Shown here one piece after another: positions 1-14,266 of a stretch of DNA of 14,266 nucleotides. Source of the DNA: a virus. Lineage: Duplodnaviria; Heunggongvirae; Uroviricota; Caudoviricetes. The position numbers and the translations under genes were made by a program. How positions within the stretch are numbered: the stretch's first letter is position 1; each line of letters opens with the position of its first letter. The stretch is from IMG/VR virus record IMGVR_UViG_2703718840_000012; one strand, 5' to 3'. The notes beneath the pieces are model-generated. The model made no database searches. It had not been told where the DNA came from and saw only the letters and a list, made by a program, of their open reading frames with translations.

Positions 1-93
1 GCGGAGTTATCCCGCGTAGAGATAGTCGAGCTGCTCAGTCAGGAGTCGGAAAAATTTCACAATATCGGATTGTCTCGCGGGGAGGTGCTTTGA
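1..93 (+). CDS. 3' end of an upstream phage early ORF (partial; 30 codons open from window edge to TGA at 91-93)
   Basis: Frame 1 is open from position 1 to a TGA at 91-93 that overlaps the next gene's ATG (93-95) by one base, as is typical of the packed P2 early operon. Not in the ORF track because it has no start codon in the window. Confidence 0.35.
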
Positions 94-392
94 TGTCCTG
101 TTCTCATTCAGTTGTATTACTGAATAACGCCTTAAAAATCGCCGTTATGAAAAATGGCGATTTGTCTCTTATTCAACTTTGTCTTGATAAAGAAAAACGC
201 GACATCACTGAATCTGTTATCGCGATTTATCAGAATGAATTAAACCTCCTGTCTGATGTGGTCAATTTACTTGTTAAACGCGCTGTATTCCACAAGCAAA
301 TTTCCTCAGTGGATGAACTGACAAAATTAACGACAGAACTTGCCAGTTATTGCGCTGATGTATCCAGGAAACTTAACGATAAAAGGAGCTGA
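93..392 (+). CDS. hypothetical phage early-operon protein
   Basis: ORF-track 90..392; the ATG at 93 is preceded by GGAGG (81-85) at 7-nt spacing, and the TTG at 90 is likely an artefact. Stop at 390-392 sits 2 nt before the next RBS/ATG. Position matches the small-ORF block between B and A in P2. Confidence 0.6.
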   Translation: MSCSHSVVLLNNALKIAVMKNGDLSLIQLCLDKEKRDITESVIAIYQNELNLLSDVVNLLVKRAVFHKQISSVDELTKLTTELASYCADVSRKLNDKRS

Positions 393-394
393 TA

Positions 395-619
395 ATGCCG
401 GATAACGTAGATTTTATTCAGGAACAACAGGCTGAATTACTGGAGCGCCAGATTAACGCGGCAAGGGTAAAACATTGCGGTGCTTCTGCGCTGGTTTGCG
501 AAGAGTGTGACGCGCCAATACCTGCTGCCCGTCGTGCGGCTTATCCGTCAGCCACGCGTTGTGTTTCCTGTCAGTCAGTCTTTGAAGCAAAAAACAAACA
601 TTACCGGAGAACGGCATGA
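395..619 (+). CDS. TraR/DksA-family C4-type zinc-finger protein
   Basis: Translation contains two CxxC pairs (CEEC ... CVSC) with the spacing of TraR/DksA C4 zinc fingers. AGGAG at 384-388 is 6 nt upstream of the ATG; the stop overlaps the next ATG (ATGA at 616-619). Confidence 0.8.
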   Translation: MPDNVDFIQEQQAELLERQINAARVKHCGASALVCEECDAPIPAARRAAYPSATRCVSCQSVFEAKNKHYRRTA

Positions 620-891
620 GTATTCGTATTGAAATTGGCGAACGTTATGTCGTTACCAGTGACAGCTTTCAGTTTATTCTCCACGAGAAAAAGAGAGCGG
701 AAAGCGGTAAAAACGCCGGTCAGGAATGGCTGTCGGTGGTTGGTTATTACCCGAAATTAAGCCAGCTCGTTTCCGGCCTGATGCATCACGATATTCTGAC
801 CGGAAGCGCAAAGTCTTTTGCTGATTTAAACGTGCAGGTTGAGCAACTCAGCAAGCGTTGTTCAGAGGCTTTTGGCTCATATGGCCGTTAA
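616..891 (+). CDS. hypothetical phage early-operon protein
   Basis: ATG at 616 with GGAGA at 604-608; the 3' end overlaps the gpA start at 881. Compact, overlapping organisation typical of a phage operon. Confidence 0.6.
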   Translation: MSIRIEIGERYVVTSDSFQFILHEKKRAESGKNAGQEWLSVVGYYPKLSQLVSGLMHHDILTGSAKSFADLNVQVEQLSKRCSEAFGSYGR

Positions 892-3157
892 AGCCTCCGG
901 GCGTTTTGTCCCTCCGTCAGCATTTGCCGCAGGCACCGGTAAGGCGTTTACCGGTGCTTATGCATGGAACGCGCCACGCGAGGCTGTCGGGCGCGAAAGA
1001 CCCCTTACACGTGACGAGATGCGTCAGGTGCAAGGTGTTTTATCCACGATTAACCGCCTGCCTTACTTTTTGCGCTCGCTGTTTACGTCACGCTATGACT
1101 ACATCCGGCGCAATAAAAGCCCGGTGCACGGGTTTTATTTTCTCACATCCACTTTTCAGCGTCGTTTATGGCCGCGCATTGAGCGTGTGAATCAGCGCCA
1201 TGAAATGAACACCGACGCGTCGTTGCTGTTTCTGGCAGAGCGTGACCATTATGCGCGTCTGCCGGGGATGAATGACAAGGAGCTGAAAAAGTTTGCCGCC
1301 CGTATCTCATCGCAGCTTTTCATGATGTATGAGGAACTCTGCGATGCCTGGGTGGATGCGCATGGCGAAAAAGAATCGCTGTTTACGGATGAGGCGCAGG
1401 CTCACCTCTATGGTCATGTTGCTGGTGCTGCACGTGCTTTCAATATTTCCCCGCTCTACTGGAAAAAATACCGTAAAGGGCAGATGACCAAGAGGCAGGC
1501 ATATTCTGCCATTGCCCGTCTGTTTAACGATGAGTGGTGGACCCATCAGCTTAAAGGCCAGCGTATGCGCTGGCATGAGGCGTTACTGATTGCTGTCGGG
1601 GAGGTCAATAAAGACCGTTCTCCTTATGCCAGTAAACATGCCATTCGTGATGTGCGTGCACGCCGCCAGGCAAATCTGGAATTTCTTAAATCGTGTGATC
1701 TCGAAAACAGGGAAACCGGCGAGCGCATCGACCTTATCAGTAAGGTGATGGGCAGTATTTCTAATCCTGAAATTCGCCGGATGGAGCTGATGAACACCAT
1801 TGCCGGTATTGAGCGTTACGCCGCAGCAGAGGGTGATGTGGGGATGTTTATCACGCTGACCGCGCCGTCAAAGTATCACCCGACACGTCAGGTCAGAAAA
1901 GGCGAAAGTAAAACCGTCCAGCTAAATCACGGCTGGAACGATGAGGCATTTAATCCAAAGGATGCGCAGCGTTATCTCTGCCGTATCTGGAGCCTGATGC
2001 GCACGGCATTCAAGGATAATGATTTACAGGTCTACGGTTTGCGTGTCGTCGAGCCACACCACGACGGAACGCCGCACTGGCATATGATGCTTTTTTGTAA
2101 TCCGCGCCAGCGTAACCAGATTATCGAAATCATGCGTCGCTATGCGCTCAAAGAGGATGGCGATGAAAGAGGAGCCGCGCGAAACCGTTTTCAGGCAAAA
2201 CACCTTAACCGGGGCGGTGCTGCGGGGTATATCGCGAAATACATCTCAAAAAACATCGACGGCTATGCACTGGATGGTCAGCTCGATAACGATACCGGCA
2301 GGCCGCTGAAAGACACTGCTGCGGCTGTTACCGCATGGGCGTCAACGTGGCGCATCCCGCAATTTAAAACGGTTGGTCTGCCAACAATGGGGGCTTACCG
2401 TGAACTACGCAAATTGCCGCGCGGCGTCAGCATTGCTGATGAGTTTGACGAGCGCGTCGAGGCTGCACGCGCCGCCGCAGACAGTGGTGATTTTGCGTTG
2501 TATATCAGCGCGCAGGGTGGGGCAAATGTCCCGCGCGATTGTCAGACTGTCAGAGTCGCCCGTAGCCCGTCGGATGACGTTAACGAGTACGAGGAAGAGG
2601 TCGAGAGGGTGGTCGGCATTTACGCGCCGCATCTCGGCGCGCGTCATATTCATATCACCAGAACGACGGACTGGCGCATTGTGCCGAAAGTTCCGGTCGT
2701 TGAGCCTTTGACTTTAAAAAGCGGCATCGCCGCGCCTCGGAGTCCTGTCAATAACTGTGGAAAGCTCACCGGTGGTGATACTTCGTTACCGGCTCCCACA
2801 CCTTCTGAGCACGCCGCAGCAGTGCTTAATCTGGTAGATGACGGTGTTATCGAATGGAATGACCAGGAGGTCGTGAGGGCGCTCAGAGGTGCATTAAAAC
2901 ACGGTCTGAGAAGACCAAACCGTCAGCAAAGAAACGGAAGCCCGTTAAAACCGCATGAAATAGCGCCATCGGCCAGACTGACCCGGTCGGAACGAATGCA
3001 AATTACCCGTATCCGCGTTGACCTTGCTCAGAACGGTATCAGGCCACAGCGATGGGAGCTTGAGGCGCTGGCGCGTGGCGCGACCGTAAATTATGACGGG
3101 GAAAAATTCACGTATCCGGTCGCTGATGAGTGGCCGGGATTCTCAACAAACATATAA
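881..3157 (+). CDS. A: P2-type replication initiation endonuclease gpA (rolling-circle initiator)
   Basis: ORF-track 839..3157 starts at a TTG; the ATG at 881 gives MAVKASGRFVPPSAFAAGTGK..., which I recognise as the P2 gpA N-terminus. Length (~758 aa) fits gpA and it contains the HWHMMLF block. Recognition is from memory, not a search. Confidence 0.9.
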   Translation: MAVKASGRFVPPSAFAAGTGKAFTGAYAWNAPREAVGRERPLTRDEMRQVQGVLSTINRLPYFLRSLFTSRYDYIRRNKSPVHGFYFLTSTFQRRLWPRIERVNQRHEMNTDASLLFLAERDHYARLPGMNDKELKKFAARISSQLFMMYEELCDAWVDAHGEKESLFTDEAQAHLYGHVAGAARAFNISPLYWKKYRKGQMTKRQAYSAIARLFNDEWWTHQLKGQRMRWHEALLIAVGEVNKDRSPYASKHAIRDVRARRQANLEFLKSCDLENRETGERIDLISKVMGSISNPEIRRMELMNTIAGIERYAAAEGDVGMFITLTAPSKYHPTRQVRKGESKTVQLNHGWNDEAFNPKDAQRYLCRIWSLMRTAFKDNDLQVYGLRVVEPHHDGTPHWHMMLFCNPRQRNQIIEIMRRYALKEDGDERGAARNRFQAKHLNRGGAAGYIAKYISKNIDGYALDGQLDNDTGRPLKDTAAAVTAWASTWRIPQFKTVGLPTMGAYRELRKLPRGVSIADEFDERVEAARAAADSGDFALYISAQGGANVPRDCQTVRVARSPSDDVNEYEEEVERVVGIYAPHLGARHIHITRTTDWRIVPKVPVVEPLTLKSGIAAPRSPVNNCGKLTGGDTSLPAPTPSEHAAAVLNLVDDGVIEWNDQEVVRALRGALKHGLRRPNRQQRNGSPLKPHEIAPSARLTRSERMQITRIRVDLAQNGIRPQRWELEALARGATVNYDGEKFTYPVADEWPGFSTNI

Positions 3158-3218
3158 AAATGATTGAAATGGTTGATTTTGCTTCCACTTGATGGTTGGT
3201 ATCAGCAACTGATGGATC

Positions 3219-3479
3219 ATGCGGAACTGCGTGGCGATCTTGCTTTGGAAGCATGTCATTATGACTAATGCATACATTACTAGCTATGCGTCCGGTTCCG
3301 CCATTGTACTCGTGCAAGAGTCTGCGGCTGATGGCTATTGTTTACAAATTATGGTCAAAGAGAATCTGACCCTCTACGAGTTGGTCGGAGGGACTGAGAT
3401 CGTCAGTGATAACTGCAGCCGTATGGGAGAAATCAATAATCCCAACCGTCCATATTTCTACCTTCACGCGTGCCCATAA
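3219..3479 (+). CDS. hypothetical small protein downstream of A (orf91-like position); start may be ATG 3261
   Basis: ORF-track ORF; no strong RBS at either candidate start. Composition is intermediate between the backbone and the AT-rich cargo. Confidence 0.3.
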   Translation: MRNCVAILLWKHVIMTNAYITSYASGSAIVLVQESAADGYCLQIMVKENLTLYELVGGTEIVSDNCSRMGEINNPNRPYFYLHACP

Positions 3480-3644
3480 TCTGTCACCACGTTGACCATA
3501 GAAAACCCCGTCGACGCTGAAACTCGCTTTCAGTGCTGGCGGGGGTGAACAACGAGCTTGCGAGGCGTTAGGGATGTCGAAATTTCATATGACTGTTCGC
3601 TTTAATGCTTAACGAAGTCATGTTGAGTTAATAACATTTTTTCG

Positions 3645-5189
3645 TTAAGCGCTGTGTTCCTTGTCGAATAAGTTCACTTCTTCTGGTGTAATATCATTAT
3701 CCATTTCTTCGAATGCATCTAAATCCACAATTTTTGTTTTTTTCAAAATTGATAGTATTTTCTGTTTGTTTTTACTTTTGGCTGAACCCGGAATCCACTC
3801 TACATCCCACAGGCCATCAATGGTAAATGTTTTTTTTCCCTTGAGTTCATCATTTATGCGTTGACATAGGGCTGTTTTGTAATCGCCTTCCCATTGTGTG
3901 TGTATCTTCCCTTGAACTCGTTGAAACCAAATATCTAACATTTCAGTATTTGGTTGTTTACCTAGTTTACAATGAAGTTGTTGTAACTTGCCAAATTTGA
4001 GTTCATCGTCGTCATAAAGGAAGGTCAAGAGTTTTGCGAAAATAGCCATTCCCACTGGGTAGGTGGTTGGGTTTTTAGCCATGATGCTTGAAATAATTCC
4101 AAGCATTGCATCTAGTTGATGCCCACTATTTGTGATCTTTTTCTTCCTAAATAATTTTCGCAAGAAATCATTTAAATATCTAACTGTAATTTTGGAGTTT
4201 TGATGTTTTAAAGAAAATAAATATATTGCATACAACATTTTCTGTAGGGAGTTGAACGACTTTTCTATAATATATTCTTTTTTTGCTGATTTAAGGGAGT
4301 GAAGAATGATGTCGTCATGTAGTTCTGTTTTTCTTGAGTTTAAATCAAGCCCAAACTCACCTAAGACCTCAACCAAACACTTTGAGATTTTGTCCAAATC
4401 ATCTTTACTGCTTGAAAATATTCGATAATCATCTCTGTAGCGAACTACTTTGTAATCCGTTATTTTTTGCTCTTCAGTTTTTTTTCTTAGCTGTAAATCA
4501 ATTTCGCCTAAAATTAATTCGGCAAATGTATCCATCAACGTACTACCCAATGGTATTCCGTTTGTCTGATTACTCATCATCATCTGGATATGAGTGTCAA
4601 TCAATCGTCCTGGGTTATTGTTATTTTCTTTCTTTTTGGCCTCTTCTTTTGAGATGAATACCCATTCAAAGCTATGAGTGTAAATAGAAGGGTAGAAGTT
4701 TGAAATATCTGTGCTGAACATGAACTCATACTCAAGAGCCAATGAAAGACTTTTTTGTTCAAAATCTTCCCACCAGTTTAAAACAGATGCAGCTACGTTT
4801 GAGGTGTTCTTTTTGCTCACTGGGGTACTTGAGCATAAAAAAAGATCATTAGACTCAAACTCTCTAAATTTATTCTTTATAGCCTTCCAGTTGGAAGGGG
4901 ATGTAATAAGTTTACAAAAATACACGTAGTATAGAGGATTAATTAGTGTTATTCGTCGCCAGCTATATAAGCCATCTTTGCTGACTAAAACCTCGTAATT
5001 TATATTCTTCCCCATCAATGACTTGGAGTCAGGTTGGAAGTTGATTTTACCTTCATCTATCGCGGAGTTGATTTCTTCAAGCAAGGAAGAAAAATCGACA
5101 TAACTGGGTAGCTCCAGAGTAGTGTATGAATCATGCTGCAGAAAATACTTAAGCGCTCTACCAGTAGTTAATTCATAAATCTTTTTCAT
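3645..5189 (-). CDS. reverse transcriptase, Abi/UG-like single-gene type with ~220-aa C-terminal extension
   Basis: Translation shows RT motifs in order: SWRRITLINP (motif 2), FSTDISNFYPSI (motif A, catalytic D), NGIPLGSTLMDTFAELIL (motif B), VVRYRDDYRIF (YxDD motif C), GLDLNSRKT (motif D/E). ATG at 5189 (MKKIYELT...) is preferred; the ORF-track start at 5315 is a TTG and the extension reads as Cys/His-rich junk running into the cos flank. Same position and orientation as old in P2. Confidence 0.8.
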   Translation of the reverse strand: MKKIYELTTGRALKYFLQHDSYTTLELPSYVDFSSLLEEINSAIDEGKINFQPDSKSLMGKNINYEVLVSKDGLYSWRRITLINPLYYVYFCKLITSPSNWKAIKNKFREFESNDLFLCSSTPVSKKNTSNVAASVLNWWEDFEQKSLSLALEYEFMFSTDISNFYPSIYTHSFEWVFISKEEAKKKENNNNPGRLIDTHIQMMMSNQTNGIPLGSTLMDTFAELILGEIDLQLRKKTEEQKITDYKVVRYRDDYRIFSSSKDDLDKISKCLVEVLGEFGLDLNSRKTELHDDIILHSLKSAKKEYIIEKSFNSLQKMLYAIYLFSLKHQNSKITVRYLNDFLRKLFRKKKITNSGHQLDAMLGIISSIMAKNPTTYPVGMAIFAKLLTFLYDDDELKFGKLQQLHCKLGKQPNTEMLDIWFQRVQGKIHTQWEGDYKTALCQRINDELKGKKTFTIDGLWDVEWIPGSAKSKNKQKILSILKKTKIVDLDAFEEMDNDITPEEVNLFDKEHSA

Positions 5190-5395
5190 AATTAGTGATT
5201 TCTTCTTAAGTTGCGCACAAATAACTACCTGTTTTCTATCATGATAACGATGCGAATGCGAGCAATTCAGGAAGTGCATTACTCTGCATCGAAGCGCACG
5301 CAAGTCAGAGAACAATAACTGCCTGGCGACATCAGGACTGGCGCGCTAGTTGAGTGGTCATGCAACTGCATTAAAACCGCCCCATGAAGCGGGCG

Positions 5396-5414
5396 GGCGA
5401 GGCGGGGAAAGCAC
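5396..5414. other. P2-type cos site (19-nt cohesive-end sequence GGCGAGGCGGGGAAAGCAC)
   Basis: Exact 19-nt string ggcgaggcggggaaagcac inside a GC-rich island between the two AT-rich RT genes. It matches the P2/186 cohesive-end sequence as I recall it, and sits where cos is expected, between the old-slot gene and Q. Confidence 0.65.
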
Positions 5415-5452
5415 TGCGCGCTAAACGATGTCGCTGGCTTGCAGTTACCCGG

Positions 5453-5481
5453 TTGAAATTCTTATTTTTTTGTTGCATTAT
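5453..5481 (+). promoter_or_regulatory. candidate sigma70 promoter for the RT2 leader/operon (TTGAAA-17 nt-CATTAT)
   Basis: -35 ttgaaa at 5453-5458, 17-nt spacer, -10 cattat at 5476-5481, immediately right of cos and about 250 nt upstream of the RT2 start. Sequence-only call. Confidence 0.25.
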
Positions 5482-5527
5482 TCTTAGCGCACCAGCGATT
5501 CGCTTGGTATGCGGCAGTCAACAACAT

Positions 5528-5722
5528 TAAATTGTCAGTTTTTGCTTTTACAAAAAAGCGTCCACTATGGACCTATCAGCGAGGCCCCACCGTCGTCAAC
5601 TACGATGGTGCCGTAGCCGACGACATTACGTACGGTCGAAAGATAGCAGAGGCTGTTGCTGACAATTGTTGATGTAAGCATCTCTGCTGTTCCACCCTTG
5701 AGTATGGGAAGACCGTACGTAA
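5528..5722 (+). ncRNA. candidate structured leader / retron-like ncRNA (msr-msd-like) upstream of RT2
   Basis: Nested and crossing inverted repeats: 9-bp aattgtcag (5530-5538) vs ctgacaatt (5659-5667), extendable to ~14 bp with a bulge; a two-tier hairpin at 5591-5622; a perfect 12-bp repeat ttacgtacggtc (5626-5637) vs gaccgtacgtaa (5711-5722) ending 18 nt before the RT2 ATG. Architecture is ncRNA -> RT -> effector as in retrons. Boundaries are approximate. Confidence 0.3.
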
Positions 5723-5739
5723 CTTTGAATTTGAATGGT

Positions 5740-6930
5740 ATGTTTATGGATAAATTTAAACCATACAGCAAATCCAATGCTCCTATCACAACACTTGAAA
5801 AGTTGTCAAAGGCTTTATCGATTTCTGTTGAAGAGCTTAAAGCTATTGCAGAATTACCATTAGATGAGAAATATACTCTAAAAGAAATTCCCAAAATTGA
5901 CGGAAGCAAACGGATTGTCTACTCCCTGCATCCTAAAATGAGATTATTACAGAGTAGAATTAATAAACGTATCTTTAAGGAATTGGTTGTTTTTCCTTCA
6001 TTTTTGTTTGGTTCAGTTCCCAGTAAAAATGATGTTTTAAATTCTAATGTCAAACGTGACTATGTTTCATGTGCAAAGGCTCATTGTGGAGCAAAAACAG
6101 TTCTCAAGGTGGATATAAGTAATTTTTTCGATAATATCCATAGAGATCTGGTTAGGAGCGTGTTTGAGGAGATATTGCATATTAAGGATGAGGCTCTTGA
6201 ATACTTGGTGGAAATATGTACTAAGGATGATTTTGTCGTACAGGGGGCCTTAACATCAAGCTATATAGCAACTTTGTGTTTATTCGCTGTTGAAGGGGAT
6301 GTGGTAAGACGTGCGCAGAGGAAAGGACTTGTTTATACGCGTTTGGTAGATGATATTACCGTGTCATCTAAAATAAGTAATTATGATTTTTCTCAAATGC
6401 AAAGCCATATAGAGAGGATGCTTTCTGAGCATGACTTGCCGATAAATAAGCGCAAAACTAAAATATTTCACTGTTCATCTGAACCTATAAAAGTACATGG
6501 TTTAAGAGTTGACTATGACTCACCTCGACTACCATCCGATGAAGTCAAAAGAATCAGGGCATCTATACATAATTTGAAATTACTGGCGGCAAAAAATAAC
6601 ACAAAAACAAGTGTTGCATACAGAAAAGAATTCAATAGATGTATGGGGAGAGTGAATAAGCTTGGCCGTGTTGCGCATGAAAAATATGAATCATTCAAGA
6701 AACAGTTGCAGGCAATAAAACCGATGCCATCTAAAAGAGATGTTGCTGTGATTGATGCAGCTATAAAAAGTTTAGAGTTGTCGTATTCGAAAGGTAATCA
6801 AAATAAACATTGGTATAAAAGAAAATATGATTTGACGAGATATAAGATGATTATTCTTACTCGCTCTGAATCATTTAAAGAAAAACTGGAGTGTTTTAAA
6901 TCTAGATTGGCATCTTTAAAACCATTATGA
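5740..6930 (+). CDS. retron-type reverse transcriptase (divergent catalytic motifs)
   Basis: Translation shows YTLKEIPKIDGSKRIVYSLHP (motifs 1-2), HCGAKTVLKVDISNFFDNI (motif A), VVQGALTSSYIATL (motif B), YTRLVDDI (motif C, both Asp present), INKRKTKI, then VHGLRVDY...VKRIRASIHNL, resembling the retron RT VTG/thumb region. Start is ambiguous among ATG 5704, 5740 and 5746, none with a strong SD; the ORF-track start 5656 is a TTG. Confidence 0.85.
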   Translation: MFMDKFKPYSKSNAPITTLEKLSKALSISVEELKAIAELPLDEKYTLKEIPKIDGSKRIVYSLHPKMRLLQSRINKRIFKELVVFPSFLFGSVPSKNDVLNSNVKRDYVSCAKAHCGAKTVLKVDISNFFDNIHRDLVRSVFEEILHIKDEALEYLVEICTKDDFVVQGALTSSYIATLCLFAVEGDVVRRAQRKGLVYTRLVDDITVSSKISNYDFSQMQSHIERMLSEHDLPINKRKTKIFHCSSEPIKVHGLRVDYDSPRLPSDEVKRIRASIHNLKLLAAKNNTKTSVAYRKEFNRCMGRVNKLGRVAHEKYESFKKQLQAIKPMPSKRDVAVIDAAIKSLELSYSKGNQNKHWYKRKYDLTRYKMIILTRSESFKEKLECFKSRLASLKPL

Positions 6931-7634
6931 ATGCAAATATTAGACTTCTCAAATATATTGTCGGTGTGTCGTCAGCTCTTTTTTTGATTTTTTCGCTAAT
7001 TTCTCTTTTTGAAACTATTCAGAATGAAAAGCTATATGAGCGTGATATATGCTTCGATAGCCAGTGCTTAAAATTTTTTGCGGAAAAAACATCTGGTATA
7101 GTAATGTATTTTCAGGCGTTTGGATGGCTTATAACAACTTTTGTTACCGTTTTTGGTGTTATGATTGCTTTGATGACATATAACGCTGGAGTTAAAAATA
7201 ATAATAATAGTAATTACACTAGTCATCTGACGATGTTTAGAGAATTTGCAAGTGCTGAGTTAACTAAAAGAAGTAGCATCTATCCAGAGAAAGTTAATTT
7301 TTTTAGATGGTATAGGGTTATGTTCCCTGAAGCGCAAGGCGGTGATATATCTGTTTCGAGAGATTATCTAGAAATAATATCTAGAATCAAATGTGTTATT
7401 GAGGAAGCCAATGCACATATTACAGAGGAAAATAAAGACTATAAATATAAAACTCATCAGAGAAAAATGATGGCTGTTTTGGATGAAATCGGTATATCGA
7501 TTAGTAATGGGCCCAAAAATATTTTTATTGAGGTTGAGAGTCAAATTTTGGATTATATCGATACTATTAATTTGTCATTTTGTCACTCCTCATCAGTGAT
7601 AGAATTAAGTAGAGTAAAAAGGAAGTATATATAG
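6927..7634 (+). CDS. two-transmembrane-helix membrane protein with ~150-aa soluble C-terminal domain; candidate effector of the RT2 module
   Basis: ATG overlaps the RT2 stop (ATGA at 6927-6930), indicating translational coupling. Two hydrophobic stretches (YIVGVSSALFLIFSLISLF and IVMYFQAFGWLITTFVTVFGVMIALMTY) near the N-terminus; same AT-rich composition as RT2. Confidence 0.8.
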   Translation: MNANIRLLKYIVGVSSALFLIFSLISLFETIQNEKLYERDICFDSQCLKFFAEKTSGIVMYFQAFGWLITTFVTVFGVMIALMTYNAGVKNNNNSNYTSHLTMFREFASAELTKRSSIYPEKVNFFRWYRVMFPEAQGGDISVSRDYLEIISRIKCVIEEANAHITEENKDYKYKTHQRKMMAVLDEIGISISNGPKNIFIEVESQILDYIDTINLSFCHSSSVIELSRVKRKYI

Positions 7635-7636
7635 TT

Positions 7637-7672
7637 AAGTTGGCGGGATTGCATTCCGCCAACTTTATATAT
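7637..7672. terminator. GC-rich hairpin with T-rich tail between the cargo operon and the 3' end of Q; candidate bidirectional terminator
   Basis: aagttggcgg (7637-7646) pairs with ccgccaactt (7656-7665) around a 9-nt loop, followed by tttatatattt. Lies 3 nt after the 2TM stop and 5 nt before the Q stop on the other strand. Confidence 0.45.
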
Positions 7673-7676
7673 TTAC

Positions 7677-8696
7677 TTATAAGTTATAATCAAGGAATTT
7701 TATGACTTCCATATCTAACCATTCATTTATTGACTTTATTCTCTCCTGTAATGGAATGAGTTCATTGCGGACAAAGACCTTTGCCACTTTTTCAATATCT
7801 CCTAGTGACCCGACATTCTCCGGCTTACCGCCCATCAACTGAAAGGGGATGCGGTGTGCGTCCAGGAGATCTGCGGCGCTGACTTTTTTGATATTAAAAA
7901 AATCGTCCTTCGTCGCCACTTCACTGAGGGGGATAATTTTAATGCCGTCGGCTTTCCCCTGTGGGGCATAGAGAAACAGGTTTTTAAAGTTGTTGCGGCC
8001 TTTTGACTTAACCATGTTTTCGCGAAGCATTTCGATATCGTTGCGGTCCTGCACGGCATCGGTGACGTACATGATGTATCCGGCATGAGCGCCGTTTTCG
8101 TAATACTTGCGGCGGAACAGCGTGGCCGACTCATTCAGCCAGGCAGAGTTAAGGGCGCTGAGATATTCCGGCAGGCCGTACAGCTCCTGATTAATATCAG
8201 GCTCCAGCAGGTGAAACACGGAGCCGGGCGCGAAGGCTGTCGGCTCGTTGAAGGACGGCACCCACCAGTAAACATCCTCCTCCACGCCACGACGGGTATA
8301 TTTGGCCGGTGAGGTTTCCAGTCTGATGACCTTACCGGTGGTGCTGTAACGCTTTTCCAGAAACGCATTACCGAACACCAGAAAATCCAGCACAAAGCGG
8401 CTGAAATCCTGCTGGGACAGCCACGGGTGCGGGATAAACGTTGAAGCCAGAATATTGCGTTTAACGTAAATCGGTGAGCTGTGATGCACGGCAGCACGCA
8501 GGCTTTTTGCCAGACCGGTAAAGCTGACCGGTGGCTCATACCATCTGCCGTTACTGATGCACTCGACGTAATCCAGAATATCACGGCGGTCGAGTACCGG
8601 CACCGGCTCACCAAAGGTGAATGCCTCCATTTTCGGGGCGCTGGCAGTCATTGTTTTCACCGCTGGCTGCGGTGTTTTCCCTTTTTTCTTACTCAT
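7677..8696 (-). CDS. Q: P2-type capsid portal protein gpQ
   Basis: 339-aa ORF (P2 gpQ is similar in size), GGAG RBS 9 nt upstream, ATG overlapping the stop of the upstream terminase ORF (ATGA at 8693-8696), cos-proximal and on the leftward strand as in P2. Confidence 0.88.
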   Translation of the reverse strand: MSKKKGKTPQPAVKTMTASAPKMEAFTFGEPVPVLDRRDILDYVECISNGRWYEPPVSFTGLAKSLRAAVHHSSPIYVKRNILASTFIPHPWLSQQDFSRFVLDFLVFGNAFLEKRYSTTGKVIRLETSPAKYTRRGVEEDVYWWVPSFNEPTAFAPGSVFHLLEPDINQELYGLPEYLSALNSAWLNESATLFRRKYYENGAHAGYIMYVTDAVQDRNDIEMLRENMVKSKGRNNFKNLFLYAPQGKADGIKIIPLSEVATKDDFFNIKKVSAADLLDAHRIPFQLMGGKPENVGSLGDIEKVAKVFVRNELIPLQERIKSINEWLDMEVIKFLDYNL

Positions 8697-9607
8697 CAGT
8701 AAAACTCCAGAATGGTGGATGTCAGCGGGGTGCTGATACCGGCGGTGAGTGGCTCATTTAACAGGGCGTGCATGGTCGCCCAGGCGAGATCGGCGTGGCT
8801 GGCTTCCTCGCTGCGGCTGGCCTCATAGGTGGCGCTGCGTCCGCTGCTGGTCATGGTCTTGCGGATAGCCATAAACGAGCTGGTGATGTCGGTGGCGCTG
8901 ACGTCATATTCCAGACAGCCACGGCGGATAACGTCTTTTGCCTTGAGCACCATTGCGGTTTTCATTTCCGGCGTGTAGCGGATATCGCGCGCGGCGGGAT
9001 AGAACGAGCGCACGAGCTGGAACACGCCGACACCGAGGCCGGTGGCATCAATCCCGATGTATTCAACGTTATATTTTTCGGTGAGTTTGCGGATGGATTC
9101 CGCCTGGGTGGCAAAGTCCATGCCTTTCCACTGGTGACGCTCAAGTATTCTGAATTTGCCACCGGCCACCACCGGCGGTGCCAGTACCACGCATCCGGCG
9201 CTGTCGCCACGGTGTGACGGGTCGTAACCAATCCATACCGGGCGGGAGCCGAACGGATTTGCGGCAAACGGCGCATAGTCTTCCCATTCTTCCAGCGTGT
9301 CGACCATGCAACGTTGCAGCTCCTCGAACGGGAACACCGACGCCTTGTCGTCAACAAATTCACACATGAACAGGTTTTTAAAATCGTCGGCGCTGTTTTC
9401 ACGTTTGAGCTGCTCAATGTCGAACAGTGTGCAGCCACCTTTCAGGGCGTCCTCAATGGTGACAATCTGCCGCCACTGGCCGTCCGCACAGAGAAGCCCA
9501 CCGGCAAGGGCGTTATGACTGACGTCGATTTCCACGCGTTCGGCGGCGCTGGCGCGTCCCCGGTTGAACAGTTCACCCGACCAGAACGGGTACCCTGGAT
9601 AATCCGG
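8696..9607 (-). pseudogene. P: terminase ATPase/nuclease subunit gpP, C-terminal ~300 aa only (5' half deleted)
   Basis: Reading frame is continuous with the Q overlap and is open upstream of the GTG at 9535 back to a TAA at 9608-9610, with no plausible start or N-terminal ATPase region. About 300 aa are present against the ~590 expected for gpP. Confidence 0.8.
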
Positions 9608-9846
9608 TTAAACGTGGTGAACAGGTTATCGAACAGGTCACGCTGATGAAACCCAATGCCGGGACGCTGCGCGGTGTCAGTCTGGCTGCGGTCGCAAACT
9701 CCGAAGTCGATGCACTGATTAAAGTGCTGCCGCGCATGACGGCACCGATGCTGACCGAGCAGGAGGTCGCCGCGCTGGAACTGCCTGACCTTGTGGCGCT
9801 GGCCGGTAAGGTGGTCGGTTTTTTGTCGCCGAACTCGGTGCAGTGA
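9568..9846 (+). pseudogene. E: tail assembly chaperone gpE, 5'-truncated at the deletion junction (first ATG at 9646)
   Basis: Frame open from 9568. Ends ...GKVVGFLSPNSVQ with the heptamer T TTT TTG (9819-9825) in the correct phase for the -1 shift that makes E+E' in P2-like phages. Abuts the P fragment on the opposite strand. Confidence 0.6.
9819..9825 (+). other. programmed -1 ribosomal frameshift slippery heptamer (T_TTT_TTG) of the E/E' pair
   Basis: X_XXY_YYZ pattern in phase with the E frame (codons GGT TTT TTG); the -1 frame stays open for ~55 codons to a TGA at 9990-9992. Confidence 0.55.
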
Positions 9847-9898
9847 CGTTTCCGAAAAATCTCTCGGTCGATGACCTGATGGCGGATGTGGCAGTGAT

Positions 9899-10675
9899 AT
9901 TTCACTGGCCGCCATCACCGGCATCAATGCCATCATCGCGGCAGCAGGCGCAATGGGGGCAATCTTCACGACGGTTGGCAGTGCTGTTATGACCGCCATC
10001 GGAGCGATTAGCTGGCCGGTTGTGGCCGTGGTGGCCGCCATTGTCGCCGGGGCGTTGCTTATCCGTAAATACTGGGAGCCTGTCAGCGCATTCTTTGGCG
10101 GTGTGGTGGAAGGGCTGAAAGCGGCATTTGCGCCGGTGGGGGAACTGTTCACGCCACTTAAGCCGGTGTTTGACTGGCTGGGCGAAAAGTTACAGGCCGC
10201 GTGGCAGTGGTTTAAAAACCTGATTGCCCCGGTTAAAGCCACCCAGGACACCCTGAACCGTTGCCGTGACACGGGCGTCATGTTCGGGCAGGCACTGGCT
10301 GACGCGTTGATGCTGCCGCTTAATGCGTTCAACAAACTGCGCAGTGGTATTGACTGGGTACTGGAAAAACTCGGTGTTATCAACAAAGAGTCAGACACAC
10401 TTGACCAGACCGCCGCCAGAACTCATGCCGCCACGTATGGCACCGGTGGTTATATTCCGGCGACCAGCTCTTATGCAGGCTATCAGGCTTATCAGCCGGT
10501 TACGGCACCGGCTGGCCGCTCTTATGTGGACCAGAGTAAAAACGAATATCACATCAGTCTGACGGGCGGTACTGCGCCGGGGACTCAGCTCGACCGCCAG
10601 TTACAGGATGCGCTCGAAAAATATGAGCGGGATAAACGTGCGCGCGCCCGTGCCAGCATGATGCATGACGGTTAA
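9899..10675 (+). pseudogene. T: tail tape measure protein gpT, C-terminal ~240-260 aa only
   Basis: Frame open from 9899, first ATG at 9953, stop at 10673-10675 directly before the U RBS. Hydrophobic segment plus a C-terminal ...ERDKRARARASMMHDG tail typical of P2-like tape measures; far shorter than the ~800 aa expected. Confidence 0.75.
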
Positions 10676-10689
10676 GGAGGTGACGAAAA

Positions 10690-11169
10690 ATGATGCTCGC
10701 GTTAGGTATGTTTGTTTTTATGCGCCAGACGCTGCCACACCAGACCATGCAGCGTGAATCAGATTATCGCTGGCCGTCAAATTCCCGTATCGGTAAACGG
10801 GATGCCTTTCAGTTTCTCGGTGTGGGTGAGGAAAACATTACGCTTGCCGGCGTGCTTTATCCCGAACTGACCGGCGGCAAGCTGACGATGACCACGCTCA
10901 GACTGATGGCAGAGGAAGGCCGGGCGTGGCCGTTGCTGGATGGCACCGGCATGATTTACGGCATGTATGTCATCAGCAGGGTGAATGAAACAGGGAGTAT
11001 TTTCTTTGCAGACGGCACACCCCGGAAAATTGATTTTACGCTGTCGCTCACCCGCGTTGATGAATCACTGGCCGCGCTTTATGGCGATATCGGTAAACAG
11101 GCGGAATCGCTCATCGGTAAGGCTGGCAGTATGGCGACTAAATTCACGGGTATGACGGGGGCGGGATAA
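10690..11169 (+). CDS. U: P2-type tail protein gpU
   Basis: 159-aa ORF beginning MMLALGMFVFMRQTLPHQ..., AAGGAGG RBS at 10673-10679; stop overlaps the D start by one base (TAATG). Confidence 0.9.
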   Translation: MMLALGMFVFMRQTLPHQTMQRESDYRWPSNSRIGKRDAFQFLGVGEENITLAGVLYPELTGGKLTMTTLRLMAEEGRAWPLLDGTGMIYGMYVISRVNETGSIFFADGTPRKIDFTLSLTRVDESLAALYGDIGKQAESLIGKAGSMATKFTGMTGAG

Positions 11170-12332
11170 TGCTGGATGCGCTGACATTTGATGCAGGCAG
11201 TACGCTGACGCCGGATTACATGCTGATGCTCGACAGCAGGGATATTACCGGCAATATCAGCGACCGTCTGATGAGCATGACCCTGACGGATAACCGGGGC
11301 TTTGAGGCTGACCAGCTTGATATTGAACTGAACGATGCCGACGGGCAGGTCGGGCTGCCGGTTCGTGGCGCTGTCCTGACGGTGTATATCGGCTGGAAAG
11401 GTTTTGCCCTGGTATGCAAAGGGAAATTCACCGTTGATGAGGTTGAACACCGGGGCGCGCCGGATGTGGTTACCATCCGCGCCCGGAGTGCAGATTTTCG
11501 CGGGACGCTCAATTCCCGCCGTGAAGGCTCATGGCATGACACCACGCTCGGTGCGATTGTTGAGGCGATAGCCTCCCGTAACAAGCTGGAAGCCAGTGTC
11601 GCGCCGTCACTGGACGGAATTAAAATCCCGCACATCGACCAGTCGCAGGAGTCTGATGCGAAATTCCTGACCCGCCTTGCTGAACGCAACGGCGGTGAGG
11701 TGTCGGTAAAAATGGGAAAACTGTTGTTTCTCAAAGCGGGGCAGGGGGTGACTGCCAGCGGTAAAAAAATCCCGCAGATTACCATCACCCGCAGCGACGG
11801 TGACCGTCATCATTTTGCGATTGCTGACCGTGGAGCTTACACCGGCGTAACGGCAAAGTGGTTACACACCAAAGACCCGAAGCCGCAAAAGCAGAAGGTA
11901 AAACTGAAACGCAAAAAGAAAGAAAAACACCTGCGCGCACTGGAGCACCCGAAAGCGAAACCGGTCACGCAGAAGAAAGCGCCAAAAGTACCGGAAGCGC
12001 GCGAAGGTGAATACATGGCCGGTGAAGCTGACAACGTTTTTGCCCTGACCACGGTATATGCCACAAAAGCGCAGGCTATGCGCGCCGCTCAGGCGAAGTG
12101 GGACAAACTGCAACGGGGCGTTGCGGAGTTCTCCATCAGCCTGGCTACCGGTCGGGCAGATATTTACACGGAAACACCGGTCAAAGTGTCAGGCTTTAAG
12201 CGCGTCATAGACGAGCAGGACTGGACAATCACTAAGGTGACACATTTTCTGAATAATAGCGGCTTCACGACGTCCTTGGAGCTTGAGGTCAGGCTTTCTG
12301 ATGTGGAGTACGAAACAGAAGATGATGAGTGA
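11169..12332 (+). CDS. D: P2-type tail protein gpD
   Basis: 387-aa ORF in the U-D-ogr order with a lysine-rich KPQKQKVKLKRKKKEK segment; recognised as the gpD family (yegZ in E. coli K-12 is a fragment of this gene). Confidence 0.9.
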   Translation: MLDALTFDAGSTLTPDYMLMLDSRDITGNISDRLMSMTLTDNRGFEADQLDIELNDADGQVGLPVRGAVLTVYIGWKGFALVCKGKFTVDEVEHRGAPDVVTIRARSADFRGTLNSRREGSWHDTTLGAIVEAIASRNKLEASVAPSLDGIKIPHIDQSQESDAKFLTRLAERNGGEVSVKMGKLLFLKAGQGVTASGKKIPQITITRSDGDRHHFAIADRGAYTGVTAKWLHTKDPKPQKQKVKLKRKKKEKHLRALEHPKAKPVTQKKAPKVPEAREGEYMAGEADNVFALTTVYATKAQAMRAAQAKWDKLQRGVAEFSISLATGRADIYTETPVKVSGFKRVIDEQDWTITKVTHFLNNSGFTTSLELEVRLSDVEYETEDDE

Positions 12333-12350
12333 TGTTTTTATTTTATCTGT

Positions 12351-12379
12351 TTGTTTTATAAGGATAAATTAACTAAAAT
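12351..12379 (+). promoter_or_regulatory. candidate ogr promoter (TTGTTT-17 nt-TAAAAT)
   Basis: -35 ttgttt 12351-12356, 17-nt spacer, -10 taaaat 12374-12379, about 35 nt upstream of the ogr ATG, in an AT-rich gap after D. Confidence 0.3.
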
Positions 12380-12413
12380 GGCACCATCAACAAAATCGGA
12401 AGAGGTGCTCGCG

Positions 12414-12632
12414 ATGTTTCATTGTCCTTTATGCCAGCATGCCGCACATGCGCGTACAAGCCGCTATATCACTGACACGACAAAAGAGCGTTATCACCAG
12501 TGTCAGAACGTGAATTGCAGCGCCACGTTTATCACTTATGAGTCGGTACAGCGATACATCGTGAAGCCGGGAGAAGTCCACGCCGTAAGACCGCACCCGT
12601 TGCCGTCAGGGCAGCAAATTATGTGGATGTAA
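12414..12632 (+). CDS. ogr: Ogr late-gene transcription activator (C4 zinc finger)
   Basis: 72-aa product MFHCPLCQHAAHARTSRYITDTTKERYHQCQNVNCSATF... with CxxC-N22-CxxxxC cysteines, recognised as P2 Ogr (ogrK in K-12). ORF-track start 12351 is a TTG; the ATG at 12414 has a GGAAGAGGTG RBS. Confidence 0.9.
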   Translation: MFHCPLCQHAAHARTSRYITDTTKERYHQCQNVNCSATFITYESVQRYIVKPGEVHAVRPHPLPSGQQIMWM

Positions 12633-12644
12633 TTACAAACAGGA

Positions 12645-12670
12645 AGCCCCTCAGTCGAGGGGCTTTTTTG
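12645..12670 (+). terminator. rho-independent terminator downstream of ogr
   Basis: Perfect 9-bp stem aagcccctc / gaggggctt with 5-nt loop agtcg, followed by TTTTTT (12665-12670). Confidence 0.75.
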
Positions 12671-12733
12671 TCGATGTGGTCAATGTGTGGACGTGACCAG
12701 AAATAAATCCTTTTATTTCATTGTATTACGCGT

Positions 12734-12760
12734 AAAAAATAAGCCCGTGTAAGGGAGATT
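12734..12760. other. P2 attachment-site core (attR), 27 bp AAAAAATAAGCCCGTGTAAGGGAGATT
   Basis: Exact 27-nt string at 12734-12760, about 100 nt after ogr and 145 nt before host yegQ, matching the P2 att core as I recall it. The phage-host junction is therefore here. Confidence 0.65.
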
Positions 12761-12904
12761 ACACAGGCTAAGGAGGTGGTTCCTGGTACAGCTAGCATTT
12801 TATGGGTTATGTTTTTCAGCGAAACGGATGATAACCTTAATAAATGCAGCTGTATGTGATCGGTTTCTAAGAATTTTCCATCCGGGAAAAATAATCGAAA
12901 TTAA

Positions 12905-14266
12905 TCACTTACCGTGTGGGTTACGCGTGGTTTCCCCGGAGAAATTACGCATCAGCAGAGCGTAATTGAGCTCAAGATCCTGCGGGACCGGGAGCCACAC
13001 AGTATAACCATCGCCTGGTGCGACCGGCATCGCTTCACCTATGGCGTTTTCCATGTGCTCAAGGGTAAAGTTAATGTTGCCTTGCGGCGTCATCAGCTCA
13101 AGGCTGTCGCCAACGGAGAATTTATTTTTCACCGCTACCGCCGCGAGGTCCCCCTTGCGCTCACCGGTAAACTCACCAACAAACTGCTGGCGGTCAGAAA
13201 CTGAATAACCGTATTCGTAGTTCTGATAATCGTCGTGAGTATGACGACGCAGGAAACCTTCGGTATAGCCACGATGCGCCAGACCTTCCAGAGTTTCCAG
13301 CAGGCTGGTATCGAACGGTTTGCCCGCAGCGGCGTCATCGATAGCTTTACGGTAAACCTGTGCGGTGCGTGCGCAATAGTAGAAAGATTTAGTACGGCCT
13401 TCGATTTTCAGCGAATGCACGCCCATTTTGGTCAGGCGTTCTACATGGGCGATGGCGCGCAGATCTTTCGAGTTCATGATGTAAGTGCCGTGCTCATCTT
13501 CAAACGCGGTCATATACTCGCCCGGACGCTGGGCTTCTTCGATCATAAACACTTTGTCGGTTGGCGCGCCGATACCCAGCGTCGGCTCAACATTTTGCAC
13601 CGGAATCGGCTCGTACTTGTGTACGATGTTGCCAACGTCATCTTCTTTCCCTTCCTGGACGTTGTACTCCCAGCGGCAGGCGTTGGTGCAGGTACCCTGG
13701 TTCGGATCGCGCTTGTTGATATAGCCAGAGAGCAGGCAGCGACCGGAGTAGGCCATGCACAGTGCGCCGTGAACGAAGATCTCGATCTCCATATCCGGCA
13801 CCTGATTGCGGATCTCTTCAATCTCTTCCAGCGACAGCTCGCGAGAGAGGATCACGCGGGTCAGGCCCATTTGCTGCCAGAATTTCACCGTCGCCCAGTT
13901 TACGGCGTTAGCCTGCACCGAGAGGTGGATCGGCATTTCAGGGAAGTGCTCACGCACCAGCATAATCAGCCCTGGATCGGACATAATCAGCGCATCCGGC
14001 CCCATTTCCACCACCGGTTTCAGGTCACGGATAAAGGTTTTCAGCTTGGCGTTGTGCGGTGCAATGTTGACCACGACATAAAACTTTTTCCCCAGCGCGT
14101 GGGCTTCATTGATGCCGAGCTGAAGATTTTCGTGGTTGAATTCGTTGTTGCGCACACGCAGGGAGTAACGCGGCTGGCCCGCATAAACAGCATCTGCGCC
14201 ATAAGCGAAAGCGTAACGCATATTTTTCAGCGTTCCCGCCGGGGAAAGGAGTTCCGGTTTAAACAT
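12905..14266 (-). CDS. yegQ: host peptidase U32-family protein YegQ (TrhP, tRNA hydroxylation)
   Basis: 453-aa ORF MFKPELLSPAGTLKNMRYAFAYGADAVYAG... recognised as E. coli YegQ. The ATG is the last triplet of the window (14264-14266 on the minus strand), so the CDS is complete but its promoter is outside. Confidence 0.92.
   Translation of the reverse strand: MFKPELLSPAGTLKNMRYAFAYGADAVYAGQPRYSLRVRNNEFNHENLQLGINEAHALGKKFYVVVNIAPHNAKLKTFIRDLKPVVEMGPDALIMSDPGLIMLVREHFPEMPIHLSVQANAVNWATVKFWQQMGLTRVILSRELSLEEIEEIRNQVPDMEIEIFVHGALCMAYSGRCLLSGYINKRDPNQGTCTNACRWEYNVQEGKEDDVGNIVHKYEPIPVQNVEPTLGIGAPTDKVFMIEEAQRPGEYMTAFEDEHGTYIMNSKDLRAIAHVERLTKMGVHSLKIEGRTKSFYYCARTAQVYRKAIDDAAAGKPFDTSLLETLEGLAHRGYTEGFLRRHTHDDYQNYEYGYSVSDRQQFVGEFTGERKGDLAAVAVKNKFSVGDSLELMTPQGNINFTLEHMENAIGEAMPVAPGDGYTVWLPVPQDLELNYALLMRNFSGETTRNPHGK

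Follow-up and report, generated by a model that had tools for sequence, protein, structure and literature searches.

Predicted abortive-infection systems on both sides of cos in a P2-like prophage: an Abi-P2 gene and a Retron-Eco6 (Ec48) cassette in the gpA-gpQ hotspot

Introduction

The interval between gpA and gpQ of P2-like phages, spanning cos, has been described as a hotspot by Rousset et al. (2022), with many of its loci carrying more than one system. Table S5B of that work lists both 'RT-Abi-P2', at 184 loci and with the same allele as the one considered here, and 'Type IV retron', with a 2TM sequence identical to that of the present window. For Abi-P2 the structure has been solved, the priming residue is Tyr61 and resistance to T5 has been reported, T5 being blocked by the P2-EC30 allele (PMC9508834). 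Retron-Eco6 has been characterised as a guardian of RecBCD (PMC8632793) that is triggered by Gam (bioRxiv 10.1101/2025.10.22.683967), and its RT-DNA is 45 nt long, with termination that depends on RNase H1 (PMC8989520). It is also noted that, as Dodd and Egan (1996) are cited in PMC6868368, the retrons Ec67 and Ec86 in 186-related prophage take the place of the stretch from cos to the packaging-gene terminator.

Here we analyse a window of 14,266 nucleotides (IMG/VR record IMGVR_UViG_2703718840_000012), in which the A-Q interval of a P2-like prophage carries two such cargos.

Results

Boundaries of the two cargo blocks

With the boundaries set by blastn against P2 (NC_001895), window 1-3148 aligns to P2 27154-30301 and window 7738-9592 aligns to P2 263-2117, and between A and Q homology to P2 is confined to the cos core (Table 1), which contains at 5396-5414 an exact match to the 19-nt cohesive-end sequence GGCGAGGCGGGGAAAGCAC, with 0 expected by chance. 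Because P2 homology ends at 3148, right where gene A finishes, and restarts at 5367, the left cargo is the block 3149-5366, which stands in place of P2 orf91-tin-old, from the end of gene A to the cos core. The right cargo, 5423-7737, takes the place of 235 bp of P2 (positions 28-262). It includes the final 20 Q codons (7677-7737), which are non-P2 and move with the retron cassette, and the tQ terminator region departs from P2 as well, P2 tQ falling within the replaced 235 bp. The stem-loop at 7637-7665, where the 2TM and Q genes converge, is likely the terminator that substitutes for tQ.

Table 1. Features of the A-Q interval and its edges (window coordinates)
Feature	Position	Strand	Basis or remark
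Left cargo block	3149-5366	.	blastn: P2 homology stops at 3148, restarts at 5367; G+C 0.38
Small ORF (ORF85 of P2-EC58)	3261-3479	+	exact match CAJ43156.1; annotated ORF85 in AM157368
Abi-P2 gene, 514 aa (by similarity)	3645-5189	-	PADLOC AbiP2 profile, PDB 7R08, P2-EC58 identity
P2-type cos core	5367-5422	.	blastn to P2, 98.2% over 56 bp
Promoter-like site TTGAAA, 17-nt spacer, CATTAT	5453-5481	+	consensus scan
Retron Ec48 ncRNA (msr-msd) with conserved 3' extension	5519-5722	+	inverted repeats, fold, covariance
Helix B, preferred a1/a2 stem	5530-5538 with 5659-5667	+	predicted branching G5538
msr hairpins	5544-5559, 5560-5572, 5589-5609	+	
Predicted msd template	~5611-5658	+	
Helix A	5626-5637 with 5711-5722	+	96% paired; 12/12 pairs compensatory
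Hairpin H	5642-5652 with 5681-5691	+	87-91% paired in family
Small hairpin	5695-5708	+	
Retron Ec48 (Retron-Eco6) RT, 394 aa	5746-6930	+	PADLOC RT_IV, Pfam RVT_1
Retron Ec48 2TM effector, 235 aa	6927-7634	+	UniProt TM48_ECOLX, NCBIfam, PADLOC
Stem-loop, 13 bp	7637-7665	.	terminator-like scan; between convergent 2TM and Q genes
Portal gene Q	7677-8696	-	Pfam Phage_portal; right edge of hotspot; P2 homology restarts at 7738

Base composition follows the same division. The G+C content is 0.515 in the backbone 1-3148 and 0.553 in the Q/P region 7738-9592, falls to 0.363 over 3480-7676, and is 0.349, 0.346 and 0.315 in the coding sequences of Abi-P2, the retron RT and the 2TM protein, respectively. 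A sequence-only reading of this DNA had described a G+C drop in two blocks flanking cos, and such troughs are seen, at 0.35 (3645-5189) and 0.31-0.35 (5746-7634) against ~0.52-0.55 in the backbone. The P2 alignment bears it out that each block is inserted or replaces P2 DNA and is not ordinary P2 sequence, that a minus-strand RT gene lies where P2 has old, and that P2 is nearly empty between cos and Q, where just 167 bp separate cosL from the Q stop codon. The same reading rightly placed an RT gene block in the A-Q region but began the cargo at 3480, which is too late, since P2 homology already ends at 3148. Its 'conserved GC-rich cos island' must also be revised: the moderately GC-rich stretch (~5250-5720) is P2-homologous over 56 bp only, the remainder being the upstream region of Abi-P2 and the retron ncRNA, which makes up most of it. 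About 72 bp around cos (5351-5422) are common to 2192 E. coli genomes.

The left cargo

The minus-strand product matches the PADLOC AbiP2 profile at E 4.1e-160 over profile positions 4-487 of 489 and the solved Abi-P2 structure (PDB 7R08; Figiel et al. 2022) at 8e-260 over residues 27-540, and it scores 41.6 bits against Pfam RVT_1 (cutoff 29.6). The similarity to 7R08 is full-length, including the YRDD motif (251-254) and the priming tyrosine, the context PSYVDF (Y30) being conserved; motif A reads TDISNFY, with DISNFY at 161. Judged by these similarities, the gene is Abi-P2, a single-gene abortive-infection system whose product would be an RT-like, protein-primed, template-independent DNA polymerase. 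Based on the literature, it would be made constitutively as a trimer of an RT-like enzyme without a thumb domain, and would prime on its own tyrosine and make random-sequence DNA without a template.

The closest described relative is the putative RT of P2-EC58 (ORF544), with 99.2% identity, which occupies the same locus on the minus strand, replaces old/tin left of cos and has ORF85 as its neighbour too; the two do not differ in any substantial way. The identity to the T5-excluding RT of P2-EC30 (orf570; Odegrip et al. 2006) is 75%, and the defence role of the P2-EC58 allele carried here is putative, T5 exclusion being known for the EC30 allele. The small ORF, in its 72-aa form starting at 3261 (the longest ORF starts at 3219), is identical to a P2-EC58 protein annotated as hypothetical. 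Its PHROG match at 1.9e-54 is to 13272, a family of unknown function, and it has no match in Pfam, PADLOC or NCBIfam.

The right cargo

The RT right of cos matches PADLOC RT_IV at 2.4e-176 over profile positions 2-385 of 386 and Pfam RVT_1 with 109 bits (cutoff 29.6), and its exact sequence is found in public E. coli genomes. Motif A reads VDISNFF, and motif C, LVDD, keeps its aspartates. This LVDD in place of YXDD, together with CAKAH for NAXXH and VHG for VTG, are the peculiarities described for RT-Eco6 (PMC6868368), and by these shared peculiarities the RT resembles the reference RT-Eco6 (WP_097505494.1). The 2TM effector equals Swiss-Prot TM48_ECOLX at every residue, scores 226.7 bits against the NCBIfam equivalog retron_Ec48_2TM (cutoff 65) and matches PADLOC 2TM_IV at 4.1e-85; its hydrophobic segments are residues ~7-31 and ~62-86, and its start codon shares bases with the stop codon of the RT gene (ATGA). 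The ncRNA-RT-2TM order is that of Retron-Eco6 (Mao et al. 1997; Millman et al. 2020; Mestre et al. 2020), with no difference detected. From sequence, then, the right cargo is a complete type IV retron, Retron-Eco6 (Ec48), consisting of ncRNA, RT and 2TM.

Based on the literature, the three components would be carried on a single transcript, and the 2'-OH of a branching G beside the a1/a2 stem would prime the copying of the msd by the RT into an msDNA of ~45-48 nt. Phage inhibitors of RecBCD such as lambda Gam and T7 gp5.9 would then activate the 2TM effector, which would permeabilise membranes, aborting the infection. In the work of Palka et al., however, the Eco6 accessory protein alone was not toxic (PMC8989520), so that how the effector acts is less settled than one would gather from the guard model. 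A promoter-like site might start the transcript near 5488; its position is the sole argument, the count of promoter-like sites from the consensus scan of the region not being above the shuffled expectation.

Anatomy of the ncRNA

The ncRNA has a fold z-score of -4.95, and the same helices, in differing sequence, precede 46 type IV retron RT genes. The window copy scores 177.5 bits under a covariance model from which helix B (60-73% paired, 9/9 pairs compensatory) was left out; no Rfam family matches 5519-5722. We prefer helix B as the a1/a2 stem, with G5538 as the predicted branching G and ~5611-5658 as the predicted msd, for four reasons. The AG at the 3' end of the helix B 5' arm is invariant in a close set of homologues; three msr hairpins sit between this arm and the msd, in the canonical order; a template of 48 nt would have its end at the foot of hairpin 3, where a GUAG is invariant; and the retron census, which numbers ncRNAs from the a1 start (as calibrated on Eco1, where census positions 93;136 pair with each other), gives for Eco6 positions 130;136, which agree with the pair 5648/5654 when a1 is taken to start at 5519.

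Alternatively, helix A could be the a1/a2 stem, with G5638 as the branching G and msDNA running from 5710 to ~5663, the upstream hairpins then forming a 5' domain that helix B would tether. Helix A, a perfect 12 bp, is the strongest and best-conserved helix, is followed by an unpaired G in the window and in many homologues, and ends with its 3' arm 24 nt ahead of the RT start; with a length of 45-48 nt, the DNA would then stop within the 3' arm of helix B, and hairpin H is the sole long stem-loop. But the G after helix A is A or U at some loci, no msr hairpin would lie between branch point and msd, in conflict with every characterised retron, the Eco6 census numbering cannot be fitted to an a1 start at 5626, and the invariant AG belongs to helix B. 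We therefore consider the helix A anatomy possible but rather unlikely. Under helix B the 5' end of the RT-DNA would be templated at 5658 and under helix A at 5710, so that a debranched RT-DNA beginning TTCCCATAC... would fit the helix A model, while one beginning CAACAGCC... would contradict it.

State of the carrier prophage

By blastn against P2, the carrier prophage is defective, having lost ~17.3 kb from P to E as well as 1.75 kb inside T, and expression in this host is thus not assured; the AT-rich cargo may be silenced. Escherichia phage pro147 (NC_028896 / KR073660) shares 99% identity with window 1-9592 and has both cargos around cos as well, and a 'retron Ec48 family effector membrane protein' appears in its RefSeq annotation; it is a complete phage of 32.7 kb, whereas the window prophage is without P-to-E and part of T.

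It could be supposed that the cargo is present yet non-working in this host, a silent or decaying relic of a dead prophage. Besides the prophage losses, this would be in line with decay in related copies, where an IS5 is inserted beside a shortened Abi-P2 gene, the 2TM gene is shortened (ATCC 43896) and Q genes are frameshifted, and with the H-NS silencing of AT-rich immunity loci reported in the abstract of a 2026 preprint. However, all three cargo ORFs are full length with catalytic and priming residues intact, the RT and Abi-P2 are exact matches to widespread proteins, and the ncRNA is the same as in pro147 (100% over 5423-7676). Moreover, defence cargo kept while structural genes are lost is the outcome that would be expected of selection for the cargo. 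We thus hold a non-working relic to be improbable.

Relation of the two systems

Among 5426 complete E. coli genomes, the left block occurs at an identity of at least 99% in 64 and the retron cassette in 57, all copies being at least 99% identical, and the two occur together in 42; about 22 genomes have the Abi-P2 block without the retron. Elsewhere the Ec48 retron adjoins a 75%-identical Abi-P2 allele or a DUF7380 gene. The two sides of cos assort independently.

If the two RTs formed one cooperative system, with one for example feeding or regulating the other, their common DISNF and their co-occurrence would reflect functional dependence, and the co-occurrence is indeed far above chance: 42 of the 57 retron-bearing complete genomes carry this Abi-P2 allele, each system alone accounting for only ~1% of P2 hotspot loci. 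This linkage is, however, explained by shared descent of one prophage lineage, given the near-identity of all copies. The other neighbours of the retron and the genomes lacking it also speak against dependence, the genes diverge from each other on either side of cos, and the Abi-P2 and Eco6 families each defend when cloned alone (PMC9508834, PMC8632793). The left RT (Abi/UG) and the right RT (retron) belong to different RT lineages, and the common DISNF is no sign of a special relationship. A cooperative system is therefore highly improbable.

Discussion

We consider it very probable that this part of a pro147-type P2-like prophage is its gpA-gpQ defence hotspot, a known one, with two independent, known RT abortive-infection systems flanking cos. 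The identity and intactness of all the parts, the boundaries, the conserved ncRNA fold and the independent assortment of the two cargos are observed in the window and its relatives, and the biochemical activities and phage-defence phenotypes would be those described in the literature for the two families.

The sequence-only reading had proposed two divergent RT defence cargos in the A-Q region, one on each side of cos, with DISNF(F/Y) and catalytic aspartates in both RTs, an RT plus membrane-protein operon between cos and Q, and the A-Q interval as an anti-phage hotspot; the RT and defence profile searches, the P2 alignment and the survey of Rousset et al. agree with it on each point. By contrast, its view of cargo on the Q side as the less expected part does not stand, since the hotspot list includes this same type IV retron and Ec67/Ec86 offer a precedent from 1996, as far as the citing account describes it. 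According to that account, short DNA between cos and the packaging-operon terminator is replaced in that case too, ~180 bp there versus 235 bp here; the types differ, being I-C, where the RT is fused to Toprim, and II-A3, where the effector is NDT-like, in those prophages, and type IV with a 2TM effector here.

Finally, we note that both systems and their arrangement were already known, and that the earlier reading was a correct call of a known thing. In comparison with P2 itself, where the proteins are other ones and the cargo is confined to the A side of cos, the locus is the same, and the two cargos would have the same role as old/tin, that of exchangeable anti-phage cargo beside cos.

Prophage and limits of the cargo

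By alignment, the window is a P2-like prophage. Its positions 1-9592 show 99% identity to Escherichia phage pro147, a published phage (NC_028896/KR073660) with the same two cargos, and its segments equivalent to those of the reference phage P2 (NC_001895) are listed in the table below. Relative to P2, about 17.3 kb from P to E and 1.75 kb within T are gone and the prophage is thus defective, with the two deletions together removing almost all head, lysis and tail genes. Both junctions lie in window 9585-9920, where P (P2 position 2117) is fused to E (19450) with the matches overlapping by 2 bp, and P2 position 19776 is fused to 21526 within T with an overlap of 13 bp. Among the complete E. coli genomes searched for the exact deletion junctions, none has both. 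At the right end of the prophage, the attP core homology stops at 12760, adjoining yegQ, and window 12222-14266 shows 98.9% identity to the D-remnant/ogrK/yegQ stretch of strain ET791. The cargo cassette is intact though the prophage has lost its structural genes.

It is noted that several complete E. coli genomes have a similar terminase/tape-measure fusion. In ET791 an ogr gene and a gpD remnant lie beside yegQ too, with the prophage having a different deletion (Q fused to the tape-measure gene).

Features of the window, with the basis of each assignment
Feature	Window position	Strand	Basis or remark
P2 orf81 to gene A equivalent	1-3148		alignment to P2
ORF85 (name in P2-EC58 record)	3261-3479		small ORF, convergent with Abi-P2; exact sequence look-up
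Abi-P2 gene	3645-5189	-	514 aa; PADLOC, 7R08 and P2-EC58 matches
P2 cos region equivalent	5367-5422		alignment to P2
Helix B	5530-5538 with 5659-5667		3' arm within apical loop of hairpin H
Helix A	5626-5637 with 5711-5722		about 72 nt between arms; ends about 24 nt before RT start
Hairpin H	5642-5652 with 5681-5691		conserved; MAFFT covariation
Retron RT	5746-6930	+	PADLOC RT_IV, 2.4e-176
2TM effector	6927-7634	+	overlaps RT gene; TM48_ECOLX identity
P2 Q and 3' part of P equivalent	7738-9592		alignment to P2
Part of P2 E equivalent	9591-9917		alignment to P2
End of P2 T, then U, D, ogr and attP core equivalent	9905-12760		alignment to P2

The sequence-only reading had placed an AT-rich island at 3480-7676, with two reverse transcriptases (RTs) flanking a conserved GC-rich cos island. 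The drop in G+C is real, from 0.515-0.553 in the backbone to 0.349 in the Abi-P2 coding sequence, 0.346 in the retron RT gene and 0.315 in the 2TM gene, and both of the large ORFs encode RVT_1 proteins, with the catalytic boxes intact and DISNF in each, as had been claimed. P2 indeed has almost no sequence between cos and Q, with the distance from cosL to the Q stop being 167 bp in P2 versus 2.26 kb in the window. Three details have to be corrected, the third of which concerns the right limit, in Q (below). The alignment to P2 puts the start of the non-P2 sequence at 3149 and not at 3480, and a conserved GC-rich cos island is not present, because the P2-like part around cos is only 56 bp and the remaining, moderately GC-rich middle is retron ncRNA together with the region upstream of Abi-P2. 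The interpretation itself, that two RT-based defence cargos occupy the A-Q variable region, one on each side of cos, is supported.

The variable cargo is bounded by conserved gpA (the replication protein, left) and gpQ (the portal protein, right), with cos, the packaging site, inside, which is how the hotspot is defined in PMC9122126. The cohesive-end 19-mer of cos lies at 5396-5414. In the alignment the P2 homology restarts within Q, at 7738, and therefore the final 20 codons of Q have been swapped along with the cargo, as has the terminator tQ. Window 7637-7737 thus comes with the Ec48 cassette: it comprises the 3' end of Q, with 20 codons unlike those of P2, and, where the 2TM and Q genes converge, a 13-bp stem-loop (7637-7665, from a scan for terminator-like structures) in place of P2 tQ.

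Two further short elements are noted. Immediately left of the cohesive-end sequence, window 5377-5396 (minus strand) has a GC-rich stem-loop followed by TTTT, which is kept in P2; it may be a terminator-like element directed away from cos or, alternatively, part of the terminase recognition site. Window 3503-3571, a segment of about 70 bp within the gap that separates ORF85 from the Abi-P2 stop, has 88-93% identity in other E. coli genomes with unrelated cargo adjacent, e.g., a SIR2 gene, and may be a common joint or terminator of the hotspot.

Abi-P2 on the left of cos

The start of the Abi-P2 gene was taken as the ATG at 5189, as in pro147, RefSeq and the exact-sequence look-up, with the mechanical ORF running on to 5315. 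The protein matches the PADLOC AbiP2 profile at 4.1e-160 over positions 4-487 of 489, about 370 bits ahead of the next-best PADLOC family (Drt6, 3e-47), and aligns with residues 27-540 of the chain in crystal structure 7R08 at 8e-260, so that the similarity characteristic of Abi-P2 is full-length and includes the Abi-specific C-terminal helical domain. The identity is 99.2% to ORF544 of P2-EC58 and 75% to the RT of P2-EC30. The RT-like palm and fingers are evident from Pfam RVT_1 (41.6 bits), TDISNFY at residue 161 and YRDD at 251-254, with the Y(R/V)DD form expected of Abi-P2 being taken from PMC8632793. The enzyme is known as a trimer that carries out template-free DNA synthesis primed on Tyr61 (PMC9508834); PSY30VDF of the window is aligned to PAY61INF of the 7R08 chain, making Y30 the counterpart of Tyr61. 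The location between A and cos and the low G+C are those of the AT-rich variable region described for such genes (PMC8632793, PMC9508834), where the Abi-P2 proteins of P2-EC30 and P2-EC58 are encoded (Figiel et al. 2022, PMC9508834), with EC30 orf570 conferring T5 resistance (PMC9508834).

Assignment of the left RT to DRT4, DRT6 or AbiK was rejected, as these profiles lie at least 370 bits below AbiP2, and so was NCBIfam Drt4, at 121 bits versus a cutoff of 450. To the neighbouring ORF85 no function was assigned by Pfam, PADLOC, NCBIfam or PHROG searches.

Retron Ec48 on the right of cos

By its gene content, the system on the right of cos is Retron-Eco6 (Ec48), of type IV. The RT scores 584.6 bits with PADLOC RT_IV versus 209.8 for the next family, RT_V, which places it in the clade 3/type IV lineage, and it shares three oddities described for RT-Eco6 by Simon et al. 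2019 (PMC6868368): the substituted asparagine of NAXXH (CAKAH), VHG for VTG and a non-YXDD box (LVDD). A type IV retron is defined (PMC7736814) by an RT and a two-TM protein, the gene of which overlaps that of the RT or follows it immediately, and here the two genes overlap by ATGA at 6927-6930. The second product is residue for residue TM48_ECOLX (Swiss-Prot "Retron Ec48 transmembrane protein"), with two hydrophobic segments, 226.7 bits to the NCBIfam equivalog (cutoff 65) and 4.1e-85 to PADLOC 2TM_IV. A 114-aa minus-strand ORF at 5565-5909, overlapping the ncRNA and the RT start, was rejected as spurious.

Since phage escape mutants had lost RecBCD inhibitors, the retron is thought to guard RecBCD, activating its membrane effector (PMC8632793), and Gam by itself triggers Eco6 (bioRxiv 10.1101/2025.10.22.683967). 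The Eco6 RT-DNA is 45 nt by sequencing versus 48 nt as originally reported; RNase H1 is required for its termination, and the accessory protein was not toxic by itself (PMC8989520).

Conserved fold of the retron ncRNA

Rfam, searched over 3000-8000 at a permissive E-value, gave no matching family, and no Eco6 ncRNA sequence is given in the supplements of PMC6868368, PMC8989520 and PMC10849725. The ncRNA was defined comparatively. The DNA upstream of the RT gene was compared among 53 loci of other species encoding relatives of the RT. Helices A and B recur across the loci despite unrelated sequences, and in a plain MAFFT alignment of ten loci compensatory pairs occur at 8/12 positions of A, 8/11 of H and 7/9 of B. 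A covariance model constructed without helix B was run on 54 sources, the window included, and in 46 it finds one full-length match, which directly precedes the RT gene. In the resulting alignment A is 96% paired, with compensatory changes at 12/12 pairs, and B, to which the model was not fitted, is 60-73% paired, with 9/9. Because the fold is conserved across loci and the window scores 177.5 bits, the window carries an intact copy of this conserved RNA, which is about 200 nt long. A retron is expected to have, on the strand of its RT gene and preceding it, a structured ncRNA with inverted repeats at the ends, msr hairpins and a template region, and the covarying fold is of this kind.

It is also noted that the type IV retron ncRNAs (window 5519-5722 and upstream of the RT in loci L004-L053) have a common pseudoknotted fold with no Rfam family, where the msr hairpins are closed by a helix formed with the loop of a hairpin further downstream, and the presumed msd template is paired, in two more helices, to the leader of the RT mRNA.

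Assignment of the a1/a2 stem

Two of the helices can be considered for a1/a2, the terminal inverted-repeat stem of the retron. Helix A is a perfect 12-bp repeat and was the initial choice; with it the branching G would be G5638 and the template would run from 5710 to 5663, giving a predicted RT-DNA 5' end of TTCCCATAC. After the comparative analysis and the calibration of the census numbering, helix A was lowered in rank, though retained as the rival, and we now consider it probable that a1/a2 is helix B, with a predicted branching G at G5538. Firstly, the 5' arm of helix B ends in AG, which is invariant in the close set, with the G present in nearly all others, and AG is the usual context of the retron branching G. 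Secondly, three hairpins then fall between the branch point and the template, an arrangement that is, to our knowledge, that of all characterised retrons. Thirdly, a 48-nt template from 5658 stops at 5611, which coincides with the base of hairpin 3 and with an invariant GUAG. Fourthly, the retron census counts ncRNA positions from the first base of a1, since its Eco1 positions 93;136 are an exact base pair on such a count, and its Eco6 positions 130;136 then fit the pair 5648/5654 if a1 starts at 5519, the start of the extended helix B. With helix B as a1/a2, the predicted RT-DNA 5' end is CAACAGCC, with the template starting at 5658. The candidate 48-nt msDNA folds, all weak with z-scores of -0.5 to -1.3, do not separate the two models.

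A third reading, in which the branch site would be the invariant GUAG (5613-5616) or the msd would be hairpin 3, was rejected because there is no complementary a2.

Prevalence and independent exchange of the two cargos

The gpA-gpQ interval is a hotspot beside cos, where 18,150 loci show 1,650 arrangements and frequently hold more than one system each (Rousset et al. 2022, PMC9122126), and Table S5B of that work has both "RT-Abi-P2" (184 loci, the allele of the window) and "Type IV retron" with identical 2TM sequence. In 186-type prophages, retrons lying between cos and the terminator of the packaging operon had been described by Dodd and Egan in 1996 (as cited in PMC6868368). All the components, the location and the exact combination are thus already known.

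Of 5426 complete E. coli genomes, 57 have the retron cassette, all copies having at least 99% identity, 64 have the Abi-P2 block of the window, and 42 have both. The retron is also found with other neighbours, in strain PSS-11 an Abi-P2 allele of 75% identity and in strain TUM1226 a DUF7380 gene. As the retron lies beside differing left cargo, the two sides of cos exchange cargo independently, and a single cooperative two-RT system is rejected since the two sides assort in this way. The frequent pairing of Abi-P2 with the retron is best read as shared descent.

Decay is noted in related copies. Strain DCE7 (NZ_CP090611, 4732-7767) has a shortened Abi-P2 gene with an IS5 separating it from A, in ATCC 43896 (NZ_CP024278, 6683-7213) the 2TM gene is shortened, and two further strains with related copies have frameshifted Q genes. 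In addition, the records NZ_AP027694 and NZ_CP135719 begin, from the annotation, exactly with the P2 gene for gpA (replication endonuclease), and the identical offset of the retron, 4543-6796, in many other RefSeq chromosomes (e.g., NZ_CP091839, NZ_CP086662 and NZ_CP116480) suggests that these begin there too. Presumably, tools that set the start of a chromosome automatically have taken gpA for a replication initiator, making this an artefact.

Possible feedback through the leader, and implications

If helix B is a1/a2, it follows that the template is paired, through helices A and H, to the RT mRNA leader. The partner strands of the template would then be the approximately 55 nt that come after a2 and belong to the 5' leader of the RT-effector message, and reverse transcription followed by removal of the template by RNase H1 would release this leader, so that msDNA synthesis could affect the translation or stability of the RT/2TM message. 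We thus put forward, as a speculation that we ourselves rate as improbable, that in type IV retrons, Ec48 included, the msd template is locked in two conserved helices, A of 12 bp and H of 11 bp, that a1/a2 is pseudoknotted with the loop of H, and that msDNA synthesis could feed back on the RT/2TM message. A loose analogue is the msDNA-dependent derepression reported for the sister type, the type VI retrons. The template-leader pairing is the single feature without a place in the literature covered, and it may already be implicit in the published type IV consensus structures.

The window brings little new biology and is a clean textbook case of the P2 cos-proximal hotspot with two RT-based abortive-infection systems together, confirming that the reading of raw sequence can identify such defence islands. 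Modestly useful points are the independent exchange across cos, the cassette remaining intact in a gutted prophage, and the fact that Ec48 carries its own Q 3' end and terminator. Finally, we note that the pseudoknotted architecture of the type IV ncRNA, the sole part possibly worth more work, bears on how the msDNA length and the expression of the RT and effector are set.

Follow-up and report, generated by a model that had tools for sequence, protein, structure and literature searches.

The 14,266-nt stretch of Caudoviricetes DNA analyzed here (the window; IMG/VR record IMGVR_UViG_2703718840_000012) is collinear with phage pro147 and carries, on its minus strand at 3645–5189, a reverse-transcriptase gene (RT1) encoding 514 amino acids plus a stop codon. 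RT1 occupies the AT-rich variable slot between gpA and cos, as do the coliphage members of the Abi-P2 family. Downstream lies the convergent gpA gene (839–3157, plus strand) and upstream come cos and then a divergent retron; the preliminary description had likewise reported that RT1 has no co-oriented neighbor. The cos flank which it placed upstream is confirmed by the P2 cohesive-end sequence, found as an exact 19-nt match (GGCGAGGCGGGGAAAGCAC) at 5396–5414 on the plus strand, 206 nt upstream of RT1, with no such match expected by chance; the alignment with the right-hand end of phage 186 runs as far as 5394. The cos site is the upstream limit of the locus and no part of the defense gene. Similarity to phage 186 and to Yersinia phages ends at 3571 and starts again at 5352–5355, leaving between these points a low-G+C cassette (approximate extent, 3572–5351; 35% G+C) within a P2/186 backbone. 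The host prophage itself is defective, i.e., ~15 kb have been lost between the terminase gene P and the tail gene E, with a loss of ~1.7 kb inside the tape-measure gene.

The RT1 frame closes at 3645 and in its longest form would open at TTG 5315 (556 residues), with ATG 5189 giving the 514-residue product. A frame of this length in DNA of 35% G+C (vs. 54% for gpA) is not there by chance. Among the candidate starts, 5189 is the best supported: the 30–31 additional N-terminal residues of the older ORF544 and ORF570 annotations show no conservation between alleles, are left out of the RefSeq annotation, and are not visible in the Abi-P2 crystal structure (PMC9508834), and most homologues of RT1 are 500–515 residues long. 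The alternative starts at ATG 5279 and TTG 5315 were dropped because the upstream sequence is not conserved. The evidence thus supports the 514-residue form over the longer annotations, and the ORF544 and ORF570 forms are probably not translated. Residue numbering in the structure paper rests on these longer forms.

Two domains make up the protein, namely an RT-like domain of fingers and palm (residues 1–295; 4305–5189, minus strand) and a C-terminal helical domain (residues 296–514; 3648–4304, minus strand). Within the former, Pfam RVT_1 matches residues 142–291, and RT motifs A to D of the preliminary description, YRDD included, are located between D161 and residue 288. The catalytic aspartate of motif A is Asp161 (codon at 4707–4709, inside TDISNFYPSIYTH), motif B reads QTNGIPLGS (residues 208–216), motif D reads LNSRKT (residues 283–288), and between them the catalytic motif C, read directly from the sequence, is YRDD (Y251, R252, D253, and D254; 4428–4439), its tyrosine corresponding to Tyr282 of the P2-EC30 protein. 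In family alignments of 21 and 27 sequences, with identities down to 34%, D161, Q208–P213, Y251-R-D-D254, and K287–T288 are invariant, as are L27, P28, and Y30; residues 136–295 are also the best-conserved part between the EC58-type allele present here and the EC30 allele (86% identity). Since residue 1 of RT1 aligns to residue 32 of the EC30 structure (PDB 7R08; offset 31), Y30 (codon at 5100–5102) is equivalent to Tyr61 of P2-EC30 and is the predicted protein-priming tyrosine. The Y61F variant of EC30 Abi-P2 makes no DNA (PMC9508834), and deletion of the YRDD region costs the EC30 allele its T5 resistance, as relayed by PMC8632793 from Odegrip 2006. A Y(R/V)DD active site in the RT palm/fingers is a hallmark of Abi-P2 (PMC8632793), as is a priming tyrosine in the fingers α2-α3 loop, present in RT1 as Y30; all catalytic and priming residues of RT1 are intact.

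The ~220-residue lysine-rich C-terminal extension noted beforehand measures 219 residues, of which 13.7% are lysine (vs. 8.8% in the N-terminal part). It is all-helical in an AF2 model, and the alignment of RT1 with 7R08 extends through residue 508. Alpha-helical repeats in place of a thumb are a further Abi-P2 hallmark, described in PMC9508834 and PMC9226505, and are found in RT1 by the AF2 model and its superposition on 7R08. In Abi-P2 and AbiK, this domain provides the second lobe of the DNA channel as well as trimer contacts (PMC9508834).

A stand-alone abortive-infection RT of the AbiA/AbiK/Abi-P2 kind in the P2 old slot had been proposed at the outset with its family left open; profile and structure comparisons now make the assignment to Abi-P2 firm, and we regard it as settled. 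The PADLOC AbiP2 profile aligns residues 1–512 of RT1 with profile positions 4–487 of 489 (531.7 bits; E = 4.4e-160). The next PADLOC family, Drt6, scores 159.9 bits (~370 bits lower), with the Drt6 and Drt4 profiles covering only part of RT1, followed by AbiK at 105 bits and by retron and group II intron models at ~33–42 bits. A search of the sequences of solved structures returns 7R08 over residues 1–508 (E = 3.4e-258), and the AF2 model (pLDDT 85.9) superposes on 7R08 with TM scores of 0.92/0.97 and an rmsd of 1.5 Å; ranked after it are DRT6 (TM 0.64), DRT4/UG15 (0.56–0.59), AbiK (0.57), and then AbiA. RT1 clusters neither with retron RTs nor with group II intron RTs, and it does not belong to a defined multi-gene system. 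Its best retron model reaches 33.5 bits against a cutoff of 235 (TM ≤0.33), and the structured region at 5470–5739, considered as a retron RNA for RT1, is encoded on the opposite strand and goes with the retron RT (RT2). As a group II intron RT/maturase, RT1 reaches 42.1 bits against a cutoff of 300 for TIGR04416, through the palm only (TM ≤0.38), and no group II intron RNA was matched in Rfam. Membership in Drt4 is likewise not reached (121.5 bits with the NCBIfam Drt4 model vs. a cutoff of 450).

Abi-P2 of P2-EC30 (orf570; PDB 7R08) is 75.1% identical to RT1 from end to end and shares with it the two-lobed fold, the priming tyrosine, the YRDD site, the genomic slot, and the single-gene organization. 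Substitutions cluster most heavily over residues 1–60 (62% identity) and in the distal part of the helical domain (57% over residues 441–480). In EC30-type prophages, gpA comes directly after the RT without the intervening ORF85 segment found here, and the 3′ hairpin is strong. The published results on T5 exclusion, polymerization, and structure are for the EC30 allele and not the EC58-type; in the accessible literature we found no experiment on the latter, in which 25% of residues differ from EC30. DRT6 (UG12) and DRT4 (UG15) are the next-best HMM matches to RT1 (E = 2.5e-47 and 5.5e-43, respectively). These single-gene class 1 UG/Abi defense RTs, like Abi-P2, combine an RT with alpha-repeats and carry out tyrosine-primed, template-independent ssDNA synthesis, and DRT4 is active against T5, as is EC30 Abi-P2; however, their identity to RT1 in structural alignments is just 17–19%, and they are hexamers, whereas Abi-P2 has been seen as a trimer. 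AbiK from Lactococcus lactis is a distant match (HMM E = 1e-30; TM 0.57) that resembles Abi-P2 in its covalent tyrosine-linked DNA, its independence of a template, and a helical second lobe replacing the thumb. Its priming tyrosine lies in the same loop at a nonequivalent position, and AbiK differs further in being a plasmid-borne hexamer of a Gram-positive host, with phage escape via sak genes.

The gene itself is already known. RT1 DNA is 99.7% identical to phage pro147 and 99.5% identical to AM157368 over 2280 bases that include ORF85 and both flanks. The latter record, titled P2-EC58 ORF544, "putative reverse transcriptase" in GenBank, is the same gene in the same gpA–cos position, with its frame annotated from 30 codons farther upstream. 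The RT1 protein differs from P2-EC58 ORF544 by four substitutions (99.2% identity), and the copies of P2-EC58 and of pro147, a complete phage, are 99.2–99.8% identical to it. Complete E. coli genomes hold 65 copies, each at least 99% identical, and ~1% of these genomes carry the EC58-type allele. The paper on the Abi-P2 structure (PMC9508834) mentions the P2-EC58 gene by name. Gene, P2-like prophage slot, family, structure, and in vitro chemistry have thus all been published, Abi-P2 having been described in 2006 (Odegrip, as cited in later papers) and its structure solved in 2022; as a discovery, RT1 carries little weight.

The leader between cos and the ATG (5190–5395, minus strand) contains a block, CTCGCA-N16-CATGATA(A/G)A, conserved across four aligned alleles (71–78% identity) and with its TATCATGATAGAAAACA part at 5246–5230. 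This block is a candidate promoter; a simple sigma-70 scan of the RT1 strand from cos to the ATG returned no site. After the stop codon lies the weak hairpin of the preliminary description (3613–3644, minus strand; −5.0 kcal/mol, z = −1.3). Its counterpart in the alleles of EC30, Salmonella, Klebsiella, and Entomohabitans is a GCCATGTT-loop-AACATGGC hairpin of −14.7 to −20.7 kcal/mol (z ~−7), and that of EC30 looks like an ordinary terminator because a T-run comes next. The hairpin at 3613–3644 is probably the gene's own terminator, decayed here. Another hairpin, resembling a terminator and with UUUU after it (3506–3544, minus strand; −18.2 kcal/mol), belongs to the phage backbone, as the stretch that holds it (3487–3571) is common to phage 186 and to Yersinia P2-like phages without an RT; transcription of RT1 in the EC58-type allele probably stops here. 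Phage 186 has its annotated terminator t95b immediately downstream of the matching stretch.

The lack of an obvious partner gene or ncRNA, remarked on at the outset, holds across 76 loci, Rfam, and RNA folding. Among 76 distant loci, no neighbor family occurs in more than 16, so that no partner is conserved; the neighbors that do recur are parts of other defense systems (type I R-M and type I-C cas), and the close alleles are found in P2/186-like prophages that differ in the genes downstream. Mestre et al. (PMC9226505) place AbiP2 among stand-alone multi-domain proteins, and a 2021 review (PMC8632793) left unclear whether Abi-P2 defense needs other elements of its locus. An Rfam search of the whole window at the gathering threshold returned CyaR only, far from the RT1 locus, and a search of 3100–5800 at E up to 10 gave noise only. 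Neither the 5′ leader (5190–5395; z = +0.35) nor the 3′ flank (3480–3644; z = −0.83) folds better than its shuffles, and a consensus fold of the leader over four alleles yields trivial hairpins (−16.7 kcal/mol) with a covariation term of −0.62, i.e., essentially none. ORF85 (3219/3261–3479) accompanies RT1 in 64/64 E. coli genomes, is confined to the EC58-type in phage records, and matched no family beyond a PHROG of unknown function. The segment is not a family feature, since it is missing beside the EC30, Salmonella, Klebsiella, and Entomohabitans alleles; ORF85 was ruled out as a family-level partner on the same grounds, while a role specific to the EC58-type allele is still conceivable.

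Very probably, then, RT1 is an EC58-type Abi-P2, a single-gene abortive-infection/superinfection-exclusion system acting from the gpA–cos slot in the following manner. The protein would form a trimer, possibly a hexamer, with the palm/fingers and the C-terminal helical lobe of each subunit enclosing a channel. The hydroxyl of Tyr30 would prime DNA synthesis, and the YRDD site would extend random-sequence ssDNA without a template or nucleic-acid primer, with the product remaining covalently bound to the enzyme. Once a sensitive phage infects (for the EC30 allele, T5), this product would turn harmful, aborting the infection before progeny arise. By analogy with DRT4/DRT6, structurally the nearest of the characterized systems, for which a trigger model with T5 ORF55 and SbcB exists (PMC12783706), a phage ssDNA-binding protein may be the switch; by keeping host exonuclease I (SbcB) away from the product, it would let toxic ssDNA build up. 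For the EC30 allele, the published basis comprises a trimer, DNA products of ~40 nt and >100 nt, and a purified protein that is nucleic-acid-free (A260/A280 ~0.6) and makes DNA from dNTPs alone (PMC9508834). T5 plating efficiency is lowered more than 10^7-fold by EC30 in a YRDD-dependent manner according to PMC8632793, which cites Odegrip 2006; PMC9508834 also cites that work for T5 exclusion by EC30 orf570. We infer by analogy with the EC30 allele that the EC58-type would behave in the same way, with the identity of the trigger drawn from DRT4/DRT6.

Across cos from RT1 lies retron Ec48, and the RT1–cos–retron junction is present in 42 complete E. coli genomes, where ~2 would be expected from the separate frequencies of RT1 (64) and the retron (57) among ~2190 genomes with this cos region. 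One could suppose that the EC58-type allele has another phage range or trigger and that its pairing with Ec48 (42/64 genomes) is a selected, two-layer guard over host DNA-end metabolism, a proposal to which we give little credence. If true, Ec48 would sense inhibition of RecBCD and the free ssDNA of Abi-P2 would become toxic once protected from exonuclease I by a phage protein, such that the two systems together would cover both routes of exonuclease evasion. Because the copies are all at least 99% identical, the association is what would be expected from physical linkage in one phage lineage, which is the plainer account.

That RT1 is instead an RNA-templated RT, copying a cis-encoded RNA (the leader, the ORF85 segment, or the 3′ hairpin) in the manner of DRT2/DRT9/DRT10, is very unlikely. 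Several UG/Abi systems once deemed single-gene need an ncRNA (PMC9226505, PMC12783706), and conventional reverse-transcriptase activity of the EC30 protein is attributed to Odegrip et al. in PMC8632793; the ORF85 segment (3200–3480) and RT1 also have equal genome counts (64 E. coli genomes) with no RefSeq gene in the segment, and other alleles display a sequence-conserved hairpin after the stop codon. That hairpin, however, is decayed in the EC58-type allele itself and terminator-like in EC30, and the RT1 leader has neither excess nor conserved structure and no Rfam match. Moreover, the EC30 protein carries no bound nucleic acid and requires only dNTPs for DNA synthesis, and the fold of RT1 is nearest to those of the template-independent DRT6, DRT4, and AbiK rather than DRT2/DRT9.

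We put at a similarly low level the probability that RT1 has no current function in this strain and is merely carried along, silent or decaying, in a dead prophage. The prophage deletions (P to E and within the tape-measure gene) point that way, as do the decayed 3′ hairpin, the lack of a consensus sigma-70 promoter upstream of RT1, and a copy in TW10573 annotated as shorter, consistent with a frameshift; given the defective prophage and the decay of its own hairpin, expression of RT1 is not guaranteed. Against this stand 514 codons that have stayed intact in AT-rich DNA prone to stop codons, the full complement of catalytic and priming residues, and the near-identity of RT1 to the gene of P2-EC58 and to that of complete phage pro147, as well as among all 65 of the E. 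coli copies.

Least credible of all is a DRT3-like unit, i.e., two RTs and an ncRNA acting jointly, in which RT1 would use the ncRNA or msDNA of Ec48: although the two cassettes are divergent with ~550 bp from start to start, 5470–5739 is a strongly structured RNA region (z = −4.3), and the junction is overrepresented, RT1 without the retron and the retron without RT1 both occur, cos and the portal gene coming straight after RT1 in TW10573 and MS 198-1 and a DUF7380 gene replacing RT1 in the old slot beside the retron of TUM1226. Outside the junction, ~22 genomes have RT1 and ~15 have the retron. Ec48 was rejected as a partner of RT1 because the modules assort independently. No retron adjoins the alleles of EC30, Salmonella, or Klebsiella, Ec48 is protective as a clone of its RT, ncRNA, and 2TM effector (bioRxiv 10.1101/2020.06.21.156273), EC30 Abi-P2 makes DNA with no nucleic acid present, and the virion genome has one of the two cassettes at each end.

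Ultimately, a single-gene Abi-P2 of the EC58-type remains our reading of RT1, and part of its practical value lies in comparison: the EC58-type and EC30 alleles would form a natural pair for specificity mapping and for probing whether the T5 ORF55/SbcB model of DRT4 and DRT6 applies.

The open reading frame at 3645-5189 on the minus strand (RT1) lies exactly where the preliminary description had placed it, in the variable "old" slot between gpA and cos of P2-like prophages. A single open frame spans 3645-5315 on this strand and, from the ATG at 5189, encodes a 514-residue protein (N-terminus MKKIYELTTG) in which reverse transcriptase (RT) motifs A (TDISNFYPSIYTH, containing D161), B (QTNGIPLGS, residues 208-216), C (YRDD, residues 251-254) and D (LNSRKT, residues 283-288) can be read. 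The lysine-rich C-terminal extension noted together with these motifs is likewise present: residues 296-514, all-helical in the predicted structure, contain 13.7% lysine versus 8.8% in the N-terminal part. G+C content is 35% in RT1 versus 54% in the adjoining gpA gene (839-3157, plus strand), which is convergent with RT1. As had been reported, no neighbour is co-oriented with RT1 and its upstream flank is that of cos; the 19-nt P2 cohesive-end sequence is matched exactly at 5396-5414, 206 nt upstream of the RT1 ATG, and a divergent retron lies beyond it.

An Abi-P2-like affiliation had been proposed with the family left unverified, and both profile and structure comparisons now support it firmly. 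The PADLOC AbiP2 profile matches RT1 along its entire length (E 4.4e-160, 531.7 bits), with Drt6 as runner-up (159.9 bits), followed by UG14 and Drt4; AbiK reaches 105 bits, and AbiA (43) and the generic RT models (about 42) lie lower still. Pfam detects only RVT_1 (residues 142-291), and in NCBIfam, which contains no Abi-P2 model, the Drt4, Drt3b, group II intron and retron models all score far under cut-off. The top solved-structure match is 7R08, the Abi-P2 of prophage P2-EC30 (E 3.4e-258, residues 1-508), to which RT1 is 75.1% identical globally. An AlphaFold2 model of RT1 built on 27 family members (pLDDT 85.9, pTM 0.88) superposes on 7R08 with TM 0.92/0.97 and an rmsd of 1.5 Å; the next matches by TM are DRT6 (0.64), DRT4/UG15 (0.56-0.59), AbiK (0.57) and AbiA (0.47), with retron, group II intron, DGR, DRT2 and DRT9 RTs at 0.38 or below. 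RT1 carries all the defining features of Abi-P2 that sequence can reveal. It is, moreover, a gene already on record and no new family member, since the DNA at 3102-5381 is 99.5% identical to GenBank AM157368, the P2-EC58 entry whose orf544 was named as an Abi-P2 gene in the structure paper (PMC9508834). DNA 1-9592 as a whole is 99% identical to phage pro147.

In the EC30 protein, DNA synthesis is lost in Y61F and kept in Y46F, and Tyr282 is the counterpart of a DNA-contacting AbiK residue (PMC9508834). These three tyrosines are all present in RT1, as Y30, Y15 and Y251, respectively. Alignments of 21 and 27 family members, reaching down to 34% identity, show L27, P28, Y30, D161, Q208-P213 and Y251-R-D-D-Y255 to be invariant. 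Older annotations start further upstream (ORF544 in P2-EC58; ORF570, of 546 residues, in P2-EC30), and the numbering of Tyr61 and Tyr282 in the structure paper counts 31 residues from an upstream ATG. The 514-residue product is nonetheless the best-supported form of RT1, because the 30-31 extra N-terminal residues (5279-5190, minus strand) are unrelated between the EC58 and EC30 alleles, are disordered and invisible in the EC30 crystal (PMC9508834) and are omitted by RefSeq, and because most of the 120 homologues listed are 500-515 residues long. The shorter start accounts for the offset of 31 between RT1 and the structure paper; native Abi-P2 probably starts at the MKK methionine, which would make Tyr30 the priming residue.

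The absence of a partner gene, as first described, was borne out for each candidate examined. ORF85 (3219-3479, plus strand) is a putative gene of the P2-EC58 entry, convergent with RT1, with a conserved start at 3261 that gives 72 residues (PHROG 13272, unknown function); RefSeq shows no gene there in most genomes. Its segment and RT1 are each present in 64 complete E. coli genomes, but as all copies of the segment are ≥95% identical (≥99% in 54 of 65 records), the shared count reflects one haplotype block and is not independent evidence. ORF85 was rejected as an Abi-P2 family partner, being absent beside the EC30, Salmonella and Klebsiella alleles: gpA directly follows the RT in the EC30-type allele, and the genes after the RT in Salmonella (allele 82% identical) and Klebsiella (86%) are an unrelated one of 243-256 residues and one that is DinI-like, an order as in phage 186.

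The retron across cos is a complete Ec48-type system (5415-7634, plus strand), comprising its RT (RT2, 5740-6930, plus strand; PADLOC type IV retron RT profile, E 2e-176) and a two-transmembrane effector (6927-7634, plus strand; E 2e-67). Much stronger folding than in shuffled sequence (z -4.3) marks 5470-5739, upstream of RT2, as the expected site of the msr-msd RNA, which no Rfam model detects. Among 5,426 complete E. coli genomes, RT1 occurs in 64, the Ec48 retron in 57 and the RT1-cos-retron junction in 42, versus about 2 expected under independent assortment. The retron was still rejected as a partner: in strains TW10573 and MS 198-1 the order is RT1, cos, portal gene, and the retron is missing, and in TUM1226 the retron is present but a DUF7380 gene occupies the old slot. 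RT1 and the retron are distinct modules flanking cos, linked by proximity; in virion DNA, their cassettes lie at opposite genome ends.

Distant relatives were scanned with one genome per species (at least 588 species with a relative), and in the 76 analysable distant loci any one neighbouring protein family recurs 16 times at most. The recurring families are type I restriction-modification subunits (HsdS 16, HsdR 12, HsdM 10) and type I-C cas genes (4), i.e., other defence systems with the RT nested inside rather than partners. Such distant RTs (35-38% identical) often sit within other defence operons: between cas4 and cas1 of type I-C CRISPR-Cas in Pasteurellaceae and Neisseria (L044, L054, L061 and L074; Neisseria, Mannheimia, Haemophilus), and between hsdS and hsdR in many phyla, often with 4-nt gene overlaps; further loci listed for such nesting include L016, L017, L055, L060, L069, L077 and L084. 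The CRISPR link had been described before (as clade 15 of Toro et al. 2019, according to PMC8632793). The absence of an RT1 partner agrees with the listing of AbiP2 by Mestre et al. among stand-alone multi-domain proteins (PMC9226505).

Nor did an associated noncoding RNA emerge, again in keeping with the first account. Rfam gives no match at the RT1 locus, even at E up to 10; the leader (5190-5395) and 3′ flank (3480-3644) show no folding beyond that of shuffled sequence; and a cos-to-ATG alignment of four alleles (71-78% nucleotide identity) yields a trivial consensus fold with almost no covariation. Conserved leader blocks comprise the cos region, repeats with ATGCA that lie up to about 125 nt from cos and, in view of P2 cos work, are plausibly part of the packaging signal, and CTCGCA..N16..CATGATA(A/G)A, a candidate promoter about 45-60 nt before the ATG. 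Immediately past the stop codon, a hairpin (GCCATGTT-loop-AACATGGC) is strong in the EC30, Salmonella, Klebsiella and Entomohabitans alleles (L090, 5714-5760; L091, 5549-5590; L092, 5546-5587; L006, 6546-6588; -14.7 to -20.7 kcal/mol, z about -7). Its stem is conserved in sequence rather than covarying, a T-run follows it in the EC30 allele, and it looks like the Abi-P2 gene's own terminator. The weak hairpin originally noted downstream of RT1 is this element (3613-3644, minus strand), decayed to -5 kcal/mol in the EC58-type allele. There, a second hairpin in backbone sequence about 100 nt further on (3506-3544, minus strand; -18.2 kcal/mol, then UUUU) probably acts as terminator. As an observation, the preliminary description was right in all details, coordinates included.

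That P2-like phages carry AbiP2 in their cos-proximal hotspot has been documented before. The low-G+C insert extends from about 3572 to 5351, as backbone similarity to phage 186 and Yersinia P2-like phages without the RT ends at 3571 and restarts at 5352-5355; the right end of the phage 186 genome aligns up to 5394, directly beside the cohesive-end sequence. The prophage itself is defective, with deletions in the region 9591-9917, onward to 12721. Collinearity with pro147 runs to 9592, within terminase gene P, which lacks its ATPase half; there the gene is joined to tail gene E, a deletion of about 15 kb that took out the capsid, lysis, baseplate, fibre, sheath and tube genes. A second deletion, near 9905-9917 inside the tape-measure gene, removed about 1.7 kb. 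Both the RT1 and retron cassettes are kept. The last prophage genes are gpU, gpD and ogr (12351-12632, plus strand), and the CyaR/RyeE sRNA gene (12737-12822, minus strand; 100.7 bits, E 1e-19) sits just beyond, between ogr and a peptidase U32 gene (12905-14266, minus strand; yegQ/trhP in matching genomes), marking the right prophage-chromosome junction. Separately, more than a dozen "complete" E. coli RefSeq chromosomes (e.g., NZ_CP091839, NZ_CP072802 and NZ_CP110511) start exactly at the P2 gpA start codon; window 3100 corresponds to record position 2220, and position 1 is therefore window 881. The phage replication gene was apparently mistaken for an origin marker by an assembly-rotation tool, a database curiosity rather than biology.

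EC30 Abi-P2 forms stable trimers, which stack in pairs in the crystal; each subunit has two lobes and a channel, and the protein purifies free of nucleic acid (PMC9508834). With dNTPs alone it makes DNA of about 40 nt and >100 nt, which Y61F abolishes (PMC9508834). We infer that the EC58-type allele would work as the EC30 protein does. The characterised systems structurally closest to Abi-P2 are DRT4 and DRT6, whose constitutively produced ssDNA is cleared by exonuclease I (SbcB) until the T5 DNA-binding protein ORF55 protects its 3′ end and ssDNA reaches toxic levels (PMC12783706). Given that T5 is sensitive in each case, we adopt the same logic, with moderate confidence, as the most likely trigger for Abi-P2: its ssDNA would be made constitutively and degraded by exonuclease I (SbcB), and a phage DNA-binding protein (ORF55 in T5) would shield the 3′ end, leading to toxic ssDNA.

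The Abi-P2 finding is itself already known. The EC58-type allele (64 of 5,426 complete E. coli genomes) is 25% diverged from that of EC30, especially in the first 60 residues and at 441-480, and apparently has no experimental test in the literature. Beyond pointing to this apparent gap, our analysis adds support for the shorter start codon of Abi-P2 and the limits of the RT1 cassette.

Follow-up and report, generated by a model that had tools for sequence, protein, structure and literature searches.

The window analysed here, i.e. the whole stretch of 14,266 nt taken from the IMG/VR virus record IMGVR_UViG_2703718840_000012, was mapped by BLAST against phage P2. It holds part of a prophage integrated at the P2 locI site (yegR/trhP): positions 1–3148 correspond to P2 27154–30301 (part of orf80, then orf81, orf82, orf83 and A) and positions 7738–9592 to P2 263–2117 (Q and the 3' half of P). 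Between these two lie a stretch of foreign low-GC DNA (3149–5366), the cos site (5367–5422) and a further stretch of foreign low-GC DNA (5423–7737). From left to right, the features are:

881–3157, plus strand: replication initiator gene A, an intact ORF of 758 aa, in gapless collinearity with P2 27154–30301 (97%) and with phage pro147 (99%)
3645–5189, minus strand: Abi-P2-type reverse transcriptase-like defence gene on the A side, 514 aa (PADLOC AbiP2, 531.7 bits, full length)
5361–5421, plus strand: conserved cos core, made up of a 35-bp left flank, the 19-nt cohesive end and a 7-bp right flank
5396–5414, plus strand: 19-nt cohesive end, the same as P2 cosL/cosR and the end of P4
5453–5745, plus strand: promoter-like site of the retron (5453–5481) and probable msr-msd non-coding RNA region
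5746–6930, plus strand: retron reverse transcriptase (RT) of type IV (Ec48 family), in the Q-side cargo (PADLOC RT_IV, 584.8 bits; also the PGAP name in relatives)
6927–7634, plus strand: two-transmembrane effector of the retron Ec48 family (NCBIfam retron_Ec48_2TM, 226.7 bits for a cut-off of 65; PADLOC 2TM_IV, 282.9 bits)
7637–7665: terminator-like hairpin with a 13-bp stem, between the convergent retron effector gene and Q
7677–8696, minus strand: portal gene Q, intact, 339 aa, 96% identical to P2 gpQ over 339 aa (TIGR01540, 252.6 bits)
8696–9592, minus strand: large terminase gene P, truncated, with its C-terminal 298 codons left; P2 homology stops at P2 2117
9591–9592: deletion junction 1, where P2 2117 is joined to P2 19452 at a TA microhomology
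9593–9917, plus strand: fragment of tail genes E/E' (window 9591–9917 vs. P2 19450–19776, 97.6%)
9905–9917: deletion junction 2, inside the tape-measure gene T, at an imperfect 13-nt repeat
9918–12632, plus strand: C-terminal fragment of T (to 10675), U (10690–11169), D (11169–12332) and ogr (12414–12632)
12734–12760, plus strand: attR, a complete 27-nt P2 att core matching the P2 attP core exactly, with host DNA from 12761
12905–14266, minus strand: host gene trhP (yegQ), annotated at the same locus in relatives

At the right-hand end of the prophage, positions 9905–12760 are 96.8% identical to P2 21526–24382, and U, D and ogr are intact, with the same ORF lengths as in P2. The ori nick region is found inside A, at about 2709–2769, and the window agrees with P2 over the 61 bp that surround the nick. 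As a whole, A, ori, cos, Q, U, D, ogr and attR are retained, and int, C, cox and attL lie beyond the window. Since gene order and orientation are those of P2 at locI (A, accessory locus, cos, Q, P), the cos site stands in its native position and orientation; this order also rules out a cos that had been displaced or embedded through rearrangement.

The 19-nt sequence GGCGAGGCGGGGAAAGCAC, on the plus strand at 5396–5414, is the only match to the cohesive end in the window, even when up to 3 mismatches are tolerated, and none of 200 dinucleotide-preserving shuffles contained it. It is identical to the annotated cosL (1–19) and cosR (33575–33593) of P2 (AF063097) and to bases 1–19 of P4 (NC_001609), while the cohesive end of 186 differs from it at 2 positions. 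The cohesive-end sequence that the earlier note had placed at these positions was therefore correct.

The circular cos junctions of P2, P4 and 186 were rebuilt and aligned to window 5286–5524, the earlier note having proposed such an alignment for 5316–5470. The block common to the four sequences covers about 5361–5421 and consists of TGCAACTGCATTAAAACCGCCCCATGAAGCGGGCG, then GGCGAGGCGGGGAAAGCAC, then TGCGCGC. The 55-bp block shared by P2 and P4 (5367–5421) is complete in the window and corresponds to the '55-bp cos' that PMC9594776 credits to Ziermann and Calendar 1990, as far as the citing text describes it. Across these 55 bp, the window differs from P2 only at 5384 (A in the window, G in P2), within a stretch (5384–5386) that varies among P2, P4 and 186 themselves. 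The flanks expected to be recognised by terminase are thus undisrupted, which the earlier note had made a condition for packaging by a helper.

A larger reference set of 118 cos regions (112 distinct), gathered from IMG/VR using the 19-mer as a pattern, was also examined. Compared with the 112 distinct P2/P4-type regions, the window carries the majority base at 61 of the 61 positions of 5361–5421. Conservation across this core is mostly 85–100%, the polymorphic positions being 5365, 5380, 5384–5386, 5395, 5400 and 5414. Beyond 5423, on the right, most P2-like genomes have additional backbone sequence in common, which is absent from both the window and P4. As for base composition, GC content is 0.66 in the cos core, 0.55–0.58 in the roughly 30–45 bp on each side and 0.35 in the cargo on both sides, vs. 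0.52–0.55 for the P2 backbone.

Several minor features were seen around the core. On the minus strand, the left flank (5377–5396) reads CCGCCC-N8-GGGCGG followed by TTTTAAT, and scores as intrinsic-terminator-like for leftward transcription coming from the Q side. A conserved CCGCCC/GGGCGG hairpin was considered here and rejected: the variable positions 5380 and 5395 lack covariation among the 112 regions, so the pairing is unsupported and no structural claim is made. An 11-nt inverted repeat, CTGGCGCGCTA at 5338–5348 and TAGCGCACCAG at 5485–5495 (10/11 complementary, 136 nt apart), brackets the core and may be due to chance. Some 332 nt upstream of its RT start, a relative with the same island, IMGVR_UViG_648276644_000011, carries GGCGAGGCGGGGGAAGCAC, a variant cos in which the 13th base of the cohesive end is G instead of A; the Abi-P2 gene of this relative is split, and a decaying copy or a sequencing error are both possible.

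Concerning the DNA on either side of cos, the shared GC content of 0.35 against the backbone values marks the AT-rich 'island' as two cassettes, one per cos flank. The succession of GC-rich flanks and AT-rich cargo pointed out in the earlier note is confirmed, and holds on both sides; its picture of a cos preserved inside a cargo island has to be replaced by that of a cos in native position with a separate cassette on each flank. On the A side, the Abi-P2 gene occupies the position of old/tin in P2 and is 100% identical, over 182 nt, to a 'putative reverse transcriptase' fragment of P2-EC58; Abi-P2 proteins have been described for P2-EC30 and P2-EC58 (PMC9508834).

The Q-side cassette, in which a retron-clade RT is followed by its cognate two-transmembrane effector, is a type IV (Ec48) retron. 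To the right of cos, promoter-like hexamers (TTGAAA-17-CATTAT) are found at 5453–5481. The block of about 290 nt upstream of the RT, which is kept in retron relatives with 74–77% RT identity, probably holds the msr-msd RNA, to judge from its sequence: the candidate region has a fold z of −3.9, and a perfect 12-nt inverted repeat (5626–5637/5711–5722), with arms just 73 nt apart, is a candidate for a1/a2. An Rfam search of 3000–8000 for retron or other RNAs gave 0 matches, even at E ≤ 1. ORF32 as annotated in pro147 (window 5565–5681, minus strand) probably overlies the retron RNA.

Insertion of the retron replaced the P2 terminator tQ, P2 homology resuming only at 7738 (P2 263), and the last 20 or so codons of Q are recoded, giving 339 aa vs. 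344 in P2. The place of tQ is taken by the new hairpin at 7637–7665. In 7 of the 10 IMG/VR loci with the same retron, the distance from cos to the RT start downstream is exactly 332 nt, which is also that of the window. The distance between cos and Q is 176–195 bp (about 188) in 79 of 93 P2-like IMG/VR loci and exceeds 390 bp in the other 14, making cargo on the Q side a recurrent minority arrangement; in the window this distance is 2263 bp.

With low-GC cassettes carrying AbiP2, RT_IV and 2TM_IV between A and Q and adjoining cos, the region is the already described gpA–gpQ cos-proximal defence hotspot of P2-like phages (Rousset et al. 2022, PMC9122126; 2026 follow-up, PMC13586616). The hotspot and the window have in common AT-rich defence cassettes next to cos and, for Abi-P2, the old/tin position. 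The window is distinguished by the occupation of both cos flanks, only 14 of the 93 sampled loci having more than 390 bp between cos and Q. Defective P2-like elements keeping near-identical defence genes have also been described for this hotspot (PMC9122126; PMC13586616).

A retron next to cos has a precedent: according to Dodd and Egan 1996, as cited in PMC6868368, retrons Ec67 and Ec86 replace the DNA between cos and a terminator in a 186-related prophage. As far as this citation goes, the two cases share a retron that directly adjoins cos, on the side of the portal gene, in a prophage of the P2/186 family; the window differs by its retron type (type IV, Ec48 family, with a 2TM effector) and by a replaced segment that also takes in tQ and recodes the last 20 or so codons of Q. 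The cos sites of P2, P4 and 186, credited to Ziermann and Calendar 1990 and Wang et al. 1973 in the citing papers (PMC9594776, PMC9122126), are placed and oriented with respect to Q and A as in the window, and the 19-nt end is identical in P2 and P4. To the right of the core, P2 has its cos–Q spacer, whereas the window has retron DNA.

The prophage is defective. Junction 1, whose placement is uncertain by ±2 nt because of the TA microhomology, removes P2 2118–19451 (±2 nt), from inside P into E, with the loss of O, N, M, L, X, Y, K, lysABC, R, S, orf30, V, W, J, I, H, G, fun(Z), FI and FII, as well as the N-terminal 292 codons of P and the first 7 or so codons of E at its ends. Junction 2 removes P2 19777–21525, i.e. 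1.75 kb and two thirds of T. The capsid, small terminase, lysis, baseplate, fibre, sheath and tube genes are therefore gone, and the window lacks the complete late-gene set of an intact P2-like prophage. The earlier statement that the structural genes have disappeared is correct for most of them, as judged by BLAST against P2, but not for Q, U and D, which are intact. The element is thus a decaying, defective P2-like prophage at locI. The exact junction of the window was found in none of the other public collections searched (complete E. coli genomes, GTDB representative genomes and JGI metagenomes).

A functioning relative is phage pro147 (KR073660), which has the same arrangement of backbone, Abi-P2, cos and retron and is 99.0% identical, without gaps, to window 1–9592. 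Only 9 substitutions separate the two over 3149–7737 (4589 bp). Over 5300–5500 there is a single substitution; it falls at 5364, a position at which the window follows the family consensus, and 5365–5500 is identical. For pro147, induction with mitomycin C, plaque formation and observation under the electron microscope have been reported (PMC5285337). It is complete, with 32.7 kb, and differs in this from the window element, from which the two deleted segments are missing. Since pro147 functions with the same cos and retron flank, such a cos apparently supports packaging in a functioning phage.

Further independent deletion derivatives of P2-like prophages were found in E. coli: AF44 (deleted from O to FI), EN-1077 (P to ogr), isolateD (M to FII) and ET791, a rearranged Q/T/E/D remnant. 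The hotspot has been kept in all four, together with int, C, cox, B and A. In the three of them that carry the same island, the cos region is identical to that of the window over 5300–5500. The EN-1077 remnant, with 12.2 kb, is near P4 in genome size.

Two other systems can be compared with this element. The cryptic E. coli K-12 remnant PR-X (ogrK-yegZ) occupies the same integration site and keeps ogr and the end of D, but it measures only 641 bp (P2 23742–24382) and has no cos, vs. about 12.7 kb including cos in the window. The satellites P4 and phiR73, like the window element, are small, lack capsid genes, carry an activator of the Ogr/Delta family and have a P2-type cos beside a defence cassette (a retron in phiR73). 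As in a satellite, virion genes are missing, though Q, U and D remain, and the packaging signal of a helper is present. However, the window has no alpha gene and no P4-type integrase, and none of the sid-, psu- or epsilon-like genes that mark helper exploitation by a satellite was found in its ORF map. It is plainly a deleted P2 with leftover late-gene fragments, and its size fits neither of the two capsids.

Taken together, the cohesive end, the roughly 55-bp P2/P4 block, and the location and orientation relative to A and Q are those of a P2-type cos. The string is very probably the genuine, intact cos of a P2-like (Peduovirus) prophage, at its native place, and its sequence makes it, with the same high probability, intrinsically functional. 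The site itself is ordinary, and the gpA–gpQ layout has already been well described.

By homology with P2, terminase would nick the two strands in staggered fashion, the top one before 5396 and the bottom one after 5414. The enzyme of a complete relative (gpM plus gpP) would recognise the core of about 55–60 bp, and these nicks would yield 19-nt cohesive ends, so that in the virion the genome would begin on the left with the retron cassette and end on the right with the Abi-P2 gene. Cargo on the Q side at the extreme left end of a packaged genome is what the earlier note had predicted, and is the arrangement of pro147. In the window, two illegitimate deletions have eliminated terminase in both its functions, along with the genes for capsid, lysis, baseplate, fibre, sheath and tube and the greater part of the tape-measure gene. 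In this history, the perfection of cos would be most simply passive, the deletions lying to the right of cos and the two intact defence cassettes around it. Identity of about 99% to a living phage leaves too little time for an unselected cos to decay, and its 'preserved' state is therefore uninformative about selection. For annotation, the site fixes the genome ends of the would-be virion, splits the 'island' into two cassettes and places the whole in a decaying prophage at locI.

A P2-type terminase acting in trans would be expected to cut and package this cos, provided that the element is excised as a circle. P2 terminase prefers monomeric circles, and so the element must be excised first. 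Packaging by a helper, as suggested in the earlier note, is a reasonable inference and appears mechanistically possible; it also depends on int, cox, attL, circular excision, heteroimmunity of the helper and tolerance of a genome of about 15.5 kb. This size is an estimate, obtained by adding 2805 bp upstream (as in EN-1077) to 12733 bp, and represents 46% of P2 and 134% of P4, a dimer reaching about 93% of P2. The cargo is compatible with P2-type lytic growth because pro147 carries the same cargo.

A step further would be to see in it a functioning, adapted helper-dependent element, or proto-satellite, whose cos is kept by selection: with int, cox, A, ori and cos retained, it would be excised and replicated during the growth of a heteroimmune P2-like phage, packaged via cos, and would spread Abi-P2 and the retron. 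We consider this unlikely, even though a number of observations are in line with it. The cos, A and the ori nick region are intact, same-locus relatives retain int, C, cox and B, and at least 15 other deletion derivatives retain the early region, the hotspot and cos. The cargo is tolerated in lytic growth (pro147), and the dimer would come close to P2 length. Transduction of cos-bearing plasmids has been described with P2 or P2/P4 as helpers (PMC9594776; PMC2231350), P2 accepting a cos of P2 or of P4 (PMC9594776), and P4 cosmids of 4.7–8.7 kb are packaged despite underfilled P4 capsids (PMC2231350). On the other hand, three P4 genomes enter P2-sized capsids at low efficiency only (PMC6893505).

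Adaptation to a capsid is not apparent from remnant sizes either, which run from about 9.4 through 11.6, 12.2, 15.5 (window) and 16.7 to about 20 kb with no clustering at capsid capacities. Moreover, a P2 prophage is non-inducible, and its excision depends on Cox. The useless fragments P', E' and T' have been kept, genes for capsid size or helper control are absent except for ogr, the exact junction is missing from the other collections searched, and the K-12 end-state remnant at the same locus has lost cos. As for the cos shared by the relatives, these were found by homology to the retained part, which makes their common retention of cos a matter of ascertainment and not evidence of selection. 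If cos-positive remnants were shown to be mobilised by helpers, defence systems could spread by this route, and such remnants would plausibly mark the initial stage in the passage from phage to satellite.

A second alternative, which we hold to be very improbable, accepts the intact core but supposes a poor or dead packaging signal, P2 28–262 on its right having been replaced by the retron. It builds on the points that also count against the preferred reading of an intact, functional cos: from 5424 the right flank departs from the sequence usual in P2-like genomes, and longer cos flanks raised transduction efficiency in one cosmid study (PMC9594776). Against this, P4 also diverges from P2 just past the core, the only part that they have in common, yet it is packaged by P2 terminase; pro147 forms plaques with the same right flank; and extra DNA between cos and Q is found in 14 of 93 P2-like loci. 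Finally, a chance or unrelated GC-rich string is refuted by the shuffles and by 61 bp of family consensus in the correct place and orientation of a P2-like genome.

The most interesting thing near this cos is the recurrence of the breakpoint in P. The ORF that remains of P, which encodes 279 aa (8696–9535, minus strand), was looked up in public assemblies and returned many defective P2-like prophages with various attachment sites (cpxP/fieF, pflB, yegQ), integrases and hotspot cargo. When these prophages are taken together with four metagenome contigs and a contig from IMG/VR, the left breakpoint, which falls directly after ...CCAGAACGGGTA (P2 AF063097 2117, window 9592), is identical to the nucleotide in eleven distinct junction types. 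Its right partners are P2 2653, about 10284, 14346, 18406, 19405, 19452 (the window), 21297, 21684, 21983, 23193 and 23745. The two bases before the right breakpoint, readable in nine junction types, are TA in six, CA in two and TT in one. The whole set also contains two exceptions, namely a deletion ending at 2104 (with a 7-nt microhomology) and a prophage with a simple +1 frameshift. Ascertainment by this ORF tolerates endpoints over at least 57 bp and thus does not account for the precision of the breakpoint. Truncations of P are rare: among the 1645 E. coli records with a P match, the best match covers less than 80% in 47.

Several explanations for P2 2117 were tried and rejected. As a cryptic cos it is unremarkable, 194–1688 other P2 positions (depending on the motif window) matching or beating its ungapped similarity to the cos core. 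As a cryptic gpA (ori) nick site, its best nearby similarity ranks 61st or worse genome-wide. A mosaic boundary is not indicated, diverged P genes being uniformly 65–85% identical on either side. Local DNA structure is not unusual, with two small hairpins flanking A2117 and a fold z of −0.36, and no reciprocal junctions with the right side fixed were found in IMG/VR. Candidate causes are site-specific nicking, or protection of a DNA end, at TA 2116–2117.

It is conceivable, though rather doubtful, that cos-retaining P2 derivatives are made recurrently, a site-specific break after ...CCAGAACGGGTA stripping the late genes to its right, and that the resulting derivatives, keeping int, early genes, hotspot, cos and Q, persist and spread as helper-packaged carriers of defence; this doubt bears on the two steps jointly. 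Within such a scheme, the recurrence of the breakpoint is itself observed. Should cos-positive remnants prove to be mobilised by helpers, the precise and recurrent breakpoint in P would point to a specific process by which remnants are made.

Reuse was also seen on the right-hand side. The endpoint at P2 23745 occurs in three other prophages with differing left partners and in the K-12 remnant PR-X. In K-12 MG1655, this remnant (2167183–2167820, ogrK-yegZ) starts at P2 23742–23745, joined to a truncated att core (...CCCGTGTA/GCAGAG, with the slash at the junction), and P2 23742–23745 looks like a second reused breakpoint.

Follow-up and report, generated by a model that had tools for sequence, protein, structure and literature searches.

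The locus described here is Retron-Eco6 (Ec48), a type IV phage-defense retron that is already known and has been studied experimentally. Ec48 is the model retron for RecBCD “guarding” and serves as a genome-editing scaffold. In textbook retrons such as Ec86, the msr-msd region is closed by a long-range a1/a2 duplex that ends in two opposed G residues, and the msr hairpins are followed by the msd stem-loop. Type VI retrons, among them Retron-Vpa2 in the same reverse transcriptase (RT) clade (clade 3), carry their msr-msd in a longer structured transcript, the hybrid RNA (hyRNA), in which additional arms separate the msd from the closing inverted repeat and which also has a small toxic open reading frame (ORF) and an msDNA-complementary loop. 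Eco6, in contrast to type VI, makes abundant msDNA constitutively. DRT2 is likewise a defense RT with an adjacent pseudoknotted template RNA; it belongs to another RT lineage, its product is a rolling-circle repeat cDNA, and we liken it to our locus by its published outline only.

The retron lies in a stretch of 14,266 nt (IMGVR_UViG_2703718840_000012; here, the window), which is a degraded P2-like Escherichia coli prophage. Two RTs are placed between the replication gene A and a portal remnant, one of AbiP2 type and the other that of the retron (Table 1). The prophage also retains terminase remnants next to those of the portal and a homologue of tail gene D.

A first-pass annotation, made from the sequence of the window, had called the leader of the second RT a retron msr-msd-like noncoding RNA (ncRNA), and three matches show that it is Retron-Eco6/Ec48 itself. 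In the RT, VHG replaces VTG and the Asn of NAXXH is substituted (CAKAH); both variants have been described as peculiar to RT-Eco6. The gene for the two-transmembrane (2TM) effector follows directly and overlaps the RT stop codon, the type IV arrangement. The published Retron-Eco6 ncRNA (Khan et al. 2024, supplement) aligns to 5467-5652 on the same strand, directly upstream of the RT, and the only differences are three single-base indels relative to the printed sequence, which we attribute to artifacts of text extraction. The repeats discussed below thus belong to a retron already known, where they occupy the ncRNA gene and the leader of the RT; this retron is present as a complete 2.3-kb unit in 57 complete E. 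coli genomes. A cmscan search of the whole window at E≤1 returned no Rfam retron msr or other Rfam family in this region, the CyaR small RNA (sRNA) being the sole match. The retron system is known; of remaining interest are a conserved 3′ domain and a pseudoknot that two of these three repeats outline and that fall beyond the limits of the ncRNA as published.

TABLE 1 Features of the window and of the Retron-Eco6 (Ec48) locus
Feature	Position(s)	Strand	Evidence or remark
Replication gene A	839-3157		P2-like prophage gene
AbiP2-type RT	3645-5315	minus	PADLOC, 4e-160
Predicted sigma-70 promoter	5453-5481	+	TTGAAA 5453-5458, 17-nt spacer, CATTAT 5476-5481
P0, 5′-terminal ncRNA hairpin	5492-5507	+	CCAGCG-AUU-CGCUUGG; comparative
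H, 5′ strand	5509-5545	+	H1 5509-5512, H2 5517-5523, H3 5531-5539, H4 5544-5545
Repeat (a)	5530-5538 / 5659-5667		AATTGTCAG / CTGACAATT; 9 nt, 100% complementary
msr hairpin, first	5544-5559	+	GCUUUU-ACAA-AAAAGC; folding
msr hairpin, second	5560-5572	+	GUCCA-CUA-UGGAC; folding
msd, msDNA-Ec48 template	5586-5633	+	Published RT-DNA; stem 5592-5604 / 5612-5624 = repeat (b)
Repeat (b)	5592-5604 / 5612-5624		GTCGTCAACTACG / CGTAGCCGACGAC; 13 nt, 85% complementary
Repeat (c)	5626-5637 / 5711-5722		TTACGTACGGTC / GACCGTACGTAA; 12 nt, 100% complementary
P1, 5′ arm (12-mer copy 1)	5626-5637	+	Repeat search, covariation
P2, 5′ arm	5642-5651	+	Covariation
P2 apical loop = 3′ strand of H	5652-5681	+	Duplex and covariation; H4′ 5652-5653, H3′ 5658-5666, H2′ 5667-5673, H1′ 5678-5681
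P2, 3′ arm	5682-5691	+	Covariation
P3, small hairpin	5695-5708	+	Nearly invariant (CCCUUGAGUAUGGG); pairs 5695-5697 / 5706-5708; holds ATG 5704
P1, 3′ arm (12-mer copy 2)	5711-5722	+	Noncoding leader, 17 to 23 nt upstream of RT start
Retron type IV RT	5740/5746-6930	+	PADLOC RT_IV, 1.9e-176 over the full model
2TM effector of retron Ec48	6927-7634	+	NCBIfam retron_Ec48_2TM equivalog, 226.7 bits versus a cut-off of 65; PADLOC 2TM_IV, 4e-85
CyaR sRNA	12737-12822		cmscan match

The three repeat systems of the leader, (a), (b), and (c), had been reported in the first-pass annotation, and an inverted-repeat search recovered all of them where they had been placed. Its two-tier hairpin corresponds to repeat (b), and the coordinates bear out that (a) and (c) cross, an arrangement unlike the a1/a2 layout and in keeping with its remark that the spacings do not match a textbook retron. 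To gauge chance, 5453-5746 was shuffled 2000 times with dinucleotides preserved. Among these shuffles, 1/2000 held a perfect inverted repeat of at least 12 nt, so that the 12-mer of (c), which had been judged very unlikely by chance, is far beyond chance alone. Perfect repeats of at least 9 nt appeared in 233/2000 (about 12%); repeat (a) by itself is therefore not beyond chance and is rescued only by comparative evidence. The frequency of such 9-mers is what could be said for the idea that the repeats are nothing but chance matches in an AT-rich leader, but the rarity of the 12-mer and the strong covariation of both (a) and (c) speak against it, and with the comparative data already refuting it, its probability is negligible.

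The comparative set consisted of about 100 loci with RT relatives (40 to 100% identity) from genomes, metagenomes, and viral contigs. When the repeat arms were compared among these homologues for compensatory changes, as had been suggested, both (a) and (c) were found to covary. Repeat (c) is helix P1 of a three-way junction, P1-P2-P3, that spans 5626-5722; for the junction, 36 distinct loci were aligned over the 120 nt that precede the start of the RT. RNAalifold identified compensatory changes in 20/23 pairs of the junction. Paired cells amounted to 96.1%, versus 35 to 50% when the 3′ partners were slid by one to three columns, and the covariation score was 0.80, versus 0.11 to 0.20 for the slid partners; the observed values were reached by no shuffle. 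When 99 sequences were searched with a covariance model built from the alignment, 88 gave a single match each, always on the strand of the RT and with its end just upstream of that gene, and in the 63 distinct sequences all 23 of the P1-P2-P3 pairs (23/23) showed compensatory changes. On this comparative evidence, P1 is among the best-supported helices of the locus.

The first 8 templated nucleotides (5626-5633) lie in the 5′ arm of P1, so the published cDNA start, C5633, falls inside P1, 4 bp below the junction. No other covarying partner for 5626-5652 was found among the segments examined, namely, the 5′ end plus P0, the H strand, the msr hairpins, msd, P3, and the tail. Two loci, L003 and L004, were missed by the covariance model; their minimum free energy (MFE) folds contain P1- and P2-like helices, and the loop partner is ambiguous there.

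Repeat (a) is helix H3, part of a long-range pairing of three to four segments, H, that joins the single-stranded 5′ portion of msr to the apical loop of P2. RNAduplex showed that this 30-nt loop is complementary to the segment after the first RNA hairpin, and the same multipart pattern was seen in 36/36 loci; the sequences of H are completely different between loci. In an alignment-free test of 19 nonredundant loci, cognate strands paired at −25.4 kcal/mol versus −13.1 kcal/mol for noncognate strands, and the cognate partner was best in 17/19. With 22 loci set by the model matches, the energies were −24.2 and −12.4 kcal/mol, and the cognate partner was best in 19/22. Without preselection of the site, the median rank of the cognate was 2 of 19. 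A structure-blind MAFFT alignment gave 91% pairing in H1 and 98% in the main part of H2, with compensatory changes, and 75% in H3/H4 despite their variation in length.

The conserved internal loops of H hold the invariant positions C5515, A5516, G5674, and A5676, and its inner end is marked by invariant G5544 and G5651/5652. The 3′ strand of H starts at 5652, where the published ncRNA ends, and (a) and (c) both have their 3′ partners downstream of that end. A first guess at a1/a2 from the MFE fold, UGCGGCA (5510-5516) with UGCCGUA (5609-5615), was discarded: it implies a cDNA start at 5607, it is mismatched in close relatives, and 5509-5512 belongs to H1.

Upstream of H, TTGAAA/CATTAT is the sole sigma-70 promoter-like site in 5300-5800, and the same −35/−10 layout recurs at an equal distance from P0 in about 30 diverse homologous loci. 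The transcript is therefore predicted to start at about 5487-5489, just before P0. In the structure-blind MAFFT alignment, 97.9% of the P0 cells were paired, and 6/7 pairs showed compensatory changes. Counterparts of both msr hairpins occupy the same place in homologues.

The published Eco6 RT-DNA (data of Palka et al. 2022, re-used by Khan et al. 2024) starts GTACGTAATGTCG... / GTACGTAATGTCGTCGGC, and this start is the complement of C5633 going leftwards. Together with a length of 48 nt, which was taken from the name of the retron (Ec48), it sets the template given in Table 1. Palka et al. (2022) report an RT-DNA in agreement with the original description, save that it is three bases shorter at the 3′ end. 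Under DNA folding parameters, the cDNA adopts a short-tailed hairpin with 13 bp in the stem and 7 nt in the loop, and two A·C mismatches in the msd RNA become G·T in the cDNA. Given the RT-DNA mapping and this 13-bp stem, repeat (b) corresponds to the stem of msd and forms the hairpin of msDNA-Ec48. The locus thus has the msd stem-loop of a type IV retron, and msDNA production itself is known from the literature. The cDNA strand is stabler than the sense strand in 18/23 loci, which is a weak trend only.

The published ncRNA, as given in the retron census, implies an a1 at about 5473-5483 and an a2 at about 5638-5649, with G5487 (TTAG) facing G5634. If this layout were functionally complete, a1/a2 would prime from G5487, and the downstream arms of (a) and (c) would serve the mRNA only (stability, RNase III-type processing, or an RT standby site). 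The G5487/G5634 register fits the canonical rule suspiciously well, lying next to the observed start at C5633, and a weaker promoter-like pair noticed by eye (TTGCAG 5439-5444 and TTATTT 5462-5467) could give a transcript start near 5474. However, the duplex is weak (−5.8 kcal/mol), and in the closest relatives it drops to −0.2 to −1.6 kcal/mol though their a2 side is nearly identical. Two tests detected no covariation between an upstream a1 and a2, and cognate and noncognate duplex energies were equal across the family. The published a1 also overlaps the conserved predicted promoter (5467-5486 is promoter-like), and the a2 side covaries with the downstream P1/P2 arms instead. Because a1 falls in a conserved promoter and cognate pairing has no energetic advantage, we regard the published a1/a2 as lacking comparative support and consider it quite unlikely that the published layout is complete.

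The residue numbering of Millman et al. (D216/D217) implies that the RT starts at ATG 5704. This ATG lies inside the nearly invariant P3, and its frame relative to that of the RT, over the 36 loci, is 0 in 13 cases, 1 in 11, and 2 in 12, often with stop codons next. Since it occurs in all three frames, it is a structural motif and not a start codon, and both an upstream ORF and an N-terminal extension from ATG 5704 were rejected for want of a conserved frame and because of the frequent stops. The RT probably starts at ATG 5746, as in homologues and RefSeq, or perhaps at 5740. The second copy of the 12-mer had been thought to abut the start codon and either to occlude the RT start or to be coding. 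That copy is separated from ATG 5740 by 17 nt and from ATG 5746 by 23 nt; it is noncoding leader, no frame from ATG 5704 being conserved among the 36 homologues; and occlusion does not hold either, as P1 includes neither the Shine-Dalgarno (SD) region nor the start codon. Sequences resembling an SD, where present, are found between P1 and the start codon.

The crossing of (a) and (c) had also been read as a sign of alternative conformations, and a two-state RNA switch could be built on it, in which P1/P2, with the start site and the a2 region sequestered and the H strand exposed in a loop, and H would exclude one another and gate reverse transcription or the translation of the RT and toxin. 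Judged from the coordinates, full H and P2 are sterically hard to combine, P1 buries the cDNA start, and toxin translation is under msDNA control in the structured hybrid RNA of the sister type VI retrons. Yet the competing helices share no nucleotides, unlike those of classical switches, and the 5′ arms of P1/P2 have no alternative covarying partner. The usual marks of an attenuator or riboswitch are likewise missing: a promoter and terminator scan of 5300-5800 found no intrinsic terminator-like site on the + strand, and the SD and AUG are free of P1. Nor was any conserved complementarity detected between the cDNA and the leader, the duplex energies being the same for cognate and noncognate pairs. 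Alternative conformations are thus not favored, and we think a switch unlikely.

We propose instead that the locus consists of the Retron-Eco6 ncRNA gene together with a conserved 3′ extension, which is ~70 nt long and stops ~20 nt short of the RT start, and that (a), (b), and (c) are real helices of one pseudoknotted transcript; we would give this reading a probability of about 0.55. Because H, P1, P2, and P3 all covary and have no nucleotide in common, a single pseudoknotted fold is the simplest interpretation. We infer that they coexist in one fold that is the real substrate of the RT and that msDNA synthesis requires these helices. The full H together with P2 would be sterically strained, since 5651/5652 and 5681/5682 tie the top of P2 to both ends of H. 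The conserved internal loops may allow H to bend, or coexistence with P2 may be limited to H2/H3.

In the proposed fold, H would close the msr-msd domain, doing the topological job of the textbook a1/a2. The three-way junction would hold the region where reverse transcription starts, its P1/P2 5′ arms being the start region and the segment published as a2 and its P1/P2 3′ arms lying in the leader of the RT/effector mRNA. The RT would begin the cDNA inside P1, at C5633, and unwind P1 as it proceeds. Removal of the template by RNase H could then destroy the 5′ arm of P1 and cut the transcript, after which the msr-msDNA might stay attached to the mRNA leader through H.

Priming at this locus does not follow the textbook geometry. 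Candidate branching G residues are G5487/5489, G5544, and G5715, and each has problems. P1 was considered as a classical a1/a2, with the branch at G5638 and the template from 5710, and was rejected, since the RT-DNA as published starts opposite 5633 and is copied leftwards from there, and the P1-P2 joining segment (J12) has no conserved G. By elimination, priming might come from the 3′ arm of P1, either from G5715, which faces C5633, or from a 3′-OH left by cleavage there, so that msDNA would be joined to the leader of the RT mRNA. No upstream partner was found, the top of P1 is the only duplex adjoining the start, and the cDNA begins 4 bp below the junction. Nevertheless, the column of G5715 is G in only 12/36 loci, msr lies 5′ of msd in all characterized retrons, and the RT-DNA of Palka et al. 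(2022) is reported to match the original description but for the three 3′ bases. We rate such downstream priming as highly improbable.

A broader and more tentative proposal, which we consider possible but would not yet bet on, extends the pseudoknotted reading to type IV retrons as a class. They would lack a classical a1/a2; the functional form of their ncRNA would be a pseudoknot of ~235 nt (5487-5722), which continues into the RT leader for ~70 nt beyond the annotated 3′ terminus; the RT would start in P1, for which there is only a downstream partner; priming would be noncanonical; and the RT/toxin leader would be remodeled in each round of msDNA synthesis. Such an ncRNA would also account for the lack of RT-DNA from clade 3 retrons that were supplied with short predicted ncRNAs.

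Set beside the described systems, the locus has the same RT, 2TM effector, and RT-DNA start as the Retron-Eco6 of Palka et al. (2022) and Khan et al. (2024), and its ncRNA matches over 5467-5652; it differs from the published ncRNA in that covarying partners of (a) and (c) are found at 5652-5722. As in textbook retrons, a long-range helix, here H, closes the msr-msd, msr hairpins precede the msd stem-loop, and an invariant G stands at the inner end of the closing helix. Unlike in textbook retrons, H is interrupted and its 3′ strand lies in a hairpin loop, which makes a pseudoknot, and the cDNA starts 18 nt from the inner end of H, inside P1. The type VI hyRNA resembles it in having msr-msd in a longer structured transcript, extra arms beyond the msd, and a structure supported by a covariance model. 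The type IV domain, however, has neither a conserved small ORF nor conserved complementarity between msDNA and leader.

In the literature, we found no description of the conserved 3′ domain or of a type IV pseudoknot, which may be partly drawn in Mao et al. (1997) or in the figures of Mestre et al. (2020) and Palka et al. (2022). The retron census reports that a type IV retron given a short predicted ncRNA yielded no RT-DNA, as the extended-ncRNA reading would predict. If the 3′ domain and H belong to the RT substrate, the ncRNA boundaries used for engineering and in large retron surveys are too short for this clade, and RT-DNA yields, editor design, and ncRNA prediction would all be affected. 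A priming setup that dispenses with an a1/a2 duplex would be reopened as a question, and type IV retrons would be linked mechanistically to the recently described hybrid RNA of type VI.

The prophage that carries the retron is degraded between positions 7677 and 9535: its portal ORF spans just 339 aa, and the terminase is represented only by its C-terminal part. An identical retron occurs in NZ_CP090611.1, in a P2-like prophage that differs in having an intact terminase gene; there, the portal gene is frameshifted and gene A is separated from AbiP2 by an IS5 element. In the window, a gene for the CyaR small RNA adjoins the prophage end.

A second defense reverse transcriptase (RT), of the AbiP2 family, is encoded in the window. 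It is unrelated to the retron RT, and its transcription diverges from that of the retron. The two systems sit in the stretch bounded by P2 gene A and the portal remnant, which is where phage P2 has tin/old. We also detected a short element (5338-5422) with matches in more than 2,000 complete Escherichia coli genomes, at 90 to 98% identity. This element contains a terminator-like hairpin; it may act as a terminator for AbiP2, or it may be one copy of a dispersed repeat.

Features on the minus strand of the window
Feature	Coordinates	Strand	Evidence or remark
AbiP2-family defense RT	3645-5315	minus	PADLOC, 4e-160
Terminator-like hairpin, then T-run	5396-5377	minus	Inside short element 5338-5422
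CyaR sRNA	12737-12822	minus	Rfam RF00112, 100.7 bits; adjoins prophage end

Upstream of P0, the 5'-terminal hairpin of the retron noncoding RNA (ncRNA), a predicted sigma-70 promoter layout (5453-5481) is conserved: about 30 loci have it at the equivalent place, and its spacing from P0 is constant. From this layout, we predict that type IV retron ncRNAs begin at a conserved GC immediately before P0. This predicted 5' end falls within the segment that the census of Khan 2024 takes to be the a1 repeat plus the branching G, the cDNA-priming residue.

Segments H1 and H2 of the long-range pairing H, which joins the 5' part of the msr to the apical loop of P2, are separated by a conserved 4x4 internal loop (5513-5516/5674-5677) in which C5515, A5516, G5674, and A5676 are invariant. 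This loop could be a bending or protein-binding motif. An AUG in the loop and stem of P3 (5704-5706) is nearly invariant, and the residue numbering used by Millman et al. (D216/D217) implies that the RT starts there; among the homologues, the frame in which this AUG lies is not conserved.

The covariance model built from the P1-P2-P3 junction did not match the Pseudoalteromonas relatives, whose RTs are 44 to 45% identical. On folding, their corresponding region (2815-2945 of locus L003) forms P1- and P2-like helices and a different third arm. The architecture may therefore reach beyond the range of the model.

Follow-up and report, generated by a model that had tools for sequence, protein, structure and literature searches.

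Retron-Eco6 (Ec48) was reportedly described by Mao et al. in 1997, and its reverse transcriptase (RT) is already in use for genome editing. Its role in defence and its RecBCD-guard logic were shown in 2020 (Millman et al.). The published experiments on Ec48 cover defence, abortive infection, triggering by Gam or gp5.9 and the lethal effect of the system when recB is deleted (Millman et al., preprint), and Gam has been independently confirmed as a trigger (10.1101/2025.10.22.683967). The definition of the type IV family includes a two-transmembrane (2-TM) effector adjoining the RT (PMC7736814). When expressed alone, the Eco6 accessory protein was non-toxic (Palka et al., PMC8989520), and ‘membrane toxin’ therefore stays a model rather than a demonstrated activity.

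Several other systems resemble Eco6 in part. Retron-Sen1 (Se72, type V) and Retron-Vpa2 (type VI) have an RT of clade 3, as Eco6 does. Sen1 is triggered by lambda Gam, as is Eco6 (10.1101/2025.10.22.683967), but the type V effector is a cold-shock-domain protein rather than a 2-TM protein. Type VI retrons have a long ‘hybrid RNA’ – with a1/a2-like repeats far apart and an RNA structure controlling translation – that resembles the long leader described below. However, their effectors are an HTH protein and a small toxic peptide whose coding sequence lies within the RNA, and their msDNA is not detectable until triggered, whereas that of Eco6 is constitutive. Retron-Eco1 (Ec86) and Retron-Eco2 (Ec67) are found in P2/186-like prophages, while the retron studied here lies between cos and a terminator shared with gene Q; they belong to other RT clades and have other effectors (an NDT-like protein; an RT-Toprim fusion). 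P2 Old is reported to be another abortive-infection gene of the P2 prophage, lethal in recB-deficient cells, but Old is an ATPase-TOPRIM nuclease without sequence relationship to the Ec48 effector. The transmembrane (TM) effectors of CBASS have been likened to the Ec48 effector, both being viewed as suicide proteins that act at the membrane (Millman et al., preprint); the CBASS two-TM effectors also lack sequence relationship to it, and they are activated by cyclic nucleotides, not by a retron.

Retron genes and their identity with Ec48

The window analysed here is a stretch of 14,266 nucleotides of a Caudoviricetes virus record. An earlier note, made from the sequence without database searches, had marked 5740–7634 as a retron-like RT coupled to a 2-TM protein. 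This span holds the RT and effector genes but omits the promoter and non-coding RNA (ncRNA) at 5453–5745 and the terminator at 7637–7665. The features of the retron are:

5453–5481, plus strand: sigma-70-type promoter with −35 TTGAAA (5453–5458), a 17-nt spacer and −10 CATTAT (5476–5481), from a consensus scan
5467–5652, plus strand: published Retron-Eco6 (Ec48) ncRNA according to the retron census, from the supplement alignment and primers
5586–5633, minus strand: msd, template of the 48-nt msDNA, including the DNA hairpin arms 5592–5604 and 5612–5624, from the census RT-DNA 5′ end, PMC8989520 and an inverted repeat
5746–6930, plus strand: type IV retron RT (RT-Eco6/Ec48), 394 aa, from PADLOC RT_IV, Pfam RVT_1, the RefSeq start and the Ec48 RT primers
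6349–6354, plus strand: catalytic DD codons (LVDD), D216/D217 in the 408-aa numbering, from the sequence and Millman et al.
6927–7634, plus strand: Retron Ec48 two-transmembrane effector, 235 aa, from PADLOC, NCBIfam, the UniRef name and hydropathy
7637–7665, plus strand: intrinsic-terminator-like hairpin (13-bp stem, then a T-rich tail) that separates the effector gene from portal gene Q, which runs convergently

The RT belongs to type IV (clade 3). It matches the PADLOC RT_IV profile end to end (1.9e-176, 584.9 bits; residues 8–395 against profile positions 2–385 of 386), the next best profile being RT_V (210 bits); RT_VI, also of clade 3, scores 181 bits. It also matches Pfam RVT_1. The motifs VHGLRVDY and VKRIRASIHNL named in the earlier note are present in its translation, and GATGAT at 6349–6354 does encode the DD of RLVDDITV. 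In the 394-aa protein, CAKAH is at residue 109, LVDD at 200 and VHG at 250. VHG in place of VTG (region Y) and CAKAH in place of NAXXH (region X) are the substitutions reported specifically for RT-Eco6 (PMC6868368). Both termini agree with the Ec48 RT primers (GRPYVTLN and LASLKPL).

The RT frame is open in translation from 5656 to the TGA at 6928–6930 and has three in-frame ATGs, at 5704, 5740 and 5746. The start given in the earlier note, 5740, is indeed an in-frame ATG, but homologues and RefSeq favour 5746 (MDKFKP, 394 aa). The numbering of the literature, in which D216 and D217 were changed to alanine (Millman et al., preprint), fits the DD codons when counted from the ATG at 5704 (408 aa). 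This ATG is near-invariant (46 of 48 related loci), yet it is in the RT frame in only 6 of the 48, and it was rejected as the RT start; it is a piece of the leader hairpin SL4 or the start of an upstream ORF of 2–22 codons.

The downstream protein matches PADLOC 2TM_IV (4e-85, 282.9 bits) and the NCBIfam equivalog NF038235 (retron_Ec48_2TM; 226.7 bits, cut-off 65), and UniRef names its exact sequence ‘Retron Ec48 transmembrane protein’ (RepID TM48_ECOLX). As predicted, it has two N-terminal hydrophobic segments, at residues 10–28 and 58–83 (Kyte-Doolittle 19-residue means of 2.2 and 2.1); beyond residue 95 no such mean exceeds 0.85. The sequence at 6920–6940 reads AACCATTATGAATGC, and the effector ATG (6927) overlaps the RT stop codon as ATGA (6927–6930), the arrangement that the earlier note had described.

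Upstream of the RT, the ncRNA sequence of the census aligns to 5467–5652 with no mismatches and three gaps in the machine-read supplement text, and the Ec48 primers of Kong et al. match exactly at 5577–5602 and 5599–5621. The ncRNA sequence itself had no match in a full-text literature search. The RT-DNA 5′ end taken from the census supplement falls on C5633, and the msDNA is the reverse complement of 5586–5633, 5′-GTACGTAATGTCGTCGGCTACGG... The Ec48 msDNA has been reported as 48 nt, though sequencing by Palka et al. gave a product three bases shorter, 45 nt, and its termination depends on RNase H1 (PMC8989520). With the 45-nt msDNA, the template would be 5589–5633.

Profiles, exact-sequence look-ups and published sequences bear out the layout of ncRNA, retron RT and 2-TM effector, and the locus is almost certainly Retron-Eco6 (Ec48), a type IV retron (Millman et al. 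2020; Mestre et al. 2020) in the variable cos-to-Q site of a P2-like prophage, working in defence as a RecBCD guard. Among 5426 complete E. coli genomes, 57 carry the DNA at 5420–7640 with at least 99% identity (100% for the top matches listed), and phage pro147 carries it with 100% identity; for all matches listed the effector is labelled ‘retron Ec48 family effector membrane protein’ in RefSeq. Ec48 and the present locus share the RT profile and signature substitutions, the exact effector sequence, the ncRNA and msd, the gene order, the RT/effector overlap and an E. coli host. No difference was detected within the retron, only in its surroundings, where the prophage is partly deleted, and nothing contradicting the Ec48 identification was detected. 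The RefSeq accession of the RT here is WP_063553684.1, while the Eco6 entry of the retron census is WP_097505494.1; from the termini, motifs and numbering we infer full-length identity to the RT of the tested clone. This is an already known, textbook defence system and no discovery. The earlier note was correct in calling it a retron; of the two options it allowed, a known type or a divergent relative, the first holds and the second is excluded.

The identity of the RT, effector and ncRNA with published Ec48, and their anatomy, are established here. Because the sequence is identical to the published system, msDNA production, dependence on the DD and the TM helices, defence and the RecBCD-guard trigger are carried over from published experiments on Ec48 and would be expected of this copy. 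The single promoter (ca. 5453–5481) would drive the leader, the RT and the translationally coupled membrane protein. The RT would bind the leader RNA and copy it from 5633 to 5586 into the 48-nt msDNA, with RNase H1 fixing the termination point. In the uninfected cell RT, msDNA and effector would be kept inactive; a phage that blocks RecBCD, with lambda Gam or T7 gp5.9, would trigger the system, and the membrane effector would then stop or kill the cell before phage progeny are made.

Prophage surroundings and alternative explanations

Two features upstream of the promoter give the context of the retron:

3645–5189, minus strand: AbiP2 abortive-infection RT (RT1 of the earlier note) with a YRDD motif, a separate defence gene, from PADLOC AbiP2 (4.1e-160)
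5396–5414, plus strand: presumed P2 cohesive-end (cos) sequence, GGCGAGGCGGGGAAAGCAC, one exact match with none expected by chance

The 19-mer GGCGAGGCGGGGAAAGCAC, which we take to be the P2 cos end, separates the retron from the AbiP2 gene, and the retron lies between it and portal gene Q. The match between the window and pro147 breaks off at 9592, within the terminase gene, and resumes first in tail gene E and then in the tape-measure gene, so that the prophage lacks ca. 17 kb of genes for head, lysis and tail. Abi-P2 is known from P2 prophages (PMC8632793). The locus neatly illustrates the stacking of defence genes around cos in P2-like prophages – the retron on one side, AbiP2 on the other – and both have outlasted the loss of phage structural genes.

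With a true Abi-class RT 500 bp away on the opposite strand, and with small membrane proteins used by some DRT systems (PMC8632793), the locus could be read as a non-retron defence RT of the DRT/UG or Abi class with a small membrane protein and no msDNA. This is extremely unlikely. Of the 25 best PADLOC matches of the RT, one is to a CRISPR-associated RT profile and all others are to retron-type RTs; DRT and Abi profiles are absent from them, which speaks against its being a second AbiP2, a single-gene Abi-class RT characterised by YRDD and a functionally unassigned C-terminal domain and lacking an msr-msd. Its matches to NCBIfam Drt2 and Drt3a are far under the cut-offs, and the RNA upstream contains the published msd. 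There is next to no chance, either, that the ATGA overlap is incidental and that the 2-TM protein serves the phage in lysis or superinfection exclusion, with no relation to the RT, even though this protein is small, membrane-bound and encoded in a prophage beside packaging genes. The 2-TM family follows the RT in 52 of 54 related loci; these come from Enterobacterales, Pseudomonas, Vibrionaceae, Burkholderiales and other groups, and the majority do not belong to P2 phages. This speaks against the idea, raised as a possible refutation in the earlier note, of a conserved phage structural or lysis protein. Deletion of the TM helices abolishes Ec48 defence (Millman et al., preprint), and the intact relative pro147 encodes its own holin, endolysin and spanins elsewhere.

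A divergent or new retron type that merely resembles the 2-TM retrons can hardly be credited. It would be suggested by the atypical RT motifs (VHG for VTG, CAKAH for NAXXH, LVDD for YADD), by a search of all Rfam families (E ≤ 1) that found no RNA family in the leader and by a Pfam search that found no family for the 2-TM protein in the copy used, which predates PF28197 (Retron_Ec48_antiviral, carried by neighbours of related RTs in precomputed annotations). However, the atypical motifs are those published for RT-Eco6, both type IV profiles match end to end, the DNA is nearly or fully identical to loci annotated as Ec48 family, and the published ncRNA and primers map exactly. Finally, the retron of this strain could be intact in sequence but silent or irrelevant, carried as it is by a deleted remnant. 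The extent of the deletion favours this, but it is distinctly improbable – the retron brings a conserved promoter and terminator of its own, its ORFs are uninterrupted and show 100% identity with those of intact prophages, and cloned Ec48 is active outside any prophage (Millman et al., preprint).

A conserved leader longer than the published ncRNA

Beyond confirming Eco6, the one point of research value in this locus is its leader, a family-wide RNA longer and more knotted than the ncRNA of published constructs. Its features are:

5484–5739, plus strand: conserved structured leader (retron ncRNA and downstream extension), directly 5′ of the RT, from covariance model R1
5491–5508, plus strand: 5′-terminal hairpin H0, 94–100% paired, 6 of 7 pairs with compensatory change
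5518–5538, plus strand: 5′ arms of helix K (a1/a2-like, long-range), 5518–5524 and 5532–5538, pairing with 5659–5672
5544–5572, plus strand: msr-type hairpins SL1 (5544–5549/5554–5559) and SL2 (5560–5564/5568–5572), from covariation
5626–5652, plus strand: 5′ arms of helices I1 (5626–5637) and P2 (5646–5652), from an inverted repeat and covariation
5659–5672, plus strand: 3′ arms of helix K, past the end of the published ncRNA and within the apical loop of hairpin I1/P2, from pairing and covariation
5681–5722, plus strand: 3′ arms of P2 (5681–5687) and I1 (5711–5722) with SL4 (5695–5697/5706–5708) between them, from pairing and covariation

The earlier note had proposed a structured leader ahead of the RT, and this is well supported. 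The RNA at 5515–5680 folds with a z-score of −4.0 relative to shuffled sequences, and model R1 (262 positions) matches over its full length in 48 of 54 type IV loci, immediately 5′ of the RT (E-values from 1e-67 to 2e-5). In these, 89.7% of the cells are paired, against 35–44% in slid controls, and 58 of the 61 pairs have a compensatory change. Almost every one of the 48 related loci has a TTGnnn/−10 pair equally far 5′ of the conserved leader. Transcription is inferred to begin at ca. 5487–5489.

I1 is a perfect 12-bp inverted repeat, 97.8% paired and with compensatory changes at 12 of 12 pairs, while P2 is 87.5% paired. SL1 (91.5% paired, 5 of 6 pairs compensatory) and SL2 (97.1%, 5 of 5) are similarly conserved, and the near-invariant AUG at 5704–5706 sits in the loop and stem of SL4. 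Helix K, which is absent from model R1, is 68–97% paired across 48 sequences, with many compensatory changes. The 5′ arms of I1 and P2 overlap the first eight bases to be templated, together with the sequence immediately 3′ of the template. The conserved leader, with its crossing, covariation-supported helices, extends ca. 85 nt beyond the published end of the ncRNA and may be undescribed.

The priming geometry seen in the present analysis is not canonical. Helix K is closed by the conserved G5538, whose context is like that of a canonical priming G, opposite C5659, and the reported msDNA start at C5633 is 26 nt away; a longer primary cDNA might explain this gap. A U-rich ‘a1’, as the start of the published ncRNA would imply, falls inside the promoter and is unconserved (mean z −0.05). 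Three candidate elements find no support as family features. The best candidate for a canonical a1 upstream of the leader (5460–5474, with G5475) pairs at 13 of 15 positions with several G-U wobbles, but it is within the promoter and unconserved (mean z −0.05, 48 loci), and its duplex energy is no better than that of shuffled sequences. G5715 pairs with C5633 in helix I1, but as a universal priming G it is not supported, as the column is A in most relatives (U-A pair in 31 of 48). The msd hairpin (5592–5604/5612–5624), considered as a conserved RNA helix, is 70% paired with little covariation, and a local hairpin (5591–5597/5604–5610) suits the RNA alignment better.

One tentative and rather doubtful joint reading is that type IV retrons have as their functional RNA a leader of ca. 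250 nt, as opposed to the published msr-msd of ca. 185 nt, in which the template start and the stretch 3′ of it (5626–5652) are paired to 5681–5722, helix K (5518–5538/5659–5672) crosses this pairing as a pseudoknot or alternative fold, and the whole acts as a switch dependent on reverse transcription. Reverse transcription followed by removal of the template by RNase H would free the downstream segment 5681–5722, which ends 24 nt before the RT start codon. By analogy with the type VI ‘hybrid RNA’, the leader could then switch translation of the RT and effector, or priming. A longer leader could matter for priming in clade 3 retrons and for Eco6 engineering. The sole Rfam match in the window, CyaR, is located outside the leader.

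Identity of the retron locus

On its sequence, the locus is Retron-Eco6 (Ec48), classed as type IV by Mestre et al. The earlier note had described a retron-like reverse transcriptase (RT) coupled to a two-transmembrane (2-TM) protein, and this finding was real and correctly interpreted. That note had also allowed for either a known type or a divergent relative; the former holds and the latter does not, as this is a known, experimentally characterised retron. The genes and the hairpin that follows them are:

5746–6930, plus strand: RT2, the retron-like RT
6927–7634, plus strand: the effector, a 235-aa 2-TM membrane protein
7637–7665: a 13-bp GC-rich hairpin where the effector gene and portal Q converge; it probably terminates both transcripts

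RT2 matched the PADLOC RT_IV profile end to end (584.9 bits, versus 210 bits for RT_V), and the 2-TM protein matched both PADLOC 2TM_IV (282.9 bits) and the NCBIfam equivalog 'retron Ec48 family effector membrane protein' (226.7 bits; cut-off 65). The effector is labelled Ec48 family in RefSeq, and the UniRef name on its exact sequence is 'Retron Ec48 transmembrane protein' (RepID TM48_ECOLX). RT-Eco6 has two reported peculiarities – T to H in the VTG motif and loss of N from NAXXH (PMC6868368) – and RT2, in which retron motifs had been claimed, has both (VHG, CAKAH). The Ec48 ncRNA primers of Kong et al. match exactly at 5577–5602 and 5599–5621, and the RT2 ORF has at its two ends GRPYVTLN and LASLKPL, the peptides that their RT primers specify. 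The Retron-Eco6 ncRNA as printed in the retron census maps to 5467–5652, with the first base of its RT-DNA the complement of C5633. Type IV profiles and published Ec48 sequences agree with the proposed order of ncRNA, RT and 2-TM effector, and every defining feature of the type IV/Ec48 family that can be tested in sequence was found.

Details of the genes also stood up. The RT2 stop (TGA, 6928–6930) overlaps the next start (ATG, 6927) as ATGA; GATGAT at 6349–6354 encodes the catalytic DD of LVDD; and the effector has two hydrophobic helices, at residues 10–28 and 58–83, with nothing hydrophobic afterwards. The proposed RT2 start at 5740 is an in-frame ATG, but it is one of three, and both the RefSeq annotation and the start of the homologues (MDKFKP) point to 5746.

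Of 5426 complete E. coli genomes, 57 carry the region 5420–7640 at 99% identity or more, in every case as one chromosomal copy; identity was 100% among the E. coli matches listed on top, and 100% to phage pro147. The type IV family is broad: relatives comprised 48 loci from other species (RT identity 40–56%) and six closer ones, and the 2TM gene directly follows the RT in 52 of these 54.

Cloned Ec48 protects E. coli from siphoviruses, myoviruses and podoviruses, and defence is abolished by D216A/D217A – numbering that fits a start at ATG 5704 – or by removal of effector residues 3–85 (Millman et al.). Escaping phages had mutated lambda gam or T7 gene 5.9, whose products are RecBCD inhibitors and lethal when expressed in Ec48 cells, and the Ec48 plasmid could not be established in recB-deleted cells (Millman et al.). 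Gam was confirmed as a trigger a second time in 2025 (10.1101/2025.10.22.683967). By sequencing, Ec48 RT-DNA is 45 nt, termination of reverse transcription requires RNase H1, and in this one study the effector expressed alone was non-toxic (PMC8989520).

Structure of the leader RNA

The claim of a structured leader ahead of RT2 was borne out: the RNA exceeds its shuffled counterparts in structure (z −4.0). When the upstream regions of related loci were aligned with that of the window, conservation began at TTGAAA 5453 and continued to about 5735, exceeding the published Eco6 ncRNA end (5652) by about 85 nt. A covariance model of 5484–5739 matched at full length in 48 of the 54 loci. No description of this extension was found in the retron literature examined, though it may be known elsewhere; Mestre et al. 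cut their alignments at a1/a2. The retron system itself is already known, and the extension is a side observation. The leader's elements are:

5453–5481: conserved sigma-70-type promoter (−35-like TTGAAA at 5453, −10 17 nt later)
5491–5508: 5' hairpin, compensatory changes
5544–5572: two msr-type hairpins, compensatory changes
msd (msDNA template) region: hairpin, compensatory changes
5518–5524/5666–5672 and 5532–5538/5659–5665: helix K, a1/a2-like, compensatory changes
5626–5637 with 5711–5722: helix I1, perfect 12 bp (97.8% paired, 12 of 12 pairs compensatory)
5646–5652 with 5681–5687: helix P2, compensatory changes
5695–5708: SL4, a small hairpin with a covarying stem

The promoter layout is shared by distant loci, which would place the RNA 5' end near 5487–5489, downstream of G5475 and of the 20 nt with which the published ncRNA opens (from 5467). 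An upstream U-rich 'a1' with its end at G5475, suggested by the published boundaries, was rejected as a family feature: it lies inside the promoter and is not conserved.

Helix K covaries although it was left out of the covariance model, and it crosses I1/P2 (5518–5538 with 5659–5672, against 5626–5652 with 5681–5722). The RNA is therefore either pseudoknotted or a two-state switch, with the msd template involved. The I1/P2 fold had a predicted energy of −87.8 kcal/mol, versus −81.6 kcal/mol when K was imposed. The 5' arm of K ends in G5538, which has a canonical priming context and opposes C5659; the reported msDNA starts opposite C5633, 26 nt upstream of C5659. C5633 lies within I1, paired with G5715, and RNA 5715–5722 (GUACGUAA) is identical in sequence to msDNA nucleotides 1–8.

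Database entries and literature numbering take ATG 5704, which sits in SL4, for the RT start. This was rejected: the AUG (5704–5706) is kept in 46 of 48 relatives, yet is in the RT frame in only 6 of 48. The triplet therefore either serves as an RNA motif or opens a uORF of 2–22 codons.

For type VI retrons, a preprint reports a long hybrid RNA, msDNA control of translation and an extra 23-nt 5' msDNA segment on RecBCD inhibition. These likenesses to the type IV leader are suggestive parallels, not evidence.

Prophage setting

The flanking features are:

839–3157: replication protein GpA, P2-like flank
3645–5189, minus strand: AbiP2 RT, 514 aa (PADLOC 4.1e-160; YRDD motif)
5377–5396: GC-rich hairpin directly upstream of the cos 19-mer
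5396–5414: exact copy of the P2 cos 19-mer GGCGAGGCGGGGAAAGCAC, between the retron and AbiP2 genes
7677–8696, minus strand: portal Q, P2-like flank
12737–12822, minus strand: CyaR (RyeE) sRNA gene (Rfam 100.7 bits), just past ogr at the prophage end
12905–14266, minus strand: U32-family peptidase gene, 453 aa, next after CyaR

Other P2-like flanking genes are terminase P (C-terminal half), GpU, GpD and Ogr. GC content falls from about 0.55 to 0.33–0.44 over 3500–7700, and this island contains the 19-mer, which we take to be the P2 cohesive end; the island therefore straddles cos. The AbiP2 gene is unrelated to RT2 and divergently transcribed on the opposite side of cos, so one prophage carries an RT-based abortive-infection system on each side of its cohesive-end site. 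Ec67 and Ec86 in 186/P2-like prophages likewise occupy the interval from cos to a packaging-gene terminator, and the hairpin at 7637–7665 fits this reported 'terminator of a packaging gene' boundary (PMC6868368).

The prophage is a remnant (positions 9591–9917 and 9905). Positions 1–9592 share 99% identity with Escherichia phage pro147 (Peduovirus); identity stops at 9592 within the terminase P gene and picks up in tail gene E, with head, lysis and tail genes totalling about 15.3 kb lost. The tape-measure gene has a further internal deletion of about 1.75 kb, while GpU, GpD and Ogr are still present. Among 5426 complete E. coli genomes, only one covered 80% or more of the window.

A small ORF of unknown function (3219–3479), annotated as hypothetical in pro147, separates gene A from AbiP2; in E. 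coli DCE7 an IS5 element (3735–4715 of the locus there) lies between the same two genes. The U32 peptidase gene is yegQ/trhP according to RefSeq in matching E. coli genomes.

What the first reader, a model, noticed from the sequence alone, without database searches (positions are those of the whole stretch)
6927..7634. 2-TM protein as likely membrane-acting effector
It has two long hydrophobic helices near the N-terminus followed by a soluble domain and is translationally coupled to RT2. Small membrane proteins coupled to sensor enzymes are a recurring abortive-infection effector design. The soluble C-terminal domain has no motif I can name, so it may be a regulatory or sensing domain of unknown type.
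Basis: inference. Interest (0 to 1): 0.55.

Follow-up and report, generated by a model that had tools for sequence, protein, structure and literature searches.

The report
Known retron Ec48 membrane effector

Summary
The ORF at 6927-7634 (+) is real: 235 aa, two N-terminal hydrophobic helices (about residues 10-29 and 57-85), and a start codon that overlaps the stop of the upstream reverse transcriptase (ATGA). It is not an unknown protein. It matches PADLOC 2TM_IV (E 4e-85), NCBIfam NF038235 'retron Ec48 family effector membrane protein' (227 bits, cut-off 65) and Pfam PF28197. The exact sequence carries the UniRef name 'Retron Ec48 transmembrane protein, TM48_ECOLX'. 57 complete E. coli genomes hold at least 80% of the 2.4-kb retron stretch, the best at 99.9-100% identity. 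The upstream RT is a type IV retron RT, and the upstream non-coding region equals the published Retron-Eco6 ncRNA. Published experiments show this system is an abortive-infection defence triggered by phage inhibitors of RecBCD, and that it needs both the RT active site and the TM helices. How the effector kills has not been demonstrated; membrane damage is inferred. The cytoplasmic domain has no solved or recognisable fold relative. Verdict: observation confirmed, interpretation supported, already known, low interest. One side lead: the type IV retron ncRNA extends beyond its published boundary. It contains a 12-bp helix, strongly supported by covariation, that pairs the reverse-transcription start with the RT leader. 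The priming architecture looks non-canonical and I could not resolve it.

The parts
5453..5481 (+). sigma-70-like promoter of the retron operon (TTGAAA-17-CATTAT)
   Evidence: Consensus scan, 9 of 12 matches. The -35 TTG is conserved in the alignment of related loci. This is a pattern match only; the transcription start was not mapped.
5487..5728 (+). retron ncRNA (msr-msd), the conserved structured RNA upstream of the RT. It contains hairpins 5491-5508, about 5546-5556, 5560-5572 and 5583-5612, and a long-range helix 5509-5538 with 5659-5681.
   Evidence: The stretch is conserved across 19 distinct type IV loci. On A5, 70 pairs are 96.8% paired, 21 pairs show compensatory changes, and 0 of 500 shuffles reach this. 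Fold z-score is -5.6. Window 5467-5652 equals the published Retron-Eco6 ncRNA string. Rfam has no matching family.
5586..5633 (+). probable msd (template of the 48-nt msDNA); boundaries approximate
   Evidence: The published Eco6 RT-DNA string begins at the complement of C5633. The published donor-insertion loop '130;136' maps to 5596-5602, the loop of hairpin 5588-5610; that reading of the column is mine. Reported length is 48 nt, 45 by sequencing. The 3' boundary is inferred from that length.
5626..5637 (+). 5' arm (TTACGTACGGTC) of a conserved 12-bp long-range helix; overlaps the first 8 templated bases
   Evidence: Perfect inverted repeat with 5711-5722. Across 19 loci 96.9% of cells are paired, 9 of 12 pairs show compensatory changes, 0 of 500 shuffles reach this, and slid controls give 22-32%.
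5711..5722 (+). 3' arm (GACCGTACGTAA) of the 12-bp helix, in the RT leader 18-24 nt before the RT start codons
   Evidence: It lies outside the published ncRNA boundary of 5652.
5746..6930 (+). type IV retron reverse transcriptase (394 aa from ATG 5746; alternative starts at 5740 and 5704)
   Evidence: PADLOC RT_IV E 2.4e-176; Pfam RVT_1; RefSeq start. The VDD aspartates are D202/D203 from ATG 5746, which become D216/D217 counted from ATG 5704, the numbering mutated in the Ec48 study.
6927..7634 (+). retron Ec48-family 2TM effector (the finding), 235 aa. TM1 is about 6954-7013, the periplasmic loop with C42/C47 about 7014-7094, TM2 about 7095-7181, and the cytoplasmic helical domain about 7182-7631.
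   Evidence: PADLOC 2TM_IV 4.1e-85; NCBIfam NF038235, 226.7 bits against a cut-off of 65; PF28197; RefSeq annotation at 100% DNA identity; UniRef name TM48_ECOLX; hydropathy; AF2 model.
7637..7675 (+). intrinsic terminator-like hairpin plus T-rich tail that ends the operon
   Evidence: 13-pair stem followed by TATATATTTA, 3 nt after the stop codon.

Best explanation
The ORF encodes the effector subunit of a type IV retron (retron Ec48 = Retron-Eco6), an abortive-infection anti-phage system in the defence hotspot of a P2-like prophage. One operon (promoter about 5453, terminator about 7637) gives a structured ncRNA, the RT and the effector. The effector is translated by coupling to the RT through the ATGA overlap. 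The RT copies part of the ncRNA into a roughly 48-nt msDNA. Published work shows the system 'guards' RecBCD: when phage proteins such as lambda Gam or T7 gp5.9 inhibit RecBCD, the retron is triggered and the cell dies or stops growing before the phage completes its cycle. The effector is anchored by two TM helices, most likely N-in/C-in, with a short periplasmic loop holding two near-invariant cysteines. A 150-residue all-helical cytoplasmic domain hangs from a long extension of TM2. Inferred steps: the cytoplasmic domain receives the signal from the RT-msDNA complex, and the TM hairpin then compromises the inner membrane, probably after oligomerisation. Shown in the literature: the RT active site and residues 3-85 are required, RecBCD inhibition is the trigger, and the outcome is abortive infection. 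Not shown: the killing mechanism itself.
For: Identity comes from PADLOC 2TM_IV and RT_IV, the NCBIfam equivalog NF038235, PF28197 'Retron_Ec48_antiviral', RefSeq 'retron Ec48 family effector membrane protein' at 100% DNA identity, 57 E. coli genomes holding at least 80% of the 2.4-kb stretch, and the exact sequence named TM48_ECOLX. The ncRNA equals the Eco6 ncRNA. The numbering is collinear with the tested system: the delta3-85 deletion removes exactly the two predicted helices, and D216/D217 are the VDD aspartates counted from ATG 5704. Function: Millman et al. preprint 10.1101/2020.06.21.156273 reports that RT D216A/D217A and effector delta3-85 abolish defence, that Gam and gp5.9 induce death only in Ec48 cells, and that the plasmid cannot be established in a recB deletion strain. 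Gam triggering of Retron-Eco6 was reproduced independently in 10.1101/2025.10.22.683967, and defence against T7 in PMC13645617. RT followed by an overlapping 2TM gene is conserved in all ten related loci examined, inside and outside P2 prophages. Family conservation: C42 and C47 at 97-98%; G77, A81 and Y85 at the cytoplasmic end of TM2; and F104, E111, Y129, Y147, H177, Q178, E204 and Y234 at 91-100%.
Against: Palka et al. 2022 (PMC8989520) found that the Eco6 accessory protein expressed alone was not toxic. A simple model of a constitutive pore-forming toxin held in check by RT-msDNA is therefore unlikely, and activation must be positive or need a partner. I found no text reporting membrane depolarisation or permeabilisation for this protein. 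The pore idea in the preprint is argued by analogy with CBASS TM effectors. The cytoplasmic domain is more conserved than the TM helices, which also fits a role in which the membrane is only an anchor. Topology (N-in/C-in) rests on a weak positive-inside signal.
Confidence: 0.9

Rival explanations
1. Same protein and same retron, but the TM hairpin is only a membrane tether or localisation device. The conserved cytoplasmic domain would be the active part, for example an enzyme or binding module acting on a cytoplasmic or membrane-proximal target, or a scaffold that recruits a host factor.
For: The cytoplasmic domain holds most of the near-invariant residues, including polar ones that could form a site (E111, H177, Q178, E204), while the TM helices are conserved mainly in hydrophobicity. 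The protein alone is not toxic when over-expressed. The type V sister retron senses the same trigger with a non-membrane cold-shock-domain effector.
Confidence: 0.3
2. The ORF is a phage lysis (holin-like) or morphogenesis protein of the P2-like prophage and is unrelated to the RT.
For: It is a small membrane protein encoded next to the portal gene in a prophage.
Against: The only PHROG match has unknown function. There is no structural match to viral proteins. It is always found overlapping a type IV retron RT, including in non-prophage chromosomal contexts. The P2 holin of the same phage type lies elsewhere.
Confidence: 0.01
3. The effector's abundance, rather than its activity, is what is controlled. 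The conserved pairing between the reverse-transcription start and the RT leader would make translation of the RT-2TM message depend on the state of the msDNA, by analogy with the type VI retron riboregulator.
For: The 12-bp helix and a second helix (5645-5650 with 5683-5688) link the template region to the leader and covary. The 2TM gene has no Shine-Dalgarno sequence of its own and depends on RT translation. In the sister type VI retron, msDNA derepresses effector translation and RecBCD is proposed to turn over msDNA.
Against: Over-expressed effector alone is not toxic, so more protein should not be enough to kill. The helix ends 10-13 nt upstream of the Shine-Dalgarno-like sequences of the homologues and does not cover them. 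Ec48 makes abundant msDNA constitutively. The helix may simply be part of the priming structure.
Confidence: 0.12

Closest known systems
Retron Ec48 / Retron-Eco6 (type IV retron) effector, UniProt-style name TM48_ECOLX
   Same: Same protein. The exact sequence carries that name. The family HMMs match above their cut-offs. The RT, the ncRNA, the gene order and the P2-like prophage context are the same.
   Different: Nothing detectable. The prophage around it here is defective.
Retron-Sen1 (Se72), type V retron
   Same: Closely related clade 3 RT and the same trigger, RecBCD inhibition by Gam.
   Different: Its effector is a small cold-shock-domain protein, not a membrane protein.
Type VI retron (Retron-Vpa2) small toxic protein and hybrid RNA
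   Same: Same RT clade. The toxic effector has an essential hydrophobic helix, and a conserved RNA element links the msd to expression of downstream coding sequence.
   Different: Type VI uses a 7-nt direct repeat, so the msDNA is complementary to the riboregulator. It makes no detectable msDNA at rest and has an HTH repressor. Here the repeat is inverted, so the template RNA is complementary to the leader, and msDNA is abundant at rest.
CBASS transmembrane effectors
   Same: N-terminal TM helices and an abortive-infection outcome. This analogy motivated the pore hypothesis for Ec48.
   Different: CBASS effectors are activated by cyclic nucleotides through dedicated sensor domains. There is no sequence or fold relationship.
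P2 Old protein
   Same: Occupies the same variable locus between gene A and the portal gene of P2-like phages, and is also activated when RecBCD is inhibited (for the function; the P2 gene map is from my own knowledge).
   Different: Old is a soluble ATPase-nuclease, unrelated in sequence.

Membership tests
Retron Ec48-family effector membrane protein (NCBIfam NF038235 / Pfam PF28197 / PADLOC 2TM_IV) | Full-length match to the family profile above the curated cut-off | tested here: met
   NF038235 scores 226.7 bits against a cut-off of 65, covering residues 11-222 of 235. 2TM_IV gives E 4.1e-85 over residues 3-235. PF28197 is precomputed for the identical protein P0001.
Retron Ec48-family effector membrane protein (NCBIfam NF038235 / Pfam PF28197 / PADLOC 2TM_IV) | Two N-terminal transmembrane helices followed by a cytoplasmic domain | tested here: met
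   Hydropathy peaks at residues 10-29 and 57-85. AF2 helices 2-33 and 56-112 at pLDDT 95.8. Polar content of these columns is low family-wide. No dedicated TM predictor was run.
Type IV retron system (Mestre et al. 2020 classification) | Effector gene immediately downstream of, or overlapping, a clade 3 / type IV retron RT | tested here: met
   RT_IV E 2.4e-176. ATGA overlap at 6927-6930. The paper describes this arrangement.
Type IV retron system (Mestre et al. 2020 classification) | Cognate structured ncRNA (msr-msd) adjacent to the RT | tested here: met
   Window 5467-5652 equals the published Eco6 ncRNA. The conserved structure is supported by covariation.
Type IV retron system (Mestre et al. 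2020 classification) | Canonical a1/a2 inverted repeats flanking msr-msd, with a branching G next to the template start | tested here: inconclusive
   The long helix 5509-5538 with 5659-5681 lies 25 nt from the published RT-DNA start at 5633. The strand that pairs next to the start (GACC 5711-5714, followed by G5715) is downstream of the msd.
Type IV retron system (Mestre et al. 2020 classification) | Production of msDNA and anti-phage defence that depends on the RT and the effector | not testable with these tools
   Shown for Ec48 in the literature, not for this particular locus. The locus has the same effector sequence and the same ncRNA sequence.
Phage holins / morphogenesis proteins | Match to a holin or structural PHROG, Pfam family or viral fold | tested here: not met
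   phrog_10895 has unknown function. Local Pfam-A gave no hit. BFVD gave no match at E<=1e-3.

The most novel reading that the evidence does not exclude
The protein is known, but the type IV retron RNA that controls it may be non-canonical. The published Eco6 ncRNA boundary (window 5652) cuts off about 75 nt of conserved RNA. That RNA contains one strand of the closing helix and a 12-bp helix that pairs the first templated bases with the RT leader. Priming may use a downstream strand (GACC-G5715), or the RNA may switch between two mutually exclusive folds. Either would couple msDNA synthesis or trimming, which could depend on RecBCD, to expression or activation of the RT-2TM module.
Probability: 0.15. 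Interest if true: 0.6.

Novelty: already known. Interest (0 to 1): 0.15.

Why it matters
As an annotation, it settles the ORF. It is a named defence effector (Retron-Eco6) and, with an AbiP2 reverse transcriptase on the other side of the cos site, it forms a two-RT defence island in a decayed P2-like prophage. No new biology follows from the ORF itself. Two open questions remain. First, how the Ec48 effector kills, given that it is not toxic alone and its cytoplasmic domain has no known fold. The high-confidence model and the list of near-invariant residues (C42, C47, F104, E111, Y129, Y147, H177, Q178, E204, Y234) give concrete mutagenesis targets. Second, how type IV retrons prime reverse transcription. 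A retron census reported no RT-DNA from clade 3 constructs and suggested the ncRNA might be non-canonical. The extra conserved helices found here offer a testable reason, namely that the constructs may have been truncated.

Tried and rejected
- **Rfam.** Neither the gathering nor the permissive threshold gave a retron family for 5300-5800; the only weak hits were to eukaryotic RNAs.
- **12-bp inverted repeat as canonical a1/a2.** I first read it this way. That would put the msd at 5663-5710. I dropped it because the published RT-DNA maps to 5633 and below.
- **Long helix 5509-5538 with 5659-5681 as a1/a2, with msd at 5611-5658.** I dropped this for the same reason.
- **DNA folding of candidate msDNAs.** Neither of the two dropped 48-nt candidates folds better than shuffles. 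The revised candidate (complement of 5586-5633) was not folded as DNA.
- **The search for related loci with diverse effector alignments.** It failed because no stretch was conserved enough.
- **Single distant effectors against viral contigs.** Nothing was found.
- **Motif scan of metagenome and viral contigs.** Most returned loci were chance hits. nhmmer kept 24 loci overall; among the newly scanned contigs about a dozen matched, most of them identical to the window or to loci already held.
- **PDB sequence search with the family profile.** Only designed coiled coils at E>=0.018.
- **Original Ec48 paper (PMC179752).** It is not held, so the published branch point could not be checked.
- **Alternative upstream partner for 5634-5660.** Duplex prediction found one, but it is not consistently supported in the homologues, so I did not adopt it.

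Full report
**Context.** The window is part of a P2-like prophage.
- Genes found: replication gene A (839-3157), a portal gene (7677-8696, minus strand), a terminase fragment, gpU, gpD and an Ogr-type zinc finger.
- It lies next to the CyaR sRNA (12737-12822, Rfam 100.7 bits) and a U32 peptidase gene.
- Between gene A and the portal gene sits a low-GC island at about 3500-7700, with 30-39% GC over most of its length (44-49% across the cos/ncRNA stretch at about 5000-5750) against 51-60% in the flanking prophage genes.
- The island carries an AbiP2-type reverse transcriptase on the minus strand (3645-5189/5315; PADLOC AbiP2 E 4e-160).
- On the plus strand it carries a second RT followed by the ORF in question.

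**The observation.** ORF 6927-7634 (+) encodes 235 aa.
- Hydropathy gives two segments only, at about residues 10-29 and 57-85.
- The RT stop (TGA, 6928-6930) overlaps the ORF's ATG (6927-6929). No Shine-Dalgarno-like sequence precedes it.
The gene is real: the family has 233 representative clusters at E<=1e-3 in the 50%-identity library, almost all 215-265 aa and aligned end to end.

**Identity.**
- The protein matches PADLOC 2TM_IV (E 4.1e-85, full length) and the NCBIfam equivalog NF038235, 'retron Ec48 family effector membrane protein' (226.7 bits, cut-off 65).
- Its homologues carry Pfam PF28197, 'Retron_Ec48_antiviral'. The local Pfam-A copy does not return this family.
- 57 complete E. 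coli genomes hold at least 80% of the 2.4-kb stretch 5316-7680, the best at 99.9-100% identity, and RefSeq annotates the gene with that name there. Phage pro147 also carries it.
- The exact sequence was seen on at least 1000 contigs and carries the UniRef name 'Retron Ec48 transmembrane protein, RepID=TM48_ECOLX'.
- The upstream RT is PADLOC RT_IV (E 2.4e-176).
- Two details tie the locus to the experimentally studied system. The published effector deletion delta3-85 removes exactly the two predicted helices. The published RT mutations D216A/D217A are the VDD aspartates when counted from ATG 5704.
- The Retron-Eco6 ncRNA string in the supplement of the retron census (PMC10849725, terminal 488) aligns to window 5467-5652. 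184 of 185 aligned bases are identical, and the three single-base gaps differ between the paper's two strings, so they are text-reading errors.

**What the literature shows.**
- In the preprint of Millman et al. (10.1101/2020.06.21.156273), Ec48 needs both the RT catalytic site and the effector TM region.
- Escape mutants of lambda and T7 map to the RecBCD inhibitors Gam and gp5.9. Expressing these kills only cells that carry Ec48. The plasmid cannot be established in a recB deletion strain.
- The authors propose that the retron guards RecBCD. They hypothesise, by analogy with CBASS TM effectors, that the TM protein carries out the killing.
- Gam triggering of Retron-Eco6 and defence against T7 were reproduced by other groups. 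The related type V retron Se72 senses the same trigger with an unrelated effector.
- Mestre et al. (PMC7736814) classify the system as type IV and note that the effector has no identifiable domain.
- Palka et al. (PMC8989520) found the Eco6 accessory protein not toxic when expressed alone. This argues against a plain toxin-antitoxin release model.

**The protein itself.**
- With a 12-sequence alignment AF2 gave pLDDT 78. With 101 family members it gave pLDDT 95.8 and pTM 0.82.
- The model is all-helical. TM1 is helix 2-33. A short loop helix spans 45-54. TM2 continues without a break into the cytoplasm (56-112). Four further helices follow, to residue 218.
- BFVD gives nothing at E<=1e-3. A profile search of PDB sequences finds only designed coiled coils. 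The RT's nearest solved relatives are Ec86 and other retron RTs.
- I conclude that no solved structure exists for this effector family, and its cytoplasmic domain has no recognisable relative.
- Near-invariant positions in the family: C42 and C47 in the inter-helix loop, which I infer form a periplasmic disulfide; G77, A81 and Y85 at the inner end of TM2; and F104, E111, Y129, G139, Y147, H177, Q178, G189, E204, F218 and Y234 in the cytoplasmic domain.
- The cytoplasmic domain is more conserved than the TM helices.

**Operon and synteny.**
- A promoter-like site lies at 5453-5481 and a 13-pair terminator hairpin at 7637-7665, bracketing ncRNA, RT and effector.
- In ten related loci the RT and the effector overlap by 4-14 nt. 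These loci come from Serratia, Enterobacter, Klebsiella, Photorhabdus, Proteus, Buttiauxella, Xenorhabdus, Kosakonia and metagenomes. Some sit in P2-like prophages and some elsewhere.
- Three more distant viral-contig loci (RT 45-47% identical) also carry the effector.

**Mechanism.** I commit to the published model. The protein is the abortive-infection effector of a RecBCD-guarding retron.
- The TM hairpin is necessary; this is shown.
- The cytoplasmic domain receives the activating signal from the RT-msDNA complex; this is inferred.
- Death follows from membrane damage after oligomerisation; this is inferred.
- The main rival keeps the identity but makes the cytoplasmic domain the active part and the membrane only an anchor.
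- Holin or morphogenesis readings are excluded.

**Side lead: the ncRNA.**
- About 240 nt upstream of the RT (5487-5728) are conserved across loci whose effectors are only 37-68% identical.
- RNAalifold and pair counting support hairpins at 5491-5508, 5546-5556, 5560-5572 and 5583-5612, plus a long-range helix 5509-5538 with 5659-5681 that has nine compensatory pairs.
- In addition, a perfect 12-bp inverted repeat joins 5626-5637 to 5711-5722.
  - Over 19 distinct loci, 96.9% of cells pair and 9 of 12 pairs show compensatory changes.
  - No shuffle out of 500 reaches this, and slid controls give 22-32%.
  - The three distant loci keep the helix with entirely different sequences, for example AGGCTTGGCCA with TGGCCAAGCCT.
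  - G-U wobbles in some loci point to pairing at the RNA level.
- A second helix, 5645-5650 with 5683-5688, covaries more weakly.
- By my estimate of linker lengths, these helices and the long closing helix cannot all form at once. The single-sequence MFE prefers the 12-bp helix.
- The census RT-DNA string starts at the complement of C5633, inside the 5' arm of the 12-bp helix. With the reported 48 nt, the msd is then about 5586-5633 and includes hairpin 5588-5610.
- The strand that pairs immediately 3' of that start is GACC 5711-5714, followed by G5715. It lies downstream of the msd, not at the 5' end of the msr as in canonical retrons. The long closing helix is 25 nt away.
- The published ncRNA boundary omits 5653-5728. 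The census reports no RT-DNA from clade 3 constructs and suggests a non-canonical ncRNA.
- I could not locate the branch point or decide between three readings: a pseudoknot, a permuted priming helix, or a switch.
- A link to effector translation, by analogy with the type VI riboregulator, is possible but weakly supported.

**Verdict.** Observation confirmed, interpretation supported, and the element is already known as the Retron-Eco6 (Ec48) effector. Interest in the finding as given is low. The ncRNA architecture is the only part that may hold something new.

Noticed in passing
window 5487-5728 (arms 5626-5637 and 5711-5722; 5645-5650 and 5683-5688; 5509-5538 and 5659-5681): The type IV retron ncRNA is conserved about 75 nt beyond its published 3' boundary. 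It contains a 12-bp helix with 9 of 12 compensatory pairs over 19 loci, which joins the reverse-transcription start region to the RT leader. By my estimate this helix cannot form together with the long closing helix. The branch point and the true a1/a2 remain unresolved.
   Followed up: partly
window 3645-5315 (-), real start probably ATG at 5189: A second, unrelated defence reverse transcriptase of the AbiP2 (DRT) type (PADLOC E 4e-160) lies divergently next to the retron, so the hotspot carries two RT-based systems. In an otherwise identical E. coli locus an IS5 sits just beside it, and that AbiP2 CDS is annotated at 462 aa.
   Followed up: partly
window 5396-5414: An exact match to the 19-nt P2 cohesive-end sequence GGCGAGGCGGGGAAAGCAC (recalled from my own knowledge of P2; 0 matches expected by chance) lies between the AbiP2 gene and the retron. 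The surrounding 5332-5422 is shared with many P2-like phages, often near the ends of the records. The retron therefore sits between cos and the portal gene, and AbiP2 on the other side of cos.
   Followed up: partly
window 8696-10675: The prophage is defective. Only the C-terminal half of the large terminase remains (279 aa against 589 aa in a related phage). It is followed, after about 400 nt, by a C-terminal fragment of the tail tape-measure protein. Capsid genes and most tail genes appear to be deleted, while the defence island is intact.
   Followed up: partly
window 12737-12822 (-) and 12905-14266 (-): The CyaR/RyeE sRNA (Rfam 100.7 bits) and a U32 peptidase gene flank the Ogr end of the prophage, which marks the chromosomal insertion site.
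   Followed up: no
window 7050-7067 (residues C42 and C47 of the effector): Two cysteines in a CxxxxC arrangement in the loop between the TM helices are conserved in 97-98% of 101 family members. This suggests a periplasmic disulfide, which I have not seen mentioned in the papers I read.
   Followed up: partly
window 3219-3479 (+): A small ORF (86 aa) between gene A and the AbiP2 RT matches phrog_13272 (E 2e-54, unknown function). It has no Pfam domain.
   Followed up: no
window 7677-8696 (-): RefSeq annotates the portal gene in the identical E. coli locus as a frameshifted pseudogene. This agrees with the decay of the prophage.
   Followed up: no

Follow-up and report, generated by a model that had tools for sequence, protein, structure and literature searches.

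An internal deletion scar in a P2-like prophage, and the reuse of its break sites in other prophage remnants

The window, the whole 14,266-nt stretch of viral DNA analysed here, is an ordinary defective P2 prophage resembling the cryptic remnant PR-X of Escherichia coli K-12, and in it the terminase gene P is cut and fused to the tail gene E. The joint is very probably the fossil of a ~15-kb internal deletion in a P2-like prophage residing at cyaR/yegQ, produced by RecA-independent illegitimate joining at breakpoints that are preferred sites. Both breakpoints of the window are reused in many remnants, which argues for breakage at preferred sites and not at random. Independent remnants draw repeatedly on a small set of P2 break sites, which they combine in various pairings and in either polarity. 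It is possible, and is put forward only tentatively, that P2-like prophages are inactivated not by random decay but by a sequence-directed breakage-rejoining activity of host or phage (a nuclease, a recombinase or a topoisomerase-like enzyme) that cuts at GGNTA^ and ^TANCC and joins such ends in pairs.

The window is recognisable as a degraded P2-like prophage: on either side of the joint, gene order and nucleotide sequence agree with P2. Identity to P2 (NC_001895) amounts to 96.8-97.6% over Q-P', E and T'-U-D-ogr-att, and the window is 99.4% identical to an intact prophage with the same cargo. Integration at the P2 attachment site is indicated by the 27-nt core at the prophage end, which adjoins cyaR/yegQ (attL lies outside the window); beyond the core, the window continues with CyaR and then yegQ. 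The core is located within the CyaR terminator, and its arms form an inverted repeat, AGCCCGTGTAA / TTACACAGGCT, which is the terminator stem. The element has kept the early region, cos, Q, U, D, ogr and two reverse-transcriptase defence cargoes, arranged with the remnants as follows.

839-3157: replication gene A
3645-5315, minus strand: AbiP2-type reverse transcriptase gene, at the tin/old position
5396-5414: cos
5656-7634: type IV (Ec48-type) retron reverse transcriptase and 2TM effector, between cos and Q
7677-8696, minus strand: Q, portal gene, intact, 339 codons (open reading frame with a Phage_portal domain, as long as the annotated Q of an intact relative)
8696-9592, minus strand: P', the 3' 897 nt of the terminase large-subunit gene P (colinear with intact P to 9592)
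9591-9592: junction 1, TA overlap (three-way alignments; P2 coordinates)
9593-9846, plus strand: remnant of E, tail assembly chaperone gene (Phage_TAC_7 domain; alignment)
9843-9917, plus strand: remnant of E', the first 25 codons of the -1 frame extension
9914-9917: junction 2, ATCA overlap, inside an imperfect repeat matching at 11 of 13 positions
9918-10675, plus strand: T', the C-terminal ~252 codons of the tape-measure gene
10690-11169, plus strand: U, tail gene, intact, 159 aa (Phage_P2_GpU domain)
11169-12332, plus strand: D, baseplate hub gene, intact, 387 aa (Phage_GPD domain)
12414-12632, plus strand: ogr, late-gene activator, intact, 72 aa (Ogr_Delta domain)
12734-12760, plus strand: attR core, the 27-nt P2 att core (exact match; direct repeat D4 flanking the intact prophage)

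A search for the retron RNA family gave no Rfam match within the window. The defence cargo, consisting of the two reverse-transcriptase systems, is not part of the junction.

BLAST comparison with the intact same-cargo prophage and with P2 divides the window into three colinear blocks (1-9592, 9591-9917 and 9905 onward). The first matches intact P2-like prophages colinearly as far as codon 292 of gene P. From 9591 onward, the window corresponds to gene E, starting 20 nt inside the gene with its 21st nucleotide. With a slash marking the joint, the left parent in gene P reads GAACGGGTA/GGCGTC and the right parent, 20 nt into E, reads GTCATTA/CCCTGGAT, while the window reads GAACGGGTACCCTGGAT across the joint. 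The parents share the TA at 9591-9592, a 2-nt overlap, and their flanks are unrelated. The joint connects position 2117 to 19450 of P2 (NC_001895), or 12728 to 27648 in the coordinates of the intact reference, and 14,919 bp (~14.9 kb) are absent relative to the closest intact relative. Neither the window sequence nor the parent alignments contain an IS element, an att core or a long repeat at junction 1. Non-homologous parents, a 2-nt overlap and a joint free of IS and att sequences are the features of a microhomology-mediated illegitimate deletion.

An earlier note on this DNA had described a deletion junction fusing the 3' half of P to E, with all genes from O to FII missing, and the alignments agree with it. 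The frames were read correctly: the minus-strand P frame is open from the Q overlap (8696) to a TAA, seen as TTA on the plus strand at 9608-9610, and the plus-strand E frame opens at 9568, after a TGA at 9565-9567, and ends at 9846. The breakpoint, which the note had confined to 9568-9607, falls at 9590-9592 in the alignment to an intact relative and P2. The same comparison with P2, which the note had proposed together with a look for microhomology, revealed the 2-nt TA. By sequence comparison, then, the deletion junction is confirmed as an observation, and its interpretation as a P-to-E deletion joint is supported.

The exact junction has no match in 5,426 complete E. coli genomes, nor in GTDB sampled at one genome per species. 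Its absence from the genomes searched suggests a rare allele, though one flanked by ordinary high-identity P2 sequence. The joint lies within an 8-bp palindrome, GGGTACCC, and creates a KpnI site, GGTACC, as an assembly artefact or an engineered joint might. The chance of such an origin is practically negligible: the KpnI site is present in neither parent and arises from the TA plus its flanks, there is no vector sequence, and the left breakpoint is shared by many independent complete genomes whose joints have no KpnI site.

What is left of the two genes is incomplete. P' comprises the C-terminal 298 of the 590 codons of P, the N-terminal 292 being gone. According to Pfam, the Terminase_6C nuclease domain is complete and Terminase_6N (ATPase) is represented only by profile positions 143-215 of 215; this tail, the last third of the domain, bears out the earlier statement that the N-terminal ATPase region is missing. 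P' does not combine the ATPase and nuclease domains that a functional gpP has. The first start codon in its frame is the GTG at 9535, which would give a product of 279 aa. Gene E, deprived of its first 20 nt, has lost its ATG and six more codons; its first in-frame start is the ATG at 9646, leaving 66 of 91 codons, and the E/E' slippery run (~9820-9826), the frameshift site according to the P2 record, is kept. A look-up of the 66-aa E remnant returned mostly intact phages in which the gene caller had picked the internal ATG, so this remnant is not diagnostic.

A second deletion, of 1,762 nt (P2 19777-21538), lies 325 nt downstream of junction 1. It removed the 3' end of E' and the 5' two thirds of T, and the E' frame is out of register with the T frame at junction 2. 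The first deletion, which corresponds to the gap P2 2118-19449, took the 5' part of P, the genes from O to FII, the lysis genes and every one of the four late promoters that the P2 record annotates. The relevant positions in that record, every one of them inside the gap, are these.

P2 3016: start of the P operon
P2 3057-3087: activator site shared by pO and pP
P2 3127: start of O
P2 10239-10308: pV
P2 17555-17628: pF

The loss of the late promoters, claimed in the earlier note, is borne out by these coordinates, the P2-annotated P/O, pV and pF promoters all lying in the gap. It leaves Q/P' and the stretch from E' to D without a late promoter of their own. In a consensus scan, the surroundings of the joint showed no sigma-70-like promoter. 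With the annotated promoters lost, Q, P', U and D would be silent; in the case of Q, U and D, which the earlier note had called probably transcriptionally orphaned, the promoter loss stands by coordinates, and silence itself is inferred from it. The ogr promoter is outside both deletions, and the P2 record places the -35 and -10 elements of ogr downstream of D. With the head, lysis, baseplate, fibre, sheath and tube genes and the four Ogr-dependent late promoters gone, neither lysis nor particle formation is to be expected.

The recurrence of the breakpoints was investigated starting from a 301-nt query across the joint. It found no genome with the junction; some genomes, however, have P broken at that very position and fused to T or D. 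Two breakpoint-blind searches, one for Q near U-D-ogr and one for P-O near FI-E, supplied remnants that were mapped against one intact reference. Twelve left breakpoints fall in gene P, and eight of them occupy three nucleotide positions: 12068 (twice), 12113 (three times) and 12728/9 (three times, window included). Seven coincident pairs among the 12 contrast with 0.11 expected, and none of 200,000 simulations reached seven. The left breakpoint nucleotide of remnants L003 and L004 is that of the window. The right breakpoints recur as well (26229/30, 26418-22 and 26671-74, each with different left partners; P = 0.002).

A further view of the left hot spot comes from the 279-aa P' reading frame, which is found exactly in 341 blocks of public assemblies. 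Among the ten contigs listed with it, eight are cut at GAACGGGTA(G) and have seven different partners, although such a look-up selects in advance for truncations no farther than ~60 nt from the site and so inflates the apparent share of the hot spot, its single-nucleotide precision being unaffected. The other two of the ten are intact prophages, one with a frameshift 9 nt from the site and one with an assembly run of Ns. The partners are D 31389, D 31940 (two contigs, at fieF and pflB), T 29880, the E leader at 27601, FI 26600, V 20017 and a tail-fibre-assembly gene. Together with the window (E 27648) and L003 (T 29347), the left site GAACGGGTA^G has nine distinct partners; at least nine remnants with different joints are cut at exactly this left nucleotide. 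L041 makes use of the window's right site, ^TACCCTGG, in combination with a left partner in FI. Further loci brought a third use each of site 27601 and of hot spot 12068, and the sites 26229, 26674 and 29880 serve as the left end in one remnant and as the right end in another.

A single ancient P' junction, inherited and later extended rightwards by further deletions, would dispense with any hot spot. Some lineages are indeed related, as L004 and L013 are identical over Q-P', and the occurrence of identical junctions at different att sites implies that homologous recombination can move junctions. However, every later deletion would have had to restart within 1 nt of the old joint, which would itself be a hot spot, and at least five right sites behave in the same way, as do a further three left sites. 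Over 1,181 nt, the Q-P' flanks of breakpoint-sharing remnants show 24-54 substitutions from one another (2-5%), as many as those of non-sharers. The sharers reside at three att sites (yegQ, fieF and pflB) and carry different, unrelated cargo. Given this flank divergence and the differing partners, att sites and cargo, common descent does not explain the joints; a single ancestral junction is largely refuted and must be regarded as very improbable.

Some junctions that are identical at different att sites, such as the one joining 12729 to 31940 in L028 and L031, may each represent one event spread by homologous recombination and not two events.

The truncation point could also have been selected, if a free terminase nuclease domain (P') were useful, for example against superinfecting P2-like phages. 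The break does lie between the ATPase and nuclease domains, and the 279-aa frame is widespread, as its 341 blocks indicate. Selection for a domain boundary nevertheless cannot yield single-nucleotide precision, the junction brings neither a promoter nor a ribosome-binding site (the only start being the internal GTG), and the other hot spots leave just 79-94 codons of P. Such selection is accordingly considered highly unlikely. The preferred reading is breakage at preferred sites, and these sites have a sequence signature.

The signature was sought in 34 unique half-sites, aligned with the retained DNA read 5' to 3' away from the joint. The most frequent letters among the 34 are T at +1 (18), A at +2 (16), C at +4 and at +5 (20 each) and G at +6 (16). 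Read outward, the retained DNA thus begins 5'-TANCC(G), a TA-centred and GC-clamped pattern seen over ~30 junctions, and the complete site has the form SGG-W2-4-CC(G), a short imperfect GC-clamped palindrome with an AT core. Of the 34 half-sites, 15 have WWNCC within 0-3 nt of the break, whereas 20,000 random sets average 2.2 and never exceed 9; nine have TANCC, for which the null gives 0.32. Among observed TA sites, seven of ten continue as TANCC, compared with ~10% of random TA sites. An unsupervised EM search returned the motif CGGTWACC, which spans the break (LLR 140 versus 112 +/- 5.5 for the null). The joints themselves are quasi-palindromic, as in the window (GGGTACCC) and in L014 (CGGTTAACCG), and the inverted joints of L002 and L014 show the same signature. 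The overlaps cluster at 2-4 nt, TA being the commonest, whereas random joining would give mostly 0-1 nt.

Since the motif was defined from the first junctions, only loci found later are out-of-sample; in three such junctions it is present in 4-5 of six half-sites, and two known right sites are reused. It is missing at L007, at L012 and on the right side of L017. In the FI-D interval, five of the 12 GG-W3-4-CC sites are used and hold nine of the 19 right breakpoints. GGTNACC, GGTNNACC and GG-W3-4-CC each outnumber the used sites, and usage can therefore not be predicted from the palindrome alone.

This excess of unused sites bears on the possibility that no site-specific enzyme is involved and that the joints arose by replication template switching, that is, slippage or microhomology-mediated break-induced replication, at fragile TA steps in GC-rich DNA. 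Template switching is a serious rival and a possible explanation, if one rated below even chances. It is consistent with overlaps of 2-4 nt throughout and with the additional imperfect homology to the left site in L025 (7 of 9), L030 (GGTA) and L020 (GGTAGAC). L014 and L002, moreover, hold small inverted fragments (163 and 585 nt) with 2-3-nt overlaps, which are typical of serial switches. It would account for such complex rearrangements but not for the many equally good GG-W3-4-CC or TANCCG sites that are unused. The strongest conservation is found on the retained side of both partners, although the annealing of a primer end needs none, and generic fragility would hardly make one and the same nucleotide recur with nine partners.

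Several agents known to break or rejoin DNA were compared with the sites. The published cleavage determinants of gyrase and Topo IV are -4G, -2A, -1T / +5A, +6T, +8C (PMC10117906). These published determinants of subunit exchange, which lie around a 4-nt stagger, are absent at the break sites. Topo I recognises TCNTTA with C at -4 (PMC9352719), and the break sites carry G at that position instead. The nick site of the P2 A protein at ori, GCGCCTCG^GAGTCC (P2 29892), is unlike GGNTA^. The cix-like sites of the prophage's own tail-fibre invertase, of the Cin/Gin type (TTCTCCMAAACC-AA-GGT...), have half-sites ...AAACC flanking a 2-nt crossover; the junction half-sites, CGG-TA-CCG, are of opposite polarity. 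On their motifs, gyrase/Topo IV, Topo I, the P2 A nickase and this invertase are all rejected. For Rpn nucleases, no sequence specificity has been reported. The Chi-like octamer nearest to the joint, a possible mark of RecBCD action, is 42 nt away as read from the sequence. Unidirectional deletion by CRISPR-Cas3 seems not to fit either: the first 45 nt of the deleted side are free of type I-E PAMs, and sites serve in both polarities. Among the candidates compared, no enzyme with a matching specificity was identified, and to our knowledge no enzyme with such a cleavage specificity is known.

IS elements were considered separately, as a deletion next to an IS, or recombination between two copies of one, could also produce such joints if the IS were later lost. 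An IS21-family element lies between P' and U in L013, ISApl1 interrupts Q in another relative, and the GC-clamped AT cores resemble the target preferences of transposases, as known from the target consensus sequences of Tn5 and Tn10. Yet no IS, IS end or target duplication is present at the window junction or at ~30 other joints, and the insertions that were observed are away from the hot-spot positions. An IS end abutting the joint, as in an IS-mediated adjacent deletion, of which L013 is an example, is not seen in the window. An IS origin is therefore most improbable.

The remaining candidate is a P2-type integrase, or another tyrosine recombinase behaving as a sequence-specific type IB topoisomerase, which would cleave single half-sites like the arms of the att core (CGKGTA^), the 3' ends so produced being joined afterwards; the hot spots would then be pseudo-att arms. 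P2 is known for eduction, in which Int promotes deletions at secondary att sites, and PR-X looks like such an event. This remnant (ogrK-yegZ, by cyaR/yegQ) occupies the same att site as the window, likewise has an internal deletion and likewise has kept ogr. It ends exactly at CCCGTGTA^ of the core (GTGTA^), joined to D 31940, a recurrent right site that L028 and L031 combine with the window's left hot spot. PR-X differs in consisting of only 219 nt of D plus ogr, with the att core as its left end, whereas ~12.7 kb survive in the window, early genes, cargo, cos, Q and P' among them. An integrase would also be in keeping with the natural att core, whose arms form the inverted repeat in the CyaR terminator. 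The plus strand of the 34-kb prophage holds just seven copies of the pattern CG[GT]GTA[AG], among them two att cores and three left breakpoints (12113, 12728 and 16119), so that CGKGTA^ is common to the core arm and three left hot spots; this pattern was, however, partly derived from the hot spots themselves.

Against the integrase, the similarity of 52 half-sites to the 9-nt natural arm averages 4.83, compared with 4.61 for random sites (z ~1.7). The window's left partner matches the core arm at 7 of 11 nt, and its right partner resembles an inverted arm and not the right half of the att core. Most junctions join two inverted arm-like halves, and conservative recombination between inverted half-sites would give an inversion instead of a deletion. 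The overlap is 2 nt in the window and 2-4 nt in the other junctions, not the 6-8 bp of a crossover that deletion at a secondary site needs. Prophages at yegQ, fieF and pflB, among them ones with other integrases and with att regions without the P2 core, use the same hot spots, and site usage is thus not tied to the type of the resident integrase, though a co-resident P2 integrase may act in trans. The P2 integrase is weakly supported as the agent, and its involvement appears rather unlikely.

For the reading preferred here, joining at preferred sites, the following course can be proposed. The preferred sites would suffer breaks or give rise to persistent 3' ends reading ...GG(N)TA; two such ends would pair through their short, often self-complementary AT core, and would then be extended or filled in and ligated. 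In the window, the end ...GAACGGGTA in gene P was joined to the end TACCCTGG..., 20 nt inside E, through the TA overlap and without homology. Such pairing of ends would produce symmetric CGGNTA.NCCG joints with no need for homology.

Hot spots of illegitimate recombination were reportedly described by Ikeda and by Michel and Ehrlich at gyrase sites, rolling-circle nick sites and sites of Ter-arrested forks. Like the P2 sites, they have one fixed endpoint, many partners and short or no homology, but the published determinants of gyrase/Topo IV, Topo I and P2 A do not fit the P2 break sites. Prophage decay and domestication by deletion is said to have been treated by Bobay et al. in 2014. As in domesticated prophages generally, structural and lysis genes have been lost from the window while cargo beneficial to the host was kept. 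Whereas decay is commonly regarded as random deletion on which selection acts as a filter, the breakpoints here recur to the nucleotide and carry a signature. A literature search on recurrent prophage deletion breakpoints with a shared signature found nothing relevant, and judging from it, such nucleotide-level recurrence across independent remnants is apparently new.

Taken alone, the scar marks a prophage that is dead and yet carries two defence systems and ogr; decay is here a step from a dangerous lysogen to a harmless, defence-carrying island. If P2 prophages break at a few predictable nucleotides, decay would have a mechanistic component that could be isolated genetically, and if a sequence-directed activity is truly at work, domestication would be partly programmed and its outcomes predictable. 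Should the hot spots hold, annotators could use them to recognise independent domestication events, and they would offer defined substrates (GAACGGGTA^GGCG, GAACGGGTAGGCG and CGGTAACCGG) with which to seek the activity.

The cargo itself follows the habit of P2 phages of carrying anti-phage genes, such as the Abi-P2 reverse transcriptase and retrons, in variable loci. The window carries AbiP2 and an Ec48-type retron, whereas the cargo of the other remnants with the same breakpoint is unrelated.

The junction between the terminase gene fragment P' and the tail gene E generates a perfect 8-bp palindrome, GGGTACCC, at positions 9588-9595 of the window. A KpnI site lies within this palindrome and is absent from both parents. 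The window has also suffered a second deletion, which is independent of the P'/E joint. At 9905-9917, 325 nt downstream of that joint, 1,762 nt (P2 19777-21538) are missing, a loss that truncates E' at its 3' end and deprives the tape-measure gene T of its 5' two thirds. The overlap at this deletion is ATCA, which sits in an imperfect repeat, CTGGCCGNNATCA, with 11 of 13 positions matching. A breakpoint in the related locus L002 falls 0-5 nt from the same position, with the opposite side being kept.

L002 (9821-11424) is, like L014 (3874-4619), a complex remnant with inverted inserts between P'/Q' and the tail end, represented by short T, N and M fragments or by a 1.6-kb E'-T segment. Every joint of these inserts in the two loci has a 2-3-nt overlap, and the pattern looks like the result of serial template switching or multiple-break repair.

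Two further related prophages, L013 (3768-6071) and L022 (8980-9954), carry IS elements. In L013, P' (1,122 nt) is separated from U by ISEc12, an element of the IS21 family. The Q-P' segment of this lineage is identical to that of L004, which instead has the joint at the P hot spot. In L022, Q is interrupted by ISApl1, and this relative is otherwise intact. A smaller lesion is found in L027 (CP027484.1), where a 1-nt insertion 9 nt to the left of the hot spot (CCAGAAACGGGTAGG vs CCAGAACGGGTAGG) divides the P gene of an otherwise intact prophage into two ORFs, with the split nearly coinciding with the deletion hot spot.

P2 prophages in E. coli appear to decay mainly through deletions that extend from Q/P/O into FI...D. 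The lysis cassette is gone from nearly all remnants among the compared loci (L001-L043); cos, Q and ogr are still present in nearly all of them, as are the early region and the variable cargo. Q lies within ~3 kb of U-D-ogr in 17 of 5,426 complete genomes.

In L028 and L031, position 31940 in gene D of the intact reference is fused to the P hot spot of the window; in L030 its partner is a V-gene fragment. This D position recurs in the cryptic prophage PR-X of E. coli K-12 MG1655 (L018, 2167183-2167811), where it is fused to the prophage's left end, formed by the att core with the cut after CCCGTGTA. In the window, the 27-nt P2 att core (region 12734-12822) lies within the terminator stem-loop of an sRNA:

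12737-12822, minus strand: sRNA CyaR, with the terminator stem-loop enclosing the att core

The left half of the core, AGCCCGTGTAA, forms the inverted repeat of this terminator together with neighbouring bacterial DNA, TTACACAGGCT, which suggests that these are the two core-type arms of the integrase.

The cos site (5396-5414) is flanked by two reverse-transcriptase defence cargoes:

3645-5315, minus strand: AbiP2-type reverse transcriptase, at the tin/old position
5656-7634, plus strand: type IV (Ec48-type) retron reverse transcriptase with a 2TM effector

No Rfam match to a retron msr/msd RNA was found in the spacer at 5415-5655. The retron cargo is inserted between cos and Q.

What the first reader, a model, noticed from the sequence alone, without database searches (positions are those of the whole stretch)
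9846..10675. Tape measure gene reduced to its C-terminal quarter while the E/E' frameshift signal is intact
The slippery heptamer and a ~55-codon -1 frame extension survive, but the T frame opens only at 9899 and yields about 240-260 aa. There is either a second internal deletion within T or a single complex rearrangement. The surviving piece includes the hydrophobic segment and C-terminus.
Basis: partly seen in the sequence, partly recalled or inferred. Interest (0 to 1): 0.35.

Follow-up and report, generated by a model that had tools for sequence, protein, structure and literature searches.

The report
Decayed P2 prophage: truncated tape-measure gene
The short "tape measure" is the dead C-terminal 31% of the P2 gene T in a decaying E. 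coli prophage; the notable point is that the deletions which made it end at breakpoints reused, to the nucleotide, in many other decayed P2 prophages.

Summary
The window is an E. coli-type chromosome carrying a P2-like prophage remnant beside yegQ/CyaR.

Two deletions relative to intact P2/Wphi explain it:
- **Deletion 1 (~15.5 kb):** joins terminase gene P (nt 877) to codon 8 of E, at 9591/9592, sharing TA.
- **Deletion 2 (1,763 bp):** joins the E' extension to T codon 563, at 9914-9917, sharing ATCA.

Consequences:
- E has lost its start codon and promoter.
- E' keeps 31 native codons, then reads 24 out-of-frame T codons.
- T has lost its start, 562 codons and its PF10145 domain.
- The 253 surviving T codons are out of frame with both E and E'. 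The first start is ATG 9953, giving 240 aa.
- Sheath, tube, baseplate, capsid and lysis genes are gone, so no tail can be built. Intact relatives all have an 815-aa T.

Unexpectedly, the breakpoints recur. The P-877 end is joined, nucleotide-exactly, to at least 14 different partners in other remnants. These lie at three integration loci and on different P haplotypes. T-1686, E-21 and E'-65/71 recur too, and one contig joins P-877 directly to T-1686. Most junctions share TA. The cause of these hotspots is unresolved.

The parts
8696..9592 (-). Remnant of terminase large-subunit gene P. The C-terminal 299 codons (P nt 877-1773) are kept, and gene callers start it at GTG 9535 (279 aa). Its upstream end is the recurrent breakpoint 'P877'.
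   Evidence: blastn to the intact P in L002. Pfam Terminase_6C plus the tail of Terminase_6N. The same P end is seen in many other loci.
9591..9592 (.). Deletion junction 1. The dinucleotide TA is shared by P (…ACGGGTA|GGCG) and E (…GATTA|CCCTGG). About 15.5 kb is missing relative to Wphi (2119-17633): the P N-terminus, O through FII, and E codons 1-7.
   Evidence: Overlapping blastn alignments 9201-9592 and 9591-9917.
9592..9846 (+). Remnant of tail-assembly chaperone gene E: codons 8-91 plus the stop. The start codon and late promoter are lost. The first in-frame ATG is at 9646 (E Met26, 66 aa).
   Evidence: 97% identical to Wphi E from E nt 21. Frame translation. Pfam Phage_TAC_7 matches profile positions 22-78 only. 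No promoter-like site in 9300-10800.
9819..9825 (+). Intact slippery heptamer TTTTTTG of the P2 E/E' -1 programmed frameshift.
   Evidence: Identical to Wphi. E+E' is annotated as a -1 frameshift product in Wphi.
9826..9917 (+). Native part of the E' -1 frame extension: 31 codons ending …VIFHWPPS. The last 26 native codons are deleted.
   Evidence: Pfam PF06528 matches profile positions 1-13 of 37.
9914..9917 (.). Deletion junction 2. The tetranucleotide ATCA is shared by E' (…CTGGCCGCCATCA) and T (…CTGGCCGGTTATCA). 1,763 bp are missing: the E' 3' end, the T ATG and T codons 1-562. The T side lies in the loop of the hairpin GCCGGT-TATC-ACCGGC.
   Evidence: Pairwise alignment. DNA fold. The T side recurs in L009 and L057.
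9918..9992 (+). T sequence read in the E' frame: 24 non-native codons, then the stop at 9990-9992.
   Evidence: Frame translation. ORF list entry 9843..9992. No gene with this product is on record anywhere.
9914..10675 (+). Tape-measure (T) remnant: codons 563-815 plus the stop. It is out of frame with E and E'. The first start is ATG 9953 (T Met576), giving a 240-aa ORF. It includes the distal ~55 residues of the hydrophobic block and the C-terminus.
   Evidence: 252 of 253 residues identical to Wphi T 563-815, with 16 synonymous and 1 non-synonymous codon differences. No Pfam domain..
10690..11169 (+). Gene U, intact length (159 aa).
   Evidence: Pfam Phage_P2_GpU 7.5e-44. Same length as in Wphi.
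11169..12332 (+). Gene D, baseplate hub, intact length (387 aa).
   Evidence: Pfam Phage_GPD. Same length as in Wphi.
12414..12632 (+). ogr, the late-gene activator (72 aa).
   Evidence: Pfam Ogr_Delta 2e-21. Annotation of homologous loci.
12734..12760 (+). Exact 27-nt P2 att core (attR), the right end of the prophage. It overlaps the 3' end of the CyaR sRNA gene.
   Evidence: Exact match, 0 expected by chance. CyaR at 12737-12822 on the minus strand.

Best explanation
The feature is a pseudogene landscape left by the decay of a P2-type prophage integrated at the yegQ/cyaR att site.

**How it arose.** Relative to an intact phage there are two deletions, each sealed at a short microhomology:
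- A ~15.5-kb deletion runs from nt 877 of terminase gene P to nt 21 of E, sharing TA.
- A 1,763-bp deletion runs from codon ~31 of the E' frameshift extension to codon 563 of T, sharing ATCA and flanked by an imperfect CTGGCCG repeat.

**What remains.** Between them sits a 322-bp island holding a start-less E fragment and the still-perfect T7G slippery site. After it come the last 253 codons of T, then intact-length U, D and ogr.

**Why it is dead.** None of the pieces can do its original job:
- E has no start codon or late promoter.
- The -1 product would be a chimera.
- The T piece is out of frame with both E and E', and lacks its start, 69% of its length and its Pfam tape-measure domain.
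- The sheath, tube, baseplate, capsid and lysis genes are absent.

**Shown versus inferred.** The homology coordinates, frames, missing genes and lack of decay in the remnant are shown. The remnant differs from Wphi almost only at synonymous sites, so I infer that the deletion is evolutionarily recent. The mode of deletion is also inferred: microhomology-mediated illegitimate recombination or template switching, at breakpoints that are hotspots in this phage family.
For: - **Coordinates.** Window 9201-9592 matches P, 9591-9917 matches E nt 21 to E' nt 71, and 9905 onward matches T nt 1677 to D, all at 97-98% identity to Wphi and to an E. coli prophage.
- **Frames.** Frame analysis and translations.
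- **Domains.** Pfam finds only partial E and E' matches and nothing for the T piece. U, D, ogr, Q and the P C-terminus are recognised.
- **Relatives.** Intact relatives carry FI, FII, E, E' and an 815-aa T. No phage record spans the junction.
- **Expression.** No sigma-70-like promoter lies in 9300-10800.
- **Age.** The T remnant is 252/253 aa identical to Wphi, with 16 synonymous and 1 non-synonymous codon changes.
- **Context.** The att core is at 12734-12760. Other remnants at the same and other loci show many different deletions, including the K-12 yegZ-ogrK remnant.
Against: - The exact junctions are found in no other public record searched, so they rest on this one sequence.
- Expression was not measured. 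The 240-aa ORF could be translated from read-through transcription.
- Two independent deletions versus one complex event cannot be told apart from sequence.
Confidence: 0.88

Rival explanations
1. One complex replication-based event made both junctions at once. This would be serial template switching of the FoSTeS/MMBIR type. A nascent strand ending …ACGGGTA at P877 jumped to E nt 21, copied 322 nt, then jumped from E' nt 71 to T nt 1687.
For: - Both junctions have 2-4 nt of microhomology, and the island is collinear and short.
- Other P877 remnants also carry a short island between two junctions: L039 396 bp, FT130 366 bp, L052 697 bp.
- P877 and T1686 are joined directly in L057.
Against: - Prophage remnants commonly accumulate several separate deletions.
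- E21 and E'65-71 are each used on their own in other loci (L021/L056, L058, L003).
- Nothing in the sequence dates the two junctions relative to each other.
Confidence: 0.22
2. The junctions were made by a site-preferring enzyme acting at pseudo-sites, not by generic microhomology repair. Candidates are the phage integrase, another recombinase or nickase, or a nuclease cutting across TA.
For: - Breakpoints recur to the nucleotide with different partners: P877 with at least 14, and also T1686, E21, FI381, igE, D952 and E'65-71.
- In K-12 the D952 site is joined inside the attL core (…CCCGTGTA|GCAGAG), which looks integrase-made.
- TA-containing breakpoints are enriched for GG at -5/-4 and CC at +2/+3, roughly GGNTANCC (p~1e-3 per position).
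- Some breaks lie in hairpin loops.
Against: - P877 shows no similarity to cos, ori or the att core beyond chance.
- Likeness of the sites to the att core is marginal.
- P877 junctions occur in prophages with three different att/int types.
- Junctions show variable microhomology of 2-5 nt matching the retained …GGGTA end, as expected for annealing of a free 3' end.
- The motif was derived post hoc and is partly forced by that microhomology.
Confidence: 0.2
3. The short T ORF is a functional gene. It would be either a short tape measure for a tailocin-like particle, or a domesticated membrane protein expressed with U and D.
For: - The ORF is intact from ATG 9953, is highly conserved, and begins with two predicted hydrophobic helices.
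- U and D are of intact length.
- The same 240-aa product is called in 77 blocks of the protein collection.
Against: - Those other calls arise from mixed causes: indels, a nonsense codon, scaffold gaps and one other deletion.
- There are no sheath, tube, baseplate or fibre genes, and no promoter-like site.
- The conservation is inherited from the phage, not evidence of selection after the deletion.
- Other remnants keep different lengths of T, starting at nt 1147, 1443, 1833 or 2129.
Confidence: 0.03
4. The arrangement is an assembly artefact, with reads from two P2-like prophages in one genome collapsed together.
For: - The junctions are unique to this window.
- Many E. coli genomes carry several P2-like copies (median 3 places per genome).
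Against: - Both junctions have clean microhomology.
- The P877 and T1686 ends coincide with natural breakpoints seen in complete genomes and in independent assemblies.
- The surrounding 14 kb is collinear with real remnants at the same locus.
Confidence: 0.04

Closest known systems
Bacteriophage P2 / Wphi gene T (tail length tape measure, 815 aa, PF10145)
   Same: Window 9914-10675 is 98% identical in DNA, and 252/253 identical in protein, to T codons 563-815. It sits in the same position upstream of U, D and ogr.
   Different: It lacks the start codon, codons 1-562, the PF10145 domain and half of the hydrophobic block. It is not preceded by an intact E/E', and no tail genes are left for it to measure.
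P2 E/E' programmed -1 frameshift tail chaperones (the FETUD operon). The T7G slip site is recalled from my own knowledge of Christie et al. 2002, and Wphi annotates the frameshift product.
   Same: The slippery TTTTTTG and the 31 codons after it are identical or near-identical to Wphi.
   Different: E codons 1-7 and the promoter are deleted. The last 26 E' codons are replaced by 24 out-of-frame T codons.
E. coli K-12 cryptic P2 remnant yegZ(D')-ogrK at the yegQ/cyaR locus
   Same: Same chromosomal locus, same attR core, and same kind of decay. The window is a less-eroded state of the same type of remnant.
   Different: K-12 keeps only D nt 952 to the end plus ogr. Its left junction lies inside the attL core, so it looks integrase-made. 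The window keeps the early region, defence cargo, Q, P', the E island, T', U and D, and its junctions are internal to the prophage.
Fixed-end deletion series, recalled from my own knowledge and not tested here: deletions at M13/pC194 origin nicks (Michel & Ehrlich 1986), and G4-anchored deletions in C. elegans dog-1.
   Same: One breakpoint (P877) is nucleotide-fixed. Partners are variable and chosen by 2-5 nt of homology to the retained 3' end …GGGTA.
   Different: No origin-, cos- or att-like sequence and no G4 on the appropriate strand could be shown at P877. Several partner sites are themselves recurrent.

Membership tests
Functional P2-type tape measure gene (gpT) | Full-length ORF (~815 aa) containing the PhageMin_Tail domain (PF10145) | tested here: not met
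   Only codons 563-815 remain, and Pfam finds no domain in the 240-aa ORF. Intact relatives have an 815-aa T with PF10145.
Functional P2-type tape measure gene (gpT) | Own start codon overlapping the end of E', within the FI-FII-E-E'-T-U-D operon | tested here: not met
   The T ATG (Wphi 18034) lies inside the 1,763-bp deletion. FI and FII are absent.
Functional P2-type tape measure gene (gpT) | C-terminal region homologous to gpT and followed by U and D | tested here: met
   252/253 aa identity to Wphi T 563-815. U and D follow at intact length.
P2 E/E' -1 frameshift chaperone cassette | Slippery heptamer T7G near the 3' end of E | tested here: met
   TTTTTTG at 9819-9825, identical to Wphi.
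P2 E/E' -1 frameshift chaperone cassette | Complete E ORF with its start codon | tested here: not met
   E homology starts at E nt 21. The first in-frame ATG is Met26. Pfam covers profile positions 22-78 of 79.
P2 E/E' -1 frameshift chaperone cassette | Complete E' extension (PF06528) ending just inside T | tested here: not met
   Native for 31 codons, then 24 foreign codons. PF06528 matches profile positions 1-13 of 37.
P2-like (Peduovirus) prophage remnant | P2 gene order and >95% DNA identity for A, Q, P, E, T, U, D and ogr, bounded by the P2 att core | tested here: met
Integrase-mediated secondary-site deletion (as at the K-12 yegZ border) | One junction partner is the att core, or both partners resemble it | tested here: not met
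   Neither window junction involves the att core. Neither P877 nor its flanks resemble att, ori or cos above shuffled controls. The site set as a whole is only marginally att-like. P877 is used in prophages with three att types.

The most novel reading that the evidence does not exclude
P2-type prophages are not eroded at random. They are dismantled at a small set of nucleotide-precise breakpoints: P nt 877 above all, then T nt 1686, E nt 21, E' nt 65-71, FI nt 381, the FII-E intergenic hairpin foot, and D nt 952. These are reused in independent lineages, at different integration sites, with different partners, and are typically sealed across a TA. That would imply a specific, still unidentified source of breaks or stalled 3' ends within P2 DNA. 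It could be a structure- or sequence-preferring nickase or recombinase, or a replication block. The truncated T in this window would be one of its products.
Probability: 0.3. Interest if true: 0.6.

Novelty: new member of a known kind. Interest (0 to 1): 0.3.

Why it matters
**The truncated T by itself matters little.** It is a correctly recognisable pseudogene, and annotators should not call 9953-10675 a "tape measure protein" or 9646-9846 a "tail assembly chaperone".

**It is a useful intermediate.** It documents a stage between an intact P2 prophage and the minimal K-12 yegZ-ogrK remnant at the same locus. The early region and two reverse-transcriptase defence systems (AbiP2, and a type IV retron) are kept while the virion and lysis genes are lost. 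That fits the idea that remnants persist as defence islands.

**The recurrent breakpoints are the part worth following.** If P877 and its companions are true mutational hotspots, prophage domestication in this family is partly deterministic. The cause of the breaks could then be tested genetically.

Tried and rejected
- **Searching for the junctions elsewhere.** I looked for the window's exact E'-T junction in GTDB genomes, JGI metagenomes and IMG/VR, and by megablast in 5,426 E. coli genomes. Nothing was found.
- **Using the 240-aa and 66-aa products as markers.** The 240-aa call arises elsewhere from indels, a nonsense codon, scaffold gaps and one other deletion. The 66-aa call is also made in intact prophages. 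The chimeric 49-aa E' ORF is on record nowhere.
- **P877 as a pseudo-site.**
  - Pseudo-cos: a nick-aligned 10/16 match, but 163 other positions in Wphi do as well, and local alignment is no better than shuffles.
  - Pseudo-ori of gpA: the ori GCGCCTCGGAGTCCTGTCAATAAC is at window 2732, with no similarity.
  - Pseudo-att: no similarity. A set-wide test was marginal, p=0.035 against TA sites.
- **An element inserted at P877.** No intron, homing element or IS sits there in any of 359 phage records, and no foreign DNA lies at any junction.
- **The reciprocal class**, where the P N-terminal side is kept. None was found in IMG/VR with one strict pattern, which is weak evidence.
- **Ideas considered from sequence only and dropped.** Chi, Vsr/Dcm, EcoKI, Hin/Gin-type invertase sites, integron core sites, gyrase 4-nt-stagger exchange (the junctions keep 2 nt, not 4), and RSF1010/ColE1 oriT likeness. 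Each fits a few sites but not the set.
- **Literature.** The 1994 paper on the P2 A-protein cleavage site is not held. Text searches found no description of a P877 hotspot.
- **Counting P877-truncated copies in complete E. coli genomes.** Only bounds were possible: 16 records lack a full-length match across the site. The excess of 153 retained-side places is mostly divergent relatives that the other query misses.

Full report
**What the window is.** Megablast of the whole window against complete E. coli genomes places it in a P2-like prophage next to yegQ. From left to right the window holds:
- the P2 early genes and replication gene A (839-3157)
- two reverse-transcriptase defence systems
- portal gene Q (7677-8696, minus strand)
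- part of terminase gene P
- small pieces of E and T
- U, D and ogr at intact length
- the exact 27-nt P2 att core (12734-12760)
- the start of yegQ

No complete genome, GTDB representative, JGI metagenome contig or IMG/VR contig carries the same junctions.

**The anatomy at 9590-10675.** I aligned the window to phage Wphi (AY135739, annotated E, E+E', T, U, D) and to an E. coli prophage. Three collinear blocks result:
- Window 9201-9592 matches the C-terminal part of P.
- Window 9591-9917 matches E nt 21 through nt 71 of the E' region.
- Window 9905 onward matches T nt 1677 through U, D, ogr and attR.

The residue-level alignment resolves the second overlap. The window follows E' through …CTGGCCGCCATCA, and follows T from ATCACCGGC… onward. 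The crossover is therefore in ATCA (9914-9917), next to an imperfect CTGGCCG repeat. The loss is 1,763 bp. The first junction is the dinucleotide TA (9591-9592), and the loss there is about 15.5 kb, from the P N-terminus through FII and the first seven codons of E.

**Reading frames.**
- **E frame.** E reads in frame 1 (coordinate mod 3). It has no start until ATG 9646, which is E Met26.
- **Slip site.** The slippery TTTTTTG (9819-9825) is untouched.
- **E' frame.** The -1 frame (frame 0) gives 31 native E' residues ending VIFHWPPS. It then crosses the junction and reads T DNA in the wrong frame for 24 codons, to the stop at 9990-9992.
- **T frame.** The true T frame (frame 2) is open from 9875. 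It becomes T sequence at 9914 (Ile563) and has its first start codon at ATG 9953 (Met576), giving the 240-aa ORF.

The T piece is thus out of frame with both E and E'.

**Domain searches agree.** The E piece matches only the distal part of Phage_TAC_7. The -1 ORF matches 13 of 37 positions of Phage_P2_GpE. The T piece matches nothing, because PF10145 lies in the deleted part.

**Function.** Sheath, tube, baseplate, fibre, capsid and lysis genes are absent. The late promoter upstream of FI is gone, and a consensus scan finds no promoter-like site in 9300-10800. Every intact relative seen has an 815-aa T. None of 104 matching phage records spans the junction. The hydrophobic block of T (about residues 533-617) is cut at 563.

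The remnant differs from Wphi at 17 of 254 codons, 16 of them synonymous. That is the signature of divergence between functional phages, not of decay after the deletion, so I infer the deletion is recent. I conclude with high confidence that 9592-10675 is non-functional debris of the P2 E-E'-T region. It is wrong in detail: the deletion starts in E' rather than inside T, E is also truncated, and the -1 extension is chimeric.

**Recurrent breakpoints.** This came up unexpectedly. I looked up the window's truncated terminase product (279 aa), hoping to find the source strain. It is on record in 341 blocks of the protein collection. Apart from one frameshifted but otherwise intact P, every place shown has P cut at exactly the same nucleotide as the window (…ACGGGTA|), yet joined to a different partner. 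The partners include the H/G region, J nt 838, upstream of V, FI nt 751, upstream of E, T nt 1833, D nt 401 and D nt 952.

Any break within about 120 nt would have given the same gene call, so this coincidence is not an ascertainment effect. Pattern scans that presuppose the P end then added further partners: N nt 607, I nt 282, M nt 432, T nt 1447, T nt 2133 and, notably, T nt 1686. The last is the window's own T breakpoint, joined directly to P877 in IMG/VR contig L057.

The P877-truncated alleles are scattered among intact P haplotypes in a neighbour-joining tree. They occur in prophages at three loci with different att cores: yegQ, fieF and pflB. Both facts argue for repeated events and against a single integrase as the cause.

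Other sites recur too:

| Site | Where it is seen |
|---|---|
| E nt 21 | window; FI381\|E21 in L021 and L056 |
| T nt 1686 | window; J27\|T1686 in L009; L057 |
| E' nt 65-71 | window; L058; L003 |
| FI nt 381-386 | four arrangements |
| Foot of the FII-E terminator hairpin | several loci |
| T nt 1833-1835 | L038; L022 |
| J nt 836-838 | L033; L088 |
| Q nt ~755 | L022; L088 |
| D nt 952 | several loci |

D952 is also the left border of the classical K-12 yegZ-ogrK remnant. There it is fused inside the attL core (…CCCGTGTA|GCAGAGTTC).

**What the junctions look like.**
- Most share a TA, although TA makes up only 4.1% of dinucleotides in Wphi.
- Partner sites tend to match the retained …GGGTA end over 2-5 nt on their deleted side.
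- TA-containing breakpoints are enriched for GG upstream and CC downstream. This is post hoc, at about 1e-3 per position.
- A few breaks lie in loops of short GC-rich hairpins, including T1686 (GCCGGT-TATC-ACCGGC).
- No junction contains foreign DNA.

**Candidate causes tested.** P877 shows no more than chance similarity to cos, the gpA origin or att. No phage carries an insertion there. Likeness of the whole site set to the att core is marginal.

My reading is an inference, not a demonstration. A recurrent free or stalled 3' end, ending in the weakly stacked TA after a GC clamp, anneals at downstream microhomologies. A site-preferring enzyme remains possible. Several P877 remnants carry a short island between two junctions: 322 bp in the window, and 366, 396 and 697 bp elsewhere.

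**Verdict.** As posed, the finding is an ordinary cryptic-prophage pseudogene, mostly correctly observed. It is a new instance of a known kind. Its interest is raised modestly because both of its junctions sit on breakpoints that are reused across independently decayed P2 prophages. I found no description of this pattern in the literature searches I could run, and it could be tested directly.

Noticed in passing
window 9591-9592 (P nt 877); loci L025-L040, L042, L048, L052, L054, L057, L058, L088, L098: This is a nucleotide-exact recurrent deletion breakpoint in terminase gene P (…ACGGGTA|GGCGTCG). It is joined to at least 14 different partners in other P2 remnants. Those remnants lie at three integration loci and on different P haplotypes. 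Always the Q-proximal side of P is kept. The mechanism is unknown.
   Followed up: partly
window 9914-9917 (T nt 1686); L009 1273; L057: The T-side breakpoint lies in the loop of the hairpin GCCGGT-TATC-ACCGGC. It is reused in a J|T deletion (L009) and in a direct P877|T1686 fusion (L057).
   Followed up: partly
L089/L090 (E. coli K-12 and WF5-5-T1) ~1480-1510; window 12110-12125: The K-12 yegZ-ogrK remnant begins where the attL core (…AAAAAATAAGCCCGTGTA) is fused to D nt 952. The same D site is fused to P877 (L030, L037, L040) and to V nt 369 (L039) elsewhere.
   Followed up: partly
window 3645-5315 (-), 5656-6930 (+), 6927-7634 (+): Defence cargo lies in the P2 hotspot between A and Q and is kept intact in the remnant. 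It comprises an AbiP2-type DRT reverse transcriptase (PADLOC 4e-160) and a type IV (Ec48-like) retron RT with its 2TM effector. Rfam found no retron ncRNA at gathering threshold.
   Followed up: partly
window 12737-12822 (-) and 12734-12760: The CyaR/RyeE sRNA gene (Rfam, 100.7 bits) overlaps the exact 27-nt P2 att core. The prophage is therefore integrated at the 3' end of cyaR, which the att core regenerates.
   Followed up: no
window 9593-9913; L039, L098 (FT130), L052: Several P877 remnants carry a short collinear island (322-697 bp) between two junctions. This pattern is compatible with serial template switching as well as with successive deletions.
   Followed up: partly
L004, L005, L006, L008, L011 (T gene around codon 540-576): In other assemblies, T is split into a ~520-590-aa call and the same 240-aa call. 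The causes are single-base indels or a TGG-to-TAG change just upstream of Met576. Some are probably long-read homopolymer errors.
   Followed up: partly
L003 (E. coli ET791) 10677-12532: At the same yegQ locus, another remnant carries an inverted E'-T segment fused to D nt 1054 and a portal fragment. This shows that inversions, as well as deletions, use the E' nt 65-71 region.
   Followed up: no

Follow-up and report, generated by a model that had tools for sequence, protein, structure and literature searches.

Site-specific recombination by heterobivalent tyrosine integrases, and by that of phage P2, follows an established mechanism that we apply here by homology. The P2 attP, the sites for Int, IHF and Cox, the ogr-D' remnant of E. 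coli K-12 and the use of 'cyaR RNA' as an insertion site are already known. Along the P2 attP (AF063097, 24265-24383) the order is a terminator, the Int repeats of the P arm, the IHF region and the core. Cox has its sites on the P' arm, on the side of int, and this arm is located at the int end of a prophage. The classical preferred site of P2 is the one proximal to cyaR and yegQ, and in K-12 this site is taken by the ogrK/D' remnant. In Table 2 of Archer et al. (2011) 'cyaR RNA' is given as the insertion site of three elements: a P2-type prophage of E. coli W, P2*B of strain B, and 'ogr-D'' of K-12 (PMC3032704). Insertion at the 3' ends of structured-RNA genes is likewise displayed by phage 186 (in a tRNA-Ile gene) and by Fels-2 and SopE-phi (in ssrA) (PMC3448106), and P2-like prophages at rybB also lie in the 3' end of an RNA gene (PMC3032704).

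The window, by which we mean the whole stretch of DNA that was analysed (14,266 nucleotides), starts inside the early operon at the equivalent of P2 position 27154 and contains about 12.7 kb of prophage, including two reverse-transcriptase defence loci. Its alignment with P2 falls into the following blocks:

Window 1-3148, P2 27154-30301: orf80 to A.
Window 5367-5414, P2 33546-33593: cos region.
Window 7738-9592, P2 263-2117: Q and a truncated P.
Window 9591-9917, P2 19450-19776: part of E.
Window 9905-12760, P2 21526-24382: the end of T, then U, D, ogr, the P arm and the core.

Pfam matches were obtained for gpA, the portal, a terminase fragment, gpU and gpD. The window is thus a defective prophage from which the head, lysis, baseplate, fibre, sheath and tube genes are missing. 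The whole window with its deletion pattern was present in no complete E. coli genome searched; the best match covered 89% of it and had a different att site.

Our results favor the interpretation that the segment 12633-12905 is an attR with an Int/IHF-type P arm and the 27-bp core, created where a P2-type prophage entered cyaR, a host sRNA gene, at its 3' end. We assign this reading a probability of roughly 0.88. It builds on sequence identities, coordinates, the match to cyaR and the conservation, all of which are direct observations, and Int and IHF would bind across 12671-12761 if the footprints given in the P2 record carry over by homology. From left to right the window runs through the ogr stop codon (ending at 12632), the ogr terminator, the Int arm repeats, the IHF region, the 27-bp core, cyaR and yegQ/trhP. 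The individual features are:

12414-12632, plus strand: ogr, late-gene transcription activator and final prophage gene (72-aa open reading frame).
12644-12669, plus strand: Rho-independent terminator serving ogr and the F operon, with a stem of 9 bp, a loop of AGTC and six T's (terminator scan).
12671-12698, unstranded: putative Int arm-type binding region of the P arm, by homology to the P2 protein_bind feature 'Int, P arm' (24293-24320).
12700-12719, unstranded: inverted repeat GAAATAAA-TCCT-TTTATTTC, the probable A/T-rich upstream part of the IHF-protected region.
12702-12735, unstranded: putative IHF-protected region, by homology to the P2 protein_bind feature 'IHF' (24324-24357).
12734-12760, unstranded: 27-bp att core, the crossover region and last phage-homologous sequence (exact match to the P2 core).
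12822-12734, minus strand: cyaR (RyeE) sRNA gene (Rfam RF00112, terminator scan and fold).
12828-12870, minus strand: probable cyaR promoter, with a -10-like TATCAT at 12833-12828 and a CRP-like site TGTGATCGGTTTCTAA at 12855-12870.
12905-14266, minus strand: yegQ/trhP (tRNA uridine-34 hydroxylase), a complete host gene (453-aa open reading frame, annotated so under the E. coli genome matches).

The original prediction had placed the ogr terminator, the 27-bp core and yegQ in sequence. All three are present and in that order, and what had been overlooked is cyaR, to whose terminator the core belongs. The target is therefore an sRNA gene, and not an intergenic site beside yegQ.

The phage side of the junction follows P2 closely. 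The ogr protein matches PHROG 603, a transcriptional regulator (E = 1e-28), and the ogr DNA is 96.5% identical to that of P2. The terminator hairpin AAGCCCCTC-AGTC-GAGGGGCTT occupies 12644-12665 and is followed by six T's up to 12669; the fold of 12633-12680 has an energy of -21.8 kcal/mol (z = -4.6), and the hairpin is the counterpart of the terminator annotated in P2. The alignment of the window with P2 is gapless from ogr to the core. After position 12643 (G here, A in P2) the two sequences are identical up to the end of the inverted repeat, and they are identical again in the core; between the repeat and the core there are six substitutions, at 12721-12732. Mapped through this gapless alignment, the features in the GenBank table of AF063097, which derive from experiments on P2, take the following positions:

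P2 24265-24288, terminator: window 12643-12666.
P2 24293-24320, Int, P arm: window 12671-12698.
P2 24324-24357, IHF: window 12702-12735.
P2 24356-24383, Int core and attP: window 12734-12761.

The point at which phage sequence gives way to host sequence is sharply defined. The core 27-mer, AAAAAATAAGCCCGTGTAAGGGAGATT, has one copy in the window, at 12734-12760, and is identical to the P2 attP core at 24356-24382 of AF063097. In a megablast of 12333-12960 against phage records, P2 (AF063097) covered positions 1-428 of the query, stopping at 12760, and a BLAST of the whole window against P2 stopped at the same base, equivalent to P2 24382. Unoccupied E. coli sites, in turn, match the window from about 12726-12734 rightwards. 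To the right of the core lies host DNA (cyaR) where the P2 attP has its P' arm and int, as attR should. The start codon of yegQ/trhP forms the final three bases of the window, and related genomes with the same junction run on from yegQ into yegP, baeR and baeS, with no phage-like genes past yegQ. Two related genomes (L005 and L007) carry two copies of the core each, with int beside yegR. The phage-host junction that the original prediction had placed at the yegQ-proximal P2 site, and the identity of its 27-mer with the P2 core, are both borne out by these comparisons, with phage homology ending exactly at the right edge of the core.

The host side of the junction is the sRNA gene itself. On the minus strand, 12822-12737 match Rfam family RF00112 with 100.7 bits against a gathering score of 47 (E = 1.4e-19), over positions 1-85 of the 85 in the model, and CyaR/RyeE was the sole Rfam family found in the entire window. 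The U-tail takes the end of the gene from the Rfam boundary at 12737 to 12734. The gene occupies most of the gap between the core and yegQ and includes the core. As indicated by the terminator scan and by the fold, the cyaR terminator comprises an 11-bp stem (12769-12742) followed by the tail TATTTTTT, with the U-tail encoded by 12741-12734. The core comprises three parts of this terminator, namely its loop, its U-tail and the 3' half of its stem. P2 inserts into the 3' end of cyaR while carrying an identical copy of that end. Since phage and host have the same core sequence and the core covers these three parts, cyaR is left complete on integration. This is the arrangement of the phages at tRNA-Ile, ssrA and rybB mentioned above, and of tRNA-targeting phages, in which the phage core duplicates the 3' part of the RNA gene and the gene stays intact. 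The cyaR case differs insofar as the duplicated part is an Hfq-type sRNA terminator, and not a tRNA-like fold, and only 27 bases are shared.

Upstream of cyaR, the CRP-like site at 12855-12870 has two mismatches to TGTGA-N6-TCACA and sits about 42 bases upstream of what we take to be the start of the CyaR RNA. A generic sigma-70 promoter scan over 12300-13000 returned no promoter. The assignment of a cyaR promoter to this interval is probable, and draws on the CRP-like site together with the literature; the site agrees with the reported control of CyaR by cAMP-CRP (PMC3333887).

Between the terminator and the core, the P arm presents two kinds of repeats. The first are the direct repeats TGTGGTC (12675-12681) and TGTGGAC (12686-12692), 11 bp apart, which fit the P2-type arm-site consensus tgTGGaCa (PMC3448106). 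They lie within 12671-12698, a stretch that aligns with the Int P-arm footprint of P2 without gaps and with 100% identity, and the P' arm of P2 holds a like pair of repeats with the same 11-bp spacing. The second is the inverted repeat at 12700-12719, whose arms, GAAATAAA (12700-12707) and TTTATTTC (12712-12719), form a perfect 8-bp match around a 4-nt spacer. Inverted repeats of this quality (8 bp without mismatch, loop of 3-8 nt) arose in only 2.6% of shuffles of 12633-12905. We read this repeat as the probable upstream half of the IHF site, A/T-rich and conserved.

Two lines of evidence point to IHF. First, the homologous stretch is annotated as IHF-protected in P2, and it contains an IHF-like element. 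The best such element in the window, TTTCATTGTATTA at 12716-12728, agrees with seven of the nine specified positions of the consensus WATCAANNNNTTR, and its P2 counterpart, TTTCAATTTATTG, agrees with eight of the nine. The decrease from 8/9 to 7/9 is due to the six substitutions at 12721-12732, an allele shared with K-12 and with several database entries submitted as phage genomes.

Secondly, the pattern of conservation among related P arms follows the IHF consensus. Loci containing cyaR were gathered from at least 120 species-level genomes, and among the 120 loci listed at least 11 P2-type P arms lie directly downstream of cyaR, in Buttiauxella, Citrobacter, Trabulsiella, E. albertii and other Enterobacteriaceae (the genera named being examples); an ogr homologue occurs within 3 kb in 5 of these 11. 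Together with the window and P2, these arms make up an alignment of 13. The block GAAATAAATCC(T/A)TTTATTTCA is kept in most of the 13 arms, with three one-sided changes, and the spacer of 7-8 nt to its left varies. To the right of the block, TTTCA-N5-TTR is present in 10 of the 13 arms, and the other three depart from it only at the first T of the TT pair. Conservation thus falls on the specified positions of the IHF consensus, and the N positions vary.

The arrangement resembles that of lambda. IHF sites of the lambda attP such as H' likewise have an A/T-rich element shortly upstream of a consensus-like 13-mer (WATCAANNNNTTR), and by analogy the element in the P arm, placed between the arm-type sites and the core, would have a role in bending the arm. 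Several IHF sites are present in the lambda attP, whereas the P2 attP region has one annotated IHF site, on the P arm. Moreover, the A/T-rich element here is a perfect dyad, unlike that of lambda.

This perfection gives some weight to another explanation, in which the repeat block is bound by a symmetric (dimeric) protein of its own, acting besides or instead of IHF. Such a ligand might be one of the nucleoid proteins of the host, or a phage factor, so far unrecognised, through which recombination is tuned. A perfect 8-bp dyad with a 4-bp spacer is infrequent in the shuffled sequences, and 21 bases are mostly constant across genera while the flanking spacers drift. The 5' flank of IHF sites is in general degenerate, or only loosely A/T-rich, and since the block is tighter than such flanks usually are, there is room for a second sequence-specific ligand. 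However, the departures from the block in L022, L034 and L073 are one-sided and break the dyad, with no compensatory changes, and the conservation runs asymmetrically into TTTCA-N5-TTR. In the P2 annotation, furthermore, IHF takes up this entire stretch and the Cox sites are on the opposite arm. When pairs were counted over the 13 arms, 97% of the cells were paired, no compensatory change was seen and half of the pairs were invariant. This result should be interpreted with some care since, with half of the pairs invariant and no compensatory change, covariation has no power to tell whether selection acted on the symmetry or on the sequence; the 13-arm pair count as such gave no evidence of selection on the dyad symmetry itself. 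Overall we regard a separate dimeric protein as improbable.

Still less probable is the suggestion, made in the original prediction, that the repeat is an arm-type binding site of the integrase. The repeat itself is present, as had been described, and it is perfect and conserved. Its place in the P arm, after the terminator and before the core, is one in which arm sites would be expected; its strong conservation would also fit. The assignment to Int nevertheless fails in several respects. The Int P-arm footprint of P2 maps immediately to the left of the repeat, and P2-type arm sites are direct repeats of tgTGGaCa, of which the window has two (at 12675 and 12686) and the P' arm of P2 another two. 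The repeat at 12700-12719, by contrast, is inverted and has no TGG core, and GAAATAAA/TTTATTTC has a single occurrence in the P2 attP region and none in its P' arm. We consider an arm-type site very unlikely. That the repeat is a chance palindrome in an A/T-rich spacer, with no function of its own, is hardly credible: short palindromes do form easily in A/T-rich sequence and the hairpin is weak as RNA (-5.5 kcal/mol), but the repeat is kept in most of the 13 arms while free variation is seen in the adjoining spacer (7-8 nt) and at the N positions of the IHF consensus, and so few shuffles contain one.

With the repeat taken as the upstream half of an IHF site, the parts of the P arm can be placed in the recombination mechanism. 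The N-terminal domain of Int would bind the arm repeats, and its core-binding and catalytic domains would bind the core. IHF at 12702-12735 would bend the P arm, letting one Int molecule bridge an arm site and the core, and this bend of the P arm would be needed for excision. Excision would also require attR (the 12633-12905 junction), attL and Cox. By homology, the attR sites all appear intact in the window. The excision capacity of this prophage depends on int, cox and attL, all of which lie outside the window.

The same junction is common in E. coli. The order ogr, core, cyaR and yegQ was found in 1127 of 5426 complete genomes, and nearly all of the remaining genomes match only from the core rightwards. 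In K-12 MG1655 the remnant (ogrK and the D' pseudogene yegZ) occupies the same chromosomal site and has the same attR, with an identical layout of ogr, P arm, core, cyaR and yegQ. In the 600 bases left of the core the window and K-12 share 97.8% identity, and in yegQ they share 98.5%; they diverge to a similar degree in the phage part, by 2.2%, and in the host part, by 1.5%. They differ in how much of the prophage is left. K-12 retains only the last ~210 bases of D, plus ogr, whereas the window retains its ~12.7 kb with two other deletions. The left end of the K-12 remnant is an attL core that breaks off after GCCCGTGTA and continues directly with internal D sequence. The original prediction, which had equated the locus with that of the K-12 remnant and called it a less decayed version of it, holds for the site and, in structural terms, for the lesser decay: the window still has orf80 to A, the reverse-transcriptase loci, cos, Q, parts of P, E and T, and U, D and ogr, against D' and ogr in K-12.

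The sites without a prophage add complexity to this picture. In unoccupied sites, the flank on the yegR side of the core, corresponding to the attL flank in lysogens, shows significant homology to the phage P arm over approximately 45 bases. When the host flank (TCGATGTGGTCAATG-GAAGACGGTGACCAG) was aligned locally with the phage P arm (TCGATGTGGTCAATGTGTGGAC-GTGACCAG), the score was 38; shuffled sequences scored 15.3 +/- 2.2, and 0 of 2000 reached 38. Relative to the phage P arm, the host flank is without ~16 bases, and with them the inverted repeat and the IHF element are gone. Judged from this alignment, the yegR-side flank looks like a P arm with a ~16-base deletion. The relic is present in 5259 of the 5426 complete E. 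coli genomes, and in it one arm-type site, TGTGGTC, survives 43 bases from the core. It could be hypothesized that the 'unoccupied' E. coli site is in fact an attR, left behind by a much older P2-type prophage and since eroded, and that TGTGGTC is still bound by Int and aids the strong preference of P2 for this site. We consider this unlikely as a whole. The homology of the flank to the P arm is an observation; any role of the relic TGTGGTC is pure speculation. P2-type integrations, and their decay, appear to have recurred at cyaR, as the comparisons of P arms suggest.

Similar but weaker relics were also seen downstream of cyaR in E. albertii, Salmonella diarizonae, Huaxiibacter and Scandinavium. 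A phage origin of yegR was considered as support for an old remnant. The matches consisted only of a PHROG of unknown function and two 'phage' records; of the latter, 720R8 is a prophage region that includes host flank and 'Phage TP' is a K-12-like remnant, and they were rejected as evidence.

In conclusion, the gain for annotation is that the junction falls within an sRNA gene, as opposed to a gap between genes. The DNA that directly follows the CyaR terminator in lysogens, among them K-12, is phage DNA. The short palindrome at 12700-12719 is best labelled as part of the probable IHF site. The presence of P2-type arms beside cyaR in several genera, and of eroded P arms in 'empty' sites, is of modest interest for the site choice of integrases and for the decay of prophages.

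On its yegR side the 27-bp att core is flanked by host DNA that resembles the P arm, the ogr-side phage arm (alignment score 38, against 15.3 +/- 2.2 for shuffles), as seen when the flank TCGATGTGGTCAATG-GAAGACGGTGACCAG is compared with the phage sequence TCGATGTGGTCAATGTGTGGAC-GTGACCAG. The flank lacks about 16 bases of the P arm, a gap that takes in the inverted repeat and the IHF element; 5259 of 5426 complete E. coli genomes carry this flank. Examples among the loci compared are as follows.

L004, 2445-2500: P-arm-like host flank
L006, 1455-1508: P-arm-like host flank
L003 (K-12 MG1655), 2722-2775: P-arm-like host flank
L007 (strain EN-1077), 3146-3199: P-arm-like host flank, attL flank

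This yegR-side sequence looks like the scar of an earlier P2-type attR. Host DNA from the site also occurs inside two records filed as phage: yegR is present in ON470606.1 (vB_EcoM-720R8), and AY639599.1 ("Phage TP") is a yegR'/ogr/yegQ stretch laid out as in the K-12 remnant. The match of yegR to PHROG 21109 may reflect derivation of that family from such host-containing records.

Among the matches listed, P2-type P arms lie immediately 3' of the sRNA gene cyaR at a minimum of 11 loci from several genera, with cyaR terminator sequences that differ from that of E. coli. Their parts are the terminator, the TGTGGTC/TGTGGAC repeats, GAAATAAATCCTTTTATTTCA and an IHF-like element.

Buttiauxella, P arm next to cyaR: L125, L084, L049
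Citrobacter, P arm next to cyaR: L121, L060, L022, L075
Trabulsiella, P arm next to cyaR: L096
E. albertii, P arm next to cyaR: L073
Further loci, P arm next to cyaR: L071, L034

An ogr homologue is near the P arm at five of these 11 loci, and the matches listed also include decayed P arms at cyaR, in L068 (Salmonella diarizonae), L103, L115 and L127.

The module of ogr, terminator, Int arm and inverted repeat is common to many P2-like phages at 97-99% identity, including Yersinia phages, pro483, 11W and S164. In these phages, divergence begins right after the repeat (window 12720-12728; query positions 388-396), a pattern consistent with exchange of the core-proximal segment along with a different integration specificity. 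One genome (H56, NZ_OZ547155.1) carries a close relative of the window's prophage, 98.7% identical over window 1-12721 and with an apparently complete tail region. This match ends 13 bases short of the core, which suggests that the two share a phage backbone but differ in core and integration site.

The remnant in K-12 MG1655 has at its left end (L003 2770-2800) an attL core that is cut after AAAAAAATAAGCCCGTGTA and fused straight to the interior of gene D (window equivalent ~12124). The A-run has seven A's in the attL copy and six in the attR copy, and its length is variable at unoccupied sites too.

Compared with P2, the window has two internal deletions, and P2 old/tin is replaced by defence cargo, with a cos site (19-mer, 5396-5414) between the AbiP2-type and retron loci.

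3645-5315, minus strand: AbiP2-type reverse transcriptase (PADLOC E = 4e-160)
5656-6930, plus strand: type IV (Ec48-like) retron reverse transcriptase (E = 2e-176)
6927-7634, plus strand: 2TM effector of this retron (E = 4e-85)
9591-9592: junction of the first deletion, P2 2118-19449 missing
9905-9917: junction of the second deletion, P2 19777-21525 missing

The two P2 breakpoints of the second deletion are imperfectly alike over about 13 bases (CTGGCCG-N3-ATCA). At the same site, strains FT130 (L005) and EN-1077 (L007) carry P2-type remnants with different deletions; int, C, cox, A, a reverse-transcriptase defence gene, portal and ogr are retained in all, and most late genes are missing in all. 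These deletions look independent, with the defence cargo preserved.
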